A stretch of DNA of 64,000 nucleotides. It comes from an uncultured Holophagae bacterium. Lineage in GTDB: Bacteria; Acidobacteriota; Thermoanaerobaculia; Thermoanaerobaculales; Sulfomarinibacteraceae. Under the pieces are notes generated by a model. It was not told the DNA's origin, made no database searches, and was given only the letters and a program-made list of their open reading frames with translations. This document shows positions 1 through 64,000 of this stretch, one piece after another. The stretch is from NCBI GenBank assembly GCA_963710645.1, contig CAVQBD010000009.1, positions 1,551,199 through 1,615,198 on the forward strand, given 5' to 3'. The translations under genes were made by a program, and so were the position numbers. Each line of letters opens with the position of its first letter. Position 1 is the stretch's first letter.

Positions 1-1320
1 GACACGGGAGAGATGAACCTGGCCGGCGACATGATTCGACCGGAAAGCCCAATGGAGGCTTCGCGATTGGGTTTGGTCATGATCCACCAGGAGCTCAACC
101 TCGTGCCGGGTCTTTCGGTGGCGGAGAATATCTTCCTGGGTCACGAGTTGTGCCGCTGCTCCTTGATGCGGACCCGACCCATGCGCAAGACATCGGAAGA
201 ACTGCTGCACCGGCTGGGCTGCCATATTGATCCCGACGCTCCGGTGGCCTTGCTTTCTGTGGCGGAGCAACAGTTGGTGGAGATCGCTCGTGCCCTGAGG
301 GAAGAAGCTCGGGTGCTGGTGATGGACGAGCCCACCGCGGCCCTTTCCGACGCCGAGATCGAGGCTCTTTTCGACGTGATCAGATCCATCTGCCGAGACG
401 GCGTCCCGGTCATCTACATTTCTCATCGGATGAAGGAGATCTTTGCCATCGGAGACCGGGTCACGGTGATGCGGGACGGCCGTACCGTGGGAACCCGATC
501 GGTGGAGGCAACCGACGTTGGCGAGCTTGTTCGGCTGATGGTGGGCCGCACCATCGACGAACAGATCGCCAAGCGCCAGGTGCCCATCGGCGACACTGTG
601 CTGGAGGTCCGTGGGCTGGGCCGCGACGGTGTGCTCTCGCCGGTGGATCTCGCCGTGCGGTCGGGAGAGATCGTCGGTGTCGCCGGGCTCATGGGTTCAG
701 GGCGAACCGAGCTGGCCCGCGCCATTTTCGGCGCCGATCCCATCGACTCCGGGTCGGTCACGGTGGCCGACACGACCATGTTCCATCCGACGCCTTCGGC
801 GTCCATCGCCGCGGGTCTCGGATTCCTCACCGAGGACCGCAAACAACAGGGTCTCGTGCTGTTGTGCTCGGTGACCGAGAACATCACCCTGACGAGCCTC
901 GACGATGTGTCGCACTTCGGTGTGCTGGATCTCGGCGCGGAGGCCCGGCGCGCGGAGGTCCTGGTTCAGAAGCTAGGGATTCGTGCGGCCTCCCTGGATC
1001 AGGAGGTGGTGAACCTGTCCGGGGGCAACCAGCAGAAAGTCGTGCTGGCCCGGTGGCTGGCGGCCCAATGCCGTGTGCTGCTCTTCGATGAGCCCACCCG
1101 CGGCATCGACGTGGCCGGCAAGGCCGAGATCTACGAGCTGATCGGCGAGTTGGTCGAGCAGGGTGTGGCGGTGCTGCTGATCTCCAGCGAGATGCCCGAG
1201 TTACTGGGTCTTTCCGACCGAATCGCCGTTATGCACGAGGGCGCCCTCCAGGGTGTGCTGCCCCGTTCGGATCTGACCCAGGAGCGGGTGATGGCTCTCG
1301 CCCTGGGTGAGACATCCTAA
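1..1320 (+). CDS. Sugar-type ABC transporter ATP-binding protein with two nucleotide-binding domains. The 5' end is cut by the window edge.
   Basis: Track ORF 13..1320, frame open to position 1. NBD1 signature-like LSVAEQQ and Walker B VLVMDEPTAAL. NBD2 Walker A GLMGSGRTE, signature LSGGNQQK, Walker B LLFDEPTRGID. RbsA/MglA-like layout. Confidence 0.85.
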   Translation, partial: DTGEMNLAGDMIRPESPMEASRLGLVMIHQELNLVPGLSVAENIFLGHELCRCSLMRTRPMRKTSEELLHRLGCHIDPDAPVALLSVAEQQLVEIARALREEARVLVMDEPTAALSDAEIEALFDVIRSICRDGVPVIYISHRMKEIFAIGDRVTVMRDGRTVGTRSVEATDVGELVRLMVGRTIDEQIAKRQVPIGDTVLEVRGLGRDGVLSPVDLAVRSGEIVGVAGLMGSGRTELARAIFGADPIDSGSVTVADTTMFHPTPSASIAAGLGFLTEDRKQQGLVLLCSVTENITLTSLDDVSHFGVLDLGAEARRAEVLVQKLGIRAASLDQEVVNLSGGNQQKVVLARWLAAQCRVLLFDEPTRGIDVAGKAEIYELIGELVEQGVAVLLISSEMPELLGLSDRIAVMHEGALQGVLPRSDLTQERVMALALGETS

Positions 1321-1934
1321 CGATCTGACAGCACTCCCAACCGGTCCAGCCGTTCTTCGAGTTCGACGATCCCGTCGGTCAGAAAGGCCGTCAGACCCGC
1401 CCGTTGGGCCGCCTCCACGTTAACGGCCGTGTCGTCAAAAAAGCAGACCCGACTCGCGTCCACCGCGAGCTTCTGAACCACATGGTCGAAGATCTCGGCC
1501 TCGGGTTTGACCGATCCGATCTCGTTCGAGAAGAAACAGCGCTCGATAAATGGACTGATGGCCTCACTGTGCAGCGGGGTGTGGAGCTCGTTCGAGTTGC
1601 TGAGGCAGGCGAGCCGGTAGTCCTTACGGATGCGACCGAGGAGCTGCCCCGCACCGGGATAGAGACCGCGCGCCCAGCCTGTGAAGAGGTCGAGGAATGC
1701 GTCGGGGGACATGGTCAGATTCCACTCGGTGAGGGAGCCTTCCGCGAACTGCCGCGGCGTCATCTCGCCGCGTTCGAAGAGGCGAACGGACTCCGAGCTG
1801 ATCCAACGCTGGCGGACCACCGTGCGGGGCAGCGGTTTTGAAAGCAACGGGCCCATTTCCTCGAACCCGGCAAAATCGATCAAAACTCCCCCGAGATCGA
1901 AGAGCAGGACGTCAAAGAGATGATGATTGGTCAC
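1317..1934 (-). CDS. HAD-superfamily hydrolase (subfamily IA-like phosphatase)
   Basis: 205 aa. N-terminal LLFDLGGVLIDF (HAD motif I variant) and C-terminal CFFDDTAVNVEAA (motif IV). Its start overlaps the stop of the phytase gene, suggesting translational coupling. Confidence 0.75.
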   Translation of the reverse strand: MTNHHLFDVLLFDLGGVLIDFAGFEEMGPLLSKPLPRTVVRQRWISSESVRLFERGEMTPRQFAEGSLTEWNLTMSPDAFLDLFTGWARGLYPGAGQLLGRIRKDYRLACLSNSNELHTPLHSEAISPFIERCFFSNEIGSVKPEAEIFDHVVQKLAVDASRVCFFDDTAVNVEAAQRAGLTAFLTDGIVELEERLDRLGVLSDR

Positions 1935-3127
1935 GACTCCGGGATCACTCCATTGGGAGCCTTGACGAGATCGTCACCGGCGATGTCGTCCCACGAATAG
2001 AGCTGGAAGGTCCCGTCGTCCGACATGGCGACGAAGATGCCCGACGGGAACCGATCGTCGAGGACCGCCGAGGTGACCTCAGACCCGTCGCTCTCGTTGG
2101 TGGAAGTCCGCACCACCTTGACGAGCCGGTGGTCGTGCGGATCGCCGGGTTCTCCCTCACGTGTGAAGATCCGGAACGCGTTGCCCTGCTGGTCTGAGAC
2201 CAGGATGTAGCCCGTTCCGTCGTTGATCGTGTAGATCGAAATTCCCTCGCGTTGATCGGCGAAGCCATCTGTGCCGAAGATCGCGAGCTCGACGTTCGCA
2301 TCCGGGTGATCGGGGTCCGCGTGGTACTTCCTGACCCCTGCCAGCTCGTCCGAGTAGTAGACGTAGCCGAGGGAGTCGTCGATGGCCACCGATTCGATCT
2401 CGCCGAGTTCGGGCACGCCCTCGTCCATGCTGGTTGCATCGCTGAACGTCCCGAACTCGCGCACCTTGCGTCCCACAACGTGTCCGCCACCGTCATCCTC
2501 GAGCCGGTACTGCCAGAGGTAGGCCCCGGAGGGTCCGGTCTTGCGGCTGACGACTGCAAACACGGCGCTATCGGAGGGACGCTTGTAGAGCGCGATCCCC
2601 ATCGGCAGACGAAGCTCGGGAGCCTCTCCCTCGAAAACCGGGATTCCGCCGTTGTCGATCAAGGTCATCTCAGGCAGACGGAAGACTCGCAGGGTGTTTT
2701 TCGGGCGTTCGGTGGCGACGGCGATGTCGATCGTCTCGCCACCGAGGTTGAAGCCGTACTCGACGTCGATGTTGTTCATCCGCTCGAGGCCGCTGACGGA
2801 TCTTTCGGGGAGGATCCTGCCTTCGAGGTCGAAGACGAAAATCGCCCCGGCCTTGTCGGTGCCGAGGATGAGGCTCTTGCTCGGGTCATCCGGATTCAGC
2901 CAGATGGCGGGATCATCGGAGTCCCTGAGGACCTCTTCAGTCACCACCACCGGTGTGATCACTGGCCCCGGGCTCAGGTTGGTCGGGGCCGGATCGGGCT
3001 CCGTGGTCACAGGTGGTGTGTCGGGCGCGCAGGAGATAAGGCTGAAAGCCATTAGTGCGACGACACACGCAAAGATCAGGTTGCCAATGGATTCGAGTTG
3101 GGTGTGGAATCGGAGTGATCTTTTCAC
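1931..3127 (-). CDS. Beta-propeller phytase (3-phytase, BPP family), lipoprotein
   Basis: 398 aa. Signal peptide with lipobox-like LISCAP. DDPAIWLNPDDPSKSLILGTDK, NNIDVEYGF..IDIAVATER and GYILVSDQQGNAFRIF resemble Bacillus PhyC-type BPP blocks. Confidence 0.85.
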   Translation of the reverse strand: MKRSLRFHTQLESIGNLIFACVVALMAFSLISCAPDTPPVTTEPDPAPTNLSPGPVITPVVVTEEVLRDSDDPAIWLNPDDPSKSLILGTDKAGAIFVFDLEGRILPERSVSGLERMNNIDVEYGFNLGGETIDIAVATERPKNTLRVFRLPEMTLIDNGGIPVFEGEAPELRLPMGIALYKRPSDSAVFAVVSRKTGPSGAYLWQYRLEDDGGGHVVGRKVREFGTFSDATSMDEGVPELGEIESVAIDDSLGYVYYSDELAGVRKYHADPDHPDANVELAIFGTDGFADQREGISIYTINDGTGYILVSDQQGNAFRIFTREGEPGDPHDHRLVKVVRTSTNESDGSEVTSAVLDDRFPSGIFVAMSDDGTFQLYSWDDIAGDDLVKAPNGVIPES

Positions 3128-3186
3128 GGGGTTCCTCCTGTGCTTTGAGTCTTGGATGCGTCAGAGTCCGGCATGGTTCATAGCCC

Positions 3187-4260
3187 TCAGTTTTTGGGCT
3201 GGTTGTCTGGCGGCGGCGGGGCGGTTGTGGACCGCACCACCAGGCTGGGTGCCACGACCTCGTGGCGGGGCGTGGTCCGCCCCTCGTGAATACGTTCGAA
3301 CAAAAGATCCATGGCTTTTCGCCCCATGTCCTCTCCGGGCTGGTGAATGCTGGTCAGCGAGACGTGACGCAGGGCGGCCAACGAAGTGTTGTCGTAGCCG
3401 ACCAGAGAGACATCTCGGGGAATCTCCAAACCCGCCTCCTCGAGGGCGTTGAGGATGCCGATGGCGCACAGATCGTTGGCTGCGATGATGGCCGTGGGCA
3501 GCATCTGCTGTTCGAGAAGAACCTGTCCACCCCGGTAGCCACCAGATTCGGTGAACCCGCCTTCGACAATGGTCATGTGGTCGGTCAGGCCATGACGACC
3601 CATGGCCCGCTCGTACCCTGTGCGGCGTCTGCGCGCCGCCTCACTCTCACGCCCGGCCACGTGTGCGATGGCGCGGTGGCCGAGGTCCACGCAATGATCC
3701 ACCGCGATCTCGGCACCCATCTCGTTGTCGATGGTGAGGCTGTCGGTAAATTCGTCCGAGGTCCGCCGGCCGAGCACGACCACCGGCACGGCTGGCGCGG
3801 CATGTTCGATCGTGGCGTCATCGATTCTCGAGGTTGCCAGGACCAGCCCGTCGACTCTGAGTTCGAGGAAGCTCTCGATGGCCTCGGTCTCCAGATCCCG
3901 TCGGCGGTCGCTGGTGTTGATCAGGGCCTTGTAACCGAGCCCCGCGGCTTCGTTGAGGATCCCGGAGATGACATCGCCGTTGAAAGGGTTGCGAAGGTCC
4001 GACACCACCACACCGATGATCCTCGTCCGGCGCTGGACCAGACCCCGGGCCATGGCGTTTGGGCGGTAGTCCAGGTCGGTGATGGCCTGGAGAACCGCTT
4101 CCCGTCGGATACCGCTGACCCTATCGTCGCCGCGGATCACCATGGACACGAGGGATTTGGATACACCGGCTCGGTCGGCGACGTCGAGAATTGTCGGTTT
4201 GCGTCGCCGAATTGAGATTTTGGTGCTTTTTCTTGGTGGTGCCACTTGACTTCGGTCCAT
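3187..4260 (-). CDS. LacI-family transcriptional repressor
   Basis: 357 aa. N-terminal HTH TILDVADRAGVSKSLVSMVIRG followed by a periplasmic-binding-protein-like sugar-binding core. Divergent from the TonB-receptor operon. Confidence 0.9.
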   Translation of the reverse strand: MDRSQVAPPRKSTKISIRRRKPTILDVADRAGVSKSLVSMVIRGDDRVSGIRREAVLQAITDLDYRPNAMARGLVQRRTRIIGVVVSDLRNPFNGDVISGILNEAAGLGYKALINTSDRRRDLETEAIESFLELRVDGLVLATSRIDDATIEHAAPAVPVVVLGRRTSDEFTDSLTIDNEMGAEIAVDHCVDLGHRAIAHVAGRESEAARRRRTGYERAMGRHGLTDHMTIVEGGFTESGGYRGGQVLLEQQMLPTAIIAANDLCAIGILNALEEAGLEIPRDVSLVGYDNTSLAALRHVSLTSIHQPGEDMGRKAMDLLFERIHEGRTTPRHEVVAPSLVVRSTTAPPPPDNQPKN

Positions 4261-4274
4261 TCCGTGGATAGATT
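4246..4274 (+). promoter_or_regulatory. Candidate sigma70-type promoter of the TonB-receptor operon
   Basis: TTGACT (4246-4251), 17-nt spacer, TAGATT (4269-4274). The first LacI-type palindrome starts 6 nt downstream, about where the transcription start would be. Confidence 0.35.
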
Positions 4275-4279
4275 CGTAA

Positions 4280-4291
4280 TGGAACGTTCCA
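4280..4291. promoter_or_regulatory. Candidate LacI-family operator O1 (perfect palindrome TGGAACGTTCCA)
   Basis: 12-bp perfect palindrome with central CG. The identical 14-mer ATGGAACGTTCCAA occurs three times in the 233-bp LacI/TBDR intergenic region. Confidence 0.6.
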
Positions 4292-4323
4292 ATTGTATCT
4301 CAAGAAGAACGCTCTTGGCAAGA

Positions 4324-4335
4324 TGGAACGTTCCA
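4324..4335. promoter_or_regulatory. Candidate LacI-family operator O2 (TGGAACGTTCCA)
   Basis: Second identical copy, 44 bp centre-to-centre from O1. Confidence 0.6.
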
Positions 4336-4404
4336 AGGTCAATCAGAAAGGACAACAGTAATGAGATCATCCGACCCAGGGGTTTCATGTTTTCCCTCGG
4401 GGGA

Positions 4405-4416
4405 TGGAACGTTCCA
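4405..4416. promoter_or_regulatory. Candidate LacI-family operator O3 (TGGAACGTTCCA)
   Basis: Third identical copy, 81 bp centre-to-centre from O2. Confidence 0.6.
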
Positions 4417-4492
4417 ACGATCGGTTTGGGGGATCGGTCGTGCGAACTGAACGGCCCGGTTTGGGCCATGAACCAAGGAGAGGGAGGTAGCA

Positions 4493-7192
4493 ATGACGTC
4501 ACATCGTTTCACCCGATACAGGACAGTCTCAACCTTCACACTCGTGATGGCTCTGGTGTCGATCACTGCGGTGGCGCAGGACGGGACCGGGGTCATCACC
4601 GGAACGGTGACTGGATCTGCGGGCAATGCCATTGAGAGCTGTCGGGTCACCATTGAGGACATGAACAGGGAAGCCACCACCGGGATGGACGGCACATACC
4701 GGTTGGCTCCGGTACCGGCAGGAGAGAGAACCCTGGTCTTCAGTTTTCTCGGGCTGCAACCGGGAACCGCCACGGTGACGGTTGTGGCGGGTGAGACCGT
4801 CAACCTGGACATGACCCTTCTCTACGGTGGTGAGATCGAGGTTCGTGGATCACCGTTGCTGGTCGGGCAGGCAAAAGCGCTCAACCAGCAAAAGAACGCC
4901 ATCAATATCTCGAACATCGTGGCCGCCGACCAGATCGGCCGCTTCCCCGACAAGAATGCCTCCGAGGCGACCCAGCGAGTGCCCGGTGTCAGTCTGGCGC
5001 GCGACATGGGTGAGGGCCGTTACGTCATCATCCGCGGCACCGAGGCCAGGCTCAACTCGACCACGGTCAACGGCGAGCGGATTCCGTCGCCGGAAGCGGG
5101 CGTCCGGAACGTCGCCCTCGACACCATCCCGGCTGATCTCCTGGGCTCGATCGTGGTTTCGAAGGCCCTGAGACCGGACATGGACGGCGACTCCATCGGC
5201 GGCACCGTCGATCTGGTGACCATGAGGGCTCCCGAAGAGACTCGGGTGTCGGCCGCCCTTGGTTTTGGCTACAGCGAGCTGATGGAAGAAACAGCCCCCA
5301 CCGGCACTGCCACCTTCGGGACTCGATTCGGACCCGATTCGAAGTGGGGTGTGCTGGTATCGGGAAGTTATAGCGACACCAAGCGTGGGGCCGACAACAT
5401 CGAGCCGGCGTACGACGACGGCGAACTCGAAGAACTCGAGATGCGCGATTACACCACCGAGCGTCAGCGGTCCGGCATCACAGCCGACCTCGACTACCGG
5501 GCAAACGCCCGCTCGAACTACTATCTCCGCGGTCTTTGGACCAACTACGTCGACGATGAAATCCGGCGCGCCAAGACCAACAAGGTTGCCGATGAGGAAC
5601 TCGAGCGATCGCTCAAGGACCGCAAGCAGGAGTCCTACATCAACTCCATTTCCTTCGGCGGCGAGAACAACATCGGTGAGGCCTTCGTCCTCGACTACCG
5701 CGTGATGTACAACAAATCACAAGAAGAAACCGACCACCAGTACACCTCGGCCTTCGAGATGGGAGACGTGATCTTTGATACCAACGTCAGTCCCGATTCC
5801 ATCGACCCGAACAACATTCAGGCCAATCCGCTAAACGAGGATCCCGCCGATTTCTGGTTCGCGGACATCGAGGACCTGAGCAAGCAAGCCCACGAGGAGG
5901 ACTTTGTCCTCGCCGCCAACCTCACCAAGGGCTTCTACAAAAACGCAGGTTTCAGCGGGCTTTGGAAGGTGGGCGCGAAGTACCGGACCAAGAACAAAGA
6001 CCAAAACTACGACGTCTACGACCTCGAGGCGGATGACGACTTGAACATGGTTCCGTTTCTGGACGACTGGAACTCCGAGACCCCGTTCTTCAACGGGATC
6101 TATGGTGATCAAATTTTCCCGTTCCAGGACCCCGATCTCATGAGGGAGCTCGGCGCGAGCGGGCTCCTGGAATCCGAGAGAAATCTGGAGGAGGATCTCG
6201 CCGACTTCGATATCACCGAGGACACCCTGGCCGCCTATGCCCTGGGCGAATTCCTCTTCGGCGCGAAATCCACCTTCATGGGTGGCGTTCGAGTGGAGAG
6301 CACGTCGGATGACTACATGGCCTACGAGCTGATCCTGGATGAAGAAGGAGACGCGGTGTCGCTGTTGCCGGTTTATGGCGACAAGAGTTGGACCGAGTGG
6401 CTGCCCCAGTTCCACTTCATCTACAAGACCGGAAACGACTCTCAGCTCCGCGCCGCCATCACCCGCAGTCTGGCCCGGCCAAACTTCGAGGACATGGCCC
6501 CGTGGCGGCTGACCAACCTGGAGGACCGTGAAGTCGAACTCGGCAATCCCGATCTGGATGTCACCACCGCCTGGAACCTCGATCTCATGTGGGAGAAGTA
6601 CCTGCAACCGGTGGGCATCCTCTCGGCTGGGGTCTTCTACAAAGACCTGACCGACTACATCTACATCTTCCAGGTCGATGACGTCATCGAAGGCGAAGAT
6701 GTGGAAATCACCCAGCCGCGAAACGGCGACAAGGGCACCTTGGCGGGCCTCGAGTTCGCCTTCCAAAACCAGTTCACAAACTGGGATGGATTCTGGGGAG
6801 GATTTGGTCTCTACCTCAACTACACCTACGTCGACTCCGACGCCAAGTACCCGGACCGTGAGTCTACCTCGCTGCCCGGGCAGTCGGAACACGTGGGCAA
6901 CCTCGCGCTGGTCTACGAGAAGTACGGCATCACCACCCGGCTGGCATACAACTACAACGGCAAACAGCTGATTGAGGTTGGCGGGGACGCCGACGAGGAT
7001 ATTTATGTCGACGACCACGGCCAGCTCGACTTCATGTTCCGTATCCAGGTCGCGAAGAGGTTCAGCATCATCGCCGAGATCATCAACATCACCGACGAGC
7101 CGTACACCGCCTATGAAGGCACCCCGGACCGGATCCGCCAGCAGGAGTACTACAGCTGGTGGGCGACGCTCGGCGTGAGGTTCGACCTTTAG
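4493..7192 (+). CDS. TonB-dependent outer-membrane receptor with N-terminal carboxypeptidase-regulatory-like domain
   Basis: 899 aa. Signal peptide, CarbopepD_reg-like GVITGTVTG...GTYRLAPVPAGERTLVFSFLG, plug region (NISNIVAADQIGRFPDKNASEA) and long beta-barrel ending ...TLGVRFDL. Strong SD GGAGAGGGAGG upstream. Confidence 0.9.
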   Translation: MTSHRFTRYRTVSTFTLVMALVSITAVAQDGTGVITGTVTGSAGNAIESCRVTIEDMNREATTGMDGTYRLAPVPAGERTLVFSFLGLQPGTATVTVVAGETVNLDMTLLYGGEIEVRGSPLLVGQAKALNQQKNAINISNIVAADQIGRFPDKNASEATQRVPGVSLARDMGEGRYVIIRGTEARLNSTTVNGERIPSPEAGVRNVALDTIPADLLGSIVVSKALRPDMDGDSIGGTVDLVTMRAPEETRVSAALGFGYSELMEETAPTGTATFGTRFGPDSKWGVLVSGSYSDTKRGADNIEPAYDDGELEELEMRDYTTERQRSGITADLDYRANARSNYYLRGLWTNYVDDEIRRAKTNKVADEELERSLKDRKQESYINSISFGGENNIGEAFVLDYRVMYNKSQEETDHQYTSAFEMGDVIFDTNVSPDSIDPNNIQANPLNEDPADFWFADIEDLSKQAHEEDFVLAANLTKGFYKNAGFSGLWKVGAKYRTKNKDQNYDVYDLEADDDLNMVPFLDDWNSETPFFNGIYGDQIFPFQDPDLMRELGASGLLESERNLEEDLADFDITEDTLAAYALGEFLFGAKSTFMGGVRVESTSDDYMAYELILDEEGDAVSLLPVYGDKSWTEWLPQFHFIYKTGNDSQLRAAITRSLARPNFEDMAPWRLTNLEDREVELGNPDLDVTTAWNLDLMWEKYLQPVGILSAGVFYKDLTDYIYIFQVDDVIEGEDVEITQPRNGDKGTLAGLEFAFQNQFTNWDGFWGGFGLYLNYTYVDSDAKYPDRESTSLPGQSEHVGNLALVYEKYGITTRLAYNYNGKQLIEVGGDADEDIYVDDHGQLDFMFRIQVAKRFSIIAEIINITDEPYTAYEGTPDRIRQQEYYSWWATLGVRFDL

Positions 7193-7208
7193 GGAAACGA
7201 GAAACATC

Positions 7209-8240
7209 ATGAAGGACGTGATCGTCGGCGTTGTCGGCATCGGTCGAATCGGCCGGATGCACGTGTACAACTTGGTGCACCGGATCCCATGGGCCCGGGT
7301 GAAGGCGGTGGCCAGCCCGCATATCGACGTGGACTGGGCTCGTCAAATGGACATCCCCGTGGCCACCACGGATGCCGATGCGCTGTTTCACGATCCTGAA
7401 ATTCAGGCAATCGTCATTGCTTCCCCCTCGGGGCGGCACGTCGAGCTGATTCGGCGTGCCGCCCATTCGGGAAAGCACATCTATTGTGAAAAACCGGTCG
7501 CCTTCGAGGAGGAACCCATTCTCGAGGCGATGCAAGCCGTTGAGACCGCCGGGGTTCAGCTCCAGGTGGGTTTCAATCGCCGCTTCGACCCCAGCATCTG
7601 CCGGATGGCCGAAGCGGTCCGCGACGGAGCGGTGGGCTTGGTCGAGGGTGTACGGATCGTCAACCGCGATCCGTCCGCCCCGCCCATCGATTTTGTGCGG
7701 CGGTCCGGCGGCATGTTCTTCGATTTCACGATCCACGATTTCGACACGGCCAGGTTTCTGAGCGGCAGCGAGATCGAGGAGGTCTACGCGGCAGCGGCGG
7801 TGCTGATCGACCCGGAGATCGGCGCCGCCGGTGACATCGACACTGCGCTCTTGACCCTGCGGTTGGCCAACGGCGCCCTGTGCACCATCGACAACAGCCG
7901 CCAGACTAACTACGGCTATGACCAGCGGTTCGAGGTCTTCGGATCAAAGGGTAATCTGGTGGTGGACAATCTCCGACCCACCACCATGGAGGCCTTTCTG
8001 GAAGGCGGAGTTTTTGCAGACAAGCCCCTTCCCTCGTTTCCCGATCGATACCAGGACGCATTCGTCAGCGAGCTGGAGGCCTTCGTCGGCTGCGTAGCCG
8101 ATGGTTCGCCGGTGTCGGTCACGGCCGCCGACGCGCTGGCGTCGGTGCGGGCCGCAAAAGCGGCAAGGACCTCGATGTTGGAAAACAGACCGGTGCGGGT
8201 CGCATCTGTGACGACGACCGGGGAAGGGGTCGGCCGATGA
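7209..8240 (+). CDS. Gfo/Idh/MocA-family NAD(P) oxidoreductase, inositol 2-dehydrogenase-like (paralog 1)
   Basis: 343 aa. Rossmann start VGVVGIGRIGRMH and EKP motif (IYCEKPVA), in an inositol-pathway context. Confidence 0.8.
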   Translation: MKDVIVGVVGIGRIGRMHVYNLVHRIPWARVKAVASPHIDVDWARQMDIPVATTDADALFHDPEIQAIVIASPSGRHVELIRRAAHSGKHIYCEKPVAFEEEPILEAMQAVETAGVQLQVGFNRRFDPSICRMAEAVRDGAVGLVEGVRIVNRDPSAPPIDFVRRSGGMFFDFTIHDFDTARFLSGSEIEEVYAAAAVLIDPEIGAAGDIDTALLTLRLANGALCTIDNSRQTNYGYDQRFEVFGSKGNLVVDNLRPTTMEAFLEGGVFADKPLPSFPDRYQDAFVSELEAFVGCVADGSPVSVTAADALASVRAAKAARTSMLENRPVRVASVTTTGEGVGR

Positions 8241-9235
8241 AAGAGATCATCACCGGTGTTGTGGGGGCCGGCAGGATCGGCAAACTCCACGCCGACAATT
8301 TGGTTGCGATGCCAGGGATTCGACTGAAGGCCATCGCCGATCCGTTCATCGTCCCGGACGAGTGGACGAATCGTGGGATCGCGCCGATTCTCGATCCCGA
8401 AGAGGTGATCAACGATCCCGAGATCGAAGCCGTCCTCATCTGCTCGCCGACCCCGACCCATGCGGATTTCACCGAACAGGCGGCCGAGGCCGGTAAACAC
8501 ATCTTCTGCGAAAAGCCGATCGCGCTCGATCCCGAACGGGTCCGCGAAACGCTGCGGGTCGTGGAGAGAGCCGGGGTCACGCTCCAGGTGGGTTTCAATA
8601 GGCGTTTCGACCCCACCTTCGCCAGAGTCCGCAGGGCGGTGGCCGACGGCGAAATCGGCGACATCCACATCGTCAAGGTCATGGCGCGGGATCCGGCGCC
8701 ACCTCCGGCGGAGTATGTGGCGGCCTCGGGTGGGATGTTTCTCGACATGACCATCCACGACTTCGATATGGTTCGCTTTCTCTCCGGCAGCGAGGTGGAA
8801 GAGGTCCAGGCCTTCGGCACGGTTCTGGTCGACCCCGCCATCGGGGAGGCCGGCGATGTGGATACCGCGGTGCTGACGCTCAGGCTGGCCAACGGCGCCT
8901 TGGCGGTGATCGAAAACAGCCGCCGCGCGGTGTTTGGCTACGACCAGCGAGTGGAGGTCTTTGGGTCGAAGGGGGGCGTGGAGGCGTTCAACGAGTCACC
9001 GTGCCAGGTTCGGCGGCGCACCGCCGAGGGCGAGCGTGCGGAAAACCCGCTCTACTTCTTTCTGGAGAGATACCGCCAGTCGTTCATTGCGGAGCTGGAG
9101 GCCTTTTTCACCTGCATCAGGGAAGATTCCCCGCCTCCGGTCACCGGTCGGGATGGGCTGATCCCCCTCCTCATCGGTGTGGCGGCCAAGCGGTCGATGC
9201 GCGAAAACCGACCCATACGGGTCGAGGCGCCGTGA
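8237..9235 (+). CDS. Gfo/Idh/MocA-family oxidoreductase, inositol dehydrogenase-like (paralog 2)
   Basis: 332 aa. GVVGAGRIGKLH and IFCEKPIA. Clearly paralogous to the upstream gene. ATGA start/stop overlap. Confidence 0.8.
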   Translation: MKEIITGVVGAGRIGKLHADNLVAMPGIRLKAIADPFIVPDEWTNRGIAPILDPEEVINDPEIEAVLICSPTPTHADFTEQAAEAGKHIFCEKPIALDPERVRETLRVVERAGVTLQVGFNRRFDPTFARVRRAVADGEIGDIHIVKVMARDPAPPPAEYVAASGGMFLDMTIHDFDMVRFLSGSEVEEVQAFGTVLVDPAIGEAGDVDTAVLTLRLANGALAVIENSRRAVFGYDQRVEVFGSKGGVEAFNESPCQVRRRTAEGERAENPLYFFLERYRQSFIAELEAFFTCIREDSPPPVTGRDGLIPLLIGVAAKRSMRENRPIRVEAP

Positions 9236-10578
9236 ATCCGTTCAGGTTTCTCGCCACCGGGGCGGATAAACCGCTGCTGGAGGATCAGGGCCTGATTGAC
9301 CGGCTGTACAAACGGCACCGATTGCGCATCATGCTGGCGATCACAATCGGATACGGCCTGGTCTACACTTGTCGTCTGGCGCTCTCGGTGGTCAAGAAAC
9401 CGCTGATCGATGGCGGCATCTTCACGCCGGAGCAGCTCGGGACAATCGGTTCCGCCCTGTTTTACACCTATGCCTTCGGAAAACTCACCAACGGGTTTCT
9501 CGCGGACCACGCCAACCTGAAATTGTTTTTTGCGGTCGGTGTGCTCGGTTCGGCGTTTCTGAACCTCGGCATGGGCTTCTCCACCGTGATGTGGGCTTCG
9601 GTGTTGCTGTGGGCCCTCAACGGCTGGTTCCAGGGATTCGGCGCACCCTCCGGTGCGGTGGCCATGGCCAGCTGGTTTTCAAACCGCGAACGGGGGAGGA
9701 TCTACGGCATCTGGAGCACCGCCCACGCCATCGGCGAGGGGCTCACCTTTGTGGGCGTGGCTGCGGTGGTGGCGATGTGGGGATGGCGTGCGGGTTTCTG
9801 GGCGCCGGGCCTGATGTGCATTTTCGTGGCCGGAGCCCTCTATCTGCTCATGCAGGATCGTCCACGCACCATGGGTTTGCCCGCAGTGGCCGACTGGAAG
9901 GATGACCACTGGAGCGGAGCGGAGGGTGCGGATGCCGAAAAGGGCACCTGGACGACCCAGCGCTCCATCCTGAAGATCCCCGCCATCTGGGTGCTCGCCC
10001 TGTCGAGCGCTTCGATCTACGTCACCCGCTATGCCATCAACAGCTGGGGCGTGTTGTATCTCCAGGAGGCCAAGGGCTACTCCCTGCTTCAGGCGGGCAG
10101 CGTCATCTCGGTCAACACCCTGGCCGGGATCATCGGTGCGGTGGCCTTCGGCTTCTCCTCGGACAAGATCTTCAAGGCGCGGCGACCGCCCACCAACGTG
10201 ATCTTCGCCGTCATCGAGCTTGTGGGTCTGGGGCTGATCTTCTTCGGTCCCAGCGGCCGTCCGGCCTTCATGACCTTCGCCTTCTTCATCTACGGCTTCG
10301 GCTTGACGGGGCTGATCACGTCGCTCGGCGGGCTCTTCGCGCTCGACATCGCGCCGAAGCGCGCCGCCGGGGCGGCCATGGGTTTCATCGGGGTCTTTTC
10401 CTACCTGGGTGCTGCGATCCAGGACCAGATCAGCGGCTACCTGATCGGCCAGGGAAGCACCATCGTGGACGGTGTGCGGTATTACGACTTCAGCAGTGTG
10501 ATCGTTTTCTGGGTTGGCTCGTCCATCGTATCGGCGGTTCTGGCGACCACCCTCTGGCGAGTCAAGTTACGGGACTGA
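9232..10578 (+). CDS. MFS transporter, organophosphate:Pi antiporter (GlpT/UhpC-like) family
   Basis: Track ORF 9001..10578 trimmed to the GTG at 9232 (GTGA overlap with the upstream stop). The product is multi-TM. The N-terminal RLRIMLAITIGYGLVYTCRLALSVVKKPL resembles OPA-family signature regions. Confidence 0.75.
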   Translation: MNPFRFLATGADKPLLEDQGLIDRLYKRHRLRIMLAITIGYGLVYTCRLALSVVKKPLIDGGIFTPEQLGTIGSALFYTYAFGKLTNGFLADHANLKLFFAVGVLGSAFLNLGMGFSTVMWASVLLWALNGWFQGFGAPSGAVAMASWFSNRERGRIYGIWSTAHAIGEGLTFVGVAAVVAMWGWRAGFWAPGLMCIFVAGALYLLMQDRPRTMGLPAVADWKDDHWSGAEGADAEKGTWTTQRSILKIPAIWVLALSSASIYVTRYAINSWGVLYLQEAKGYSLLQAGSVISVNTLAGIIGAVAFGFSSDKIFKARRPPTNVIFAVIELVGLGLIFFGPSGRPAFMTFAFFIYGFGLTGLITSLGGLFALDIAPKRAAGAAMGFIGVFSYLGAAIQDQISGYLIGQGSTIVDGVRYYDFSSVIVFWVGSSIVSAVLATTLWRVKLRD

Positions 10579-10587
10579 GGAACCTCA

Positions 10588-11541
10588 ATGAGCAACCGAC
10601 AGACGATATACGACGTTGCAGCGATCGGAAACTACACAAAGGACACGGTGGTCCACCCGGCGGGGACTCGCCAGGTCGACGGCGGAGGCGTTCGCTACGC
10701 GGCCTATGCGGCCGCCGGCCTCGGCTGTCGCGTCGCGGCCCTCACCAGGCTCGCCCACGAGGATGCCCGGGTTGTGGCTGATCTCGAGCAGGCCGGGGTC
10801 GACGTCTTCCCCGTCTTCACCTCGGATTCGACTCAGATGCGGCTCGAGTATCCCACCACCGACCCCGACCAGCGGACTCTCACGGCGGCCACCACCGCCG
10901 GGTCGTACACCGTGGAACACGTCGATTCAGTTGCGGCCCGCAGCTATCTGATCACCGCCTCCATTCGGGGCGAGGTTCCTGTGGAGGTTGTTCGCCGGCT
11001 TCGGGCGACCGGAGCCACCATCGCCCTCGACGTCCAGGGCTTTGTCCGCATCCGCCAGCCCGACGGGAGACTCGTGCACGCAGAGTGGCCTGACGCGTCC
11101 CTCGTACTTTCAATGGTGGACATCCTCAAGACCGATGCTGTGGAAGCCGAGTCGCTGACCGGTGAGTCGGACCCGGAAATCGCGGCGCGGCAGCTGGCCG
11201 AGCTGGGCCCGACCGAGGTGCTCGTCACCCATCGGGACGGGCTGCTCGTGCTCGCCGACGGCACGATTCATGAAGCTCGATTCCATCCCAAGGAAATGGT
11301 GGGCCGCAGTGGACGCGGCGACACCTGTCTGGGGTCGTACACCGCGGCGAGACTGGGCGTTGAGCCCGCGGAGGCCACCATCTGGGCGGCCGCGATCACC
11401 AGCCTCAAGATGGAGTCGGACGGTCCATTCCACCGAGGGATCGCCGAGGTGGAGGATCTTCTGCAACGAGAGTACGGACTGGTTCCGGGTGGACCCCCGG
11501 TTCCTGCCCCAATACCAACGGGGAACAATGCCGGGGCGTGA
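10588..11541 (+). CDS. PfkB-family carbohydrate kinase
   Basis: 317 aa. PfkB C-terminal signature region GRSGRGDTCLGSY. Occupies the same position as the kinase in Thermotoga-type iol clusters. Confidence 0.8.
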   Translation: MSNRQTIYDVAAIGNYTKDTVVHPAGTRQVDGGGVRYAAYAAAGLGCRVAALTRLAHEDARVVADLEQAGVDVFPVFTSDSTQMRLEYPTTDPDQRTLTAATTAGSYTVEHVDSVAARSYLITASIRGEVPVEVVRRLRATGATIALDVQGFVRIRQPDGRLVHAEWPDASLVLSMVDILKTDAVEAESLTGESDPEIAARQLAELGPTEVLVTHRDGLLVLADGTIHEARFHPKEMVGRSGRGDTCLGSYTAARLGVEPAEATIWAAAITSLKMESDGPFHRGIAEVEDLLQREYGLVPGGPPVPAPIPTGNNAGA

Positions 11542-11574
11542 ATCCCCGAGCTGACGAAATGGAGGAAGAAGTCC

Positions 11575-12732
11575 ATGAAAGGTATGGTTCTTGACGCGAA
11601 GTGGGATCCCAAGGCGGACTACACGGTATCGGATTGGGAGAAGGAGACGGGGAAGGCCATCACGGGAAACGCCATCTGGAGAAATCCGACGCTCGAGGTG
11701 CGTGACTGGCCCGATCCCGAACCGGGACCACAGGAGGTCGTGCTCGCGATCCAGGCCTGTGGTGTCTGCGGTTCGGATATGCACTTCTATGAGACCGATG
11801 ACCAGGACTACATCCTGTATCCCGGACTGACCAAATTTCCGACCATCCTCGGCCACGAGTTCTCGGGCAAGGTGGTGGCGACCGGGAAAGACGTCAAGCT
11901 TCTCAAGATCGGCGACATGGTGACCGTGGAGGAGATGATCTGGTGCGGCCGTTGTATTCCGTGTCGCAACGGATATCCCAACCACTGCAGCAATCTGGAA
12001 GAGATCGGTTTCACGATTCCGGGTGCGTTCGCGAATTTTATCGCCGTGGACGAAAAATTCTGTTGGAAGATCGACGCCATCGCCGAACGGTACGGTAGCG
12101 AAGAAAAGGCCTATGCCGTGGGTGCACTCACCGAGCCCACCTGCGTCGCATACAACGCCATGATCGAACGGGCCGGCGGATTCCGTCCCGGCCACTATGT
12201 GAACGTGGTTGGTGCGGGTCCCATCGGGCTCGCGGCCATCGGGATCGCCAAGGCGGCCGGTGCCGGCATCATCGCGGCATTCGAGGTTTCCCCGAAACGG
12301 CGCGAGCTGGCCAAGCTGGTGGGCGCGGATTACGTCTACGACCCTCGAGAGGTCAGCACCGGTGAGGTGCTGATGGAGCTCAGCGGCGGCGCGGGCTTCG
12401 ATTTTCACGTCGAGGCCGCAGGGGTCCCGGAGATCGCGATTCCCGAGATGGAGAAGGCGCTGGCCATCAACAGCAAGATCGTCCAGATCGGTCGTGCGGC
12501 CAAGCGAGTGCCGACCTATTTCGAGGCCTTCCAGGTCCGCCGCGCCCAGGCGTACGGGGCGCAAGGGCACTCGGGTCACGAGACCTTCCCCAACGTCATC
12601 CGCATGGTGGCCTCGGGGCGTCTCGATCTCAGCCCCATCATCACGGCGCACTACGGTCTTGACCAGACCGTCGCCGCCATCGCGAAATCGGTGGAACGGT
12701 CCGACGGCAAAATCATGGTGAACCCGAACTAG
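11575..12732 (+). CDS. iolM: Zn-dependent MDR alcohol dehydrogenase, scyllo-inosose 3-dehydrogenase (IolM)-like
   Basis: 385 aa. CGVCGSDMHFYE Zn-ligand region, GHEFSGKVV, GAGPIGLAA Rossmann. The iolM assignment rests on gene context and my recollection of the T. maritima pathway. Confidence 0.6.
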   Translation: MKGMVLDAKWDPKADYTVSDWEKETGKAITGNAIWRNPTLEVRDWPDPEPGPQEVVLAIQACGVCGSDMHFYETDDQDYILYPGLTKFPTILGHEFSGKVVATGKDVKLLKIGDMVTVEEMIWCGRCIPCRNGYPNHCSNLEEIGFTIPGAFANFIAVDEKFCWKIDAIAERYGSEEKAYAVGALTEPTCVAYNAMIERAGGFRPGHYVNVVGAGPIGLAAIGIAKAAGAGIIAAFEVSPKRRELAKLVGADYVYDPREVSTGEVLMELSGGAGFDFHVEAAGVPEIAIPEMEKALAINSKIVQIGRAAKRVPTYFEAFQVRRAQAYGAQGHSGHETFPNVIRMVASGRLDLSPIITAHYGLDQTVAAIAKSVERSDGKIMVNPN

Positions 12733-12762
12733 TCACCGAGACGAGGAATCCGGGAGTCGAGT

Positions 12763-13803
12763 ATGGACGAGTTGCGTGTCGCAGTCGTTGGCGTGGGTCG
12801 CATCGGGCTGACCCATGCCGAGCACCTGGCCCGGCGGGTGCGCGGTGCGCGGCTCGTCGCTGTCACCACGTCACGGGCTGACCGCACCGACGCAGTTCGA
12901 GCGGTCTGCTCAGACGTGGCGGTCTACCCTACCACCGAGTCCATGCTGAAGAACGAGGGCCTCGACGCGGTGGTCATCGCCAGCAGTACGTCGGCCCATG
13001 TGGACAACGTCGTGCAGTGCTCGGAAGCCGGGCTGCACATTCTGTGCGAGAAGCCCCTGTCCCTCGATCTCGATGGCTGCGACCGAGCGGTGTCGGCCGC
13101 CGATGCCGCAGGCGTGAAACTGATGATCGGTCACGTCCGCCAGTTCGATTCCGGCAACCTCGAAGCCAAGAAATTGATCGACGGGGGCGCCATTGGCCGA
13201 CCGGTGCTCTACCGGTCCATCAGCGGTGATATGGACCCGCCGCCGGCCAGCTTCGCCGACCTCGGCGTCAGTGGTGGTCTGATCCTGGACTCCATGTACC
13301 ACGACATCTACCTCGGACGCTGGCTCATGGACGACGAGGTGGTCCGTGTTTTCGGCGAAGGTGGTGCCCTGATAGATGACGGTGTGCGGTCGGTGGGAGA
13401 CGTGGACAATGCGGTGGTCAGCCTCCGGTTCGAAGGCGGTTCCATGGGGACCCTCACCGCCAGCCGAGTCACCAGGTACGGCCATGATGTGCGAGGCGAA
13501 GTGATCGGCGACGAAGGAGCGGTCCAGATCGGCCGTTATCGCCACACTCCGGTGCGGCTCATGGACCGCCATGGCATCCATCACGACATGGCCCACACCA
13601 CACCCGAGAGGATGGGTGAGGCCTTCGTCACCATGTTGCAGGCCTTTGTGGATTGCATCGTCGACGACACCCCACCTCCGGTCAACGGCCGGGACGGGGC
13701 GGCGACGCTGACGGTGGCCCTTGCAGGTCGCCGGTCGATCCAGACCGGCCAACCGGTCGAGGTTGAAACAAAAACAAGGCCGTCATCTGGCGGCAAAACA
13801 TAG
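12763..13803 (+). CDS. Gfo/Idh/MocA-family oxidoreductase, inositol dehydrogenase-like (paralog 3)
   Basis: 346 aa. VAVVGVGRIGLTHA and ILCEKPLS. Confidence 0.8.
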   Translation: MDELRVAVVGVGRIGLTHAEHLARRVRGARLVAVTTSRADRTDAVRAVCSDVAVYPTTESMLKNEGLDAVVIASSTSAHVDNVVQCSEAGLHILCEKPLSLDLDGCDRAVSAADAAGVKLMIGHVRQFDSGNLEAKKLIDGGAIGRPVLYRSISGDMDPPPASFADLGVSGGLILDSMYHDIYLGRWLMDDEVVRVFGEGGALIDDGVRSVGDVDNAVVSLRFEGGSMGTLTASRVTRYGHDVRGEVIGDEGAVQIGRYRHTPVRLMDRHGIHHDMAHTTPERMGEAFVTMLQAFVDCIVDDTPPPVNGRDGAATLTVALAGRRSIQTGQPVEVETKTRPSSGGKT

Positions 13804-13836
13804 AGCTCTCGAAAGAAGCGAGAGAAGGAGCATCAC

Positions 13837-14961
13837 ATGGCAAACGCCCCAGAAGATCCACGGTTGCTGGCCACCGATCAGCCGGATCTGTTCTTCGAGG
13901 ACAACACGGTTGGACGGTGCAAGAAAGAAGTTTGGGACGCGAGCGACGCGGAGATCGACCAGATCCTCGCCGATTACGGGATTCCGTCCCCCTGCGAGTG
14001 GGGCAAGGCCGGGTCCTATATCCAGACCACGGTGCGCCACCAGGTCGAGGCCGAGCGTCGGAAAAACGACATCGTCTTCATCCCCATAGGCTGCACCGAG
14101 CTCCACGGCCGCCACCTCCCGAGCGCCTCTGACACCCTCTATGTCAGTCAGATCCTCGAGGGTGTGCGACGTTTCACCGCCAAGAGCGGGGCTCCGGCGA
14201 GTCTCGCGCTGCCGCCGCTCAACTACGGCTCCCACCCCTATCATCATCTGGGAATGCCGGGCACGGTCATCATCCGCGAGAACATCGCCCGCGAGTTCCT
14301 CATGGATGTCATGCTGGGCCTCTGGAACGACGGTTTCCGAAAGCAGATCCTGATCAACAACCACGGTCATCTGTGGATGCTCGAGTCGGCCATCCAGCAG
14401 TTCCAGAAGCGCTACCAGCTGCCGGGCGTCTTCCGCGTCATCGACTGGCACCGGGCGGTCCGCGAGTTCTTCCGGACCGAGCCCAAGGGCGGCAAGATGG
14501 ACACCAATTTCGTCCACGCCGACGAGTCGGAGACGTCACTCGGTCTGCTGCTCCATCCCGATATGGTGGATATGGACTATGCGGTGGACACCGAGGGCAT
14601 AGGCTACCTGCCGGATGGGCACTTCGACAAGTCGGTGGATCCCTTCAGCCGGCCGAGCCGCTGGTCCGAGGGAGAGGGCCACTTCGCCATCGAGATCGCC
14701 GCGACTCCCGAGGGGGTGGTCGGTAAGGCCACCCGGGGCACCGCCGAAAAGGCCAAACGACCGGTCGCCGCAATCCTCAAGTATCTGACCCTGCTCAACG
14801 ACCAGATCCTCGAAGCCTTTCCGGCGGGCACCGTGCCACCGGTGGAGATGGTCACCCTCCGCACCGAGGCCGAGATGGAGCCCTATCTCCGCGAGCCCTT
14901 GAGTGATGGATGGAAGCCGGTCTATCAGCTGCCGCGGATCGGTCAGGGATCAAACTCGTAG
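13837..14961 (+). CDS. iolN: Creatininase-superfamily hydrolase, 3-dehydro-scyllo-inosose hydrolase (IolN)-like
   Basis: 374 aa. Creatininase-family motifs IPIGCTELHGRHLP and HADESETS. The iolN call is by context. Confidence 0.6.
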   Translation: MANAPEDPRLLATDQPDLFFEDNTVGRCKKEVWDASDAEIDQILADYGIPSPCEWGKAGSYIQTTVRHQVEAERRKNDIVFIPIGCTELHGRHLPSASDTLYVSQILEGVRRFTAKSGAPASLALPPLNYGSHPYHHLGMPGTVIIRENIAREFLMDVMLGLWNDGFRKQILINNHGHLWMLESAIQQFQKRYQLPGVFRVIDWHRAVREFFRTEPKGGKMDTNFVHADESETSLGLLLHPDMVDMDYAVDTEGIGYLPDGHFDKSVDPFSRPSRWSEGEGHFAIEIAATPEGVVGKATRGTAEKAKRPVAAILKYLTLLNDQILEAFPAGTVPPVEMVTLRTEAEMEPYLREPLSDGWKPVYQLPRIGQGSNS

Positions 14962-14971
14962 GACAACTACG

Positions 14972-15775
14972 ATGAAACTCAGCGTCGTGCTGTCAACCCA
15001 CGCCGCCGCCTTCCAGGCGGTGGCATTCAAGGGCGATTTCGAGGCCAACGTGGCCAAGATCGCCGGTTGGGGTTATGACGGTGTCGAACTCGCCGTGCGG
15101 GATCCAAATTTGGTGAACGCCGGCGAGCTCGAACGCGTCATCACCTCGCAGAATCTGGTCGTGCCCGCCATTGGCACCGGTCAGGCGTGGGGCGAGGAAG
15201 GACTTTCGTTCACCAGTGACGATGGGACGGTTCGGGCCGCAGCCATCGACCGAATCATCAGCCATATCCCGTTGGCCGAGCACCTGGACGCCATCGTGAT
15301 CTTGGGCCTGATTCGCGGTGTCACACCGGAGGGTCAGACCCACGATCAATCCATGGCCCACCTGGTGGAGGCCATCCGCGAATGCGCCGTGGCCGCCGAG
15401 GGGACCGGGGTGCGATTCGCATTGGAGCCAATGAACCGCTACGAAACTGACCTCATTCACTCGGCGGCGCAAGGGCTGGATCTGGTGGAGAGGGTGGGTC
15501 GAGACAACTTTGGATTGTTGCTCGACACCTTTCACATGAATATCGAGGAGCCCTCCATCGAGGAGAGCATCCGACTCTGCGGCGAGCGGATCTTCCATTT
15601 TCACGTGGCGGACTCGAACCGCTGGTACCCCGGAGCCGGGCATCTCGATTTCTCCTCGATTCTGCAGACTCTTGCCGAAACGGGCTTCGGCGGCTTTGTA
15701 TCCGGTGAATTCATGCCGCTGCCCGACGCCGATTCATCAGCCCAACGCGGCATTGCTCACTTGAGGAGCCTGTGA
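14972..15775 (+). CDS. iolO: Xylose-isomerase-like TIM-barrel sugar(-phosphate) isomerase/epimerase, 5-keto-L-gluconate epimerase (IolO)-like
   Basis: Track ORF 14903..15775 trimmed to the ATG at 14972 (MKLSVVLSTHA), 10 nt after the upstream stop. FALEPMNRYET and LLDTFHMNIEE are typical AP-endonuclease-2/TIM-barrel metal-site blocks. Confidence 0.65.
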   Translation: MKLSVVLSTHAAAFQAVAFKGDFEANVAKIAGWGYDGVELAVRDPNLVNAGELERVITSQNLVVPAIGTGQAWGEEGLSFTSDDGTVRAAAIDRIISHIPLAEHLDAIVILGLIRGVTPEGQTHDQSMAHLVEAIRECAVAAEGTGVRFALEPMNRYETDLIHSAAQGLDLVERVGRDNFGLLLDTFHMNIEEPSIEESIRLCGERIFHFHVADSNRWYPGAGHLDFSSILQTLAETGFGGFVSGEFMPLPDADSSAQRGIAHLRSL

Positions 15776-15814
15776 CACACGGACTGTGGGCGGCCGGCTG
15801 AACGGAGACAGTCT

Positions 15815-17290
15815 ATGAACCCGTTGGCGACTCTCGCAGGGGTGGACGATCTCGAAGTCGCACCCAGCTCCATTGTCGAGGCACAGGGCACAACCTACGC
15901 TCTGGCGACGCGCGACAACTCGAAATTCGTGGTGGTCCTCGGCGATTCGAGCGGTTTCGAGGGAGAAGATCACCGACCGGGCGGTGTACGTCTGTCTCCG
16001 GTGAGTCCATCCACACTGTCCGGGCTTCGGATGCGTCTGCCGTGGCTGCTGCCGGTTCCATTGGGGCTTCGCACCTCATTTGGTTTCGGTGACAGGCTCG
16101 GGCTCGCTACACCCGGGCACATCCGGTCCCTCCGGTCTCTCCGTGGAGCAACCCACGGCATCGCGCCCATCTTCGCCCAACAGTCGGTTCGGGAGAATTT
16201 TCGCACCGGCCGCACTCCCCGACAGGTGATGGACGATGCCGCCTGGGCGGTCTTCGAGCACGGTTGGCGCGACCCGTGGGGTGCCGATGCCGACCATCTC
16301 AAGACACCGGACGACGCCTCGAAATTCGCAGCCGCCGGCTTCACCTTCTTTACCATTGATCCGGGCGAGCATGTGGATGACGATGTGGACGCGGCCAATT
16401 TGGAGGCCAAGGTTCGAGGCCTGCCGTGGAGCTCCCTCGAGGACACCGTGGAGGATTTCGAAAGACGGTTCCTGTCTTCCCCCTTCGACCTCGAGGGCAC
16501 CTCGGTGCCATTCGACCGGGCATCGCTGTGGGGAGCCGCCGCAAAGTATGGCCGTGCTGTTGCGCACACGGCTGAGATGTATCGCCACATCGCTGCGATC
16601 ATGGAGGACCGGCCTTTCGAACTCGAGGTTTCGGTGGACGAGACCGACAGTCCGACCAGCGTGCCGGAACACATCTACATCGCGAGCGAACTGCGGCGGC
16701 TGGGGGTGCGCTGGGTGAGTCTGGCGCCCCGGTTCGTGGGACGGTTTGAAAAGGGTGTCGACTACATAGGCGACCTCGAGGAGTTCTCACGACAATTCGC
16801 TAAGCACGCTGCCGTCGCTCGCCAATTGGGACCATACAAGCTGAGCCTGCACTCTGGATCGGACAAGTTCAGCATCTACCCGGTTGCCAGTCGGCTGACC
16901 CGTCACGGTGCGAGGTCCCCCGGTCCGCTGGTCCACGTCAAGACCGCGGGAACCAGCTTCTTGGAGGCCCTGCGGGCCGTCGCCCGTGTCGATCCGGATC
17001 TGTTTCGGAGCGTCCTCGCCCTGGCGAAGGAGCGATACGAAAAGGACAAGCTGACCTACCACGTGTCGGCTGATCTTGCTCGGGTGGCCTCGCCCGAGGA
17101 CCTCGACGATTCGGAGCTCGAGGGTCTGCTCGAGCAGTTTGATGCTCGAGAGGTACTCCACGTGACCTTTGGATCCGCGCTGGATCGGTATGGCGATCCA
17201 ATCCGCGCGACCCTCGTGGAAAACAAGCAGGCGTATTCCGATGTGCTCACCTCGCACTTCGCCAAACACCTCGCGGATTTTGTGGATTGA
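15815..17290 (+). CDS. uxaE: Tagaturonate/fructuronate epimerase (UxaE)-like protein
   Basis: 491 aa. The size and the blocks SFGFGDRLGLATPGH and GADADHLK match my recollection of the UxaE family. Lies directly downstream of the IolO-like gene. Confidence 0.5.
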   Translation: MNPLATLAGVDDLEVAPSSIVEAQGTTYALATRDNSKFVVVLGDSSGFEGEDHRPGGVRLSPVSPSTLSGLRMRLPWLLPVPLGLRTSFGFGDRLGLATPGHIRSLRSLRGATHGIAPIFAQQSVRENFRTGRTPRQVMDDAAWAVFEHGWRDPWGADADHLKTPDDASKFAAAGFTFFTIDPGEHVDDDVDAANLEAKVRGLPWSSLEDTVEDFERRFLSSPFDLEGTSVPFDRASLWGAAAKYGRAVAHTAEMYRHIAAIMEDRPFELEVSVDETDSPTSVPEHIYIASELRRLGVRWVSLAPRFVGRFEKGVDYIGDLEEFSRQFAKHAAVARQLGPYKLSLHSGSDKFSIYPVASRLTRHGARSPGPLVHVKTAGTSFLEALRAVARVDPDLFRSVLALAKERYEKDKLTYHVSADLARVASPEDLDDSELEGLLEQFDAREVLHVTFGSALDRYGDPIRATLVENKQAYSDVLTSHFAKHLADFVD

Positions 17291-17394
17291 GGAGGATTTC
17301 GAGATGTGTCGCCCGATGCGCCGTGGGCCGTTTTATGGATCTCCGGCCGTTGGGCCTTTGTGATCGCTGAATTTCCCTGACCCCGGGGGACGAT

Positions 17395-18699
17395 ATGACC
17401 ATTGGAACGAGCAGCACAGCCCGCCCCCTCACCCAAAGCGAGGTTCGCGGCATCATGGCCGAAGCTCTAGACCATCTCGAGCTGGATGGTCAGCGGATAT
17501 TGGTCATCATTCCCGATGGGACCCGTACCGCGCCCATCCCCCTCATGAGGCGTCTGTTCAGTGAGTTGCTTGGTTCACGGGTCGAAAAAATCGACTACCT
17601 TGTGGCCCTCGGAACCCACCCACCCATGGACGACGGCGCCCTGTCCCGTCTACTGGGCACCAAGGTGCTCGACGGCAAGGCTGGATCTTCGAGGGTCTTC
17701 AACCATCGATGGGATGTGGAAGAGACCTTTGTCACCCTGGGCACGGTGCCCGCCGCCGAGGTGGCTGCAGCCAGCGGCGGCCGACTCGAGCTCGACATTC
17801 CGGTGCGCCTCAATCGGTTGGTGGGCGAGCCGGACGGTTCGAGCCCCTATGATTTGATCGTGGTCTGCGGCCCGGTATTCCCCCATGAGGTCGCGGGATT
17901 TTCCGGCGGAAACAAGTACTTCGTGCCCGGGGTCGCGGGCCCCGAGATCATCAACGTGACCCACTGGATCGGGGCCCTGGTCACCAGCCGCGAGATCATT
18001 GGCGTCGCCGACACCCCGGTGCGGCGGCTGATCGATCGCGCGGCGTCCCATGTTGCAACCCCCACCCTGTTGGTGGCCATGGTGCTCGAGGGCACATCGC
18101 TCCACGGGCTCTTCGTCGGTGGGATGGAGGAGACCTGGCGTGCTGCCGCGAGGTTGTCGGCCGAGCTGGACATCGAATGGGTCGACAAGCCCTTTGAAAG
18201 GGTGCTGTCCATGGTGCCCGAGATGTATGACGATCTGTGGACCGGCGCCAAGGGTATGTACAAGCTCGAACCCGCCATCGCCGATGGCGGCGAGGTGGTG
18301 GTCTACGCGCCGCACATCACCGAGGTCTCTTATGTCCACGGGCGGTGGCTGGACGAGATCGGTTACCACGTCCGAGATTACTTCGTCGAACAGTGGCATC
18401 GATTTATGCATGTGCCCTGGGGCGTGATCGCCCACTCCACCCATCTCCGGGGCGACGGCAGCTTCATCGACGGCGTCGAGCGGCCACGGATCCGGGTGAC
18501 TCTGGCCACCGGAATCCCGCGGGAGCGCTGCGAGTCCATCGGTCTCGGCTACCTGGACCCCGCGACGGTGGACCCGGAGGAATGGGCCGGGCGGGAGGAG
18601 GAGGGCGTGATGCTGGTTCGAAGGGCCGGCGAACGGCTGTACCGACTGAAAGAGGAGATCCCGGCGACGAGACTTTCCAGTTCACAGGAGGGGAACTGA
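17395..18699 (+). CDS. LarA-family (nickel-pincer-cofactor dependent) 2-hydroxyacid racemase/epimerase homolog
   Basis: 434 aa. DUF2088/LarA N-terminal pattern ILVIIPDGTRTAP. FPHEVAGFSGGNKYFVPG carries the His and the Lys that tethers the cofactor in LarA. Confidence 0.75.
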   Translation: MTIGTSSTARPLTQSEVRGIMAEALDHLELDGQRILVIIPDGTRTAPIPLMRRLFSELLGSRVEKIDYLVALGTHPPMDDGALSRLLGTKVLDGKAGSSRVFNHRWDVEETFVTLGTVPAAEVAAASGGRLELDIPVRLNRLVGEPDGSSPYDLIVVCGPVFPHEVAGFSGGNKYFVPGVAGPEIINVTHWIGALVTSREIIGVADTPVRRLIDRAASHVATPTLLVAMVLEGTSLHGLFVGGMEETWRAAARLSAELDIEWVDKPFERVLSMVPEMYDDLWTGAKGMYKLEPAIADGGEVVVYAPHITEVSYVHGRWLDEIGYHVRDYFVEQWHRFMHVPWGVIAHSTHLRGDGSFIDGVERPRIRVTLATGIPRERCESIGLGYLDPATVDPEEWAGREEEGVMLVRRAGERLYRLKEEIPATRLSSSQEGN

Positions 18700-18730
18700 C
18701 AGGCCGGCACGGACCTATCAGGCCTGAGGA

Positions 18731-18772
18731 AGAAAATGAGAAATGAGAAATGAAAAATGAAGGACGTGAAAA
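18731..18772. repeat. Heptamer-periodic tandem array (AGAAAAT GAGAAAT GAGAAAT GAAAAAT ...)
   Basis: About 6 units of 7 nt, read directly, in the 159-bp gap between the LarA-like gene and phoD. Confidence 0.8.
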
Positions 18773-18858
18773 TCGAGACTCGGATTTCGGGACTCGTAAA
18801 TGTCTGATAACGAGAATGTGGTGGTGGCCAATGAGCCATCACCTGTGGAAGGTTTGAC

Positions 18859-20298
18859 ATGAGATTATCCTCCGTTGTTTCGCGATGCGTAATGCTCTCG
18901 CTGATTGTTTTCACCCTGACGTCACCCGCACTGGCCGCGTCGCGGGACGACGATGGGTACCCGAGGCTGATGCAGGGTCCAATGGTGGGGACCGTGACTC
19001 CTACCGAGGCACATATCTGGCTTCGAACCACGGGCGAGTATGTCGTCACCATCGAGTACGGCACCGGCTTCGAACTTCGATCGGCTCTCACCACCGAACC
19101 GGTGACGGCGAGCAAGACTGCGGACTACACGCTGGTGGTGACGATCCCAGATCTCCAACCCGCCACCGAGTACTTCTACCGCGTACTGGTCGACGGCCAG
19201 GGCGACAAATATCTCGAGGAATATCCGCCGTTCCGATTCAAGACCGCACCGGCCCCGGGAACCAGCGCCAGCTTCAGGGTCGGCTTCGGTTCCTGTCCCA
19301 AATACCAGGATGACCGGATGCAGCCGATCTGGCCGGTCATCTCGGGATTCGAACCGGATCTGTTTTTCTGGATTGGGGACAACATCTACGGCGACACCCT
19401 CGACCCGGACATCCTGCGTGAGGAGTACCGCCGCCAGCGCGATGTCCCCGGGTTGCAACCCCTGCTGCACAACACCTCGCACCTCGCCGTCTGGGATGAT
19501 CATGATTTCGCGCTCAACAACCACGATCGAACCAACCCCATCAAGGACCGGGCGCTCGAGGTGTTCAAGGACTACTGGGCCAACCCTGCCTACGGACTGC
19601 CCGATGTACCGGGTGTGTTCTACAGCTACAGCTTCGGCGACGTTGATTTCTTTTTCATCGACGATCGCTATTACCGGGATCCCAACTCGGATCCGGACAC
19701 CCCGGAGAAGACCATGTTGGGACCCGCCCAGTTTGACTGGCTGCTCGAGCGGTTGTCGGCGAGCACAGCGGTCTTCAAGGTGATCGTATCGGGAAGCGGC
19801 TTCAGCAAGGCCAAGGGCGAGGGCGGCGACTCGTGGGCCGCGTTTCTCAACGAACGGAACAGGCTTTTTGACTTCATTCGGGACGAGGAGATCAGCGGCG
19901 TGGTCCTGCTGACGGGCGACTCCCACGTGGGCGAACTCAACGTGATTCCGTGGTCGGAGCGGGGCGGCTACGATCTCTACGATCTCGTGAGTTCGCCACT
20001 GGCCCAGCGCAACCCGGATTCATGGCTGCACCGGAGACCCGAGCGGCGCATCCGTCCGGTGTACTTCAGGGGAAGCAGTGTCGGCGTGGTGGACTTTCTG
20101 CTCGATGATCCGCCACGCTTGATGTACCGCATCATCGACATCCACGGCCGCAACGTCTGGGAGCCATTCGTTGTGCGGGCGGACGAGCTGGTCAACGGCG
20201 TGACATCCTGGCCCGATAAGGTCCACAGCGATTCCAGACAACGCCAGGAGAACTACGATGCTGGCAAGGGCTATTACGAGATCGAGGCGGAGGACTAG
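18859..20298 (+). CDS. phoD: PhoD-family alkaline phosphatase/phosphodiesterase, secreted
   Basis: 479 aa. Signal peptide. FWIGDNIYGD, AVWDDHDF and LLTGDSHVGE metallophosphatase blocks typical of PhoD. Confidence 0.85.
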   Translation: MRLSSVVSRCVMLSLIVFTLTSPALAASRDDDGYPRLMQGPMVGTVTPTEAHIWLRTTGEYVVTIEYGTGFELRSALTTEPVTASKTADYTLVVTIPDLQPATEYFYRVLVDGQGDKYLEEYPPFRFKTAPAPGTSASFRVGFGSCPKYQDDRMQPIWPVISGFEPDLFFWIGDNIYGDTLDPDILREEYRRQRDVPGLQPLLHNTSHLAVWDDHDFALNNHDRTNPIKDRALEVFKDYWANPAYGLPDVPGVFYSYSFGDVDFFFIDDRYYRDPNSDPDTPEKTMLGPAQFDWLLERLSASTAVFKVIVSGSGFSKAKGEGGDSWAAFLNERNRLFDFIRDEEISGVVLLTGDSHVGELNVIPWSERGGYDLYDLVSSPLAQRNPDSWLHRRPERRIRPVYFRGSSVGVVDFLLDDPPRLMYRIIDIHGRNVWEPFVVRADELVNGVTSWPDKVHSDSRQRQENYDAGKGYYEIEAED

Positions 20299-20301
20299 CC
20301 G

Positions 20302-21504
20302 GTGACAAACAATTGCCATTGCCGTGGGTTTCGCGGCTCCTTTGCTGGTTCACTCGTCGTTCATCTGACGGTGCTGACGCTCGTCCTCATGGCAGGCGGG
20401 CTGGGCGCTGAAGCGGCGGAATCTCCGGACGGGGAACTGGTCTTCATCGTTGCCGCGGACATGAGGAACTTCGCCGCGGACGGTGTGTGGTCAAAGAATT
20501 TCTCGGGCGCGTGCGAGGCGGTGAAAAAGGTCGGTGCGGGTTCCTTCATGGTCAGTCCGGGTGACCTCGATGTGGATCCGCCGTCGGCGGTCAGGGACAT
20601 GGTGAGTACGGTCCTCGGCGACGACTATCCGTGGTACCCCATCCTCGGCAACCACGACCCCGAGTCTCCTTCCACCATGAAGTACCTGCGCGAGTACAGC
20701 CAGAGTGTGCCCAACGTGGTGAATCGGGGGCCAAAGGGTTGTGAGGCCACCACCTATTCCTTTGACTGGTCGAACGTCCACTTCGTGGTGCTCAATCAGT
20801 ATTTCGACGGCGTCAAGGACTGGGGTGTCGAGGGTGACGTGGTTCCCGATCTATTGGAGTGGCTCGAGGCGGATCTGGCCGCCAACACAAAGGACCGCGT
20901 CTTTGTCCTCGGACACGAGCCGCTGATCGTCATGCCCGACATGGACAACGGGCGGATCCGCCACCAGGGCAACTCCCTCGACGAGCACCCGGAGAACATG
21001 TTCCAGTTCCTCAAGTTATTGAAGGAGTACGAAGTTGTGGCCTATATCTGCGGTCACACCCACAACACCTCCTATTCGAACATCAACGGCGTGTGGCAGC
21101 TCGATGCAGGTCACGCCCGGGGCCTCGAGGAGGCCTCTTACGCCGACCGAATGTACGCCGCCATCTCCGCAGCGATCGAGACCGGACGGGCCCATGGCGT
21201 CGGCGAGGCGGAGTCCATCAGGCAACTGTATAGAGACGACGCCTATCACGTGGACTATTGGTTCAAATACCTGGGGCTGGCGGGCCAACCTGTGGTTCAA
21301 ACCATGGCCCAGTTCTACGACGAGTACGGTACCGACCCCGGTGCACGAGACCGGTACTACGAAGCTCAGATCAAGGGCCGGGGCCAGACCCCAAGCACGT
21401 TTTTGAAAGTCACGGTGGGCGCGGCGAAGGTCACGGTGGATTTTTATCGCGACGACGCACATGGCGGGCCATACACTCTGCGAGAGACCCTCATTCTGGA
21501 TTGA
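20302..21504 (+). CDS. Calcineurin-like metallophosphoesterase, secreted
   Basis: 400 aa, GTG start. Signal/TM segment. SPGDLD, GNHD, VLGHEP and CGHTHN motifs. Confidence 0.8.
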   Translation: MTNNCHCRGFRGSFAGSLVVHLTVLTLVLMAGGLGAEAAESPDGELVFIVAADMRNFAADGVWSKNFSGACEAVKKVGAGSFMVSPGDLDVDPPSAVRDMVSTVLGDDYPWYPILGNHDPESPSTMKYLREYSQSVPNVVNRGPKGCEATTYSFDWSNVHFVVLNQYFDGVKDWGVEGDVVPDLLEWLEADLAANTKDRVFVLGHEPLIVMPDMDNGRIRHQGNSLDEHPENMFQFLKLLKEYEVVAYICGHTHNTSYSNINGVWQLDAGHARGLEEASYADRMYAAISAAIETGRAHGVGEAESIRQLYRDDAYHVDYWFKYLGLAGQPVVQTMAQFYDEYGTDPGARDRYYEAQIKGRGQTPSTFLKVTVGAAKVTVDFYRDDAHGGPYTLRETLILD

Positions 21505-23604
21505 GTGAATCCGTACGACGGGTATGTGATGGTAGACACCGACACGAATCAAGCGCTGATCAGGTTCGGGCGAGTGGCGTTGATCGTGACGGTGTTCATA
21601 TTTCTCAGCCCAATTCTCGCCGTCGCGATGGAGCTCGAAGGCGTGCGTCTCAGCTCGAAACCGACGATCGATGGCGTTGTGGACGAGGCTGTGTGGTCAG
21701 AGGCGGCGGTTGCCGAGGGATTCGTTCAGTTTGTGCCCAAGTTCGGACAACCCTCTCCATATCGAACGGTGGTCCTCGTGGGCTCCACCGAGGATGCCCT
21801 GTACGTCGCCTTCAAGTGCTTCGATCCCGAGTCGAAGGACATCTCCGCCGCGGTGACGTCTCGTGATGGTTCCCTAGAAAATGATGACTCTGTCGCCCTC
21901 CTCCTCGATACCTTCCACGACCAGCGGAGGGCCTACTACTTCATCACCAACACCCTCGGGGTTCAGGGGGATGGCAAGGTGGCCGACAACGGTCGGGTGG
22001 TGGAGAACGAGTGGGATGGGACGTGGGAGTGCGCCTCCAGCAGATCGGCGGACGGCTGGACGAGCGAGTTCGCGATTCCATTCAGGATGCTCCGCTTCAG
22101 CGGTGGTGAAGACACTACCTGGGGCATTAATTTTCACAGATACGTCCCCCGCCGGCTCGAGACATCGGTGTGGTCGGGTCCCGGGGAGTCGGAGTGGCGG
22201 GTCTCGAGTTTCGGGCAACTGACGGGGCTCGATCTTCGAACCACGGAAGCCAAGAAGTACGCCATCATCCCTTACGGGCTTGCGGTGGTGGAGAAGGGCC
22301 AGGAGCCCCATTACGAGGCGGGGGTAGATCTCAGGTTTCGGATTGCCCAGGGGCTGAGCGCCGATCTGACGTTGAATCCCGACTTCGCCCTCGTGGAAGC
22401 CGATGTGGAGCAGATCAACCTCACCAGATACGAGCTCTTTGTTCCGGAAAAAAGACCCTTCTTCCTTGAAGGCAACGAGATGTTCGATCAGCGGATCCGT
22501 CAGTTCTACAGCCGGCGGATCGGCGACATCGATTGGGGCGGCAAGCTCACCGGCAATGTGTTGGGCTTCGACGTGGCCGCCATCGCCTCGGTGGCCGATC
22601 TCCATCCGGATGAAGATCTCGAAAACGTGGACGATTCGGCGGACTACGCCGTGGTGCGTCTCCAGCGGGGGATTTTCGGCGGCTCGACGGTGGGGCTACT
22701 GGCGGCGAACCGTAGCGTCGGCTCGGACCGAGCCGGGTCCTTTGGCCTGGACACGACCCTCTTCTTCACCGAAACCATCGGCATGACAGCCCAATTTCTC
22801 CGCTCCCACGGGCCCGAGCACGACGGTGCCCAGGGTTGGTTTCTGAGACCGGCATATGACTCGGCCAACTCCCATTTTCACATCAGGTACACCAACCTCG
22901 ATGTGGGTCTCAAGGACAACGTCAACGCGATCGGTTTTTTGGAGGACGACGACCGCAAGGAGTTCGACACCGAAGTCAAACACATTTTTTGGTTCGAGAG
23001 CAGTGCGTTTGAGAGGCTCGAGGGCAAGATCAACTACAACCGCTTCTGGAGTCAGGACGGGATCCTGAGGAGCTGGGAGCTGGAATCCGATGTGGAGATC
23101 GTATTCACGAACTTCTGGCAGGTCGAGCTTTCCTACGTGGATGCCTACGAGCTCTTTGAAAAGGAGTACCGTAACTCAATCACTAGCCTGCAGGTGGGCT
23201 GGGACAACCGGGCCGGCAAGTTCTTTGCCGTCGAGGTGGGGACCGGAAAGAACTTCGACTCGGATCTGAGGCTGGCGACCCTCGAGACGGGGCTCATCCT
23301 GTTCAGCGCGCTGGATCTGTCATACGAGGCCACCTGGCTCGATCTCGACCCGGACCCGGAGAACGAGAGCACGTGGATCCATGTCTTCCGGGTGAACTAC
23401 CACTTCACGAACGACCTCTATGTCAATCTCTTCTGGCAGACAAACTCGGTCATCCAGAAGGAGAACATCCAACTCCTCGCCGTGTGGCGATTCATGCCTC
23501 CGTTCGGGTCGCTCCAGGTGGCATATCAGCGCGGGACCTCGGAGATCGGGACCCCGTCGGATCAGGGAGACTCGCTCTTCACGAAGTTGCAGTGGGTGTT
23601 CTGA
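21505..23604 (+). CDS. DUF5916 / carbohydrate-binding-family-9-like outer-membrane-associated protein
   Basis: 699 aa. The start is uncertain: GTG at 21505 or ATG at 21529. N-terminal KPTIDGVVDEAVWSEA...FVQFVPKFGQP is typical of CBM9-like/DUF5916 proteins. The C-terminal part is beta-rich and ends in F. Confidence 0.6.
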   Translation: MNPYDGYVMVDTDTNQALIRFGRVALIVTVFIFLSPILAVAMELEGVRLSSKPTIDGVVDEAVWSEAAVAEGFVQFVPKFGQPSPYRTVVLVGSTEDALYVAFKCFDPESKDISAAVTSRDGSLENDDSVALLLDTFHDQRRAYYFITNTLGVQGDGKVADNGRVVENEWDGTWECASSRSADGWTSEFAIPFRMLRFSGGEDTTWGINFHRYVPRRLETSVWSGPGESEWRVSSFGQLTGLDLRTTEAKKYAIIPYGLAVVEKGQEPHYEAGVDLRFRIAQGLSADLTLNPDFALVEADVEQINLTRYELFVPEKRPFFLEGNEMFDQRIRQFYSRRIGDIDWGGKLTGNVLGFDVAAIASVADLHPDEDLENVDDSADYAVVRLQRGIFGGSTVGLLAANRSVGSDRAGSFGLDTTLFFTETIGMTAQFLRSHGPEHDGAQGWFLRPAYDSANSHFHIRYTNLDVGLKDNVNAIGFLEDDDRKEFDTEVKHIFWFESSAFERLEGKINYNRFWSQDGILRSWELESDVEIVFTNFWQVELSYVDAYELFEKEYRNSITSLQVGWDNRAGKFFAVEVGTGKNFDSDLRLATLETGLILFSALDLSYEATWLDLDPDPENESTWIHVFRVNYHFTNDLYVNLFWQTNSVIQKENIQLLAVWRFMPPFGSLQVAYQRGTSEIGTPSDQGDSLFTKLQWVF

Positions 23605-23635
23605 CCCCCGGACAATTTGGTGACCCCAATCGATC

Positions 23636-24421
23636 TCAGATCGTCATCGCCGTGAAACCGCCGTCCACCCGGATGACGGTGCCGGTGACAAAGGACGAGG
23701 CCTTTTCAGATGCGAGCCACACCACCGCGCCGGCAAGCTCCTCGGGCTCGCCAAATCTTCCCATGGGGGTGTGGCCCATGATGGACGCCACCCGCTCCTC
23801 GGTGAGGATCTTGCGGTTTTGTTCGGCGGGGAAGAACCCGGGTGCCACGGCGTTGACCCGCACGCCATGGGGCGCCCACTCGCGGGCCAGGAATTGGGTG
23901 AGGTTGTTGACCCCGGCCTTGGTGATGGAGTAGGTGTAGACCTTGCTCAGCGGCGGCCCGGACGAGGCCGACGAGATGTTGATCACCGAGCCGCCGTCGC
24001 CCTGGTCGACCATCCGGCCGCCGAAGATCTGACACGCAAGATGCATGCTGGTGAGATTGACCCGTAGGATCCGCTCCCATTCATCAAGAGTGATGTCGAA
24101 GAATGGGGTGGCCGAATTGATCCCCGGAGCGTTGAGCAGGATGTCCACCCGGCCCCACTCCGACACCACCTGGTCGCAGGCGCGGCGAAGATCGATCTCG
24201 CTTGTGGCGTCCACCTGGAGGTCGATGGCATCGGTGCCGTTGGCGTCGCGGATGCTCCTGGCTCGCTCCTCGGCCGCGCCGGCATCCAGGTCCAGCACCG
24301 CGACTTTGGCCCCTGCTTTTCCGAGGGCCTCAGCCATGGCCCCGCCCAGAACTCCGCCCGAGCCGATGGTCACCGCCACCTTGCCAACAAGTGAGAACAT
24401 TTCACTGATGTACATGCTCAT
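23636..24421 (-). CDS. Short-chain dehydrogenase/reductase (SDR)
   Basis: Track ORF 23636..24592 trimmed to the ATG at 24421, which has GGGAG 6 nt upstream. TIGSGGVLGG cofactor motif, YSITKAG catalytic YxxxK. Confidence 0.85.
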   Translation of the reverse strand: MSMYISEMFSLVGKVAVTIGSGGVLGGAMAEALGKAGAKVAVLDLDAGAAEERARSIRDANGTDAIDLQVDATSEIDLRRACDQVVSEWGRVDILLNAPGINSATPFFDITLDEWERILRVNLTSMHLACQIFGGRMVDQGDGGSVINISSASSGPPLSKVYTYSITKAGVNNLTQFLAREWAPHGVRVNAVAPGFFPAEQNRKILTEERVASIMGHTPMGRFGEPEELAGAVVWLASEKASSFVTGTVIRVDGGFTAMTI

Positions 24422-24666
24422 GGTTGACTCCCGGCCCGATCCATTGAACGTTGAAAGGGATGATGGCCCTGGTGGGTCCCGCTGACCTTGTCCCAGGGCG
24501 TGATCGCTCAACCATTCTAGGGCAAGGTCGGGCATACCAGAAGGGCTGCCCTCGGGGAGATGACCAACCACTCCGGTCATTTCTAGATTCATTGTGATGA
24601 ATGCCGAGAAACGGAGCCGGGAAGACCTATTATGGACCGGTGAAATCGACAGCGTTGGACGGGAAC

Positions 24667-26174
<1,508 letters not shown>

Positions 26175-26178
<4 letters not shown>

Positions 26179-27734
26179 GACGGAAGAGAGCACTCGAGGC
26201 GATCGAGGACTTCAATGGTTTCTGGGATTTGGTCATTGTCGGGGGCGGTGCCACCGGGCTTGGTGCGGCGGTGGATGCATCGGCCCGTGGCTACAAGACC
26301 CTACTGCTGGAGCAGCACGACTTTTCCAAGGGCACGTCCAGCCGGAGCACGAAACTGGTTCACGGCGGTGTTCGGTATTTGCGGCAGGGCAATGTGTCGC
26401 TGGTATTGGAGGCGCTCCACGAACGAGGGCTGCTGGCGCAGAACGCACCTCATCTGGTGCGCAATCAGTCATTCATCGTTCCCATTTACGACTGGTGGGA
26501 GGGGCCCTTCTACGGGATCGGGCTCAAGGTCTACGACAAGCTGGCGGGCCGTCTCGGTATCAAACCCTCCGAGGGGCTGTCGCGGGAGGAGACGCTGAAG
26601 AGGATTCCGAACCTCGAGCCCGAGGGTCTGCGTGGCGGAGTGCTCTACTACGACGGCCAGTTCGACGACTCGAGACTGGCAATCGATCTCGCCCGCACTG
26701 CGGTCCGACACGGCGGAACCGTCATCAACTACATGCGGGTCGAAGGACTGCTCAAGATCGGCGGCATGGTGTCGGGGGTCCGCGCCCGGGACCTGGAGAC
26801 GGGCAAGGAGCTTGTGATCAACGCACGGGTGGTGGTCAACGCCACCGGGGTCTTCACCGATCAGGTCCGGGTCATGGATGATCCACAGAGCCGGCCCATG
26901 GTCACCCCGAGCCAGGGCACCCATCTCGTGCTGGCCAGGGATTTCCTGCCGGGAAATGTGGCCATCATGGTGCCCCAGACCACCGACGGTCGGGTCCTCT
27001 TCGCGGTGCCGTGGCACGATAGGGTTGTGGTCGGCACCACCGACGTGGAGGTTGACGAGCCGACGCTGGAGCCGCGGGCCCTTCCCGAGGAAGTGGACTT
27101 CATCCTCGAAAATGCCTCGAGCTACATGGCCAAGGACCCGCAACGCTCCGATGTGCTGAGCGTGTTCGCCGGCCTTCGGCCGCTGGTGACGGCTGACGAC
27201 GATGAAGAGACTTCGAAGATCTCCCGCGACCACACGGTGGTGGTCTCCGAATCGGGTCTGGTGACAATCACCGGCGGCAAGTGGACCACCTACCGGAAGA
27301 TGGCCCAGGACGTCGTGGACCAGGCGGCCATGGTGGCCGGGCTGGTTCCCCATCCCTGTCCCACCGAGACCCTACGTATTCACAGCTGGCTCAAACATGT
27401 GGATCCCTCGGATCCTCTCCACGTCTATGGCTCGGATGCCCCGGCGCTGCGCAAACTCGTTCAAAAGGACCGCAAGTTGGGCGAGCCGCTCGACGAACGG
27501 CTGCCGGTGATTGGAGCGCAGGTGGTGTGGGCGGTGGAAAAGGAGATGGGTCGAACCGTGGAGGACGTGCTCGCCCGGCGGACTCGCGCCCTGCTGCTGG
27601 ACGCGCGGGCCAGCGTCGCGGTGGCGCCACAGGTGGCCAAGCTCATGGCACGCTGGCTGCGCAAGGGCCGGAAATGGCAGGCCGAGCAGGTTGAGGCCTA
27701 CACCGCCGTCGCCAGTGGTTATATCTTGGACTGA
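26175..27734 (+). CDS. glpD: FAD-dependent glycerol-3-phosphate dehydrogenase
   Basis: 519 aa. [21 protein letters not shown] motif and [22 protein letters not shown] overlap with glpK. Confidence 0.9.
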
Positions 27735-27740
27735 CAAAAA

Positions 27741-27855
27741 GTGAATAGTAAATAGTGAATAGTGAATAGTAAATAGACCGAGTTGGGGTCCCCACGCCCT
27801 TGCCGGACGGGAGGGGGCATATTCACTATTCACTATTTACTATTCACTTATTACT
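27741..27855. repeat. Pair of inverted heptamer arrays (GTGAATA/GTAAATA x5 and its complement x5) forming a perfect 27-bp inverted repeat
   Basis: 27741-27767 is the exact reverse complement of 27821-27847, checked base by base, with a 53-nt spacer. It lies between the convergent glpD and peroxiredoxin genes. The right arm contains the peroxiredoxin stop codon. Confidence 0.9.
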
Positions 27856-28461
27856 TGAGCTGCGCGACACCCCCAGCGACGCGAGCCGCTGGGCGATTTG
27901 GGTCCCGTGGGAGCCCGCGTCCACCTCGGTGATGATGTCCAAGATGGTGCCGTCGACGCCGATGATGAAGGTCCACCGCTCCGGGTACGACCGACCTTCG
28001 TGGACCACCCCGTAGGCCTTGGCAGTCTTTTTGTCCGGGTCGCTCAAGACCGGGTAGTCCAGATCGAGGGTCTTGGCGAACCGTCTATTAGTCTCGGGCG
28101 AGTCGCAACTGGCGGCGAAAAGGGCGATATCAAAGGCATCGAGGCCCGATCCGTCGGAGGTGGGGAGTTCGATTGCCTTGCCGCTTTCGAGTTCGACCAT
28201 CTGCGCATGGGTTCGTCCGCTGGCACGCAGCGAATCGCACTCGCTGGTTCAGCCGCCGGTGAAGGCCTTGGGGAACCAGGCGAGGACGACCACCTGCTTG
28301 TCGTGCAAGTCGTCGAGCGTGTGAGTCTCGCCGTCGCTGCCGGGAAGCTCGAAGGCGGGCGCTGGGTCGCCGATTCCCAGGGCGGGTGGGCCGGCAACCA
28401 CCGTGAGAGAGGCGCAGGTCATTGCGATACCCAAGACACAGATCGAAGGGAACGGTTTCAT
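27844..28461 (-). CDS. Secreted AhpC/TSA (BCP-like) peroxiredoxin with in-frame TGA at the peroxidatic Cys position: candidate selenoprotein, or alternatively a nonsense pseudogene
   Basis: Track ORFs 28249..28461 and 27844..28200 are in the same frame (offset 261 nt), separated only by the TGA at 28249-28251. Read-through gives ...VVVLAWFPKAFTGG-U-TSECDSLRA..., matching the Prx motif FxPxxFTxxC-T.E. Signal peptide at the N-terminus. Confidence 0.6.
28228..28246 (-). promoter_or_regulatory. Candidate bacterial SECIS-like hairpin just 3' of the in-frame UGA
   Basis: The mRNA reads UGA AC-CAGCGA-GUGCGAU-UCGCUG: a 6-bp stem (7 with G-U) and a loop starting GU. A second possible hairpin, CUGCG...CGCAG, lies 22-51 nt after the UGA. 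Neither was evaluated with a model. Confidence 0.3.
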
Positions 28462-28509
28462 CAGATACCTCTCTCTGGGTGGGCCTCGAGATTGGTCACC
28501 CGGGGCACA

Positions 28510-29505
28510 CTATTCGATGTGCTCGAGCAGGGAACGAGCCGTCGGGGCATCGGGACTGTCAGGGTCGAGCTCGAGGAACGCGCTGAAAGCCTCCTTCGCA
28601 CATTGGGTGTCAACGAGCTTGTTGCAGGTCAGACCGAGCTGGAACTTGGCCGGCGCCAGGTCCGGTTGCCGTTCCAGGATCACTTCGAGGAGCGCCCTGG
28701 ATTGCGCGTACCTGTTGTGGTCAAACAACGCCACCGAGTGCGTCAGGAGTTCGCTCGAGACCATCTCGGGCTTGACATCGGCGAGTCGCTGCGCCCACTT
28801 CACCATCCCTTCGGTGTTCCCCATCATCAATTCGGCGTAGTAGGCGGTGCCCAAAGCCTCCTCATTGTCGGGCTCGAATTCGAGCAGTTTCTCAGCCGCG
28901 TCGGCTGCGATCGCGTACTCGTCCTGAGCGATGGCCGCTGCAGCGATCGCGCGGTAGGCCTCGGGAAAATCAGGGTCGAGCTTGGAGGCCTCCTGGAACA
29001 TTGACAGTGCGATGAGGTAGTTCTCGGCCTGGAGAGCTCCAACCCCCTCGTTGAAGACTGATATGGCCTCCATGCGTTGGGCATTCGCCTGCAGTTCGGC
29101 GTCATCGACCGCCGCAGCGGTGGTGGCGGGATCTTCCGCAATCGTCGATTCATCCAGCGTAGGGAGGGTGAAAATAACCCTCGCTGGATCATTGGGGTCG
29201 GGATGGAACGTCGCCTCGGCGGTAGCGTACCCCTCCAGCGCCGCGGTGATTGTGTAGGTTTGATTCCAGTCAGGCACCCGCAGTTTGAAGGTGCCGTTCT
29301 TTTTTGTGGTGGTGGTGGGCTGGGGTCCGGCCGCCTGTGCGACCGCGGTGATGACTGCTCCGGCGAGAGGCTCGCCACTCATGTCCACGACCTCGCCTTG
29401 TATGGTGGTCGGCCCACCAGCGAAGGTGACGCTGGTCATCGTCGCCAGTGTGAGAACAAGAACAGCTGCCTCAAGAACAGTCGATATCTTATGAAGGTGT
29501 TTCAC
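28510..29505 (-). CDS. Secreted protein with carboxypeptidase-regulatory-like N-domain and TPR repeats
   Basis: 331 aa. Signal peptide. IQGEVVDMSGEPLAGAVITA...TFKLRVPDW (CarbopepD_reg-like). The C-terminal half has TPR-like AxxYxxAL repeats. Confidence 0.65.
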   Translation of the reverse strand: MKHLHKISTVLEAAVLVLTLATMTSVTFAGGPTTIQGEVVDMSGEPLAGAVITAVAQAAGPQPTTTTKKNGTFKLRVPDWNQTYTITAALEGYATAEATFHPDPNDPARVIFTLPTLDESTIAEDPATTAAAVDDAELQANAQRMEAISVFNEGVGALQAENYLIALSMFQEASKLDPDFPEAYRAIAAAAIAQDEYAIAADAAEKLLEFEPDNEEALGTAYYAELMMGNTEGMVKWAQRLADVKPEMVSSELLTHSVALFDHNRYAQSRALLEVILERQPDLAPAKFQLGLTCNKLVDTQCAKEAFSAFLELDPDSPDAPTARSLLEHIE

Positions 29506-29597
29506 TGCAAGCCCCCAGAGATTTCAGAATTCGTGACAGCGGCAGAAACCAGGTTCAACCCGCCCCGCCGTGAATCTGGCGAGCACTATACCGTGTT

Positions 29598-29674
29598 CGG
29601 GACTCGGGACTCGGGACTCGGATGAAGCAGCCGCTCGTGCGCTCCGATCAACCGAATCCCGAGCCCTGAGCCCC
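29598..29674. repeat. Inverted heptamer arrays: CGGGACT x3.5 (29598-29622) and CCGAATC CCGAGCC CTGAGCC CC (29652-29674)
   Basis: Read directly. The two arms are about 19/23 complementary, including a G-U-compatible position. Confidence 0.75.
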
Positions 29675-29738
29675 GTTGGCTTCAGGACCCCAAGACCTCA
29701 AGACCATGGTGCGGGTGGGGGGCCGTGATCCCCGGTGC

Positions 29739-29873
29739 TTAGTCGCGGCCGGAGGCGAGGTCCAGCATGATGTCACCATCGTCGATGGTGAGCCCGGTGA
29801 GATCAAAATAGAAACCGAACCAACGTCGGATCAGTGAGTGAATATTCCGCAACAGTCTTGGTGAGTGTCTCAT
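29739..29873 (-). CDS. Candidate small protein (44 aa), unknown function
   Basis: MRHSPRLLRNIHSLIRRWFGFYFDLTGLTIDDGDIMLDLASGRD. The ATG is preceded by GGAAGGAGA at 6-nt spacing and lies 22 nt downstream of the hydrolase stop. No family recognised. Confidence 0.35.
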   Translation of the reverse strand: MRHSPRLLRNIHSLIRRWFGFYFDLTGLTIDDGDIMLDLASGRD

Positions 29874-29895
29874 TGCGTCTCCTTCCTGACATCCG

Positions 29896-30657
29896 TCAGG
29901 CAGCACTTTGGGAATCAGATTCGTGGGGCGTGGATACATTTTTCAAAAAACGACCTCGCTCGGCGATGAAATCGGTGACCGCATCGACCACCGAGGGATC
30001 CCGCAAGATCCGACGGTGCCCAAGCCCCTCGGTGGTGTGCATTACCGCCTCGGGCAACGAATGGGCGAGGTGTCTTCCCTCGCTCCACTGAATTTCTGGG
30101 TCGCTGTGGTCATGGATGATCAGGCTGTCGTTGTGCAGCTCCGATGCGAGCCGCCACGGCTCCACATCGTTCCATTGGAAGTTGAAGCGACGTTCCAGCC
30201 GCCGTCGCATACGCTCGACAACGTCCGGGCTGAAGCCCGTCATCTCACCGAACCAATCGGTCAAGGCTGTGGTGCGAGCGGCAGGTGCCAACAACACCAG
30301 ACGGTCGGCGGCCAAACCACGTCGACTCGCTCCAAGGAGGACCGCCGCAGCACCCAGAGAGTGCCCGACAACTCCGGCGAACGGGCCGTACTCCTTGGCC
30401 ACCGCCATCAGTCCGTCGGTGTGGCGGAAGAGATTGGATGTGTGACCAGGGGCTGCGCCGTGGGCCGGTGCGTCGTAGGCCACCACGCGGTATCCGGCAG
30501 CCGCGAGGGATGCGGCGAACGCACCGAGTTGGAGACCCCGCCCGGTCCACCCGTGCACCAGCAGCACGGTGTGTGGACCTTCGCCCCACACCCAAACCGG
30601 AAGAGCGCCGTGCGGCGAGACTCTTTCTTCACGGCGGGCGCCGGTGGCCCAGTCCAA
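29896..30657 (-). CDS. Alpha/beta-fold hydrolase
   Basis: 253 aa. VLLVHGWTGRG and nucleophile elbow GHSLGAAA. Confidence 0.8.
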   Translation of the reverse strand: MDWATGARREERVSPHGALPVWVWGEGPHTVLLVHGWTGRGLQLGAFAASLAAAGYRVVAYDAPAHGAAPGHTSNLFRHTDGLMAVAKEYGPFAGVVGHSLGAAAVLLGASRRGLAADRLVLLAPAARTTALTDWFGEMTGFSPDVVERMRRRLERRFNFQWNDVEPWRLASELHNDSLIIHDHSDPEIQWSEGRHLAHSLPEAVMHTTEGLGHRRILRDPSVVDAVTDFIAERGRFLKNVSTPHESDSQSAA

Positions 30658-30771
30658 CTCCCGACGGGGGGTGCGTGAGCGCAGCGAGGTGGTGAACAGC
30701 CGTTCGGCCAGCCACGCCGCAACCGCTGGCGCCCATGTGCTGAGAAGGGCGAATGATCTGTTGATATTGGG

Positions 30772-30794
30772 AGCACGACCGATCGTGCTTTTTT
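30772..30794 (+). terminator. Intrinsic-terminator-like hairpin with no upstream plus-strand gene
   Basis: AGCACGA-CCGA-TCGTGCT followed by TTTTT(G). Located in the 330-bp divergent region between the hydrolase (-) and the GT2 gene (+). Confidence 0.45.
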
Positions 30795-30987
30795 GTCAAT
30801 ACCCAATCTTGGAGTCGAAAGTCAAAAGTGCTAGCCTGCACGTCGATCCGCCGGGTCAACCAACCCATCGCGGCACGTCGATTGGGTATTGGTTGTTTCA
30901 CCACGGGGATTCTCGATTACGATTGTTGATTGAAAGTGGCCCGGGCAGCGAAGACATCGAGCGAGTTGCAGCGAATTCGCGAAGTCG

Positions 30988-31677
30988 GTGGATCCATTGA
31001 TCAGCATCGTCATTCCAGCCCTGAACGAGGCGCGGGCCCTCCCGGCCACCCTCGAGTCCGTCGCATCGCAGACCGGACCGCTGGAGGTGATTGTGGCTGA
31101 CGGCAGCAGCGACGACCGCACCGTCGAGATCGTCCGCGGGTTTGCCGCGGCGGGTCACCGGGTGCGCTGCGTTCAGGCCCCGCGCGGACGGGCGCGCCAG
31201 ATGAACGCCGGCGCGGTGGTCGCGGGTGGGGATTGGCTGTTGTTCCTGCACGCGGACACCAAGTTGCCGGAGGGTGCCGTGCGCGGTATCGCTGCCCTCC
31301 CCGATGCGGTCCAGGCGGGCTGCTTCCACCAACTCTTTGACACACCGAGCCGATTTCTGCGCGCGCTGTCCTGGATGCACAACAAACGGTTTTTTTTCAC
31401 ACGGGTGATGTACGGAGACCAGGCCATATTCATCCGCCGAAAGCTGTTCGATGAGATTGGCGGCTTTCCTGACCGGCCGATGGAGGACGTGGCCTTCAGC
31501 CTTGCCCTCCGGCAGAAGACCAAGCCCATCATGTTGCCTGCGGTGGTGCGCACCGGTGCTCGCAAGTTCGAGCAGATGGGTCATTGGCGCGCCCTCCGTC
31601 ACTCGGTTCTGCTCCTGCTGAGGTTCCGTCGCGGCGCCGATGTTTCGGGGGACCGGTTTTTCGACGAGTATCGCTAG
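30988..31677 (+). CDS. Family-2 glycosyltransferase, resembling the TIGR04283 'rSAM/selenodomain-associated' transferase family
   Basis: 229 aa. SIVIPALNEA, EVIVADGSSDDRT, GRARQMNAGA, LLFLHADTKLP, YGDQAIFIRRKLFDEIGGFPDRPMEDV. The family assignment is from memory of its consensus. Confidence 0.7.
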   Translation: MDPLISIVIPALNEARALPATLESVASQTGPLEVIVADGSSDDRTVEIVRGFAAAGHRVRCVQAPRGRARQMNAGAVVAGGDWLLFLHADTKLPEGAVRGIAALPDAVQAGCFHQLFDTPSRFLRALSWMHNKRFFFTRVMYGDQAIFIRRKLFDEIGGFPDRPMEDVAFSLALRQKTKPIMLPAVVRTGARKFEQMGHWRALRHSVLLLLRFRRGADVSGDRFFDEYR

Positions 31678-31753
31678 GTGGAGCAGCGGGCAGTACCGCC
31701 CGCCCGGAATCGTACTGCCCACTTGACACGCGCCTTCTAATGGGTGGCAACCT

Positions 31754-31861
31754 GCCGGCGGCAGCGATTGTGGCCTGGGCCGGGAGGGATGTGGCGGGGG
31801 GTGACCCGGCCACTGGCCACTCGCTGGTGACGGCTGGTCACCGCGGCCGCAGGCCGCGAGT
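31754..31861. mobile_element. MITE-like GC-rich repeat, copy 1, flanked by 5-bp direct repeat AACCT
   Basis: It shares its termini with the copy at 52199-52320: GCCGGCGGCAGCGATYGTGGCC on the left and GGCCACTCGCTGGTGACGG...CCGCGGCC-loop-GGCCGCGAG on the right. AACCT occurs at 31749-31753 and 31862-31866. Confidence 0.5.
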
Positions 31862-31921
31862 AACCTCGGGGAGTGCCATCAGAATAGGGGCGCGATGAAA
31901 TCAGTGAATCGAAGCGAACGC
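31862..31921 (+). repeat. Partial, diverged copy of the 149-bp intergenic element (3' module)
   Basis: AACCTCGGGGAG...AAATCAGTGAATCGAAGCGAACGC aligns with 52053-52113 and with the reverse complement of 59700-59760. Confidence 0.6.
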
Positions 31922-32084
31922 TCGGGGAGCCTCCATCGCGCCCCGATTCTCATTGCGCCCCCCGTGAGGATGCCAGGCACGCCGATTCGCCCAATCGAGA
32001 CGGGTCATGTCTGCGGCCGCGGCGAATCGGGATGCCAGGCACCTCCGAGGGACGCGCCCTACGCTCCGGGTTGGCGGGGGACCC

Positions 32085-32168
32085 CATGCCTCATACCCCA
32101 CAACCCATACCCCGGGTGGGCGAAGGTCAACCCGGAACTCGCAACCCTCAACCCGAAACTCCTCAACG
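32085..32168. repeat. Heptamer-periodic arrays in one register (CATACCC/CACAACC then TCAACCC/GCAACCC/GAAACTC)
   Basis: 12 consecutive 7-nt units, read directly. The array runs into the stop codon of the patatin gene (32163-32165). Confidence 0.75.
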
Positions 32169-33059
32169 TCCCAGGAGCTTCTTGAGATACGGCAACTGCT
32201 GTTCCGCGGTCCTCTCCCCCTGCTCGATGACATAGGAGAACTTACCGGTGTCGAAGAGACCAACTCGCTGATCGAAGTCGGGCAACACCGGAATGATCTC
32301 GGCGTGGTGGGCGAGATTGTGAAACGCGTAGCTCGCCCGCAGCAGATTATTGGTGTACACGCTGTTGAGCTGGAAGGCGTAGCGAGTTGCTGACTTGATT
32401 TTGCGCGGGTACTCGGCCTCAAAACCCATGGCCAGAATGATCTCCGCTCCCTCGCGAATGGCCACATCAACCGGCAGGGGATTGGAAAGACAGCCGTCGA
32501 CGAGCATGCGATCGCCCACCTGCCAGGCGGGCCAGACGTAAGGTATGGCGATGCTGGCGCGGATCGCGTCGAAGAGCCGGCCCTCGGAAAGGACGACCTT
32601 CTCGCCGCTGTGGAGATCGGTTGTGGAGATGTGAAGCGGCGTCACGGTGTCGTCAAAGGTTCGGTCACCGAAGCCCTCAGCCAACAAGCGATTCAATGCG
32701 TCGTCGCTGATCAGGCTGAACCGGCTGTCGAAGGCGAAGAACTTGGGTAGGAAGATGCTCGCCACCGCCCTGAGATTCCGCGATGCCGTGACCTCTCGGG
32801 TCCACAGCTTTTTGGTCAGGGCCTCGACCTCTTCAAGATCGGCATTGAGGGCCATCATGGTCGTGAAGAGCGTTCCTCCGCTACAACCGACAAAAAGATC
32901 GATGGGGATGTTCTCCCGATGGAGGACCCGCCACAATCCGAGGGCCGCGGCGCATTTGACCGCTCCGGATCCCACTACGAGAGCGATCTGGGGGGTGTTT
33001 TTTGAATTGTCAGCCATCGTGTGCTCCGTTTCTCTGTGGATCGTCGCCTCGAACACCAT
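32163..33059 (-). CDS. Patatin-like phospholipase
   Basis: 298 aa (alternative start MADNSK at 33017). Oxyanion GSGAVKCAA, lipase motif GCSGG, catalytic Asp context VDGCLSNPLP. Confidence 0.85.
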   Translation of the reverse strand: MVFEATIHRETEHTMADNSKNTPQIALVVGSGAVKCAAALGLWRVLHRENIPIDLFVGCSGGTLFTTMMALNADLEEVEALTKKLWTREVTASRNLRAVASIFLPKFFAFDSRFSLISDDALNRLLAEGFGDRTFDDTVTPLHISTTDLHSGEKVVLSEGRLFDAIRASIAIPYVWPAWQVGDRMLVDGCLSNPLPVDVAIREGAEIILAMGFEAEYPRKIKSATRYAFQLNSVYTNNLLRASYAFHNLAHHAEIIPVLPDFDQRVGLFDTGKFSYVIEQGERTAEQQLPYLKKLLGR

Positions 33060-35001
33060 CGTCCTGGCGTCGGACCGCCAGCAGGGTCACGTCGTCGCTC
33101 TGATCCGCCCCCGCCGCGTGGCGCCTGACGTCGTCCTCGATACGGTCAAGCAGCTCTTCCGGGGTCCGGCTCGGGTCGCGGATCAGCTCCATGAGGCGTT
33201 GTTCGGTGTACTGGGAACCGTCGGTGCTGAGGGCCTCCGGAACACCGTCGGTGAAGGCCAGCAACGTGTCACCAATCTCCAGTTGAACGTATTTCACCGT
33301 GCAGTTGGATCCTGGGACCAGGCCGACCGCCGGTCCGGTGGGGCCGAGCCGGCTCATGGTTCCGTCGGCGCGGAGCACGATTGCGGGATCGTGACCTGCA
33401 TTGGCGTACTCGAGGATCCCGGTGACCGGATCGATTACCCCGAAGAATGCCGTCGCAAACATGTTCGCGTGATCATGGATGGTGGCCATGTAATCGTTGG
33501 CAAAGCTCAGGGCCGAGGCCGGCAGCGGAGAACCGTCGGCGGCCTCGCGCTCGCTCGCCGCTCGCAAAAGGCTCCGTGATAGGGCCATGAACAGGGCTGC
33601 TCCGACTCCCTTGTCGCACACGTCCGCAACCACCACCACGACGCGGCCGGACGGTACCGTGAAGACGTCATAGAAGTCCCCCGACACCTGGCGTGCGGAG
33701 TGCAACCGGGCGGCGAGCTGCCAGCCCTCGAAGCGAGGCATATGGGACGGAAGGAATTCGGTCTGGATCTCGCGTCCGATCTCCAATTCTCGTTCCGCCA
33801 GCGTCCGTGCTCGTTCGGCCTCTTCGAAGAGCCTCGCATTGCCGATGGCCGTGGCCACGTGAGTGACGTACTGCTCGATGGTCAACTGGTCCTGCTCGGA
33901 GAAATTAAAGGGCATGTGGTTGCTGCCGAGAAACAGGGAACCCACCATCTTCTCCTGGACCTCGAGTGGACAGAGCAGCAGCGCTCGCATGGGGTTGATC
34001 TGGTGGATCTCGCGGTCGACCGGGTGCATTCTCGCGATTCTGTCGTCGTCGATTGTGTTTAAAAAGACAGGATCTCGTTCCACCATGCTTCGGACGAATA
34101 CGCTTCCCGTGGCGTCGAGCGGGACGGATATTCCTTTGAGAGCATCGGCCAATTCGGGCGTGGTGCCAGGTCCGAGAAAGCGATCAAGCACGAGCTGTTG
34201 GTTTTCTTCATCAAACATCAGCGTGCCCACCTGATCGAAGATGAAGATTTTGCGCAGGCTCCGGAGAACCATTTCAAGGACCTCGTCCAGATCGAGGGTG
34301 GCATTGACAGTGCGCGCCACCTCGTTGATCTCGATGCTCTCGGCCACAGCCAGCTCGAGCATCTGGGACTGTTCGATCACCTTGCTGTTGGTCTCGCGGA
34401 GCTCGCGTCTGGTGGTGACCAGGTCCTTGGTGGTGTGATTGACCCAGTACGAGGACGTCCACATGGCCCCAGCCACGAAGAGCAGACAGAGATTCGTGGT
34501 CAACAGGCTGGGATTGAACTGTGGATGGAATCCGACAACCGGTAGCGTGATCGCGGCTCCGGCAGCCATGGCCGCCGAGCCGCGGGTCAGAAACCGGACG
34601 CCCCCCATCATGAGTTCGAAAGCAATCAGCGCGACCACGAGGATGCCGGCGGCCAGCGGGCTGAAACCGGTCATCCCGGCAAAGACCCCAATCACAAAAC
34701 CGTCACCGACCAGGTTGCGATATCCAGCCGCTTTCTGATCACTTGCCCTGGAAGCGACGAGATGGGCAAGCAGAGGCCATGCCACGCCGATGACGAGCAC
34801 AGCAGTCATCAAAAACACCGGTCGGTCCAACATGGTGGACGCGGTAATCAACCCCCCCAGCACTCCGCACACCAGACGTGGTAGGAAGGAAACCCGAACG
34901 ACGGGGTGCAGTTTTCCGGTTGGCGGTTGCATGACCAGTGAATCCACTACTCCAGAAAAGATACGGAATCTCATTTTAATTTCGCAATCTCCTCCGGTCA
35001 A
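33010..35001 (-). CDS. Membrane-anchored GAF-domain PP2C (SpoIIE/RsbU-type) serine phosphatase
   Basis: 663 aa. Multi-TM N-terminal third, a GAF-like middle and a SpoIIE-type C-terminus (GREIQTEFLP, SGDFYDVF, VVVADVCDKGVGAALFMA, TDGVPEA). Confidence 0.85.
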   Translation of the reverse strand: MTGGDCEIKMRFRIFSGVVDSLVMQPPTGKLHPVVRVSFLPRLVCGVLGGLITASTMLDRPVFLMTAVLVIGVAWPLLAHLVASRASDQKAAGYRNLVGDGFVIGVFAGMTGFSPLAAGILVVALIAFELMMGGVRFLTRGSAAMAAGAAITLPVVGFHPQFNPSLLTTNLCLLFVAGAMWTSSYWVNHTTKDLVTTRRELRETNSKVIEQSQMLELAVAESIEINEVARTVNATLDLDEVLEMVLRSLRKIFIFDQVGTLMFDEENQQLVLDRFLGPGTTPELADALKGISVPLDATGSVFVRSMVERDPVFLNTIDDDRIARMHPVDREIHQINPMRALLLCPLEVQEKMVGSLFLGSNHMPFNFSEQDQLTIEQYVTHVATAIGNARLFEEAERARTLAERELEIGREIQTEFLPSHMPRFEGWQLAARLHSARQVSGDFYDVFTVPSGRVVVVVADVCDKGVGAALFMALSRSLLRAASEREAADGSPLPASALSFANDYMATIHDHANMFATAFFGVIDPVTGILEYANAGHDPAIVLRADGTMSRLGPTGPAVGLVPGSNCTVKYVQLEIGDTLLAFTDGVPEALSTDGSQYTEQRLMELIRDPSRTPEELLDRIEDDVRRHAAGADQSDDVTLLAVRRQDDGVRGDDPQRNGAHDG

Positions 35002-35074
35002 GCTGGCTCAGGCCGGGAAAAACCTTGACCCGCAGTGGTTGTCTCACGCAAAATACAGAGACTGAATATCAAAG

Positions 35075-35542
35075 ATGAGACTGCACGACCGACTCGAACT
35101 CGCCGCTACGCTGGAAAACATCCCACGTTTTCGAGCCTTTATTGAAGACGCCTGCGCACGGGGCGGGGCTTCGGCCGATGACTGCTTCGCCATCAAGCTT
35201 GCGGTGGACGAGGTCTGCACCAACATCATCGAGCACGGCTATGGGCCGGACCATCACGGCGCGATCTCGTTGATCGTCGATGTCGCCGAGGGCGAGATCC
35301 GCGTGGCGGTGGTGGACACCGGTCGCCCCTTCGCCCCGGAGGAGGCCCCGGTGCCCGACCTGGAGGCGCCGTGGCAGGATCGCCCCATCGGCGGTCTCGG
35401 CTGGCACCTGATCCGGAACATGGTGGACGAAATTCGATATCGAACAGACGGCGCGGAGAATCGGTTGACGCTGGTCAAGAAATTCGCCGAGACATCCGGC
35501 CCCGGCAATGAAGAGGAGCGCGACAATGGACGTGATGATTGA
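35075..35542 (+). CDS. Anti-sigma-factor-type serine kinase (RsbW/SpoIIAB-like HATPase)
   Basis: 155 aa. KLAVDEVCTNIIEHGY (N-box) and GGLGWHLIRNMVDE (G-box). Confidence 0.8.
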   Translation: MRLHDRLELAATLENIPRFRAFIEDACARGGASADDCFAIKLAVDEVCTNIIEHGYGPDHHGAISLIVDVAEGEIRVAVVDTGRPFAPEEAPVPDLEAPWQDRPIGGLGWHLIRNMVDEIRYRTDGAENRLTLVKKFAETSGPGNEEERDNGRDD

Positions 35543-35864
35543 ACAGCAGGGAGACGTTTCCGTGGTCTCGGTGACGGGCAGTATCGACGCGCTCACCGCG
35601 GACCAGTTGACCCAGGCGTTTGAAGAGCAAATTGGTGCAGGTCAGGTCAGCCTGGTGGCGGATTTTTCAGGTGTGGACTACACCTCGAGCGCGGGGCTTC
35701 GCGCGTTGCTCGGTGCCATGAAATCAAGCCGGAGCGGCGGCGGCGACCTCCGCCTGGCCGGGATCCGAAGCGACGTCTACCGGGTGCTCGAGATGAGCGG
35801 GTTCACCACTATCCTGAAGACCTTCGACGACGTGGACCAGGCCATCGCCAGTTTCGGTTCGTGA
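35526..35864 (+). CDS. STAS-domain anti-sigma-factor antagonist (RsbV/SpoIIAA-like)
   Basis: Track ORF 35508..35864 trimmed to MDVMIEQQGDVSVVSVTGSIDA. Contains DFSGVDYTSSAGLRAL with the phosphorylatable Ser. Confidence 0.85.
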   Translation: MDVMIEQQGDVSVVSVTGSIDALTADQLTQAFEEQIGAGQVSLVADFSGVDYTSSAGLRALLGAMKSSRSGGGDLRLAGIRSDVYRVLEMSGFTTILKTFDDVDQAIASFGS

Positions 35865-35878
35865 CGCTACTGCGTCAC
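35861..35878 (+). terminator. Hairpin at the end of the rsbW/rsbV-like operon
   Basis: GTGACGC-TACT-GCGTCAC followed by the T-rich TCTCTTTG. The stop codon lies inside the stem. Confidence 0.35.
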
Positions 35879-35933
35879 TCTCTTTGAACTACGAATCCGC
35901 AGTTTTCAGTGACTGCGAGGGCCCTCCGCGGAC

Positions 35934-35978
35934 AGTAAATAATTTGCAATTTGCAATTTGCAATTTGCAATCTGTAAT
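35934..35978. repeat. Heptamer tandem array (AATTTGC x4 plus degenerate flanking units)
   Basis: Read directly. Lies between the convergent STAS gene and carB. Confidence 0.85.
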
Positions 35979-35996
35979 GGGTGGACGGGCGGGGAG

Positions 35997-38900
35997 TCAG
36001 CCCCCGTACTCCCGCCACGGCCGGACCTTGAGCTGGTCGATAGGGACGCGCTCCAGGGCCTCGGTAAGGCGCTCGGCGAGCTGGCGGTTGGTGATCAAGG
36101 GCACCCCGAAGTCCACCGCGGTGCGGCGGATGATGTAGTCGTTGGTCAGCTCTTCCTTCTGGAAGTGCTTCGGGATGTTGATCACGAGATCGAGCCGGCC
36201 CTCCTTGATGAAGTCCACAGCGTTGGGTTGGGCTTTGTCCAGCGGCCAATGCAGGACCGTGGTCTCGATCCCCTTGTCGGCCAGGAAATCGGCGGTGCCC
36301 TGGGTGGCGTAGAGTTCGACGCCAAGCTTGACCAGCCGGCGGGCGCTGTCCTGGAACGCGGCCTTGGACTCGATGGGGCCGGTGGACAGCAGGGCGTTCT
36401 TGATCGGTAGTTTGAAGCCCACCGCGATCAACGCCTTGAGGAACGCCTCGTCGAAGTCCCAGCCGAGACACGCGACCTCGCCGGTGGAGGCCATCTCCAC
36501 ACCGAGGGTGGGGTCGGCGCCCTCGAGCCGAGTGAATGAGAAATGCGGGGCCTTGACTCCCACGTAGTCGAGGTCGAGGTGGGACCTCTCGTCCGTCTCC
36601 ACGGGCCGCCCCATCATGACCCGGGTTGCGGCGTCGATGAAGTTGCGTTTGAGGACCTTTGACACGAATGGGAAGGAGCGTGACGCCCGCAGGTTGCACT
36701 CGATCACCATCACCCTATTGTCCTTGGCAAGGAACTGGATGTTGAAGGGTCCGGTGATGTTCATGGACCGCGCCACCTGGGTGGTGATCACGCGGACTCT
36801 CCGCATGGTCTCCAGATAGGTGCGCTGCGGCGGCAGGACCAGGGTGGCGTCACCCGAGTGGACGCCGGCGTTCTCCACGTGTTCGGACACCGCTGAGCAC
36901 ACCAACTCGCCATCGCGGGCGACCGCGTCGACGTCGATCTCCTTGGCGTTCTCGATGAATTTGGACACCACCACCGGGTGGTCGGGTGAAATGTCCACTG
37001 CCTTGTCCAGGAAGATGGTGAGCTCCTCGTCAGTGCCGGCCACAGCCATGGCCGCGCCGGACAGTACGTAGGACGGACGGACGATGACGGGATAGCCGTG
37101 TTGGTGGGCGAAGCGTTGGGTCTCGTCCACCGAACTGAGCTCCTGCCAGGCCGGTTGTGGCACGCCAAGCTTTTCGAGCAGGCTCGAGAAACTGTGCCGG
37201 TTCTCGGCGCGGTCGATGGATCGGGGTGAGGTTCCAAGCACTCGCATGCCCATCTCGTGGCAGCGGAGGGCGAGATTGTTCGGCACCTGTCCGCCCATTG
37301 AGAGCATGATTCCGAGCGGCGTTTCCTTGCTGTAGATCTCGGACACCGCTTCAAAGCTCAGCTCGTCAAAGTACAAACGGTCGCACTCGTCGTAGTCGGT
37401 GCTGACGGTTTCCGGGTTGTGGTTGACCATCAGAGTCCGGTAGCCGAGCTCCCGCAGGGTTCGGGCCGCATTGACGCAACACCAATCGAACTCCACCGAG
37501 GAACCGATCCGGTAGGCCCCCGGGCCGAGGATCATCACGGCCCCCTCTTGGCCGTAGGTGACGTCGTCCTCGGTTCCGTTGTAGGTCAGGTAGAGGTAGT
37601 TTGTCGCGGCGGGATACTCAGCCGCCAGCGTGTCGATTTGTTTGACGGCCGGGTGGAGCTTGAGCTTGTGCCGGCTCTCACGCACTCGGTCCTCGTCGGC
37701 GCCGACGGCAATCCCGATCTGGAAGTCCGAAAAGCCGTGCTGCTTCGCCTCGAGCATCAACTCGTGATCGATTTCTTCGAGATCGCGGGTTTCGAGTCTT
37801 TGGGCAATGGCCACGATGTTGGCAATCTTGTCCAGGAACCAGTGGTCGATGTGGGTGATCTCGTGGATCTCGTCCACAGATATTCCGGTGCGGATCGCCT
37901 CCGCGACGGCGAAAATCCTCTGTTCGGTGGGCTCGGCCAGAGCAGTTCTGAGATCATCGAATGTCATGCGGTCGTTGAGAACCAGGCCCCGTGCGCCGGT
38001 CTCGGTCATCCGCAATGCTTTCTGCAGGGTTTCCTCGAGCCGGCGGCCGATGGCCATGACCTCTCCCACCGACTTCATGGCTGATCCGATCCGCTGTTCC
38101 ACTCCGGGGAACTTCTGGAAGTCCCACCTGGGCGCCTTGACCACCACGTAGTCCAGAGCCGGCTCGAAGCAGGCGCAGGTGGAGCGGGTGACCGAGTTCT
38201 CAACCTCGGTGAGGGAAAAACCGAGCGCGAGCTTTGCCGCCACAAAGGCCAGTGGGTAGCCGGTGGCCTTGGAGGCCAGGGCCGACGACCGTGACAGCCG
38301 GGCGTTGATCTCGATCACGCGGTAGCCCTCGCCGGTGGGCGAAAGGGCGTACTGGATGTTGCACTCACCAACGATGCCCAGGTGCCGGACCACCCGAGTG
38401 GCGATCTCGCGAAGTTGGTGGTATTCGGAGTTGTCGAGGGTCTGGGATGGGGCCACAACCAGACTCTCACCGGTGTGGATGCCCATGGGATCGATGTTCT
38501 CCATGTTGCACACGGTGATGCAGTTGTCGTAGGCGTCCCGCATCACCTCGTATTCGATCTCTTTCCAACCCTCGAGATACTCCTCCACCAGAACCTGTTC
38601 GGTATGGGCGAAGGCCTTTTTCGCCAGTTTTCTGAGTTCCTCCTCGGTGCGGCAGATGCCGGACCCGAGTCCACCCAGGGCGAAGGCCACCCGGGCCATG
38701 CATGGGAAGCCGATCTCGAGGCCGGCCGCCACCGCCTCATCGATGCTGGTTGTAGGTCGGCTGCGGGGGACATCCACCTCTACCTCGGCTAGGCGCGCCA
38801 CGAAGCGTTCTCGGTCCTCGGTGTCGAGCACCGACTCGATGGGTGCGCCCAGGACGCGAATGCCGTGTTTCTCCAGCAGGCCCTGGCGGTAGAGCTCGAC

Positions 38901-39194
38901 GCCGCAGTTGAGAGCCGTCTGGCCGCCAAACCCGAGGAGAATCCCGTCGGGCTTTTCCTTCTCGATCACCTGTTCCACAAATTCGGGCGTGACCGGGATG
39001 AAGTAGATCTCGTCCGCGAGGTGTTCCGAGGTCTGGATCGTGGCCACGTTGGGGTTGATGAGCACGGTCCGGATGCCCTCTTCTTTGAGGGCCTTGATCG
39101 CCTGGCTGCCGGAGTAGTCGAATTCGCCCGCTTCGCCGATTTTCAGCGCAGAGCTCCCGAGCACGAGGACGGTGTTGGGAAGGTCGTTTCTCAT
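35997..39194 (-). CDS. carB: Carbamoyl-phosphate synthase large subunit
   Basis: 1065 aa. Duplicated ATP-grasp halves and an MGS-like C-terminus. Unmistakable CarB blocks throughout. Confidence 0.97.
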   Translation of the reverse strand: MRNDLPNTVLVLGSSALKIGEAGEFDYSGSQAIKALKEEGIRTVLINPNVATIQTSEHLADEIYFIPVTPEFVEQVIEKEKPDGILLGFGGQTALNCGVELYRQGLLEKHGIRVLGAPIESVLDTEDRERFVARLAEVEVDVPRSRPTTSIDEAVAAGLEIGFPCMARVAFALGGLGSGICRTEEELRKLAKKAFAHTEQVLVEEYLEGWKEIEYEVMRDAYDNCITVCNMENIDPMGIHTGESLVVAPSQTLDNSEYHQLREIATRVVRHLGIVGECNIQYALSPTGEGYRVIEINARLSRSSALASKATGYPLAFVAAKLALGFSLTEVENSVTRSTCACFEPALDYVVVKAPRWDFQKFPGVEQRIGSAMKSVGEVMAIGRRLEETLQKALRMTETGARGLVLNDRMTFDDLRTALAEPTEQRIFAVAEAIRTGISVDEIHEITHIDHWFLDKIANIVAIAQRLETRDLEEIDHELMLEAKQHGFSDFQIGIAVGADEDRVRESRHKLKLHPAVKQIDTLAAEYPAATNYLYLTYNGTEDDVTYGQEGAVMILGPGAYRIGSSVEFDWCCVNAARTLRELGYRTLMVNHNPETVSTDYDECDRLYFDELSFEAVSEIYSKETPLGIMLSMGGQVPNNLALRCHEMGMRVLGTSPRSIDRAENRHSFSSLLEKLGVPQPAWQELSSVDETQRFAHQHGYPVIVRPSYVLSGAAMAVAGTDEELTIFLDKAVDISPDHPVVVSKFIENAKEIDVDAVARDGELVCSAVSEHVENAGVHSGDATLVLPPQRTYLETMRRVRVITTQVARSMNITGPFNIQFLAKDNRVMVIECNLRASRSFPFVSKVLKRNFIDAATRVMMGRPVETDERSHLDLDYVGVKAPHFSFTRLEGADPTLGVEMASTGEVACLGWDFDEAFLKALIAVGFKLPIKNALLSTGPIESKAAFQDSARRLVKLGVELYATQGTADFLADKGIETTVLHWPLDKAQPNAVDFIKEGRLDLVINIPKHFQKEELTNDYIIRRTAVDFGVPLITNRQLAERLTEALERVPIDQLKVRPWREYGG

Positions 39195-40297
39195 GCGTTC
39201 CTCCCCTTCACCACCGTGGCGAAGTCGTCAAAAATCCAAGCCGAGTCCACCGGTCCCGGGTTCGCCTCGGGGTGAAACTGAACACTCCGGATCGGCTTGG
39301 AAACGTGACGTATGCCCTCCACTGTGTCGTCGTTGGCGTTGACGAACCACAGCTGCCAGTCCGGGGGCAGCGAGTCGGCGCGGACGGCGAAGCCGTGGTT
39401 CTGGGAGGTGATCACACACCGCCTGCCGCGCTCTCCGGAGGGCAGCATCTCGACACACGGTTGGTTCTGGCTGCGGTGGCCAAAGGGCAGTTTGAAGGTC
39501 TCAGCGCCGGCGGCCAACGCCAGGAGTTGATTGCCGAGGCAGATTCCCAGGATCGGCACATCCAGCGCCAGTGCGCGTTCGATATTGCGAATCGCCGCCG
39601 AGCACATCCTGGGATTGCCAGGCCCATTGGAGATCAACAGCCCGTCAAAGGCCATGCCGGGAAAATAGTGATCGTGGGGTACTCGAACCACATCCAGACC
39701 GCGGTCGAGCATGCTGCGGATGATGCTCGTCTTGCAGCCACAGTCGAGAAGCGCCACCGTTGGGGCACCGTCCAACCTACACCTGTAGTGGACCACGTCG
39801 TCGACGCTGACCGTGGCCACGAGGTCGGTGGCGTTGGGATCCACAAGGGTCACTCCTTCGGTGGTTCCCCGGGGCTCGATGGCGCCGAGCATCGTGCCTT
39901 TTTCGCGGAGTCGCTTGGTCAATGCGCGGGTGTCCACCGCGGCCAGGGCCGGGATGCCCTCGCCGGTGAGCCAGGCGTGGAGAGATCGGGTGGCAAGGTG
40001 GTGGCTGTAGCGCTCTGAGTTCTCCCAAACCACCAGCCCCGCCGCCTGGATTTTTTCGGACTCGAAACCCACCGGCAGTCCCCGGTCGTCGAGGCCATAA
40101 GGTGGCACGCCGTAGTTTCCCACGAGGGGATAGGTGAGCACCAAGATCTGACCCGCGTATGACGGATCGGTGAGCGACTCCGGATACCCCACCATGCCGG
40201 TGTTGAAGACCACCTCTCCGGCGACCGGCTCTTCGGCACCAAACGCGATTCCCTCGAAGACAGACCCGTCCTCGAGCCGCAACCGTCCTCGTCCCAT
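39191..40297 (-). CDS. carA: Carbamoyl-phosphate synthase small (glutaminase) subunit
   Basis: Track ORF 39191..40582 trimmed to MGRGRLRLEDGSVFEG (369 aa). GICLGNQLL catalytic Cys and QFHPE. Overlaps the carB start. Confidence 0.95.
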   Translation of the reverse strand: MGRGRLRLEDGSVFEGIAFGAEEPVAGEVVFNTGMVGYPESLTDPSYAGQILVLTYPLVGNYGVPPYGLDDRGLPVGFESEKIQAAGLVVWENSERYSHHLATRSLHAWLTGEGIPALAAVDTRALTKRLREKGTMLGAIEPRGTTEGVTLVDPNATDLVATVSVDDVVHYRCRLDGAPTVALLDCGCKTSIIRSMLDRGLDVVRVPHDHYFPGMAFDGLLISNGPGNPRMCSAAIRNIERALALDVPILGICLGNQLLALAAGAETFKLPFGHRSQNQPCVEMLPSGERGRRCVITSQNHGFAVRADSLPPDWQLWFVNANDDTVEGIRHVSKPIRSVQFHPEANPGPVDSAWIFDDFATVVKGRNA

Positions 40298-40455
40298 CAA
40301 CACCCCCGTCGTACAACCGCCCCGATCTGGATCCGACGGCGTCCGACCGGGGCCGCATCGTGGTTCTGGGGCGGGAGTGTAACAGGTCGAATCAGGGTGC
40401 CGGTGGGTCGGTTCCCCGTCCGCCGACGCCCGCTGGCAGCGGCGCGGCCGGTGAG

Positions 40456-40484
40456 TTGACCTGGGGTGGATCCTCACATAGCAT
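40456..40484 (+). promoter_or_regulatory. Candidate sigma70-type promoter giving a leaderless BLUF mRNA
   Basis: TTGACC (40456-40461), 17-nt spacer, TAGCAT (40479-40484). The ATG at 40491 lies 7 nt after the -10 element, and there is no SD sequence. Confidence 0.35.
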
Positions 40485-40490
40485 CTGTCA

Positions 40491-40916
40491 ATGTTCAAGA
40501 GAATCAAATACGTGAGTCGGTTCGAAAAACCAATGTCCGCGGATGCCATCGAGCAGATCGGCGAACTGTCGCGGAAAAACAACGAGAGTCTCGGCCTGAC
40601 AGGCCTCCTGATGTCATCCGGCGGGATCTTCTATCAGGTGCTGGAAGGACCGGCGGAAGCAGTGGACGATGTCTACCGGCGTATCGTCGCCGACGGACGT
40701 CATACGGATCTGGTGCTCATCAGCTCCGTGGAAAACGTGGAGCGCCTGTTCCCGGACTGGTCCATGGAAACCATCAACCTGGACGCGGACTCTCACGTCC
40801 GACTGTTCCCGTTGAAGGCGCTGATCAAGGCCGTGTTCGAGCAGAGTCGTCTGATGGAGAACATGATGTGGGCCATCGAGCGCACGGTGCAGCACGAGAT
40901 GCGGCGGAGTGACTGA
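40491..40916 (+). CDS. Short BLUF-domain blue-light FAD photoreceptor
   Basis: 141 aa. The conserved Tyr (RIKYVSRF), Gln (GIFYQVLEG), DGRH and WSM are all present. Confidence 0.9.
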   Translation: MFKRIKYVSRFEKPMSADAIEQIGELSRKNNESLGLTGLLMSSGGIFYQVLEGPAEAVDDVYRRIVADGRHTDLVLISSVENVERLFPDWSMETINLDADSHVRLFPLKALIKAVFEQSRLMENMMWAIERTVQHEMRRSD

Positions 40917-40954
40917 CGGAATCTCGCCTTAGGGCGGTGGGTTCTAGAAACAGC

Positions 40955-42799
40955 ATGGTCAACCGACGCCTCCGTCGCGTGTGCCTGCTCGGGCTTGTTT
41001 TGGCGTTCTCCGCCTTGTCCGTCCAAGCAGAGGAACAATGCCAGTGGCGTTGGGATGGGGTTGAGCGCGTGGTCGTTGTGGGTGACGTTCACGGCGCCTA
41101 TGACTCGCTCATCGGCATTCTCCGCGAGGCCGGTTTGATCGACGCCGACACCATCTGGTCCGGCGGCGAGGACCACCTGGTCATGCTGGGCGACCTCGTG
41201 GATCGGGGCCCCGACTCCAGAAAGGCGCTGGCCCTGATCATGCGGCTCCAGCACGAGGCGGAGGAGGCCGGCGGCCGGGTTCACGTGGTGCTCGGCAACC
41301 ATGAGGTCATGGATCTGGTTGGCGAACTCAGCTACGTCAACCCCTCCGAGTTTGCAGCCTTCTCAAAGGAGGAGGATGCCAAGCAACGCAAGGCGGCCTT
41401 CAAGCGAACGCTGAAGTCGTCGGTGTCGCAGAACGGCGATCTCGGCAAGATGCGCAAGGTCTTCGCCAACAGGTATCCCCCCGGCTACTTCGGTCACCGC
41501 CAAGCCTTCTCCCCGGACGGCCTCTACGGAAAGTGGCTGTTGCGTCAGTCGGTCCTCGTGGTGGTGAACGACGTCGCCTTTGTTCACGGCGGCCTGCCCC
41601 CGATGCTGCTGGAAATCGAGCCGGACCAGATCAATCCGGTGGCCATGGGCGAGCTGCGGCAATTCATGGATGCCCGCCAGCGGTTGATGGAGTTCGGGGT
41701 GCTTGGGCCGGAGATGTCGTACAACCAGCAGATCAGCCAGGTCAGTGAGATTGTCGAAGATCCGACGAGCCGGCCGGAGGTCGTGGCCGCTGCCAAGCAG
41801 CTCTTCCAGGCGGCCGAAGGTATGGTCTTCCGCCGGGACGGCCCCCTCTGGTATCGCGGGCTCGCGCTTAACCCCGAGGTTGACGAACAGGCTCTGGTGG
41901 ACGACGTGCTCGAGCACGTGGGGGCCGATCGTGTGATCGTGGGCCACACCCCGGTCCACACCGACAGAATCGCGACCCGGTTCGACGGTGCCGTGGTCAT
42001 GGCCGACACCGGGATGCTGACCGAGCATTATGGCGGACGGGCGTCCGCGGTGGAGATGACAGATGGGGTTCTCTCTGCGCTCTACACCGGTGAGGGCGCG
42101 ATGGCGCTCGAGGACCAGCGGTGGGACCTGACTCCCGGTCTATTCAGCGGACCCGATGAGGTGGTGGTGTTTCTCGAGTCGGCGCCGGCGGTCTCCATTG
42201 AATTGGTCGGGTCTGGGTCCACCCATCCCAAGGAAGTGATCCTGGCGGATAACGGTCGCCGGTGTCGCGCCATCTTCAAGGATGTGGACGAGGGAGATCG
42301 GAGCTACGCGAACGAGATCGCCGCCTTCAAGCTGGACCGCATGCTTGGTCTCGGCATGGTCCCACCCACCGTGGTGCGCGAGATCAACGGCACCACCGGC
42401 TCGCTCCAACTCTATGTGGAGAACGCCATCAACGAAGAAGACCGGCTGGCCGAGGACCTCTGGCCCGCAGACAGGAGTGGCTTCCAAGAGCAACGGGAAC
42501 GCGCCGGTGTCTTCGACGTGCTGATCTTCAATATCGACCGGAACGGCAGCAACACTCTCATCACCACCAACGACTGGCAGATCCACCTCATCGACCACGA
42601 GCAGGCACTCAAACCCAGCCTGCCGAGTCCGTACCACCTCGAGGACGGGCGCGGCTTGCTCGATGGGGATTTTGCTGCAGCGCTGGCGGCGCTCGACCCG
42701 GAGGAAGTCCGCGCCGAGATCGGGGATCTGCTCACAGACCAGGAGATCGATGCGCTCTTCGAACGGCGCGATTTGATCCTAGCCGACGACACTGAATAG
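40955..42799 (+). CDS. Exported fusion protein: PPP-family metallophosphatase domain plus PI3/PI4-kinase-like domain
   Basis: The track ORF starts at 40937. I prefer the ATG at 40955. Signal/anchor segment LLGLVLAFSALSVQA. PPP motifs GDVHG, GDLVDRG, GNHE. The C-terminus has AIFKD, LDRMLGLGMVPPTVVRE, GSLQLYVE, FNIDRNGSN and LIDHEQAL, which look like kinase VAIK/catalytic-loop/DFG equivalents. Confidence 0.65.
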   Translation: MVNRRLRRVCLLGLVLAFSALSVQAEEQCQWRWDGVERVVVVGDVHGAYDSLIGILREAGLIDADTIWSGGEDHLVMLGDLVDRGPDSRKALALIMRLQHEAEEAGGRVHVVLGNHEVMDLVGELSYVNPSEFAAFSKEEDAKQRKAAFKRTLKSSVSQNGDLGKMRKVFANRYPPGYFGHRQAFSPDGLYGKWLLRQSVLVVVNDVAFVHGGLPPMLLEIEPDQINPVAMGELRQFMDARQRLMEFGVLGPEMSYNQQISQVSEIVEDPTSRPEVVAAAKQLFQAAEGMVFRRDGPLWYRGLALNPEVDEQALVDDVLEHVGADRVIVGHTPVHTDRIATRFDGAVVMADTGMLTEHYGGRASAVEMTDGVLSALYTGEGAMALEDQRWDLTPGLFSGPDEVVVFLESAPAVSIELVGSGSTHPKEVILADNGRRCRAIFKDVDEGDRSYANEIAAFKLDRMLGLGMVPPTVVREINGTTGSLQLYVENAINEEDRLAEDLWPADRSGFQEQRERAGVFDVLIFNIDRNGSNTLITTNDWQIHLIDHEQALKPSLPSPYHLEDGRGLLDGDFAAALAALDPEEVRAEIGDLLTDQEIDALFERRDLILADDTE

Positions 42800-42892
42800 G
42801 GTCAATCTCTCGTCGTGCCGCCACTCGCGCCGCCACAACCTACCAACCCACGACCTCATCCCGGGAGATCCCGGGCTGGCTGTCGCCCTGTA

Positions 42893-43120
42893 TCAGTAGT
42901 AGGGCACGGCGACCGGCGGTCCGACCACGACGACGCCACCGCCACCGTATCCCGGATAACCGCCGTAACCCCAGCCGGGACCGTAGCCACCATAGCCGTA
43001 GCCGTGGCTCACCCCCACATACGTTGTTGTCGAGCCGTCAGCGGAAGTGCAGCCGGTCAACCACAGGACTGCGACCACAACCAGGAGAAGGGACGCCAGC
43101 GTCCGCATTGGATGTTTCAT
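42893..43120 (-). CDS. Small Gly/Tyr-rich lipoprotein
   Basis: 75 aa. Lipobox LTGC followed by GYGYGGYGPGWGYGGYPGYGGGG. Overlaps the stop of the upstream VOC gene. Confidence 0.55.
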   Translation of the reverse strand: MKHPMRTLASLLLVVVAVLWLTGCTSADGSTTTYVGVSHGYGYGGYGPGWGYGGYPGYGGGGVVVVGPPVAVPYY

Positions 43121-43971
43121 TTCGAGGCCCCCTCTTCTTTGCGCTGGTAGACGAAGAACGCCGCTCCGCTTGGGTCGGCGAGCAGGGCCACCGAACCGAG
43201 GCTGCTGAATGTACCGGGCTTTGCCAGGACGGTGCCGCCGAGCGTTGGGGTGCGGGCGAGCACGTCTTCGAGATTGGCCACCAGAAGGTACGGCGCCCAG
43301 ATCGGTTCGACCTTATCGTGCGGGGTCTTCACCAGCCCCGCCCGTATCTGGCCCCCCGTCTTGAAGACCTGGTAGGGCGCACCCCCGACATCGGTCTGGT
43401 CCTTTTCGTAACCGACGACCTTCTCGTAGAAGGCGGCGGCGGAGTCCGGGTCCCGGGCCCACAGCTCGGCCCAAACCCAGCTGCCGGGTCCACGGTCACC
43501 GCCCAGGGTCGTGACCGGGTCGAGCAACATCACCGGGACTCCCTCGGAATCGGAGATGACGGCATAGCGGGCGTAACCCACGGAGTCGGCGGGTTGGACG
43601 TGAACGGTCGAGCCGCGTTTTGATGCCCGTTTGACCGCCTTGTCCACGTCGTCAACCACGATGCCGGCAAGCCAGAAAGCCCCGTTGACGTCAGGCTTCT
43701 GGTTTGGGATCTGGCTGATACCGGCGATGGGCCGGCCGTTGTGGACCACCACGTAGTGCTGTGGAGTGTGTACCTGTATCTCCCAACCGAAGAGCTCGCG
43801 GTAGAAATCCAGCACGGCGTCGGCGTCCTCGGTGAGCAGATCGAACCAGACCACCGCCCCGGGGGCCGGGGGAGCCGACGGTTGAGAATTCTGCGCGTCA
43901 GCGTGTCCGATGGGCATGACAGCCAGCCCGATAAATATCAGAGCGATGGTGGCCGTTTTTCGGATGTTCAT
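43117..43971 (-). CDS. Secreted VOC (glyoxalase/bleomycin-resistance fold) family protein, two repeats
   Basis: Track ORF 43117..44280 trimmed to MNIRKTATIALIF (signal peptide), preceded by GAAGGAG. The VWFDL...FYRELFGW and WAELW...FYEKVVGY repeat pattern is typical of VOC tandem domains. Confidence 0.7.
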   Translation of the reverse strand: MNIRKTATIALIFIGLAVMPIGHADAQNSQPSAPPAPGAVVWFDLLTEDADAVLDFYRELFGWEIQVHTPQHYVVVHNGRPIAGISQIPNQKPDVNGAFWLAGIVVDDVDKAVKRASKRGSTVHVQPADSVGYARYAVISDSEGVPVMLLDPVTTLGGDRGPGSWVWAELWARDPDSAAAFYEKVVGYEKDQTDVGGAPYQVFKTGGQIRAGLVKTPHDKVEPIWAPYLLVANLEDVLARTPTLGGTVLAKPGTFSSLGSVALLADPSGAAFFVYQRKEEGASK

Positions 43972-44065
43972 GAAAACTCCTTCACCGAGTGTGTACGCAC
44001 AACCGATCCACGAAGATACAGCAATTAGGGAGATCCTTGGATTCCCGGGACCATGAGAAGCTGTT

Positions 44066-44078
44066 GGTGCCAGGCACC
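44066..44078. repeat. 13-bp perfect palindrome GGTGCCAGGCACC
   Basis: Read directly in the VOC/mscS intergenic region. The same 13-mer occurs at 54387-54399, and near-copies GGATGCCAGGCAC at 31968 and 32029. Confidence 0.7.
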
Positions 44079-44356
44079 GTCGCAGATGTCGCGATCTCGT
44101 GCTCCGTTGCACGACGGTGCATTCCCGACCGCTCCCCGAGGTGCCCCAGAATGATGCGACTCGAGGGCTGATGACGCGATCAGGTCCCGACATTGTGAAC
44201 GACGCACGCCGCTCCCGCACCCACTCCCTGCATGGCTCGCTCCCGCTTTGCTCCCTGCTCCTGCGCCTCTCCCCCCCCACCCCCCTGGCGATGCAAACAC
44301 GCCTGCGCTAAGGTGTGGGTTCCAAAAAACTAAAGAGGCACGAGAGGAGAAGACGC

Positions 44357-45190
44357 ATGGAACAGAATTTCGATGGTTTGATTGAAAACGTGATGACCCT
44401 GATCTCGACCTGGGGGCTTCGAGTGATCGGCGCGATTGCGCTGCTGATCGTCGGCCGGATGGTTGCCGGCGCGGTGCGCCGCGGTATGCGCCGGATGATG
44501 AAACGGGCCGATGCCGATCCGACCCTGATCCCCTTCGCGTCGAGCATGGTCTATTACCTGGTGATCGCCTTTGTGCTGATCGCCGTGCTCGGCATCTTCG
44601 GTATCCCCACCGCATCATTCGTGGCGGTGCTCGGCGCCGCGGGGCTGGCTGTGGGACTCGCTCTGCAGGGCACGCTGTCGAACTTTGCGGCCGGGGTGAT
44701 GCTGCTCGTTTTTCGTCCCTTCAAGGTAGGTGATCTGGTGGAGGTCGGCGGCCAGCTCGGTGTGGTCCAGGCGATCGGGATCTTCACGACCACCATGAAC
44801 AGCCTCGACAACAAGCGCGTCATCCAACCCAACTCCCAGGTCTTCTCGGGCACCATCGTCAACTACAACGGCAACGACACCCGCCGCGTGGACATGGTGA
44901 TGGGGATTGACTACGGAGACAACATCGGGGTGGCGATGGAGACCATCGATCGCATCGTCAAGGCCCATCCCAAGGTTCTGGCAGAACCCGAGGTTCAGAT
45001 CGCCGTGTCCAACCTGGGCGACTCCTCGGTGGATCTCGTGGTGCGGCCGTGGTGCGTCCCGGCAGACTACTGGACCGTCTATTTCGATCTGACCAGGCAG
45101 ATGAAGGAGGGCCTCGAGACCGCCGGTTGCTCGATCCCGTTCCCGCAGCGCGATGTCCATCTGTATCAAGAGAAGAGCGCGATGGCGTAA
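44357..45190 (+). CDS. MscS-family mechanosensitive channel
   Basis: Track ORF trimmed to MEQNFDGL (GAGGAGAAG upstream). TM3/beta-domain blocks GLALQGTLSNFAAGVMLLVFRPFKVGD. Confidence 0.9.
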   Translation: MEQNFDGLIENVMTLISTWGLRVIGAIALLIVGRMVAGAVRRGMRRMMKRADADPTLIPFASSMVYYLVIAFVLIAVLGIFGIPTASFVAVLGAAGLAVGLALQGTLSNFAAGVMLLVFRPFKVGDLVEVGGQLGVVQAIGIFTTTMNSLDNKRVIQPNSQVFSGTIVNYNGNDTRRVDMVMGIDYGDNIGVAMETIDRIVKAHPKVLAEPEVQIAVSNLGDSSVDLVVRPWCVPADYWTVYFDLTRQMKEGLETAGCSIPFPQRDVHLYQEKSAMA

Positions 45191-45196
45191 TCCGGA

Positions 45197-45260
45197 GAGC
45201 AGGGAGCAGAACCCCTGCCCCTGAGGGTGGTTTCGGGTGACGAATTCCGGGTTTCGGGCT
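45197..45260. repeat. Heptamer-periodic segment including a 9-bp bulged hairpin (45200-45223) just after the mscS stop
   Basis: GAGCAGG GAGCAGA ACCCCTG CCCCTGA, then GGTTTCG recurring at a 21-nt spacing (45229 and 45250). Confidence 0.5.
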
Positions 45261-45298
45261 GATCCGTCTTCGGTCGGGTAAAAAAACCCGGAACCCTG

Positions 45299-45332
45299 AA
45301 AAAACCGCCCACCCGGGTTCCCGGATGGGCGG
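45299..45332 (-). terminator. Rho-independent terminator of the beta-helix protein gene
   Basis: The minus strand reads CCGCCCA-tccgggaacccggg-TGGGCGG followed by TTTTTT, 28 nt after the stop at 45360. Confidence 0.6.
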
Positions 45333-45359
45333 TGGATTGTGCAACCGTGATCGACTGAA

Positions 45360-47546
45360 CTAGCGCATGATCTCCGGCCAGGCGGAAGTGTCACCCGACT
45401 CGAAACCGTCATCGAAAATGCGGAGTGACCGAATTTCGGCCTCGGCCTCATTGTCCGACGGGTTGGCGTCGATCAGGTAGTCGGGGAGAGTGGCCGTTCC
45501 TGCCACCACCAGGACGCCTGTAAACGGGTCAGGCACGGCTCCGATGGCGGTGTAGGTGACGCTTCCACCAACTGGCAGGTCGGCCAGGTCGTCGATGTTG
45601 CCCGCTCCCTGGTTGGAGCAGGTACCACCACCTGCACCGACGCAGATCCAACCGATACCGCCCAACTCAGCCTGGAAGTCCACCTCGACCTCGACCTCGG
45701 CAGCGGCGTCAGGACCGGCATTGCTGACGGTGATGGAAAGTTCCGCATTGTCACCGTCGTCGAGGATCTGGGTTGACGGCGTCATGGTCATTGTGAGATC
45801 GGCGCCGCCCGTGACGGTCACTGGGAGCTCCAGGGTGGCAAAATCAACGGTGGCGCTGATGGCGTAGAAACCCGGGGCCGCACCGGCGGTAAATGTGCTT
45901 GATGTCGCCCCGAGAACGGTACCGGCATCGGCCGGGTCCATGGTGCCGCCGGTGGCGTCAAAAAACACCGGAGTGCCGTCGGGAAGAGTGCCCATGCCGG
46001 AGGTGTCCGCGCCGTCGGAGTTGAATATCAAAGAGGCGTCGGCCGTCGCCTGACCCCCCACTGGGATGATGGTCTGATTCAGTTCGAGGCCGAGCACCAG
46101 CCATGGGTCGGCATCCAGGAATCCGGCGGTGCCGGTGTAGAGCGCCGGATCGCAGTCACCGATGCCGGGTCCATCGTTACAGCCCCACCAGTTGTTCTCG
46201 GCCATGATCTCGGCGTCGTCTGATCGCACCCCCACGCCGTTGCCGGCAAGGCGGTTGAACGCGAGATAGGCCTTGCTCATTTTGGTGCCGGACGCGAGAT
46301 CGTCGGTGTGGACCCACACGCCGGTTCCGTTGCCCAACACGGTGTTGTATTCGACAACAACCGGAAGCACCGAGGCGGGCGGGCTTGAGGTGTAGTTGTC
46401 GCCGATCCAGTGGAAACCAATGTTGGCGCCGATGGAGACGTTGTGGATGTAGCTGACTGTGGTGGTGTCGGACGAGTGAGAGGTGACGCGGAAGGCGCGC
46501 TGGAGATTCAGCTCGGGGTCGTTGTCCAGTGATTCGTTGACAAAGATGTTGCCGTTCACCTCGATGTTCGAGTCGTGGCCGTGTGCGTTCTCCCAGATGC
46601 CGTAGATGCGCTCCGAATTGCCTGCCTGGGCGCCGGTGATTCGAATCAGGTTGTCGGTGATGACCAGCCCGTCGTACCCTGCGCCGCCGCTGGTGTTCGA
46701 TTGCAGGGCTACACAGGATGAGCTTTCGGGATCAGCGGCAGCGGCGCTACCGGGGATGACCACCTCGTTGCCCTCGATGGTCTGGTTGGTGCCGAAGGCG
46801 AGGTGGAACGCGATGTTCTGCCACGGTTCGCCTGTCGCGAGGGTGTGATTGCCGGGAATGTCCGCGGGCATCTCGATGAGGTTGTTGCGCACGGTGACGT
46901 CGTTGAAATCGCCCGCGGCGGTGAAGAACATGCCGAGGGTCCAGTCGAAACCGCGCAGCTCGAGATTCTCGATGGTCCAGCCGTGGTAGGTACCCTCGAA
47001 GAGGGCGAGAAACCCCTCGTAGTAGATATCGAGATCCGGAAGTTCCCAGGGCCCGAGAACCACCGCGTCGCCAAGTTCGGTGGCGTAGATTCGCACGTTG
47101 TCCACGCCGCCTGGGGGGATCACCGCGTAGTCGGCTGCGGCCCAGGAGGCCATGGCGTTGGGTTCGTTCCAGTCAAAGAGGCCGAGCAGCCTGACCTCGG
47201 TGCCGTCGCCGAGCAGCTCCACCGACTGTATGGCGTTGTCGATCCGGGTGAAGTCGTTGTCGTCGGGTTGAGGAACACTTCCGGTGGTGGCCACCGACTC
47301 CACCAGCACGGTGAGCCCACCCTCGGTGGTGAGCAGACTGATGCCCCTGCTCCAGGAGTCCGGTGAACCCTCGGGGATGTGGTGTTCTGGCATCCGGACG
47401 ACGCTGCGGTCGACGTCGCTCGAATTGACGTCCGCCACCTGGATCGTGACCTTGTCAGCCGCCTCGGCTGATGGTGCCCAGATGAAGGTCATGACCAACA
47501 GGGTGGCCACCAGGAATGAGTTTTGGAGCAGAGATCGCTTTGACAT
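45360..47546 (-). CDS. Secreted right-handed beta-helix protein with C-terminal DUF11-like repeat domain
   Basis: 728 aa. Signal peptide ending AEA. Repetitive NxxI/V..G beta-helix-like segments. The C-terminal LTMTMTPS...ELSITVSNAGPDAAAEVEVEVDF resembles the DUF11 conserved repeat. Confidence 0.6.
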   Translation of the reverse strand: MSKRSLLQNSFLVATLLVMTFIWAPSAEAADKVTIQVADVNSSDVDRSVVRMPEHHIPEGSPDSWSRGISLLTTEGGLTVLVESVATTGSVPQPDDNDFTRIDNAIQSVELLGDGTEVRLLGLFDWNEPNAMASWAAADYAVIPPGGVDNVRIYATELGDAVVLGPWELPDLDIYYEGFLALFEGTYHGWTIENLELRGFDWTLGMFFTAAGDFNDVTVRNNLIEMPADIPGNHTLATGEPWQNIAFHLAFGTNQTIEGNEVVIPGSAAAADPESSSCVALQSNTSGGAGYDGLVITDNLIRITGAQAGNSERIYGIWENAHGHDSNIEVNGNIFVNESLDNDPELNLQRAFRVTSHSSDTTTVSYIHNVSIGANIGFHWIGDNYTSSPPASVLPVVVEYNTVLGNGTGVWVHTDDLASGTKMSKAYLAFNRLAGNGVGVRSDDAEIMAENNWWGCNDGPGIGDCDPALYTGTAGFLDADPWLVLGLELNQTIIPVGGQATADASLIFNSDGADTSGMGTLPDGTPVFFDATGGTMDPADAGTVLGATSSTFTAGAAPGFYAISATVDFATLELPVTVTGGADLTMTMTPSTQILDDGDNAELSITVSNAGPDAAAEVEVEVDFQAELGGIGWICVGAGGGTCSNQGAGNIDDLADLPVGGSVTYTAIGAVPDPFTGVLVVAGTATLPDYLIDANPSDNEAEAEIRSLRIFDDGFESGDTSAWPEIMR

Positions 47547-47848
47547 CTCGGTTTCTCCCTTTGGTAGAAATTCGGTCTGTTCCGTCGAAAAAAGGCCGGA
47601 ACCGCTGTTCCGGCGAAAACTTCCCTTCTAATGAGTACCCGTGTGGCTAATAAAAATAGGGGCCTCGTGGGGTCCGGGGACCGGACCGGAAAAATGAACG
47701 AGGGCCCGCGACCGCGGGCCCTCTCTCGGAGTTTCCGGGCCGGACAGCCCGGAGGAGGGTTGGTCGGATGGGGCTTGGGGAGATTCCGCCATCCGATCTG
47801 TCGACAGGAAAGAGTCTATTCAGTGAGTGTTGAGTTGACGTCAAGCTG

Positions 47849-49138
47849 GTGTTCGGATGTTGCGAGGTGGGACCGGCGTGGGACAATTACGGCGTGACGC
47901 AGTTCATATCACGTGCCGAGGCGATCGAACTCGACCTGAGGGACCCGTTGGCAGGAAGCCGCCAGGAGTTCATGATCCCGGAGGGTGTCGTCTACCTCGA
48001 CGGCAACTCCTTGGGTCCGCTCCCAAAGCGCACCCTTGACCGGATCCAGCGGCTGATGACGGTGGAATGGGGAGAGGACCTCATCCGGAGTTGGACCGAT
48101 CACGGGTGGATCGACATGCCCGGGCAGATTTCGGCGGCGGTTGCGCCACTGATCGGAGCGGAGCCCGACGAGATTGCGGTGGCGGATTCGGTGTCGGTCA
48201 ATCTCTTCAAATTGCTGGGGGCCGGTCTGCGGCTGAGCCAGGGTCGTCGGGTCATTCTCACCGAAGAGGAGAACTTCCCCACCGATCAGTACATCGCCCA
48301 GGGGCTCGTTGAGCTGATGGCGGATCGGGCTTCGTTGCGAGTCGTGCCCCGAAGTGAGGTCGCCGACGCTCTCGATGAGGACGTGGCCGTGCTGATGCTC
48401 ACCCAGGTGGATTTTCGCAGCGGCGAGATTCACGATCTCCGGGATTGGAACGAGGCAGCCGAGGCGGTCGGCGCGCTGACCCTGTGGGATCTCTCCCACT
48501 CCGCGGGCGCGATTCCGGTGGACCTTGGTGACGCCGGCGCCGACCTTGCGGTTGGCTGCGGCTACAAGTACCTCAACGGCGGCCCCGGTGCACCTGCCTT
48601 CGCCTATGTTGCGCGCCGGCACCACGGCCGCCTGCGGTCTCCTCTGTGGGGCTGGATGGGTCATGCTGCGCCGTTCGACTTTGGTACCGACTACCGGCCG
48701 GCGCCGGGGGTGTCATCGCTCATCGTCGGCACGCCACCTATCTTGAGCCTTGCCGCCCTCCAATGCGGTGTCGAGACCGTGGCCGAGATCGGAATCCACC
48801 GTTTGCGGGCAAAGTCCATCGAGCTCGGCGAGATGTTCATCGCGGGTGTGGAAAGCACGTGTGACGGCCAGGGATTCGAGCTGGCCTCACCTCGAGATCC
48901 GCAGCGTCGGGGGAGCCACGTGTCGTTCCACCACCCGGATGGCTACGCCATTGTTCAGGCTCTCATCGCGCGTGGAGTCATCGGCGATTTCCGGGTCCCG
49001 GATCTGCTCCGTTTTGGATTTGCCCCCGCGTACCTGAGATTTGTCGAGGTTTGGGATGCGGTGGCTGCATTGGCCGAGATCATGGAGGCGCGGCAATGGG
49101 ATCAACCACGATTTCGGGTGCGGGCGAAGGTCACGTGA
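47849..49138 (+). CDS. kynU: Kynureninase
   Basis: 429 aa (alternative GTG start at 47894). YLDGNSLGPLP and PLP-Lys block GCGYKYLNGGPGAPAF. Confidence 0.85.
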   Translation: MFGCCEVGPAWDNYGVTQFISRAEAIELDLRDPLAGSRQEFMIPEGVVYLDGNSLGPLPKRTLDRIQRLMTVEWGEDLIRSWTDHGWIDMPGQISAAVAPLIGAEPDEIAVADSVSVNLFKLLGAGLRLSQGRRVILTEEENFPTDQYIAQGLVELMADRASLRVVPRSEVADALDEDVAVLMLTQVDFRSGEIHDLRDWNEAAEAVGALTLWDLSHSAGAIPVDLGDAGADLAVGCGYKYLNGGPGAPAFAYVARRHHGRLRSPLWGWMGHAAPFDFGTDYRPAPGVSSLIVGTPPILSLAALQCGVETVAEIGIHRLRAKSIELGEMFIAGVESTCDGQGFELASPRDPQRRGSHVSFHHPDGYAIVQALIARGVIGDFRVPDLLRFGFAPAYLRFVEVWDAVAALAEIMEARQWDQPRFRVRAKVT

Positions 49139-49139
49139 G

Positions 49140-50045
49140 TTGCGGAAGATTCACCTTCTTGCCGTGGTGCTGGTGGCGGCCCAGTCCATCGGTGCCCAGG
49201 AGCGTCCGGTGATGAAGGCAGCCGACGCGATGGCCCTCCCTCGTTCCGAGGCGCAACACGTGATCGCCTACGGGAGGGGACCACTGCAATTCGGCGAGCT
49301 TCGGCTGCCCGACGGCGCCGGATCCCATCCGGTGGCTCTGGTGATCCATGGCGGTTGCTGGTTGGCCGAGTACGATCTCGGCTATATGTCATCCTTCGCG
49401 GCCGCGCTTGGCTCGGAGGGGATCGCCACCTGGAGCATCGAATACCGGCGGGTTGGCAATGACGGCGGCGGGTGGCCCGGGACCTTTGAAGACGTGGCCG
49501 CGGCGGCTGATCATCTCCGTAAGATCGCGGCCGACCATCACCTCGACCTCGCGCGGGTGGTGGCGGTTGGTCATTCCGCCGGTGGACATCTGGCCCTGTG
49601 GCTTGCCGCCCGAAACCGGCTGCCGTCCAACGACCCCCTCCGCGGACCTGCGCCGCTGGATCTCGCGGGAGTTGTGAGTCTTGCCGGGATTCCGGATCTT
49701 GCGGGGTTCGCTTCACCCGAGGGGTGTGGCGCCGCTGTTTCCGGACTCCTGGGCGGTCGGCCGGCGGATCACCCCGAGAGACTGCGCAGGGTGTCGCCGA
49801 TCCGGATGGTGCCGTCGGGCGTACCGCAGGTTCTGGTGATTGGGGAGCTCGACCCGATCGTGCCCCGCGCCCAGGCCGACGATTACCTGGCTGCCGCCGG
49901 CGGGGCCGTCGGGAACGTCGGGCTGAAGGAGGTCGCTGGAGTCGGCCATTTCGAACTCGTGAACCCCGCCTGCGAGGCGTGGCCCACCGTCAAAGCCGCG
50001 ATCCACGAGATGCTGGGATCCGAGCGTGAGGACGACGCCGGCTAG
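49140..50045 (+). CDS. Alpha/beta hydrolase (esterase/arylformamidase-like), probable signal peptide
   Basis: Track ORF 49041..50045. I favour the TTG at 49140 (LRKIHLLAVVLVAAQSIGA). HGGCW oxyanion motif and GHSAGGHLA nucleophile elbow. Confidence 0.65.
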   Translation: MRKIHLLAVVLVAAQSIGAQERPVMKAADAMALPRSEAQHVIAYGRGPLQFGELRLPDGAGSHPVALVIHGGCWLAEYDLGYMSSFAAALGSEGIATWSIEYRRVGNDGGGWPGTFEDVAAAADHLRKIAADHHLDLARVVAVGHSAGGHLALWLAARNRLPSNDPLRGPAPLDLAGVVSLAGIPDLAGFASPEGCGAAVSGLLGGRPADHPERLRRVSPIRMVPSGVPQVLVIGELDPIVPRAQADDYLAAAGGAVGNVGLKEVAGVGHFELVNPACEAWPTVKAAIHEMLGSEREDDAG

Positions 50046-50051
50046 CCCGGG

Positions 50052-50330
50052 CTAGTCCATCCCGATCGAGAACATACGCTCCAAATCGTGTTGGGAGAAC
50101 GCTCGGAAGGCGATCAAGGTCTCTGACGAAATGATGCCCTCGGCGGTGAGCATCTTCTCGGTGACCAGCGAGGCGATCTGCTCCTCTCCCGAGCAGCGGA
50201 CGATGGCCACCAGGTCGACCTGACCGGCCACCGAATAGACCTCGGACACGCCGTCGAATTGAACCAGGGTCTGGGCCACCTCGTTGATTCGATCGTTTTG
50301 TACGTTGAGCAGGATGATTGCCGTGACCAT
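50052..50330 (-). CDS. Stand-alone Lrp/AsnC ligand-binding (RAM) domain protein with no HTH
   Basis: 92 aa. VTAIILLNVQ...VSEVYSVAGQVDLVAIV is the typical AsnC_trans_reg fold pattern. Confidence 0.65.
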   Translation of the reverse strand: MVTAIILLNVQNDRINEVAQTLVQFDGVSEVYSVAGQVDLVAIVRCSGEEQIASLVTEKMLTAEGIISSETLIAFRAFSQHDLERMFSIGMD

Positions 50331-50419
50331 GGGTCCTCCCGTGTGCCCCGTCCGGGCACCCCATCATACTCCGCGATGATGTCGTTCGCGGGTGCTATGC
50401 TGCGCCGTCCGGAGAACGA

Positions 50420-51778
50420 ATGACCCGACCCTTCGAGCCCCCGAGCCGCGCTGAATTCGCCGCCATGCTTCGCCTGGCGGGGCCGGTGGTTGTGGTGCAG
50501 GTGGGTCTGATGCTCATGGGTGTGGTGGATATCATGGTGGTGGGGAGGGTATCGGCCAACGCCCTGGCGGCTGTCGCCCTGGGCCACGTGTCCGTCATGA
50601 CTATTGTGTCCTTCGGGCTGGGAACGCTCATGGTGGTGGATCCGCTGGTGTCCCAAGCTATCGGTGCCCGCGACCGTTTGGCGGTGCGGCGGACCTTTCA
50701 ACGGTGTCTCTTCATGACCGTCTTGATCGCCCTTCCAGCGATCGTTCTCTTGATCCCGGTGAAACCGGTGCTGGTGTTTCTCCGACAGCCTGTGGAGACG
50801 GTGCCCCTCGCCGCGGGCTATGTCCACCGTTGTCTGCCGGGGTTGTTGCCATTCTTCGGATTCATAGTGCTCCGCCAGACCCTGCAGGCCATGGAACGCA
50901 TGCGGCCCATCGTGCTGACCATTGTGGGGGCCAACGGATTGAATCTGTTGCTTGACCTCGCCCTGGTGCACGGCCGCTGGGGATTTCCGGCCCTCGGTCC
51001 ACTGGGATCGGCATGGGCCACCACCATCAGCCGACTCACTCTGTTTGTCGGACTGGCTTTCGCCGCCCGCCGGGATCTGGCGCCTCTTGTGGCACGTTTC
51101 GATCGAGAGGCCGTGAAGCTGATGCCCCTTCTGAGGACCCTCAAATTGGGGATCCCCATCGGTCTTCAGATTCAGCTCGAATTCACCTCTGTGAGCGCCA
51201 TCGCCCTGATGATGGGTGGTATGGGAGCCGTCACCATGGCCGCCCACCAGGTGGCCATCAATCTGGCGGCCCTCACCTTCATGGTGCCTCTGGGGGTGTC
51301 GGCCGCGTCGGCGATCCGCGTCGGACACGCTGTTGGTCGGAATGATCAGGGTGGAGTCCGCCGTGCGGCTTCGGCGGCGCTCATTTGCGGCGCCGGTTTC
51401 ATGACGTGCACTGCCGTCCTGTTCCTCCTCCTGCCCCGACAGCTGGCCTCGGCCTACACCCCGGAGGTCGAGGTGCTCGTGCTGGCCGCCTTGCTGATTC
51501 CCATCGCCGGCGTCTTCCAGATCTTCGACGGTCTGCAGATCGTGTCGGCCGGTATTTTACGTGGCCTCGGAGACACCCGTGCACCCATGCTGATCAATCT
51601 ATTCGGCTTCTGGCTGATCGGCATTCCGGTGAGCATCCTGTTGGCCTTCCGCCTCGGGCTGGGTCCCCAGGGTCTTTGGTGGGGCTTTGTGGTGGGCCTC
51701 GCGGTGGTGTCGACCATGCTGCTTCTGCGAATCGGCTCAAAGTTGTCGCGGCCGGTGGAGCGCGTCACCGTCGAGTGA
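50420..51778 (+). CDS. MATE-family efflux transporter
   Basis: 452 aa, 12-TM pattern, with internally duplicated MatE-like halves. Confidence 0.85.
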   Translation: MTRPFEPPSRAEFAAMLRLAGPVVVVQVGLMLMGVVDIMVVGRVSANALAAVALGHVSVMTIVSFGLGTLMVVDPLVSQAIGARDRLAVRRTFQRCLFMTVLIALPAIVLLIPVKPVLVFLRQPVETVPLAAGYVHRCLPGLLPFFGFIVLRQTLQAMERMRPIVLTIVGANGLNLLLDLALVHGRWGFPALGPLGSAWATTISRLTLFVGLAFAARRDLAPLVARFDREAVKLMPLLRTLKLGIPIGLQIQLEFTSVSAIALMMGGMGAVTMAAHQVAINLAALTFMVPLGVSAASAIRVGHAVGRNDQGGVRRAASAALICGAGFMTCTAVLFLLLPRQLASAYTPEVEVLVLAALLIPIAGVFQIFDGLQIVSAGILRGLGDTRAPMLINLFGFWLIGIPVSILLAFRLGLGPQGLWWGFVVGLAVVSTMLLLRIGSKLSRPVERVTVE

Positions 51779-51906
51779 ACCCCCTCCCGCCCGGTCGGGA
51801 ACAAGGAGCAAGGAACATCCCCCGCCCGCTCAGGCAGCAGGGAGTAGCCCCGCCCACCTGGAGTCTGGGGGCGCTTTGGGCGGGCTTGCCACTCCGGGTA
51901 CCTTCA

Positions 51907-51941
51907 AGTTGAACGTTAAACGTTGAATGTTCCCACCCACC
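51907..51941. repeat. Heptamer-periodic array AGTTGAA CGTTAAA CGTTGAA TGTTCCC ACCCACC
   Basis: Read directly. A related array, ..CAATTTT GAATGTT GAGTTTC CACCCAA, occurs at 57791-57818. Confidence 0.7.
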
Positions 51942-51970
51942 CTCCAGGATTGTGAGAGGCCGCGTTGATC

Positions 51971-52119
51971 GGGCGTGCCGTCTCCGACGATTTTAAGTTG
52001 GGGCCGAACCTCTATCGTGCCACGATGGGTCCCAAATATCGTCGGAGGGGGCAACCTCGGGGAGCGCGATTGGGAGATGCTTGCGTCGAAGTCAGCAAAT
52101 CGAAGCGAGCGCGCGGGCC
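51971..52119 (+). repeat. 149-bp conserved intergenic element, copy B (possible structured RNA or REP/BIME-like unit)
   Basis: Aligns without gaps to the reverse complement of 59694-59842, with about 121/149 identical by my hand count. Contains the 10-bp stem CTCCGACGAT (51982-51991) / ATCGTCGGAG (52038-52047). Confidence 0.8.
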
Positions 52120-52180
52120 GTGCCCAGGTTGTAGGCCCCGCACACCCGGGTTGACATGGAGGAGGGAAGACTGATCATTT

Positions 52181-52198
52181 TACTGCCTACTGCCAACT
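52181..52198. repeat. Heptamer array TACTGCC TACTGCC (left flank of MITE-like copy 2)
   Basis: Read directly. The same CTACTGC unit resumes at 52321-52348 and occurs again at 54481-54494. Confidence 0.75.
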
Positions 52199-52320
52199 CG
52201 CCGGCGGCAGCGATCGTGGCCGTGGCCGTGTGCGGTGACGCGAGACGCACAAGAAGGTGGACTGGCAGGCCTACGGCCACTCGCTGGTGACGGGGAGTCG
52301 CCGCGGCCATCGGCCGCGAG
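52199..52320. mobile_element. MITE-like GC-rich repeat, copy 2, flanked by 5-bp direct repeat CAACT and sitting inside a CTACTGC heptamer array
   Basis: Its termini match those of copy 1 (31754-31861). CAACT occurs at 52194-52198 and 52321-52325. Conserved hairpins: GGTGAC/GTCGCC (G-U-compatible change relative to copy 1) and CGCGGCC-ATC-GGCCGCG (loop GCA in copy 1). Confidence 0.5.
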
Positions 52321-52348
52321 CAACTGCCTACTGCCTACTGCCTACGAG
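52321..52348. repeat. Heptamer array CAACTGC CTACTGC CTACTGC CTACGAG
   Basis: Read directly, 67 nt upstream of acs. Confidence 0.8.
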
Positions 52349-52414
52349 ACAGCGACTCAAAATGGTCCCTGCTAAAGTAAGAGGCCACTGACCCCACAGC
52401 GAGAGGTATGGCCC

Positions 52415-54379
52415 ATGACCGAACCCAAGGACATTTACCCGCCGAAGCCCCACATCGCCGAACGAGCCCACATCGGTTCGATGGCGGAGTACGAACGGCT
52501 CTACCGTCTCTCTCTCGACGATCCCGAGTCCTTCTGGGGCAAGCAGGCGGAGCGGATCAGCTGGTTCCATCCTTGGAATGAGGTCTACGACCACGACTAT
52601 GACAACGTTGATTTCGGCTGGTTCCTTGGCGGGCGCCTGAACGCGTGCTTCAACTGTGTCGATCGCCATCTGAGCACCCGCGGCGACCAGGACGCCATCA
52701 TCTGGGCCAAGGACGAGCCCGGCGAATACCAGCACATCAGCTACCGCCAGCTCAAGCACGAGGTCAGCCGGGTGGCCAACGTCCTCAAGGTCCACGGGGT
52801 GCGTCGCGGCGATCGGGTCTGCCTCTACATGCCCATGATCCCGGAGCTGGCCTACACCATGCTCGCGTGTGCGCGCATCGGCGCCGTCCATTCCATCGTC
52901 TTTGGTGGATTCAGCTCCGAGTCCATTCGGGACCGGATCCTCGATGCTGGCGCTCAGGTCGTGGTGACCGCCAACCAGGGTCTCCGAGGCGGGCGAGTGC
53001 TCCACCTCAAGGAGACCGTGGACCGCGCTGTGGACGGCCTCGATCTGGTCAAGACGGTGCTGGTGGCGCGGCGCACCGACGCCGAGGTGCCCATGAAACC
53101 CGGCCGGGATCACTGGCTCGACGAGGAGTGTCGGAAACAGCGCTCCACCTGCACCTATCAGTGGATGGGTTCGGAGGATCCGCTGTTCATCCTCTATACG
53201 TCGGGATCCACCGGCAAGCCCAAGGGGGTGCTCCACACCACCGGGGGCTACATGGTCTATGCCGCCATGACCCACGAGCTGGTCTTCGACTACCACCCCG
53301 GAGACATCTACTTCTGCGCAGCCGACATAGGCTGGATCACCGGCCACAGCTACATCATCTACGGACCGCTGGCCAACGGCGCCACCACAGTGATGTTCGA
53401 GTCGGTGCCCAACTACCCCGACGCGGGCCGCTATTGGCGGGTGGTGGACGACTTGGGGGTGAATATCTTCTACACCGCGCCCACTGCCATCCGCGCCATC
53501 AACCGCGCTGGGGATGACCACGTCACAGGGTCTTCGCGGGAGTCATTGCGCATTCTGGGCACCGTGGGCGAGCCCATCAACCCGGACACCTGGCGCTGGT
53601 ACCACGATGTGGTGGGCGAGGGTCGGTGCGCCATCGTCGATACATGGTGGCAGACCGAGACCGGCGGCATCCTGATGACGCCATTGCCCGGGGTCACGCC
53701 GCTGAAGCCGGGATCGGCCACCCTCCCCTTCTTCGGGATCAAGCCGCTGGTTGTGGATGATGAGGGCGCGATCCTCTCCGGCGACGAGGTGACCGGCAAT
53801 CTCTGTCTCGAACGAACCTGGCCGGGCCAGGCTCGAACCGTGTGGGGCGACCACGAGCGCTTTCACGAGACCTACTTCACCCAGTTCCCGGGGCTCTACT
53901 TCACCGGTGACGGCTGTCGTCGCGACCGGGACGGCTACTACTGGATCACCGGCCGGGTGGACGATGTCATCAACGTGTCGGGCCACCGCATGGGCACCGC
54001 CGAGGTGGAGAGTGCGCTGGTTGCCCACGACGCGGTGGCCGAGGCTGCGGTTGTGGGTTTTCCCCATGACATCAAGGGACAGGGCATCTTCGCTTACGTC
54101 ATTCTCAACCTTTCCTCCGAGGGCGAAACCGAACCTAACGAGTTGGTGGGCGCCCTCAAGGAGCAGGTGCGTCACGTCATCGGTCCCATCGCCACACCCG
54201 ATGAGATTCTGATCGTGCCCGGGCTGCCCAAGACCCGCTCGGGCAAGATCATGCGCCGCATCCTGCGCAACATCGCCGCCGGCGAGTACACCGACATGGG
54301 TAACATCACCACTCTGGCGGATCCCGAGATCGTCGACACACTCATCACCGCCCACAAGGAACTCGTTGCAGAGGACTAA
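52415..54379 (+). CDS. acs: Acetyl-CoA synthetase (AMP-forming)
   Basis: 654 aa. [15 protein letters not shown]-binding motif, WWQTETGG, and the C-terminal [11 protein letters not shown] with the regulatory Lys. Confidence 0.97.
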
Positions 54380-54385
54380 AATAGT

Positions 54386-54400
54386 CGGTGCCAGGCACCG
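54386..54400. repeat. 15-bp perfect palindrome CGGTGCCAGGCACCG, 7 nt after the acs stop
   Basis: Read directly. Same core as at 44066-44078. Confidence 0.7.
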
Positions 54401-54480
54401 GCTCCCGCGTTCGGTTCGCCTCGCTGATCTCTGAGCTCTGCACTCTGGGCGGGAGGGGGCCGCGCCCTGCTCCCAGCACC

Positions 54481-54494
54481 CTACTGCCTACTGC
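54481..54494. repeat. Heptamer array CTACTGC x2, preceded by GATCTCT GAGCTCT GCACTCT at 54426-54446
   Basis: Read directly in the acs / K+ channel intergenic region. Confidence 0.65.
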
Positions 54495-54520
54495 CTCGAC
54501 TCATGTAAGATCATCCCACG

Positions 54521-55276
54521 ATGTCCGACCCGTCTCAGAGCCGCAGCTTCTTTGGCGCCCATCCCCACCGCAATATGTTCGTGGCCTTCCTGGTCATCCT
54601 CATCGCGGCGGTGTTGTTACCCAAGGAAATCATCGGTGGCCGGCTCTACGACTTCATGGTGGCCGGCATCTTCATGGTGGCCCTGCTGGAGACCGCGAGA
54701 ACACGTCGGAACAAGGTTGTGGCGCTGGCCATCGGCCTGCCGGCCATCGCCGCCCGTCTTTTCTTGTTGTACGCTGACGATTCCCGCGCCATCAACGGTT
54801 CGGTGCTCATGTTGAGCGCCATCTTCTTCGCCTACCTGATCTGGAATCTCCTCCGTGGTCTTTTTACGGGCGATCGCATCACCAGCGAGCGGGTCTTCGG
54901 TGCCCTCACGGCCTACCTGTGTATCGGGCTGCTGTTCGCTCTGATCTACGCCCATGTCCACTTCCGAGATCCCACCGCGTTCAGAATTCCCAACGAGCTT
55001 GTTGTGACCGCCAGCGATTCGGAAGCCCTGACCGTGCCGTCCTTTACCTACTTCAGTTTTGTGACCCTGACGACTCTGGGCTACGGCGATTTCGTACCCC
55101 TTTCCGAAAAGGCGCGCAGCCTGGCCTGGTTGGAGGCGATCATCGGACAGCTCTTTCTTGCGGTGTTGGTGGGCGGGCTGGTGGGGGTGTTCTTTGCCGA
55201 GGCAGCCAATCAAGCCGCTCAAGCCACCTTCAGAGACGGCCGGAAGGACGACACGAAGTCCTCGAAGGGCGAGTGA
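54521..55276 (+). CDS. Potassium-channel family protein
   Basis: 251 aa. Several TM helices and a pore loop with selectivity filter TLTTLGYGDF. Confidence 0.8.
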   Translation: MSDPSQSRSFFGAHPHRNMFVAFLVILIAAVLLPKEIIGGRLYDFMVAGIFMVALLETARTRRNKVVALAIGLPAIAARLFLLYADDSRAINGSVLMLSAIFFAYLIWNLLRGLFTGDRITSERVFGALTAYLCIGLLFALIYAHVHFRDPTAFRIPNELVVTASDSEALTVPSFTYFSFVTLTTLGYGDFVPLSEKARSLAWLEAIIGQLFLAVLVGGLVGVFFAEAANQAAQATFRDGRKDDTKSSKGE

Positions 55277-55303
55277 CCTGGTCCTTCTGACCTAAGATCA
55301 ACT

Positions 55304-55373
55304 CGGAGCCCCGAGCCCCGAGCCCCGAGCCCCGAGCCCCGAATTTCGAATTTCGAATTTCGAATTTCGAATT
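55304..55373. repeat. Two abutting in-register heptamer arrays: CCGAGCC x5, then TCGAATT x5
   Basis: 10 consecutive 7-nt units, read directly. The composition switches from GC-rich to AT-rich with no change of phase. Confidence 0.9.
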
Positions 55374-55387
55374 TTTCCATCATGAAC

Positions 55388-55418
55388 AAAGCCGCCCTCC
55401 GGGATGGAGGGCGGCTTT
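55388..55418. terminator. Strong GC hairpin between convergent genes (bidirectional terminator candidate)
   Basis: AAAGCCGCCCTCC-GGGAT-GGAGGGCGGCTTT. T-runs follow on both strands (TTTAGG on plus, TTTGTTC on minus). Confidence 0.55.
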
Positions 55419-55445
55419 AGGTTCTTGACCGAGATGTCCTGTGCC

Positions 55446-56147
55446 CTACTGCTTGTACTGGGCGTCGTGCTCTTTCTTGATGTCCTTCCACGTCTTTTTG
55501 AACTCCTTCGCTTCCTCCTCGGTCAGGATCCGGAAGGGCACCTGCAACGCACTGCCGGCGAACTTCAAGTTGAGGTAGTGTTGGCCGGTCGTGATGCCGT
55601 CAGGGATGTGGAAGTAGACGCGGCCGACACAGGCCTTCTGCCAGTTGAGGTCCACCTGGTCGTATGCTAGACCGCGTCCTGGCTGCGAGATGTCGGTGAA
55701 GAAGCCGATTCGGCACGGGAGCGTCACGCTGGACGGGAAGTAGTTGATGGAGTCGTGGACCATGTTGGCCCGCGCGTCGAGGGCCCGGAGGTTCGCCTTG
55801 CTGAACTCCTCCTGGCTGGCCAGCGCGATGGTGGAACCGTCTGGCAGCTGGACCGAGATGTCGCCGCGTGTGATGGTCTGGTCCTTGACCCCTTGTCGCA
55901 CGGTCAGGCCCAGATCGAGCAGCATCCACTTCTCCCCAACCGAGTCGTTGGCCACCCGGTAGCCCAGGGTGGCGAATCCTTCGTTGTTGTACGCCATCCT
56001 CACGTACTGTCCAGTGAGTGTGAAGACCTCCGGCACCACCGGGCTTGGAGCCTTGATATCCTGGGCCGTGGCGACTGGCGCCCCCAAGCTGATCACGAGA
56101 ATGCTGATGACACCGAGCAGGCCGAGTTTTTTGGTTTCCATATCCAA
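55446..56147 (-). CDS. Secreted hypothetical protein
   Basis: 233 aa. Signal peptide LGLLGVISILVISLGAPVATAQD. Lys/Glu-rich C-terminal tail. No family recognised. Confidence 0.55.
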   Translation of the reverse strand: MDMETKKLGLLGVISILVISLGAPVATAQDIKAPSPVVPEVFTLTGQYVRMAYNNEGFATLGYRVANDSVGEKWMLLDLGLTVRQGVKDQTITRGDISVQLPDGSTIALASQEEFSKANLRALDARANMVHDSINYFPSSVTLPCRIGFFTDISQPGRGLAYDQVDLNWQKACVGRVYFHIPDGITTGQHYLNLKFAGSALQVPFRILTEEEAKEFKKTWKDIKKEHDAQYKQ

Positions 56148-56353
56148 GTCCTTTTTATGATTACCGTGAATCTGAGACCCGGTGCGTTTTTCAGCGGTCG
56201 GGTCAGGCGGTTACGATACACAATGGGATCATGAAGTGTACCAGTGCGCGACGTCCTCGGGGCCACCCGGCCATCCTGGATGTGATCGATACATCGGGAG
56301 AGCAATTGCCGACCCACCACCCCGCGAATCCACAGCGGTATATTGGTCTTGCG

Positions 56354-57772
56354 ATGCACGATCTCCCTCATGTCCAGGAAGCAGCGGATCGGCCGGGGAT
56401 TTCAAACGTGACCGGGCTGGTAGTGGTTGTCGTCGGTTTCATGCTGTCAAGGGTCTACTTCTGGTGGCTCGGGGTTCGCTTCGAGACCTCGTCGCTCCAG
56501 TGGTACTGGCAGGTGCTCGACCCGCAGCTGCTGGCAACCAGGCTTGCGGAGAGCGTCTTCTTCTTGCACGCCCAGCCGCCGCTGTTCAATCTAATGGTGG
56601 GCGTCGGTCTCAAGCTGTCACCGGATCATGTCGGGCTGGTCTTCCACCTGGTGTATCTCGGTCTGGGACTCGTGCTGGCGGTGGTGATCTACCGGATGTT
56701 GACCCGGTTCGGGCTGTCGCCGCTCATCGCCGCGGTGTTTGTTCTGCTCTACGCCACCTCGCCCAACTGGCTGATGTACGAGAACTGGCTGTTCTACGAT
56801 TTTCCCAACGCAGTGCTCCTCGTCTTTGCCGGCGCGGCGTTGCTGGTTTTCAGTCGAACCTCATCGATTGGCTGGCTGGCCCTTTTCTTTGTCCTGCTCG
56901 CCGCGGTGGTCTGGACCCGTAGTCTTTTTCACCTGGTGTGGTTTGTGGGATGCGTGGGGCTCGTGATGGTGGCCAGACCGCGGCGCTGGCGTGCGATCGC
57001 CGCGGCTGCGGCGGTGCCGATTTTGTTGATCGTCGCGCTGTTTGCCAAAAACCTGGTGGTCTTCGACTTCTTTGGATCGAGTTCGTGGCTGGGGATGAGC
57101 CTCACCAGGCTCACCACGGCCGTGATGGATCCGCCGGAGCGCGGAGCATGGGTGGACGAGGGGCGATTGTCACGGGTGGCGTTGGTGCCGCCCTTCAGTC
57201 CCATCGCGGTCTACGAGTCGGCGGGCGTGCCGGTGCCAGATTGCGGAATACCGGTCCTCGGCTGGCGGCTCAGATCCACCGGCGCGCCCAACTTCAACCA
57301 CGCCGCCTACCTCCAGATCTCACGGATGAGCCTGGACGACGCCAAGGTGGTGATCCGGAGTCGGCCGGGTCTCTACCTGGGTTCGGTGGCTCGGTCGAGC
57401 GGTCGCTTCTTCTGGTCACCGGTCAACTACCCGCCCTTCCGCAACAATCTGGTGGCCACCGCCTCGACCTACAGGCTCTTCGAGTCCACGGTGAACCTGC
57501 CGCCAGTGGCGGCCATACTGGGGTTTCTCGCAGTGGCCTATGGTGGGATCCGGGGGTGGCGTTGGCTGCGCGGGTCGGGATCGGGTGACGACGCTTTCTT
57601 CGCTTTCTCCGTATTCACCATTACATGGGTCTTTTGTGTGAGCAGTTTGTTGGAGCTCGGTGAGAACTTCCGTTTCAGGTTCGCCGTGGAGCCGCTTGTG
57701 GTCGTCATCCTTGGCGCCATGGTTGCTGATTTGATGAGACGAAGGGGCAACGAAGAAGGCAGTGAGTCGTGA
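56354..57772 (+). CDS. Polytopic membrane protein, possibly GT-C-like glycosyltransferase
   Basis: Track ORF 56231..57772 trimmed to MHDLPHV. Many TM segments. FLHAQPPLFNL is reminiscent of the HPPL loop of PMT/ArnT-type enzymes. Weak assignment. Confidence 0.5.
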   Translation: MHDLPHVQEAADRPGISNVTGLVVVVVGFMLSRVYFWWLGVRFETSSLQWYWQVLDPQLLATRLAESVFFLHAQPPLFNLMVGVGLKLSPDHVGLVFHLVYLGLGLVLAVVIYRMLTRFGLSPLIAAVFVLLYATSPNWLMYENWLFYDFPNAVLLVFAGAALLVFSRTSSIGWLALFFVLLAAVVWTRSLFHLVWFVGCVGLVMVARPRRWRAIAAAAAVPILLIVALFAKNLVVFDFFGSSSWLGMSLTRLTTAVMDPPERGAWVDEGRLSRVALVPPFSPIAVYESAGVPVPDCGIPVLGWRLRSTGAPNFNHAAYLQISRMSLDDAKVVIRSRPGLYLGSVARSSGRFFWSPVNYPPFRNNLVATASTYRLFESTVNLPPVAAILGFLAVAYGGIRGWRWLRGSGSGDDAFFAFSVFTITWVFCVSSLLELGENFRFRFAVEPLVVVILGAMVADLMRRRGNEEGSES

Positions 57773-57776
57773 ATCG

Positions 57777-57875
57777 GAGTTTTGAGTGCTCAATTTTGAA
57801 TGTTGAGTTTCCACCCAACCGTTTGGAAGCGGCCAGGAACAATTCAATACTGAGAATTGAGAATTCAAAATTTCC
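57777..57875. repeat. Two AT-rich heptamer-periodic arrays (GAGTTTT GAGTGCT CAATTTT GAATGTT GAGTTTC, and ..GAATTGA GAATTCA AAATTTC)
   Basis: Read directly in the gap upstream of the radical SAM gene. The left array is related to 51907-51941. Confidence 0.6.
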
Positions 57876-57937
57876 GGCAGTCGTCCAACGAAATTAAAAC
57901 GGCTGCACCAGACTCGGTTCATGAGGAGCGCCGCGCC

Positions 57938-59368
57938 ATGAAGGTATTGCTTGTCAACCCCGACTACGCCATCGAACGCTACATGGGCAAGCACTTCGGT
58001 AGGATGGGGTGGGTCATGCCGCCCATGGGTGTGCTCTACCTTGCAGCCCAACTCGAGCGTGACGGGATCGGCGTCAGGGTCTACGACGCCCAGGTGGAAC
58101 AGCGGCCTCTCGCAGAGGTTTTGGGTGATTACAGCCCTCAGATCGTTGGAATCACCTGCGCCACCGCCCTGGTGGAGAGCACCTTTGCCGCGGCCAGGCT
58201 GGTGAAGGAGCACGACCCCTCGGCAGTGGTGTTGGCTGGTGGAGTCCACCCCACAGTGAGGCCTGAGGAAATGCTCCGCTGCGCCGATGTGGACATCGCG
58301 GTGCGCGGCGAAGGGATGATCAGCCAGGTGGAGATCGCCCGCGCCGTGGAAGGCGACGGAGATTTCACCCACATCAGGGGCATCAGCTACCGGCGCGACG
58401 GTGAGATCGTCCACAACCAGGCACGGCCGCTCGAGCAAAACGTGGATTCCTTCCCCTTCCCGGCTCGGCACCTGGTGCCCATGGACGTCTACCGCATGAG
58501 CCCGGATCTCAGCATTCGCAGGCCCTACGACATCGTGTTCGGGGCCTTTGGGTGTCCTTTCGACTGTGTCTTCTGCGCCGCGCAGGTGGTGATGGGGGGC
58601 AGCTTCAGAATGCGGTCCGTGGACAACATCATGGAGGAGATCGACCTGGTGGTGCGGGACTACCAGCCACGGTCACTGCTCATGGGCGACGACAACTTCG
58701 TCATCTCCCCGGAACGCACCATGGAATTCTGCGAGAAGTACCGCGCGCGGGGATATCACCGGACGTTGCCCTGGCAGATCGCCACCCGGGTGGACTCGGT
58801 GGATCCCGAGATCCTCCAGGCCCTGGCCGATGCCGGCTGCTATTTGGTGTCCTTCGGCATCGAAAGCGCCGTGCCGCGTTTGCTCGACACCGTGGAAAAA
58901 GGCGCGAGGCCCGATCAGGCGGAGGCGGCGGTGAGGTGGGCTAAGGAGGCGGGGCTCAAGGTGCGGGCCACCCTCATCCTGGGCTTGCCGGGGGAAACCC
59001 GTGCGGAGAGCCTCGAAACCATCGCCTTTGCCAAACGCCTTCCCATCGACCAGGTCCGCTTCGCACTGGCCACGCCCTATCCGGGGACCCGGCTGTGGGA
59101 GATCGCCCTCGAGGAAGGCTCGCTTCGGGTGGATGACTGGATCGAGCTGAGCTCCATGGGCGGATACCGCGAAGGCGACATCGTCTACGTGCCCGAAGGC
59201 CGCGAATCTGAAGAGCTCAAGAAGCTCCAGCGGCAGGCCAACTTCTCTTTCTATTTTCGGCCCAAGATCATGCTCGGCTTTGCCACCCGAGTACGGTCAT
59301 TGGAGGATGTGAGCGAGTACGTCCGCGGCGCCTGGGGTCTCTTGCGCGCCACTATCGCGCCGTATTGA
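57938..59368 (+). CDS. B12-binding-domain radical SAM protein
   Basis: Track ORF trimmed to MKVLLVNPD. N-terminal cobalamin-binding-like Rossmann domain (PPMGVLYLAA), then the FGCPFDCVFCA CxxxCxxC cluster motif and an ELP3-like TIM barrel. Confidence 0.88.
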   Translation: MKVLLVNPDYAIERYMGKHFGRMGWVMPPMGVLYLAAQLERDGIGVRVYDAQVEQRPLAEVLGDYSPQIVGITCATALVESTFAAARLVKEHDPSAVVLAGGVHPTVRPEEMLRCADVDIAVRGEGMISQVEIARAVEGDGDFTHIRGISYRRDGEIVHNQARPLEQNVDSFPFPARHLVPMDVYRMSPDLSIRRPYDIVFGAFGCPFDCVFCAAQVVMGGSFRMRSVDNIMEEIDLVVRDYQPRSLLMGDDNFVISPERTMEFCEKYRARGYHRTLPWQIATRVDSVDPEILQALADAGCYLVSFGIESAVPRLLDTVEKGARPDQAEAAVRWAKEAGLKVRATLILGLPGETRAESLETIAFAKRLPIDQVRFALATPYPGTRLWEIALEEGSLRVDDWIELSSMGGYREGDIVYVPEGRESEELKKLQRQANFSFYFRPKIMLGFATRVRSLEDVSEYVRGAWGLLRATIAPY

Positions 59369-59693
59369 TATTCCACCGCCCACCCGTTGTTAGACCTTTA
59401 ACTTCAGGTTCATCCGGGGAATCGTGGGGTGGCGATTCTGCGCGCCCGTCTCCGTGCCCGGATTCAGGCGGCAGGGGCAGCGACGGCAATCAGGTACAGC
59501 GTCCGTGATCGGCGGCTGCGTCAGCGATCAGGGGCCGAGGCGGTGATCAGGTGGGATTGCCCCGGATTACGGTCGCTGTTCACCGATGCTGCCATCTGCC
59601 CCGGGCACCGGTTGCTGTCCCTGTCCCTGTCCCGGCCGCAGCCGACTGCCGCTGATCGCTGATAGCTATCGCAGACACTGGCGCCGGAATCCG

Positions 59694-59842
59694 GGCCCTT
59701 GCGTTCGCTTCGATTCACTGACTTCGACGCGCCCATCTCCCAACCGTGCTCCCCGAGGGAGCCCCCTCTGACGATATTTGGTACTCGTCGCGGCAAGCTG
59801 CCTGTTCGACCTCAACCCAAAATCGTCAGAGACGGCACGCCC
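59694..59842 (-). repeat. 149-bp conserved intergenic element, copy C (inverted relative to copy B)
   Basis: Its reverse complement aligns to 51971-52119. The stem here is CTCTGACGAT (59766-59775) / ATCGTCAGAG (59822-59831), a compensatory C:G to T:A change relative to copy B. Confidence 0.8.
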
Positions 59843-59881
59843 GCCTGTCGCGCCCACGTCGCTCCGGGTGGGCGGGTGGTC

Positions 59882-59909
59882 TAGCCCCCAGATCCTAGCC
59901 CCTAGTCCC
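59882..59909. repeat. Heptamer array TAGCCCC CAGATCC TAGCCCC TAGTCCC
   Basis: Read directly. Overlaps the stop codon of the GT-C gene (59902-59904). A separate 6-nt array, CTGTCC x3, lies at 59615-59632. Confidence 0.7.
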
Positions 59910-62163
59910 TTGAAGGGCTCGTCCACCAACCACTGGTGGGGCTGGCGGGCTCGAAATTGAGGCCCAGGAGCACCACACCGAGGCGACGGGTGTCGGCTCC
60001 GTTCCCGCTCTCCGATGGGATGTAGGCGTCACTGAGAAGCCCGATGTCAGCCCCGCCATCGGCGATTTCGGCTGAATCGATGAACATCGAGACGAGCGAC
60101 TCTTCGGGTGTGAGCTCTCCTGCGAACCCCACGTCCAGGCTCTTTCTCCGGATCAGCAGGTTGGCTGGAGTTGGGCGGGGCGAGGCCAGCCGAAGAACCA
60201 GCTCGCCGGGTTCGTCCAAAGCGAGCCGGAGACGGGCCTCGGGTGCGAGCCAGACGCCGCGTCCCAAATCCTCAAAGCTCTCAGGTTGGTAGGCACCCTC
60301 GATCTCCAGCCGGAGTTTGAAGCGGTCGTTTTCGGTGGCGGCCGGCCCGCCAAAGGCGGCCCCGGGCGGTCGGACCACGACACCCAGTAGCTGCGTTGAC
60401 AGGGGTCTGTTGTCTCCGCTGCCCGGAGGGTAGCCGGAGGTGCGCGACAAACGCACGATGATCGGGCAGGCCGATGCCTGCTCGAGCCGGGTCCAGAGAT
60501 GTGCGGTTGGTGCGTCGCCGTCGAACTCAATGGACAGCCCCCCGGCTTCCATCGTCACCACCAGGGGTGCGGGACCGACAGCGGGTCGCAAAGCCAACCC
60601 CACCAGGGTGCCCGCCGGGGCCGGCGGCAACCACAGCTCGGCCGAGGGACCCGCCCACATGAAGGGCGTGCCGTCGGGCAGATGCTCCCGGGTCCACCAC
60701 TGGCCCACCGGCAGAGGTGGGTTGGAGATGAGTTCGGCTGATAGGAAGCGATTCTGCGTCAAGGGTTCGAGATCTTCGGACACCCGCCCGTAGGACCGAG
60801 TATCGCCGGTGAGTGACGGCATGTAGAGGTGGGGGTGAACCGTTGCCACCAGCCACGGCGTTGTGACGCCGAGCCAGGGCTCCGGTGCCCGCGGCGACAA
60901 GACCATGGGTGGGACCGGGTCACCGTTCGCCTCGAGCAGGTGCCACCAATACGAGGAGAAGACGTGGACCTCCGGCTCCACCACCACCGTCCACTGGCGC
61001 TGGGTGGCAACCGACGCGGCCCGGGTCGTTGCCTCCCAGGCTCCGAAGAGTTCGTCATGCTGTTCTTCGAGCAAGGGCAGCGACTTCCAAGCGACAACAC
61101 CGGCCACCCCGAGGGTGCCCGCCACCGCCACGGGGAGCGGCGCCAACGAGGCAGCACCGGCGAGCAGCGGCGCCAGCGCCACCTGGATACCCACCGAGTA
61201 GCGGGCGTAGGACCTATTCTGAAGGGCGTAGAGCTGAGCTGCGGTCAGTCCAATGATGATCAACCACGTAGTGGCGGCCCTGGGACCGACCCGTCGCCAC
61301 CAGACGAGGAGCCCCACCGCGGCGGCCGCCAGCAGAATGGCAGCGATGCCGGGTCCGCCAACGCCATTGGACATCCCTAAATTTTCGAGACCGGGCTTGT
61401 TGAGGTGCAGCCGCGCGGTGTGGAAGTCGGCGTGGGTTACGAACGGCTCGAGAAAGGCCGCCCAACCGCCCTCGAGATGGGCCATGACGGCCACCGAGAT
61501 TGTAACCAGCGCCAGCCCGGCCAGGAGACCGGGCAGGATCCTCCGAACGGGTCGCACCGTGTTGACGCCCACCAGCCAGAGCAGGGCCAGGGTGGGCAGC
61601 AGGATCGGCCGGACCAGGAAGGCTGCGGTCAGCAGCGGGGTGAACCAGGTGACGCGGCGGCCATCAAGTCCGCCCGGAATCATCGCGGCGGCCGCCAGGG
61701 CGAGGGTCACGGCTGCCCAGGTTGAAAAACCTCGCACAGAGTAGAGCCACGGCCCGGGCAGAAAGAGCACCAGCAGGGCGGCAGCGGTGGCCACCGCGGG
61801 CGGGGCCACCTTGCGGCCGAGGATCGACAGCGGCCACAGGGCCAGCACCGAGGCGATGGCCGATAGCCACTGCAGCGCCTGGTAGGGTGAGCCGGCCAAT
61901 GGTCGCAGCAGATTCCCGAGGGTTAGCAGACCGGGGAAGCCGGGCGGCTGTGGAAAGTGGGCGGCGAGCTCGAAGTGGAGCATGCCGCGGGCAAAGATGG
62001 TTTCATCCCACTCCCACGGACCGGAGGCCATCAGACAGGCCCGCGACAACACCAGGGCTACCGTGGCGGCCACGGTCAACACGACGTCCAAACGACGGTC
62101 GTCCAGGCCCCAAAGGAGGAGCAAAGATCCCCGTTTCGTGTCCACTGGAGTCGCGGCTGTCAT
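59902..62163 (-). CDS. GT-C-fold (ArnT/PMT-like) membrane glycosyltransferase with large C-terminal extracytoplasmic domain
   Basis: 753 aa. The first loop, PWEWDETIFARG...HFPQPPGFP, has the DE motif and HxPP-like loop of GT39/GT83 enzymes. About 11 TM segments, then about 350 aa of soluble sequence. Confidence 0.65.
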   Translation of the reverse strand: MTAATPVDTKRGSLLLLWGLDDRRLDVVLTVAATVALVLSRACLMASGPWEWDETIFARGMLHFELAAHFPQPPGFPGLLTLGNLLRPLAGSPYQALQWLSAIASVLALWPLSILGRKVAPPAVATAAALLVLFLPGPWLYSVRGFSTWAAVTLALAAAAMIPGGLDGRRVTWFTPLLTAAFLVRPILLPTLALLWLVGVNTVRPVRRILPGLLAGLALVTISVAVMAHLEGGWAAFLEPFVTHADFHTARLHLNKPGLENLGMSNGVGGPGIAAILLAAAAVGLLVWWRRVGPRAATTWLIIIGLTAAQLYALQNRSYARYSVGIQVALAPLLAGAASLAPLPVAVAGTLGVAGVVAWKSLPLLEEQHDELFGAWEATTRAASVATQRQWTVVVEPEVHVFSSYWWHLLEANGDPVPPMVLSPRAPEPWLGVTTPWLVATVHPHLYMPSLTGDTRSYGRVSEDLEPLTQNRFLSAELISNPPLPVGQWWTREHLPDGTPFMWAGPSAELWLPPAPAGTLVGLALRPAVGPAPLVVTMEAGGLSIEFDGDAPTAHLWTRLEQASACPIIVRLSRTSGYPPGSGDNRPLSTQLLGVVVRPPGAAFGGPAATENDRFKLRLEIEGAYQPESFEDLGRGVWLAPEARLRLALDEPGELVLRLASPRPTPANLLIRRKSLDVGFAGELTPEESLVSMFIDSAEIADGGADIGLLSDAYIPSESGNGADTRRLGVVLLGLNFEPASPTSGWWTSPSRD

Positions 62164-62233
62164 ACCAGGCGATGATACCTCGCGCCTGGCGAGGAGCGCC
62201 TCGCGCGAGAGTGATCATTGTCTACAGAACGCC

Positions 62234-63505
<1,272 letters not shown>

Positions 63506-63731
63506 ACGGGTACTTTTCCTTCTGCGGGCGCACCACCGCCATGGGCGGTCGCGCCGCTTGTACGCTTCCGGCTCATTTTGAAACGGGAGACTTGCCGGTG
63601 AGGCTGCCGTCCGGGCTGGGGTGCCCTGCGTGGTGTCGGATCTGCGCGACTGGCCGCCGTGAGGGGCGTCGCGGGTGGACGACTGAGATAGCCTCTCACG
63701 TTTTGTTCCGAAAGGCAAGCTGGAGGCGTTC

Positions 63732-64000
63732 CTACTGTCCCGGAATGCCCAGGGTGCCTGGCCGAAATCGATAGATGAAGTAGGGCGCTGATCGGCGGAT
63801 GTGTGTCTTCGAACGCATCACCTGGTCCGGAATCGCACTGTCGGCCACGTAGAGCCATCCATCCGGACCGAAACTGAGGGCGTCGGCCCACCGAATGCGT
63901 GGTGTTCTGATCAGGGTCTCGAGGAGCCGGTCTGAACCGACCCTCATCACCGCGCCGTGTTCCACGTCGGTGATGAAGACGTTCCCCTCCACATCGGTGC
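63732..64000 (-). CDS. C-terminal part of a beta-propeller protein (SMP-30/gluconolactonase/LRE-like). The 5' end lies beyond the window.
   Basis: The frame is open to the window edge. ALSFGPDGWLYVADS is typical of 6-bladed propeller lactonase-like proteins. Weak call. Confidence 0.4.
   Translation of the reverse strand, partial: TDVEGNVFITDVEHGAVMRVGSDRLLETLIRTPRIRWADALSFGPDGWLYVADSAIPDQVMRSKTHIRRSAPYFIYRFRPGTLGIPGQ

Follow-up and report, generated by a model that had tools for sequence, protein, structure and literature searches.

Short BLUF proteins act through a protein partner, as in the pairs PixD-PixE, PapB-PapA and BluF-BluR. PixD/Slr1694, BlrB, BlsA and PapB are about 140-150 aa long and consist of one BLUF domain and a short C-terminal helical extension, with the Tyr, Gln, Trp and Met kept. 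Opposing phosphoryl-transfer activities are combined in one polypeptide in bacterial Pnkp, AceK and PFK-2/FBPase-2, which are cytoplasmic. Fam20 kinases work outside the cytosol and need ATP across a membrane, and a restriction of the Fam20 cluster to eukaryotes or Metazoa has been reported (PMC9758233). Among the Shewanella-like (Shelph) phosphatases, those of Shewanella and Plasmodium are reported to be specific for phosphotyrosine (PMC5658161), and apicomplexan Shelphs have signal peptides or are located in the ER (PMC5658161, PMC9769683). Genes for NTT transporters and for NTT-HEAT(-cNBD) fusions are found widely among free-living bacteria, where their function is open (Major et al. 2017, PMC5381601).

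Here, we describe a short BLUF gene and, on the same strand, a downstream gene encoding a phosphatase/kinase-like fusion protein in a 64-kb window (the whole stretch of DNA that was analysed). The BLUF protein of the window has the size, single domain, C-terminal extension and conserved residues of PixD, BlrB, BlsA and PapB. Unlike these proteins, it has no evident conserved partner gene, since its neighbours vary with the lineage examined, and a conserved promoter lies 6 nt ahead of its ATG, a spacing suggestive of a leaderless mRNA. The fusion protein is predicted to hold opposing activities like Pnkp, AceK and PFK-2/FBPase-2, but those enzymes have different kinase folds, and a PPP phosphatase joined to a PI4K/Fam20-like domain is found in none of them; Pnkp gives a weak match to the fusion through its metallophosphatase domain. 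We consider it likely (probability of about two in three) that the BLUF gene and the fusion gene are independent of each other and that their adjacency in one acidobacterial lineage is a matter of descent.

The BLUF gene and its promoter-like element

The BLUF gene (40491..40916, plus strand) is intact and encodes 141 aa. Pfam BLUF (PF04940) matches the protein at E 1e-26 (93.3 bits, cutoff 25), with an alignment spanning profile positions 3-92 of 92. The translation contains the photocycle residues Tyr7, Asn31-Asn32, Gln49 and Trp90-Ser91-Met92, among which we take Tyr7, Gln49, Trp90 and Met92 to be the equivalents of PixD Tyr8, Gln50, Trp91 and Met93. By its sequence, the 141-aa protein is a predicted BLUF photoreceptor, and the sequence-only reading was right that it has all photocycle residues and no output domain. 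Because it is a short BLUF protein without an output domain, it would signal through a protein partner; as a predicted cytoplasmic protein, it would use a cytoplasmic one, like other short BLUF proteins. We found 149 homologues, and among the matches listed nearly all have a similar length (138-180 aa, about 141 aa).

A consensus scan revealed a promoter-like element, TTGACC-17-TAGCAT, upstream of the gene (40456..40484, plus strand; 9/12 matches). TTGACC at 40456 is followed by 17 nt and by TAGCAT at 40484, which leaves six bases to the BLUF ATG (its A is the seventh). This ATG at 40491 is the earliest start codon downstream of an in-frame stop, and no purine-rich, SD-like run was seen 5' of it. 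Over 3 kb, the scan found 2 sites of the TTGACC/TAGCAT type compared to 0.3 expected. The arrangement TTGAC(C/T)-17/18-TAGCAT-6-ATG is kept in eight of nine BLUF loci, among them four in which the neighbours of BLUF are different ones, and the element is conserved although the flanking DNA has diverged. The exception (locus L086) has GGGAGAA ahead of its ATG. A -10 element about 6-8 nt 5' of the start, together with the lack of an SD sequence, is the pattern of a leaderless start, and since a sigma-70-type promoter lies so close to the ATG, the BLUF mRNA is probably leaderless. The earlier suggestion of a leaderless start is thus plausible, and the conserved promoter-to-ATG geometry makes this gene a tidy candidate, in a lineage assigned to Acidobacteriota by its nearest relatives. 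The BLUF gene would be a self-contained, stand-alone photoreceptor gene with its own sigma-70-type promoter.

A predicted exported phosphatase/kinase-like fusion protein

The fusion gene (40955..42799, plus strand) begins 38 nt downstream of the BLUF stop, as had been noted from the sequence, and encodes 614 aa from the ATG at 40955 instead of the 615 aa given there. An identical database protein is also 614 aa long, and a start at the GTG at 40937 would give 620 aa. The translation contains the motifs GDVHG, GDLVDRG, GNHE, DRNGSN and IDH and the AIFK lysine. The AlphaFold2 model of the whole protein has a pLDDT of 92.1 and a pTM of 0.83, and its N-terminus is a low-confidence detached helix.

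This N-terminus (MVNRRLRRVCLLGLVLAFSALSVQA, followed by EEQ; 40955..41029, plus strand) resembles a signal peptide in its n-h-c pattern, with a basic RRLRR, then VCLLGLVLAFSALSV, then V-Q-A ahead of EEQ. In a heuristic test for Sec signal peptides, it showed n-h-c regions and small residues at -3 and -1, and 75 of 89 fusion family members passed the same test. The inspected members that did not pass start inside or just ahead of the hydrophobic core, which is consistent with truncated gene calls. An N-terminal signal or anchor sequence had been proposed, and the heuristic features here and across the family bear this out. If the segment were an uncleaved anchor, the catalytic domains could be cytoplasmic and within reach of BLUF, but we hold this to be very improbable. 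The four Arg precede the hydrophobic core, so that the positive-inside rule puts the C-terminal bulk outside; the core has only 15 residues and is followed by V-Q-A and acidic residues, a typical signal peptidase I site; and this signal-peptidase-like pattern is repeated across the family. Moreover, where relatives of the two domains have been characterised, they act in secretory compartments or outside the cytoplasm (Shelphs, PMC5658161 and PMC9769683; Fam20, PMC7948968). The protein looks like one that is exported via Sec with a cleavable N-terminus, so that the fusion protein would lie outside the cytoplasm, the predicted place of BLUF.

The N-terminal part of the protein is a PPP metallophosphatase domain of the Shelph type that contains a helical insertion (41045..42139, plus strand), as identified by Pfam, Foldseek and residue conservation. 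Pfam Metallophos matches at E 3e-14, and the best Foldseek matches are the structures 2zbm, 2z72 and 1v73 of the Shewanella cold-active protein tyrosine phosphatase (E 8e-20 to about 1e-19, target TM 0.67-0.71, 23% identity); PP5 and calcineurin are more distant (E about 1e-7). D44, H46, D80, R84, N115, H116, H211 and H331 are invariant in all 91 fusion family sequences. The fusion protein has the GDxHG, GDxVDRG and GNHE motifs of PPP phosphatases in common with the Shewanella phosphatase and the eukaryotic Shelph/SLP proteins. Bacterial-like Shelphs have the C-terminal motifs (I/L/V)D(S/T)G and GHT, and in the fusion family ADTGM (D351-T352-G353) and VGHT (G330-H331-T332) are invariant or nearly so. 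The fold match, the motifs and the Pfam match uphold the earlier call of a PPP-type metallophosphatase. Characterised Shelphs act on phosphotyrosine; the fusion, a predicted enzyme, differs from the known ones in that its phosphatase is joined to a kinase-fold domain.

This second domain (42146..42796, plus strand) was assigned to a PI4KII/Fam20-like kinase fold by its domain model (pLDDT 92.9), Foldseek and a family profile. The top Foldseek matches are PI4KII beta and alpha (E 2.7e-8 to 9e-7, query TM 0.52-0.69, 20-23% identity), with PI4KII beta 8a5x at E 2.7e-8 and PI4KII alpha 4hnd at a query TM of 0.69. These best structural neighbours have the Lys, a DRxxxN-like catalytic loop and the IDH/IDN metal-binding Asp in common with the fusion. 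Unlike PI4KII, the domain has only about 215 aa, is predicted to be exported and is below the Pfam threshold for PI3_PI4_kinase (PF00454; E 5e-4, 20.5 bits, cutoff 27.1); nothing points to a lipid substrate of the bacterial domain. Among 24 family members, PF00454 was matched by 9 at E<=0.01 and HipA_2 (PF20613) by 16, the window protein reaching 16 bits for the latter compared to a cutoff of 27.

When PDB sequences were searched with the family profile, the best matches were Fam20 proteins, namely FAM20A (E 3.9e-11), zebrafish Fam20C (2.5e-7), FAM20C (4.3e-7) and FAM20B (4.4e-7); PI4KII was also matched. The motifs EIAAxxLDR..VPPT and FDxLIxNxDR are common to Fam20 and the fusion, and both (the fusion by prediction) are placed outside the cytosol, where ATP is needed across a membrane. 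In contrast to true Fam20 proteins, the domain gave no listed match to the Pfam Fam20C family at E<=0.01 (one FAM198 match only), and Fam20 is not the nearest fold, with no Fam20 structure among the best 50 Foldseek matches. We describe the domain as one that would work like Fam20, and we do not file it as Fam20. The earlier call of a PI3/PI4-kinase-like domain, for which a lack of kinase-fold support would have been decisive, is sustained by the model, the PI4KII matches in Foldseek and the profile matches.

The window protein has the ATP-binding Lys (K442), the DRxxxN loop (D528-R529-N533) and the metal-binding Asp (D547). In the family, K442 is conserved in 84 of 91 sequences, E454 in 81, D528 in 75, R529 in all 91, N533 in 83 and D547 in 87, and the glycine-rich loop G419-x-G421-x-T423 is nearly invariant. 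Because D528 is replaced in 16 of 91 sequences, some family members may be pseudokinases. It could be argued that the domain in general is a pseudokinase or ligand-binding module that targets the exported phosphatase to its substrate. The periplasm is generally regarded as being without ATP, D528 and K442 (the latter in 7/91) are substituted in some members, Pfam kinase models match only below threshold, and FAM20A, the best PDB sequence match, is itself a pseudokinase. However, most of the kinase residues are conserved in >90% of the family; the window protein keeps K442, E454, D528, R529, N533 and D547 as well as the glycine-rich loop; the domain also exists alone as a predicted exported protein, with a signal-like N-terminus in five of six inspected relatives; and the frequent adjacency to ATP/ADP-transporter genes described below is hard to explain without nucleotide use. 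We thus regard the pseudokinase or ligand-binding reading as unlikely. Roles that would go with it include phosphate scavenging and tyrosine dephosphorylation. With two working domains, the fusion would be a Sec-exported bifunctional enzyme, in which the Shelph phosphatase is packed against the PI4KII/Fam20-like kinase domain and which probably both phosphorylates and dephosphorylates a substrate outside the cytoplasm, in the periplasm or envelope.

Distribution of the BLUF-fusion gene pair

Upstream of the BLUF gene, carA for the carbamoyl-phosphate synthase small subunit (39191..40297, minus strand) is transcribed divergently. The listed 463-aa carA ORF, which starts at a TTG and overlaps the BLUF start, is an over-extension; its relatives have 368-369 aa and carry CPSase_sm_chain and GATase domains. 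Downstream and convergent with the fusion gene lie a gene for a 75-aa Gly/Tyr-rich lipoprotein with the lipobox LTGC (42893..43120, minus strand), which has no Pfam match, and a gene for a glyoxalase/VOC-domain protein (43117..44280, minus strand; Pfam Glyoxalase E 8e-20). The glyoxalase ORF has 387 aa as listed compared to 284-286 aa in its relatives and is syntenic in loci L081-L084.

BLUF adjoins the fusion gene only in the window and in loci L081, L082, L084 and L001, which belong to one syntenic Holophagae-like acidobacterial clade and have the same block: carB-carA, then BLUF and fusion, then the 75-aa lipoprotein and the glyoxalase. Within this clade, even fusions of only about 63-66% identity still have BLUF beside them. 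Locus L083, with a fusion 60% identical, has carA/carB upstream and the lipoprotein and glyoxalase downstream, and BLUF is absent. Two successive searches of 80 species-representative fusion loci, by phmmer at E<=10 and by a profile HMM of 121 sequences at E<=1, revealed no BLUF gene within 6 kb of the fusion in 79 of them, the only positive being L001. Conversely, four of the nine BLUF contexts have no fusion gene: BLUF orthologues with 62-77% identity occur in unrelated contexts (L085, L089, L086 and L090/L091), where the next gene is convergent in three of four and no same-strand gene comes after BLUF. Adjacency as a sign of a sensor-effector pair therefore does not extend beyond local synteny. 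No candidate partner gene of BLUF is common to the four non-syntenic contexts.

The Gly/Tyr-rich lipoprotein is conserved in L081-L084, including the BLUF-less L083. It was rejected as a family-wide partner or substrate, since in an alignment its orthologues were confined to the clade of the window; with a strict filter for Gly/Tyr-rich lipoproteins, it was recovered in the window and L081 only. An OmpA-family protein, found in only 5 of 80 loci, was likewise discarded as a conserved fusion neighbour.

Transcription and the question of light signalling

The 38-nt spacer contains the motif GGAAT-N18-GTT (40918..40943, plus strand), which ends 11 nt before the fusion ATG and is a possible ECF-sigma-type promoter of the fusion gene. 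It is kept in the window, L081, L082, L084 and L001 despite a spacer indel of ~60 nt, and it is also present in the BLUF-less L083, 12 nt before the first start codon. The motif occurs once in the 64-kb window compared to 1.0 expected by chance, with no enrichment over shuffles, so its weight comes only from its conservation in the six related loci. As a wider motif it was dismissed: it has no other copies in the window and is absent 5' of fusion genes in other phyla. Two separate promoter-like motifs thus go with the two genes, TTGAC...TAGCAT with BLUF and GGAAT-N18-GTT with the fusion, for which a promoter of its own within the spacer is probable. Read-through from BLUF, and hence some light-linked expression of the fusion, is possible, since across the paired loci the genes are on the same strand and 38-100 nt apart, and no intrinsic terminator or hairpin is predicted between them.

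The sequence-only reading had proposed that the pair forms a new light-signalling arrangement. In such a module, envelope phosphorylation would follow blue light in this clade, and we regard this as decidedly improbable. The same low standing is given to its variants, in which the two genes are co-transcribed from the BLUF promoter or BLUF controls a sigma/anti-sigma factor that drives the fusion promoter. The 38-nt gap on one strand without a terminator-like hairpin, the adjacency in five loci at fusion identities down to 66%, and perhaps 63%, and the need of short BLUF proteins for a partner would fit a module. However, the pairing is confined to one shallow syntenic clade and is lost in L083 although the neighbours are kept there; it is missing from 79 of 80 other fusion loci and from the four other BLUF contexts; the fusion keeps its promoter-like motif without BLUF; no ECF sigma gene was found within the 64-kb window; and the predicted compartments of the two proteins differ. 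Two of the outcomes that the sequence-only reading had itself named as speaking against its proposal apply here, a pair not conserved elsewhere and an N-terminus that looks like a cleavable signal peptide. Taken together, these results favour two independent genes adjacent by descent, and since the light-signalling module is not upheld, no new photoreceptor output class is to be claimed.

ATP/ADP-transporter genes near the fusion family

In other genomes, the commonest neighbour of the fusion gene encodes an ATP/ADP-transporter (TLC/NTT) homologue. In 37 of 80 loci it lies no more than 6 kb away, and in 30 of these 37 it is directly adjacent, the orientation being either convergent or co-directional. 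The Pfam TLC scores of these neighbours are 47.5-49.6 bits (cutoff 21), and the arrangement occurs in Gammaproteobacteria, Desulfatiglandales and Acidobacteriota. One locus (L092) has a co-directional cluster of NTT-HEAT-cNMP_binding, response regulator, histidine kinase and fusion genes. A plus-strand downstream ORF shared by 26 loci had no Pfam match, looked non-coding and was set aside; what is actually encoded there is the TLC homologue, in most cases on the minus strand. No TLC homologue is present in the 64-kb window or in L001 and L081-L084, so that the idea on ATP supply rests on other genomes.

This adjacency suggests that the TLC/NTT homologue supplies ATP to a periplasmic kinase; in many other genomes, extracytoplasmic ATP may come from the adjacent TLC/NTT-type ATP/ADP exchanger. 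If a kinase of diderm bacteria is exported, one has to ask for its ATP source, and to this the link gives a concrete, testable answer. The kinds of genes flanking the fusion family are the same as the NTT genes and NTT-HEAT(-cNBD) fusions of PMC5381601, in whose main text the word kinase is absent, and the link offers a candidate role for the NTT genes left open there. A broader and more tentative reading, to which we give rather low odds, is that the fusion and its stand-alone kinase relatives form an extracytoplasmic phosphorylation system with ATP exported by the NTT/TLC exchanger, to which BLUF could add light-dependent read-through in the window's clade. The kinase and the Shelph phosphatase would then be periplasmic enzymes whose substrates are secreted or belong to the envelope. 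If true, the kinase/phosphatase machinery of the eukaryotic secretory pathway would have a counterpart in prokaryotes, from which it might have evolved, and the unexplained NTT transporters of free-living bacteria would gain a function.

Among open-access papers, we found no description of a phosphatase/Fam20- or PI4K-like fusion, which is weak evidence, and none of bacterial Fam20 homologues or of periplasmic kinases with nucleotide transporters. The view that this architecture is not a described one holds to that extent, but it is not a rare one, as over 3,500 database proteins, unnamed or called hypothetical, belong to the family. This widespread and unstudied family of predicted exported fusions, with both catalytic centres conserved, is of more interest than the pairing with BLUF, and it ties bacterial proteins by sequence to the Fam20 kinases described as specific to eukaryotes or Metazoa. 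Cultured carriers of the fusion are Pseudohalioglobus lutimaris HF004, Thioalkalivibrio sp. XN8 and Halieaceae bacterium WMMBA4.

A widespread protein fuses a Shelph-type phosphatase to a kinase-like domain

The gene downstream of BLUF runs from an ATG at 40955 to 42799 on the plus strand and starts 38 nt past the BLUF stop codon. The sequence-only reading had described this gene as encoding 615 aa; the gene is borne out, and its length is 614 aa, equal to that of the identical database protein P0001. An alternative GTG start at 40937 would yield 620 aa. The translation contains the motifs GDVHG, GDLVDRG, GNHE, AIFK, DRNGSN and IDH. Pfam detects Metallophos (E 3e-14), while PI3_PI4_kinase (E 5e-4, 20.5 bits, cutoff 27.1) and HipA_2 match only below threshold, and NCBIfam gives a weak match to the kinase-like SCO1664 family (E 4e-11). 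Among 8,000 candidates scored, 3,555 proteins matched the fusion at E<=1e-5; at full length, members span about 580-700 aa and share one architecture, and no family protein has an informative name.

The AlphaFold2 model, which rested on an alignment of 91 sequences, was confident (pLDDT 92.1, pTM 0.83). In a Foldseek comparison of the N-terminal domain with the PDB, the Shewanella cold-active protein tyrosine phosphatase (2zbm, 2z72, 1v73) led by a wide margin (E about 1e-19, target TM 0.67-0.71), with PP5 and calcineurin trailing at E about 1e-7, and therefore the modelled N-terminal half is assigned as a Shelph-type PPP phosphatase. The earlier call of a PPP metallophosphatase thus stands on the Pfam match, the Shewanella fold match and the metal and catalytic residues, which are invariant across the 91 members. 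The C-terminal domain modelled alone (pLDDT 92.9) best matched PI4KII beta and alpha (E 2.7e-8 to 9e-7, query TM 0.52-0.69, 19-23% identity), followed by PI3K/PI4KIII, PRPK, H. pylori CtkA and Rio1. Run against PDB sequences, a profile built from 17 sequences of the domain returned FAM20A (E 3.9e-11), Fam20C, Fam20B and C. elegans Fam20, and then PI4KII, and the fusion shares the motifs EIAAxxLDR..VPPT and FDxLIxNxDR with the Fam20 matches. With PI4KII the best Foldseek match and FAM20A the best profile match, support for a kinase fold is solid, in agreement with the PI3/PI4-kinase-like domain proposed earlier. The kinase half would work like PI4KII or Fam20, yet it falls outside the formal Pfam families for each, PI3_PI4_kinase and Fam20C. 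The G-x-G-x-T loop (419-423) is nearly invariant across the 91 members, and the kinase residues are kept in most of them (K442 in 84, E454 in 81, D528 in 75, R529 in 91, N533 in 83 and D547 in 87). Judged by these conserved residues, both halves of the window protein look catalytically competent.

Characterised Shelphs are tyrosine-specific, and the apicomplexan ones are secretory or ER proteins (PMC5658161, PMC9769683). The Fam20 cluster is described in the literature as specific to eukaryotes or to Metazoa (PMC9758233), and a Fam20 review names no prokaryotic homologues (PMC7948968). We found no published account of a PPP phosphatase fused to a PI4KII/Fam20-like kinase domain in the literature covered, which was incomplete.

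The N-terminus of the fusion, MVNRRLRRVCLLGLVLAFSALSVQA followed by EEQ, combines a basic n-region with a hydrophobic core of 15 residues, its residues at -3 and -1 are small, and it forms a detached, low-confidence helix in the AlphaFold2 model. The same simple signal-sequence test is passed by 75 of 89 family members; the non-passing N-termini that we inspected start inside or just ahead of the hydrophobic core, as truncated gene calls would. When the kinase-domain profile was run against 1.84 billion representative proteins, it gave 7,570 clusters at E<=1e-3 (963 at E<=1e-30), including many stand-alone proteins of about 260-300 aa, and five of the six stand-alone proteins inspected carry an N-terminal hydrophobic, signal-like segment. 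Because signal-like N-termini occur both in fusion members and in stand-alone relatives, the family of the kinase-like domain appears from its sequence features to be generally exported. Taken together, these results show that the fusion is a real, widespread and uncharacterised phosphatase/kinase that is predicted to be exported.

In the Holophagae MAG locus L001, the fusion gene (5971-7828) is split between overlapping frames at 5971-7182 and 7055-7828; its database protein P0041 has only 403 aa, the result of either a frameshift or an assembly error. The representative protein P0245 has two tandem kinase-like domains.

Pairing of BLUF with the fusion is confined to one clade

The BLUF gene (40491-40916, plus strand, 141 aa), found in both the ORF list and the raw sequence, encodes a protein with a clear Pfam BLUF match (E 1e-26, 93 bits, cutoff 25) and with Tyr7, Asn31-Asn32, Gln49 and Trp90-Ser91-Met92. 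A homology search returned 149 homologues with identities down to about 52%, and those listed are nearly all 138-180 aa. The window protein belongs to a family of stand-alone short BLUF proteins and is an ordinary new member of that group.

The sequence-only reading had correctly placed the BLUF ORF, its promoter-like element, the same-strand fusion and the listed motifs, as the ORF list, the sequence and Pfam confirm, and had proposed that the two genes form a new light-signalling arrangement. We compared 80 species-representative genomes with the fusion, from Gammaproteobacteria, Acidobacteriota, Desulfatiglandales and Myxococcota. Using phmmer and a profile HMM that recovered all positive controls, BLUF was found within 6 kb of the fusion only in L001, the closest relative among the 80 (68% identity). 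Direct look-up found the pair in three further relatives, L081, L082 and L084, in which the fusion is 85% and 66% identical or BLUF is 83% identical. All loci with the pair share one syntenic block, with carB-carA on one side of BLUF and the fusion, and the genes for a 75-aa lipoprotein and a glyoxalase-domain protein on the other. L083 (fusion 60% identical) retains carA/carB upstream of the fusion, together with the lipoprotein and glyoxalase genes on the downstream side, and no BLUF gene was found there even by tblastn. BLUF orthologues at 77% (L089), 75% (L085), 73% (L086) and 62% (L090/L091) identity occupy unrelated places, and BLUF is followed by a convergent gene in three of the four. 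Since the adjacency occurs only in the syntenic block and is absent from L083 and the other loci, the pairing behaves like inherited synteny of one shallow clade. The proposed light-signalling arrangement is thus not supported, this being a distribution that the proposal itself had named as counting against it.

The lipoprotein of this block (42893-43120, minus strand, lipobox LTGC) is convergent with the fusion and overlaps the start of the glyoxalase-domain gene by 4 nt, and about half of its mature part is Gly and Tyr. It is conserved in L081-L084, and its association with the fusion is confined to this clade. It is conceivable that this Tyr-rich exported lipoprotein is a substrate of the adjoining Shelph (tyrosine phosphatase-type)/kinase enzyme.

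Promoter-like elements of BLUF and the fusion

The promoter-like element TTGACC-17-TAGCAT (40456-40484, plus strand) ends 6 nt before the BLUF ATG, and no SD-like run precedes this ATG in the raw sequence. A scan of 3 kb found 2 such sites compared to 0.3 expected from shuffles. In an alignment of the 60-nt upstream regions from nine BLUF genes, eight keep TTGAC(C/T)-17/18-TAGCAT with exactly 6 nt between it and the ATG, and three of the eight (L085, L089, L090) lie in quite different genomic contexts; the DNA further upstream was not alignable. Because the promoter travels with the gene at a fixed 6 nt from the start codon, the leaderless BLUF mRNA proposed earlier has good comparative support and is plausible, with the start placed by promoter geometry. 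The ninth gene, a BLUF orthologue (73% identity) in L086, has no TAGCAT-6-ATG and carries, at about 4990-5000, an SD-like GGGAGAA 8 nt before its ATG; leaderless and SD-led starts may thus alternate within the family. As called mechanically, the carA ORF (39191-40582, minus strand, 463 aa from TTG) extends over the promoter and start of BLUF. Relatives are called at 368-369 aa, which makes an ATG at about 40297 the probable true start of carA; the intergenic region between the divergent carA and BLUF genes would then be 193 nt long.

In the spacer between BLUF and the fusion, GGAAT-N18-GTT (40918-40943, plus strand) lies 11 nt before the fusion ATG. It resembles ECF-sigma promoters, such as the GGAAT-N18-GTT of SigR/SigH. 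The motif is kept in all five syntenic loci (the window, L081, L082, L084 and L001) despite a spacer indel of about 60 nt, and in BLUF-less L083 it lies at 4870-4895, where the fusion ORF has its first start codon 12 nt further downstream. One copy per 64 kb is the chance level, so that its weight is comparative only, and the 64-kb window holds no ECF sigma gene. The motif may be an ECF-sigma-type promoter of the fusion, and its position 11-12 nt before the start codon hints at a very short leader on the fusion mRNA as well. Since no intrinsic terminator was found between the two genes, read-through into the fusion from the BLUF promoter is possible. A second sigma-70-like site, TTGACC-18-TAGGAT (42805-42776, minus strand), is a consensus match only; it overlaps the fusion stop codon and would drive antisense transcription into the fusion 3′ end.

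Nucleotide-transporter homologues are the commonest neighbours of the fusion in other genomes

No universal neighbour of the fusion was found among the loci compared. In other genomes, the commonest is a TLC/NTT-type membrane protein from the family of ATP/ADP transporters, which first appeared as spurious ORFs on the opposite strand. The neighbour scored 47.5 and 49.6 bits against Pfam TLC (cutoff 21), and its best PDB sequence match was 'ADP,ATP carrier protein 1'. By tblastn, TLC/NTT genes lie within 6 kb of the fusion in 34 of the 80 loci and are directly adjacent in 30; a second query added three acidobacterial loci, for a total of 37. They are convergent with the fusion in some loci and co-directional in others, and some of the arrangements look like operons. 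One such homologue lies at 2658-4472 on the minus strand of L010. In the cultured Pseudohalioglobus lutimaris HF004 (locus L036), the TLC gene (3785-5134, plus strand) starts 31 nt past the fusion stop on the same strand. Loci L092 and L003 have a co-directional cluster of NTT-HEAT-cNMP_binding (1120-4335, plus strand, in L092), a response regulator, a histidine kinase and the fusion, the last two overlapping by 4 nt.

Free-living bacteria are known to carry NTT and NTT-HEAT(-cNBD) genes, for which there is no explanation so far (PMC5381601), and the word 'kinase' is absent from the main text of that paper. An ATP/ADP exchanger could supply periplasmic ATP to the exported kinase domain, a delivery that would parallel the ATP import for Fam20C in the Golgi. 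No TLC/NTT gene lies in the window or in the other loci of its clade (L001, L081-L084), and 43 of the 80 loci lack one; the link is a lead at the level of the family rather than a property of the window locus. This recurrent link to nucleotide transporters is the most interesting aspect of the fusion, and it lies outside the window.

In L046 and L066, fusion-like tblastn matches on both sides of the TLC homologue suggest that it sits between two fusion-like genes. Another recurrent neighbour, present in 16 of the 80 fusion loci, joins an adenylate/guanylate cyclase domain to TPR repeats, for example upstream of the fusion in L008 (2435-4747, plus strand).

Follow-up and report, generated by a model that had tools for sequence, protein, structure and literature searches.

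Does an intergenic sequence that occurs twice in one bacterial genome, in opposite orientations and with a matched base change in its stem, represent a structured RNA or a dispersed repeat? This question was raised by a 64,000-nt stretch of DNA from an uncultured Holophagae bacterium (referred to here as the window), in which the original prediction had described two full copies of a 149-bp element and part of a third. A repeat finder recovered the two full copies as a pair of inverted arms of 150 nt with 81% complementarity. We designated them copy B (51970–52119, plus strand) and copy C (59694–59843, minus strand). The same tool recovered the third copy, designated copy A (31862–31926), which matched copy B at 74% and copy C at 78%. 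Direct reading of the sequence gave the 10-bp stem arms as CTCCGACGAT (51982–51991) and ATCGTCGGAG (52038–52047) in copy B and as CTCTGACGAT and ATCGTCAGAG in copy C, with 46 nt between the arms in each case. A heptamer array and a CCCACCC box lay on the same side, the 5' side, of copies B and C, as had been noticed, and also of the other full copies.

The limits of 149 bp proved too narrow. The similarity of copy C to its paralogues in the repeat-bearing loci L013 and L002 began at the C-rich box and ended just past a conserved core, indicating a unit of about 187 nt (59878–59692 in copy C, by the BLAST limits). Over this unit, copy C showed 95% identity to L013 and 90% identity to two L002 copies. 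The parts of the unit had the same order in every full copy when read in the orientation of the element: a period-7 array, the C-rich box, approximately 20 nt with GGGCGTGCC at their end, a hairpin and the core. Alignments of the full copies gave CCACCCGCCCACCC as the consensus of the C-rich box, and showed GGGCGTGCC to be invariant; the 60-nt conserved core was CCTCGGGGAGCGCGGTTGGGAGATGGGCGCGTCGAAGTCAGTGAATCGAAGCGAACGC. In 28 of 30 5' modules, the sequence immediately 5' of the C-rich box had 7 as its best period, and the heptamer sequence of the arrays varied from copy to copy. Arrays of the type found before copy B also preceded 5' modules in L002, L005, L015, L016, L018, L028, L030 and L037. 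Such variable-sequence period-7 arrays around the elements are an unexplained feature of the whole genome.

Additional modules adjoined the core on its 3' side. About half of the copies carried two CGGTGCCWGGCACCG palindromes there, inverted and about 45 nt apart, in an arrangement like a REP doublet. The core of copy C was followed instead by a palindromic module of about 240 nt, module D, which is itself dispersed (copies at 88.6% in L028 and at 83% in L002). Copy A, previously regarded as partial, was indeed present but was more than a fragment: it formed the core of a full-length element that had degenerated and that had a nested insertion, and remnants of the C-rich box and of both hairpin feet were found upstream, at about 31690–31753. 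The features of the window are listed in Table 1.

Table 1. Repeat features located in the 64,000-nt window, with the evidence for each.
Feature	Position	Strand	Evidence
Core of copy A	31862–31926	+	Repeat finder; covariance-model match 31805–31921, 44.7 bits
Type-2 module inside degenerate copy A; AACCT flanks at 31749–31753 and 31862–31866	31754–31860	+	
Second degenerate copy, tail to tail with copy A	31914–32085	−	Covariance model, 36 bits, E 5e-7; inverted arms 31867–31897 / 31934–31964
Period-7 array (GTTGAAC GTTAAAC GTTGAAT GTT), directly 5' of copy B	51908–51931	+	Sequence reading
5' module of copy B: C-rich box CCCACCCACCCTCC (51932–51945), spacer, GGGCGTGCC (51971–51979)	51932–51979	+	Alignments
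76-nt hairpin of copy B, GCC...GGC	51977–52052	+	MFE −40.6 kcal/mol; covariation
Conserved 3' core of copy B, AACCTCGGGGAGCGCG..TTGGGAGATG..GCGTCGAAGTCAG..AATCGAAGCGA..GGGCC	52053–52119	+	Alignments; source of the pattern for collection scans
Free-standing type-2 module, 121 nt, within ACTGCCT heptamer array; CAACT flanks at 52194–52198 and 52321–52325	52200–52320	+	
Remnant: REP-like palindrome CGGTGCCAGGCACCG (54386–54400) and last ~20 nt of core	54386–54464	−	Covariance model, 54407–54464, 25 bits
Whole composite spacer around copy C, 530 nt	59372–59901	−	Comparison with L036 and L037
Module D, ~240-nt imperfect palindrome with 17-nt terminal inverted repeats CCGGATTCCGGCGCCAG / CTGCCGCCTGAATCCGG	59457–59695	−	
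Conserved 3' core of copy C	59692–59760	−	BLAST limits
76-nt hairpin of copy C	59761–59836	−	Folding; covariation
5' module of copy C: C-rich box CCACCCGCCCACCC (59879–59866) to GGGCGTGCC (59842–59834)	59834–59879	−	Sequence; alignments
Period-7 array (GGGGCTA type) 5' of copy C, overlapping the stop codon of the 753-aa gene	59881–59910	−	

We analysed the hairpin across the copies. Its stem comprised about 20–25 pairs, from GCC to GGC, and its length was 73–77 nt. The C-to-T change on one arm and the matching G-to-A change on the other, which had first drawn attention to this stem, were real and were one case of many: both sides had changed in 11 of the 22 stem pairs among 18 copies. The covariation score was 0.198, compared with 0.110 ± 0.007 in shuffles, and none of 500 shuffles reached it; the score dropped to 0.04–0.08 when the partners were slid by 1–3 columns. 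Twenty hairpins contained about seven stem haplotypes, several of which coexisted in one genome, and each haplotype was self-complementary. Folding favoured the element strand over its complement in 19 of the 20 hairpins (mean −41.0 versus −34.2 kcal/mol), and the single-sequence folding z-scores were modest (−2.3 and −1.5). Both main subfamilies had U–G pairs at the foot of the stem, and two C-to-T changes in L024 kept a GCGC/GCGC helix as G–U pairs. Assigning the strand from the counts of G–U and A–C combinations was considered and set aside as weak evidence only, because the T–G over A–C excess was confined to stem positions 5–7 of two subfamilies and was gone in the upper stem (positions 8–22: five G–T/T–G versus four A–C/C–A). 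Among three other helices proposed by RNAalifold, no pair had changed on both sides, and several variants broke the 3' hairpin. The hairpin alone cannot distinguish RNA from single-stranded DNA; selection for an RNA function could equally explain its constant length and a pairing that survives when about 50% of the sequence has changed. Two further ideas were rejected. A guide–target relation, in which a heptamer would match its own hairpin, was not borne out by the longest shared words (6.4 nt with the own hairpin and 6.0 nt with others), and a small peptide encoded by the core, with an ATG after GGGAGA, would have no ATG in L010 and L012.

The element recurs in other genomes, as shown by genome, metagenome and profile searches for further copies. 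We scanned 185,579 genomes, one per species, with the pattern CCTCGGGGAG-N28–38-AATCGAAGCGA; true matches occurred in one genome only, the Holophagae MAG MFD03804.bin.1.68, which had 14 of them in 13 loci. Matches in Archangium, Bryobacterales, Vicinamibacterales, Atopobiaceae, Rhodomicrobium and other non-Holophagae genomes were judged to be chance, with different spacing and no similarity in the flanks. A metagenome scan with the core pattern revealed three further true copies, in L022, L024 and L028. Across the 265 kb of the window and the loci, a profile built from 12 full copies matched 14 full-length copies and over 30 partial ones. A covariance model was built from 18 copies, which represented at least five related genomes or populations and three unassigned metagenome contigs. 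In the window, it scored copies B, C and A at 162, 191 and 45 bits, respectively, and detected two degenerate copies that had escaped the first reading (the minus-strand matches of Table 1 at 36 and 25 bits). Plasmid and phage collections searched with the composite spacer around copy C gave zero matches, as did viral contigs searched with the core pattern. Ten viral matches to a looser GGGCGTGCC...CCTCGGGGAG pattern were chance, consisting of unrelated sequence without hairpin or profile match. The original prediction had recognised no Rfam family in the element, and the whole window had no match at gathering scores on either strand; around copy B, a search at E ≤ 10 returned two noise matches only, at 14–16 bits against cut-offs of 34–55. 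In the literature on intergenic repeats and MITEs of Holophagae and Acidobacteria, we found no account of the family.

The units were mosaics. In the profile search of the 265 kb, each of the three parts (5' module, hairpin and core) was also met without the other two. The 5' module was found alone as nhmmer matches to profile positions 3–55/80, and L016 and L018 contained a hairpin-less form, GGGCGTGCC-GGGC-AACCT. In about nine copies, a 121–122-nt module (GCCGGCGGCAGCG...GGCCGCGAG), which we named type-2, separated the hairpin from the core. Its insertion point in the elements was constant, GGCAACCT^...^TAACCTCGGGGAG (GGCAACCT^TAACCT), with a 5-bp AACCT duplication, and each of about 10 type-2 insertions had a 5-bp direct duplication, either AACCT or CAACT. 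The type-2 module had a fixed length and subterminal hairpins. One type-2 module of the window stood free of any element inside a heptamer array, and deletion of 52200–52320, C52199 and one CAACT brought the array back in phase. This free-standing copy with its CAACT duplication has the hallmark of a small transposable element. For the 187-nt unit itself, neither terminal inverted repeats nor a flanking target duplication was found. Since the unit shows no insertion scars, we infer its own mobility from presence or absence and from near-identity. An inverted pair of C-box and G-box bracketing every unit was also considered; copy C and its orthologue in L036 were the only units with such a pair.

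Synteny around the window was kept in several related assemblies, and we compared the orthologous spacers. The MatE/ACS spacer, which holds copy B, was filled in the window and in L030/L031 and unfilled in L036, L037 and L033, where it measured 184–235 nt and contained arrays only. At this site, the hairpin of L030/L031 was a different one, the core was truncated, and one more unit of array plus 5' module was present. The spacer between the 753-aa gene and the radical SAM gene, which holds copy C, was filled in the window and in L036 and empty in L037 (29 nt); another relative had an unfilled spacer of 130 nt, and in a third the genes overlapped. The ACS/ion-channel spacer contained a complete antisense element with the 122-nt insertion in L037, and a remnant only in the window. 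Units are gained and lost between relatives at the same sites.

The composite spacer around copy C (composite C, 530 nt) was about 97% (94–98%) identical between the window and L036, whereas the flanking genes were 52–91% identical, with a mean of about 80%. Of the 14 substitutions between the two composites, the tip of the hairpin had a cluster of four and the 5' arm a cluster of three; the only other differences were one hexamer unit and a single base. L036 was nearer to L037 (86%), whose C site is empty, than to the window (82%). Vertical descent would therefore require a loss in L037 and a substitution rate at least sevenfold below that of coding DNA at every base of the spacer, including its microsatellite tracts. 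Recent lateral acquisition of composite C at the same spacer is the simpler reading of these comparisons. Very strong constraint could in principle produce such near-identity, and the identity could be inflated by repeat polishing in metagenome assemblies. The empty C site of L037 reads CCACCGGGCGTGGG, and the composite is bracketed by CCACCCGCCCACCCG...CGGGTGGGCGGTGG; it looks like an insertion into, or an expansion of, a small hairpin.

The copies occupied intergenic DNA among unrelated housekeeping genes. No copy lay clearly within a called gene, with the exception of one weak partial match that overlapped a heuristic call. Flanking genes included MatE, acetyl-CoA synthetase, radical SAM, glycosyltransferase, patatin, SDR, sigma-54 activator, aldo-keto reductase, FtsX, MscS, tRNA synthetase and ECF sigma factor genes. 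The spacers were convergent, divergent and co-directional, and the copies were found in both orientations relative to the genes. According to heuristic, GC3-based gene calls, co-directional spacers had about 12 antisense and three sense copies, a non-random orientation that is unexplained. By the same calls, a gene 3' end faced the 3' side of 18 of the 24 core-containing copies (full or core-only), and about six copies lay between convergent genes. On one copy, the gene callers placed an 83-aa ORF. No transposase was present among 30 neighbouring proteins scanned from the window and the repeat-bearing loci, and no transposase or HUH gene was found in the approximately 400 kb read. Neither a sigma-70-like promoter nor a U-tract terminator was conserved at, or attached to, the element on either strand, and the hairpin was followed by GGCWMCCTCGGGG, not by a U-tract. 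We rejected an intrinsic terminator, as no site combining a GC-rich hairpin with a U-tract existed at the element. A cis-regulatory RNA of the riboswitch or leader type was not supported either, given the mixed and mostly antisense orientation, the unrelated neighbours and the orthologous genes of relatives that do without the element.

Taken together, these results indicated that the element probably belongs to a family of dispersed, mosaic repeats that are non-coding, intergenic and specific to one lineage, a clade of Holophagae, and that are similar in kind to REP/BIME, ERIC and BOX. The original prediction had left the choice between a structured RNA family and a REP/BIME-like unit. The latter half of it held up, as the element is multi-copy, intergenic and modular, with nested insertions and presence/absence variation; a structured RNA family linked to a gene did not, as the neighbours vary. 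It is unlikely, in our judgement, that the copies are genes of a structured non-coding RNA, acting in cis within UTRs or in trans as an sRNA, in which a scaffold would hold a covarying and possibly specificity-determining hairpin and which would have spread as repeats. The hairpin itself argues for such an RNA through its strong covariation, its nearly constant length, the more stable fold of the element strand, the U–G pairs at the foot in both main subfamilies and the helix that L024 kept as G–U, and so does the conservation of the whole of composite C. Outside the hairpin, the picture turns against it: helices lacked two-sided changes or were broken by variants, promoter and terminator were not conserved, and the upstream position was taken by a variable heptamer array. 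The G–U excess was restricted to three stem positions, the z-scores were modest, and an RNA gene would sit poorly with both gene orientations, mostly antisense, with the lack of a constant neighbour gene, with free truncation, interruption and loss between close relatives, and with a range of one among 185,579 species representatives.

The alternative that the element serves its host, and is kept by selection rather than by mobility, appears improbable as well. It would then act as a DNA or mRNA-end element (a nucleoid, gyrase or IHF-like site, a factor-dependent terminator or an exonuclease barrier), as has been proposed for the BIMEs of E. coli and the ERICs of Yersinia. Long GC-rich hairpins can block 3' exonucleases, which is established for REP. 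The strictly intergenic location, the gene 3' ends facing the 3' side of the core-containing copies in the heuristic calls, a core conserved as sequence and not as structure, and the C-rich box, whose opposite strand is a G-rich tract (GGGTGGGCGGGTGG), would all suit such a role. However, no U-tract terminator and no known binding protein go with the element, and the orthologous spacers of close relatives, of 29 nt and 184–235 nt, work without it. Transfer, and not local selection, is what the near-identity across species suggests, given that the nearer relative has an empty site. Chance similarity or an assembly artefact is scarcely credible. The sources are metagenome assemblies, in which repeats can be mis-polished, yet the same unit appeared in independent ENA, NCBI and JGI assemblies with different flanks and hairpin haplotypes, and both the 81% match over 150 nt and the model scores of 162–191 bits are far beyond chance.

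In the dispersed mosaic family that we favour, gain, loss, truncation and recombination of units all occur. A smaller insertion of 122 nt uses the units as landing sites, duplicating 5 bp, and units are exchanged between species, at least one composite having moved. The element would be handled as a folded single strand, most likely of DNA, and the hairpin would be kept for that reason. The agent would most likely be a hairpin-recognising enzyme of the HUH/Y1 type (RAYT or IS200/IS605-like), for which the conserved flanks, as the sequence-specific part of the unit, would provide recognition or cleavage sequences. Effects on neighbouring genes, for example on the stability of transcript 3' ends, would be secondary. 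Acidobacteria offer a precedent for an HUH/Y1 agent in their class 3 Y1 proteins and atypical REP-like hairpins; we give this route about half of the confidence that we place in the repeat family as a whole. A more daring version, which we consider a long shot, is an active, strand-specific hairpin element that would jump between species by means of an uncharacterised enzyme (e.g. class 3 Y1-HUH) and land at the junctions of period-7 arrays or in the loops of small hairpins. At its boldest, it would be a mobile non-coding RNA gene, whose 5' arm and 60-nt core form a scaffold presenting the variable-sequence hairpin as a specificity domain. If this were true, the coupling of the 5' end of the element to ever-changing heptamers would be part of the mechanism, through the targeting or the generation of arrays.

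The family is previously undescribed, and it comes from Holophagae, a class that is known almost only from metagenomes and whose non-coding DNA is undescribed. It goes beyond a routine repeat in two respects: a 530-nt spacer at about 97% identity between species with genes at 80%, and a hairpin whose pairing is kept while about half of its bases change. These features make it well suited to studying the spread of REP/ERIC-like elements and the reasons for the preservation of their hairpins. In practice, the family breaks assemblies and marks a narrow clade, and the covariance model can be used to annotate its spacers, which might otherwise be taken for genes.

The element is a member of none of the REP/BIME, ERIC and BOX families, with which it shares no sequence similarity and from which it is set apart by its asymmetric conserved scaffold. 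The ERIC/IRU sequences of Enterobacteriaceae are reportedly imperfect palindromes of 127 bp. The element resembles them in its size class of 100–200 nt, its intergenic location in either orientation, its long imperfect hairpin with compensatory changes, its internal insertions at fixed sites and its very high interspecies conservation relative to flanking DNA. It differs in that only the central 76 nt are palindromic, between asymmetric flanks, and in its period-7 arrays and far narrower range. BOX of Streptococcus pneumoniae and the RIME/Sm-repeats of rhizobia are modular mosaic repeats of intergenic DNA. Like them, the element is non-coding, has a stable predicted structure and is built from a few modules (5', variable middle and 3') in varied combinations and copy numbers. 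Its sequence is unrelated to BOX, and its middle is a single variable hairpin of constant length, whereas that of BOX is a repeated boxB. The nested 122-nt module with its 5-bp duplication and module D with its 17-nt terminal inverted repeats are similar to MITEs and to PATEs derived from IS200/IS605; unlike these, the 187-nt unit shows no terminal inverted repeats and no target duplication, and no cognate transposase was found. Integron attC sites, with RYYYAAC...GTTRRRY core sites in cassette arrays beside intI, were rejected as a match: a resemblance to TTTAAC/GTTAAA was limited to L028, L008b and L004, CTGAC/GTCAG being the form in most copies, and the copies are scattered among housekeeping genes.

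REP, BIME and REPIN sequences, which go with RAYT (TnpA-REP) in Proteobacteria, share several features with the element, being high-copy, intergenic, hairpin-forming and clustered in mosaics with other motifs, with a lineage-specific sequence and several subfamilies per genome (PMC6006769; PMC3733652). The inverted CGGTGCCWGGCACCG pairs adjoining the core are comparable to REP doublets. The hairpin is twice as long, at 73–77 nt as against 20–40 nt in REP, a size that the neighbouring CGGTGCCWGGCACCG palindromes do fit. Its foot reads GCC-G/A-T/C-... and lacks GT[AG]G, CGTC occurs inside the stem in some subfamilies only, and the best conserved parts are the 45-nt and 60-nt flanks rather than the palindrome. 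In contrast to REP/RAYT systems, no RAYT or Y1 gene was linked to the family in the window and the 1–22-kb loci. Class 3 Y1-HUH proteins and their atypical REP-like hairpins occur in Acidobacteria and Planctomycetes, Solibacter having about 600 such hairpins; the hairpins of this class have a 5' tetranucleotide foot, CnGA (PMC6006769). A CnGA-like CTGA or CCGA is present at stem positions 8–11 in 11 of 20 copies, inside the stem and not 5' of it, and the other copies have TTGA, TTAA or ATGA at these positions. The arrays have counterparts of their own in the cyanobacterial STRR and the TAACTGA repeats of Beggiatoaceae, which likewise are intergenic tandem 7-nt units with few copies per array and many arrays per genome (PMC4679880). 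Those systems use one or a few heptamers, whereas in the Holophagae family the heptamer varies by array, and many of the arrays abut the C-rich box.

A nested module of 107-141 nt, mostly 121-122 nt, was found both in the window and at related loci (L numbers: Holophagae genomes or populations and metagenome contigs). It carries subterminal hairpins, and its flanking 5-bp duplication, either AACCT or CAACT, fits its behaviour as a small transposable element. Its preferred target is a single site within the main element, the intergenic repeat unit of about 187 nt.

Short period-7 tandem arrays are abundant in the intergenic DNA of the window, and the repeat unit varies from array to array (AAATGAG, AAATAGT, TCGGGAC, AATTTGC, ACTGCCT, GAGCCCC, CGAATTT and others). 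Of 487 strongly periodic 24-nt stretches in control intergenic windows, 438 had period 7. Such arrays also occur in L033, a 74% relative without the main element. Two AAATAGT-type arrays, lying between convergent genes, are mutually inverted over 33 nt with 97% complementarity; they enclose a GC-rich segment and jointly make up one long hairpin. Elsewhere, 5.3 copies of GAGCCCC are followed directly by five of CGAATTT, both arrays being perfect and their units different, and then by a classical terminator-like hairpin, AAAGCCGCCCTCC...GGAGGGCGGCTTT.

Three consecutive units, each composed of a tandem array, a C-rich box and GGGCGTGCC, were observed in L030 and also in L031, giving a repeat-spacer-like arrangement 5' of the hairpin. 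The array units differ among the three: the 8-mer CTATGGGG, GTTGAAC and AGTCGAA. When consensus sequences of the main element are compared by eye, its 5' arm and the opening part of its core resemble direct repeats; the common motif is CC(A/T)C..GGAGCG(A/C)GGT...GGGCGCG(A/T)C, the core having an additional TGGGAGA by the same comparison, and other copies are alike.

The surroundings of two copies of the main element were also compared among loci. Upstream of the start codon of the acetyl-CoA synthetase (ACS) gene, next to copy B, lies a short conserved stretch, GACTCAGGACC..TTCCTGCTA.AGTG. It is kept in L030, L033, L036 and L037 irrespective of the upstream repeats, and is probably the ACS gene's own promoter or leader. 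The 753-aa gene flanking copy C contains a stretch with only 52-60% DNA identity to L036, the remainder of the gene being about 80% identical; this stretch adjoins the 97% identical spacer, the 530-nt composite around copy C.

Coordinates of the repeats and associated features (window unless a locus is named)
Feature	Window	Other loci
Nested module	52200-52320, 31754-31860	L005, L007, L008, L012, L013, L016, L018, L037
Period-7 arrays	18734-18760, 27736-27855, 29597-29621, 32128-32159, 35941-35971, 51798-51817, 51908-51931, 52323-52345, 54480-54496, 55306-55374, 57851-57865, 59650-59672, 59881-59910	
Inverted AAATAGT-type arrays	27736-27776, 27820-27855	
GAGCCCC/CGAATTT arrays	55306-55374	
Array, box and GGGCGTGCC units		L030 11359-11650, L031 4582-4880
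5' arm	51932-51979	
Core start	52053-52090	
Conserved stretch before ACS	52346-52414	L030, L033, L036, L037
Low-identity stretch of 753-aa gene	59997-60600	
Palindrome CGGTGCCWGGCACCG	54386-54400	3' of core in L002, L010, L012, L024, L028
GGATGCCAGGCAC, two occurrences	31970-32045	

The 15-nt palindrome CGGTGCCWGGCACCG, to which the motif GGATGCCAGGCAC is related, is REP-like and frequently present in two mutually inverted copies separated by about 45 nt.
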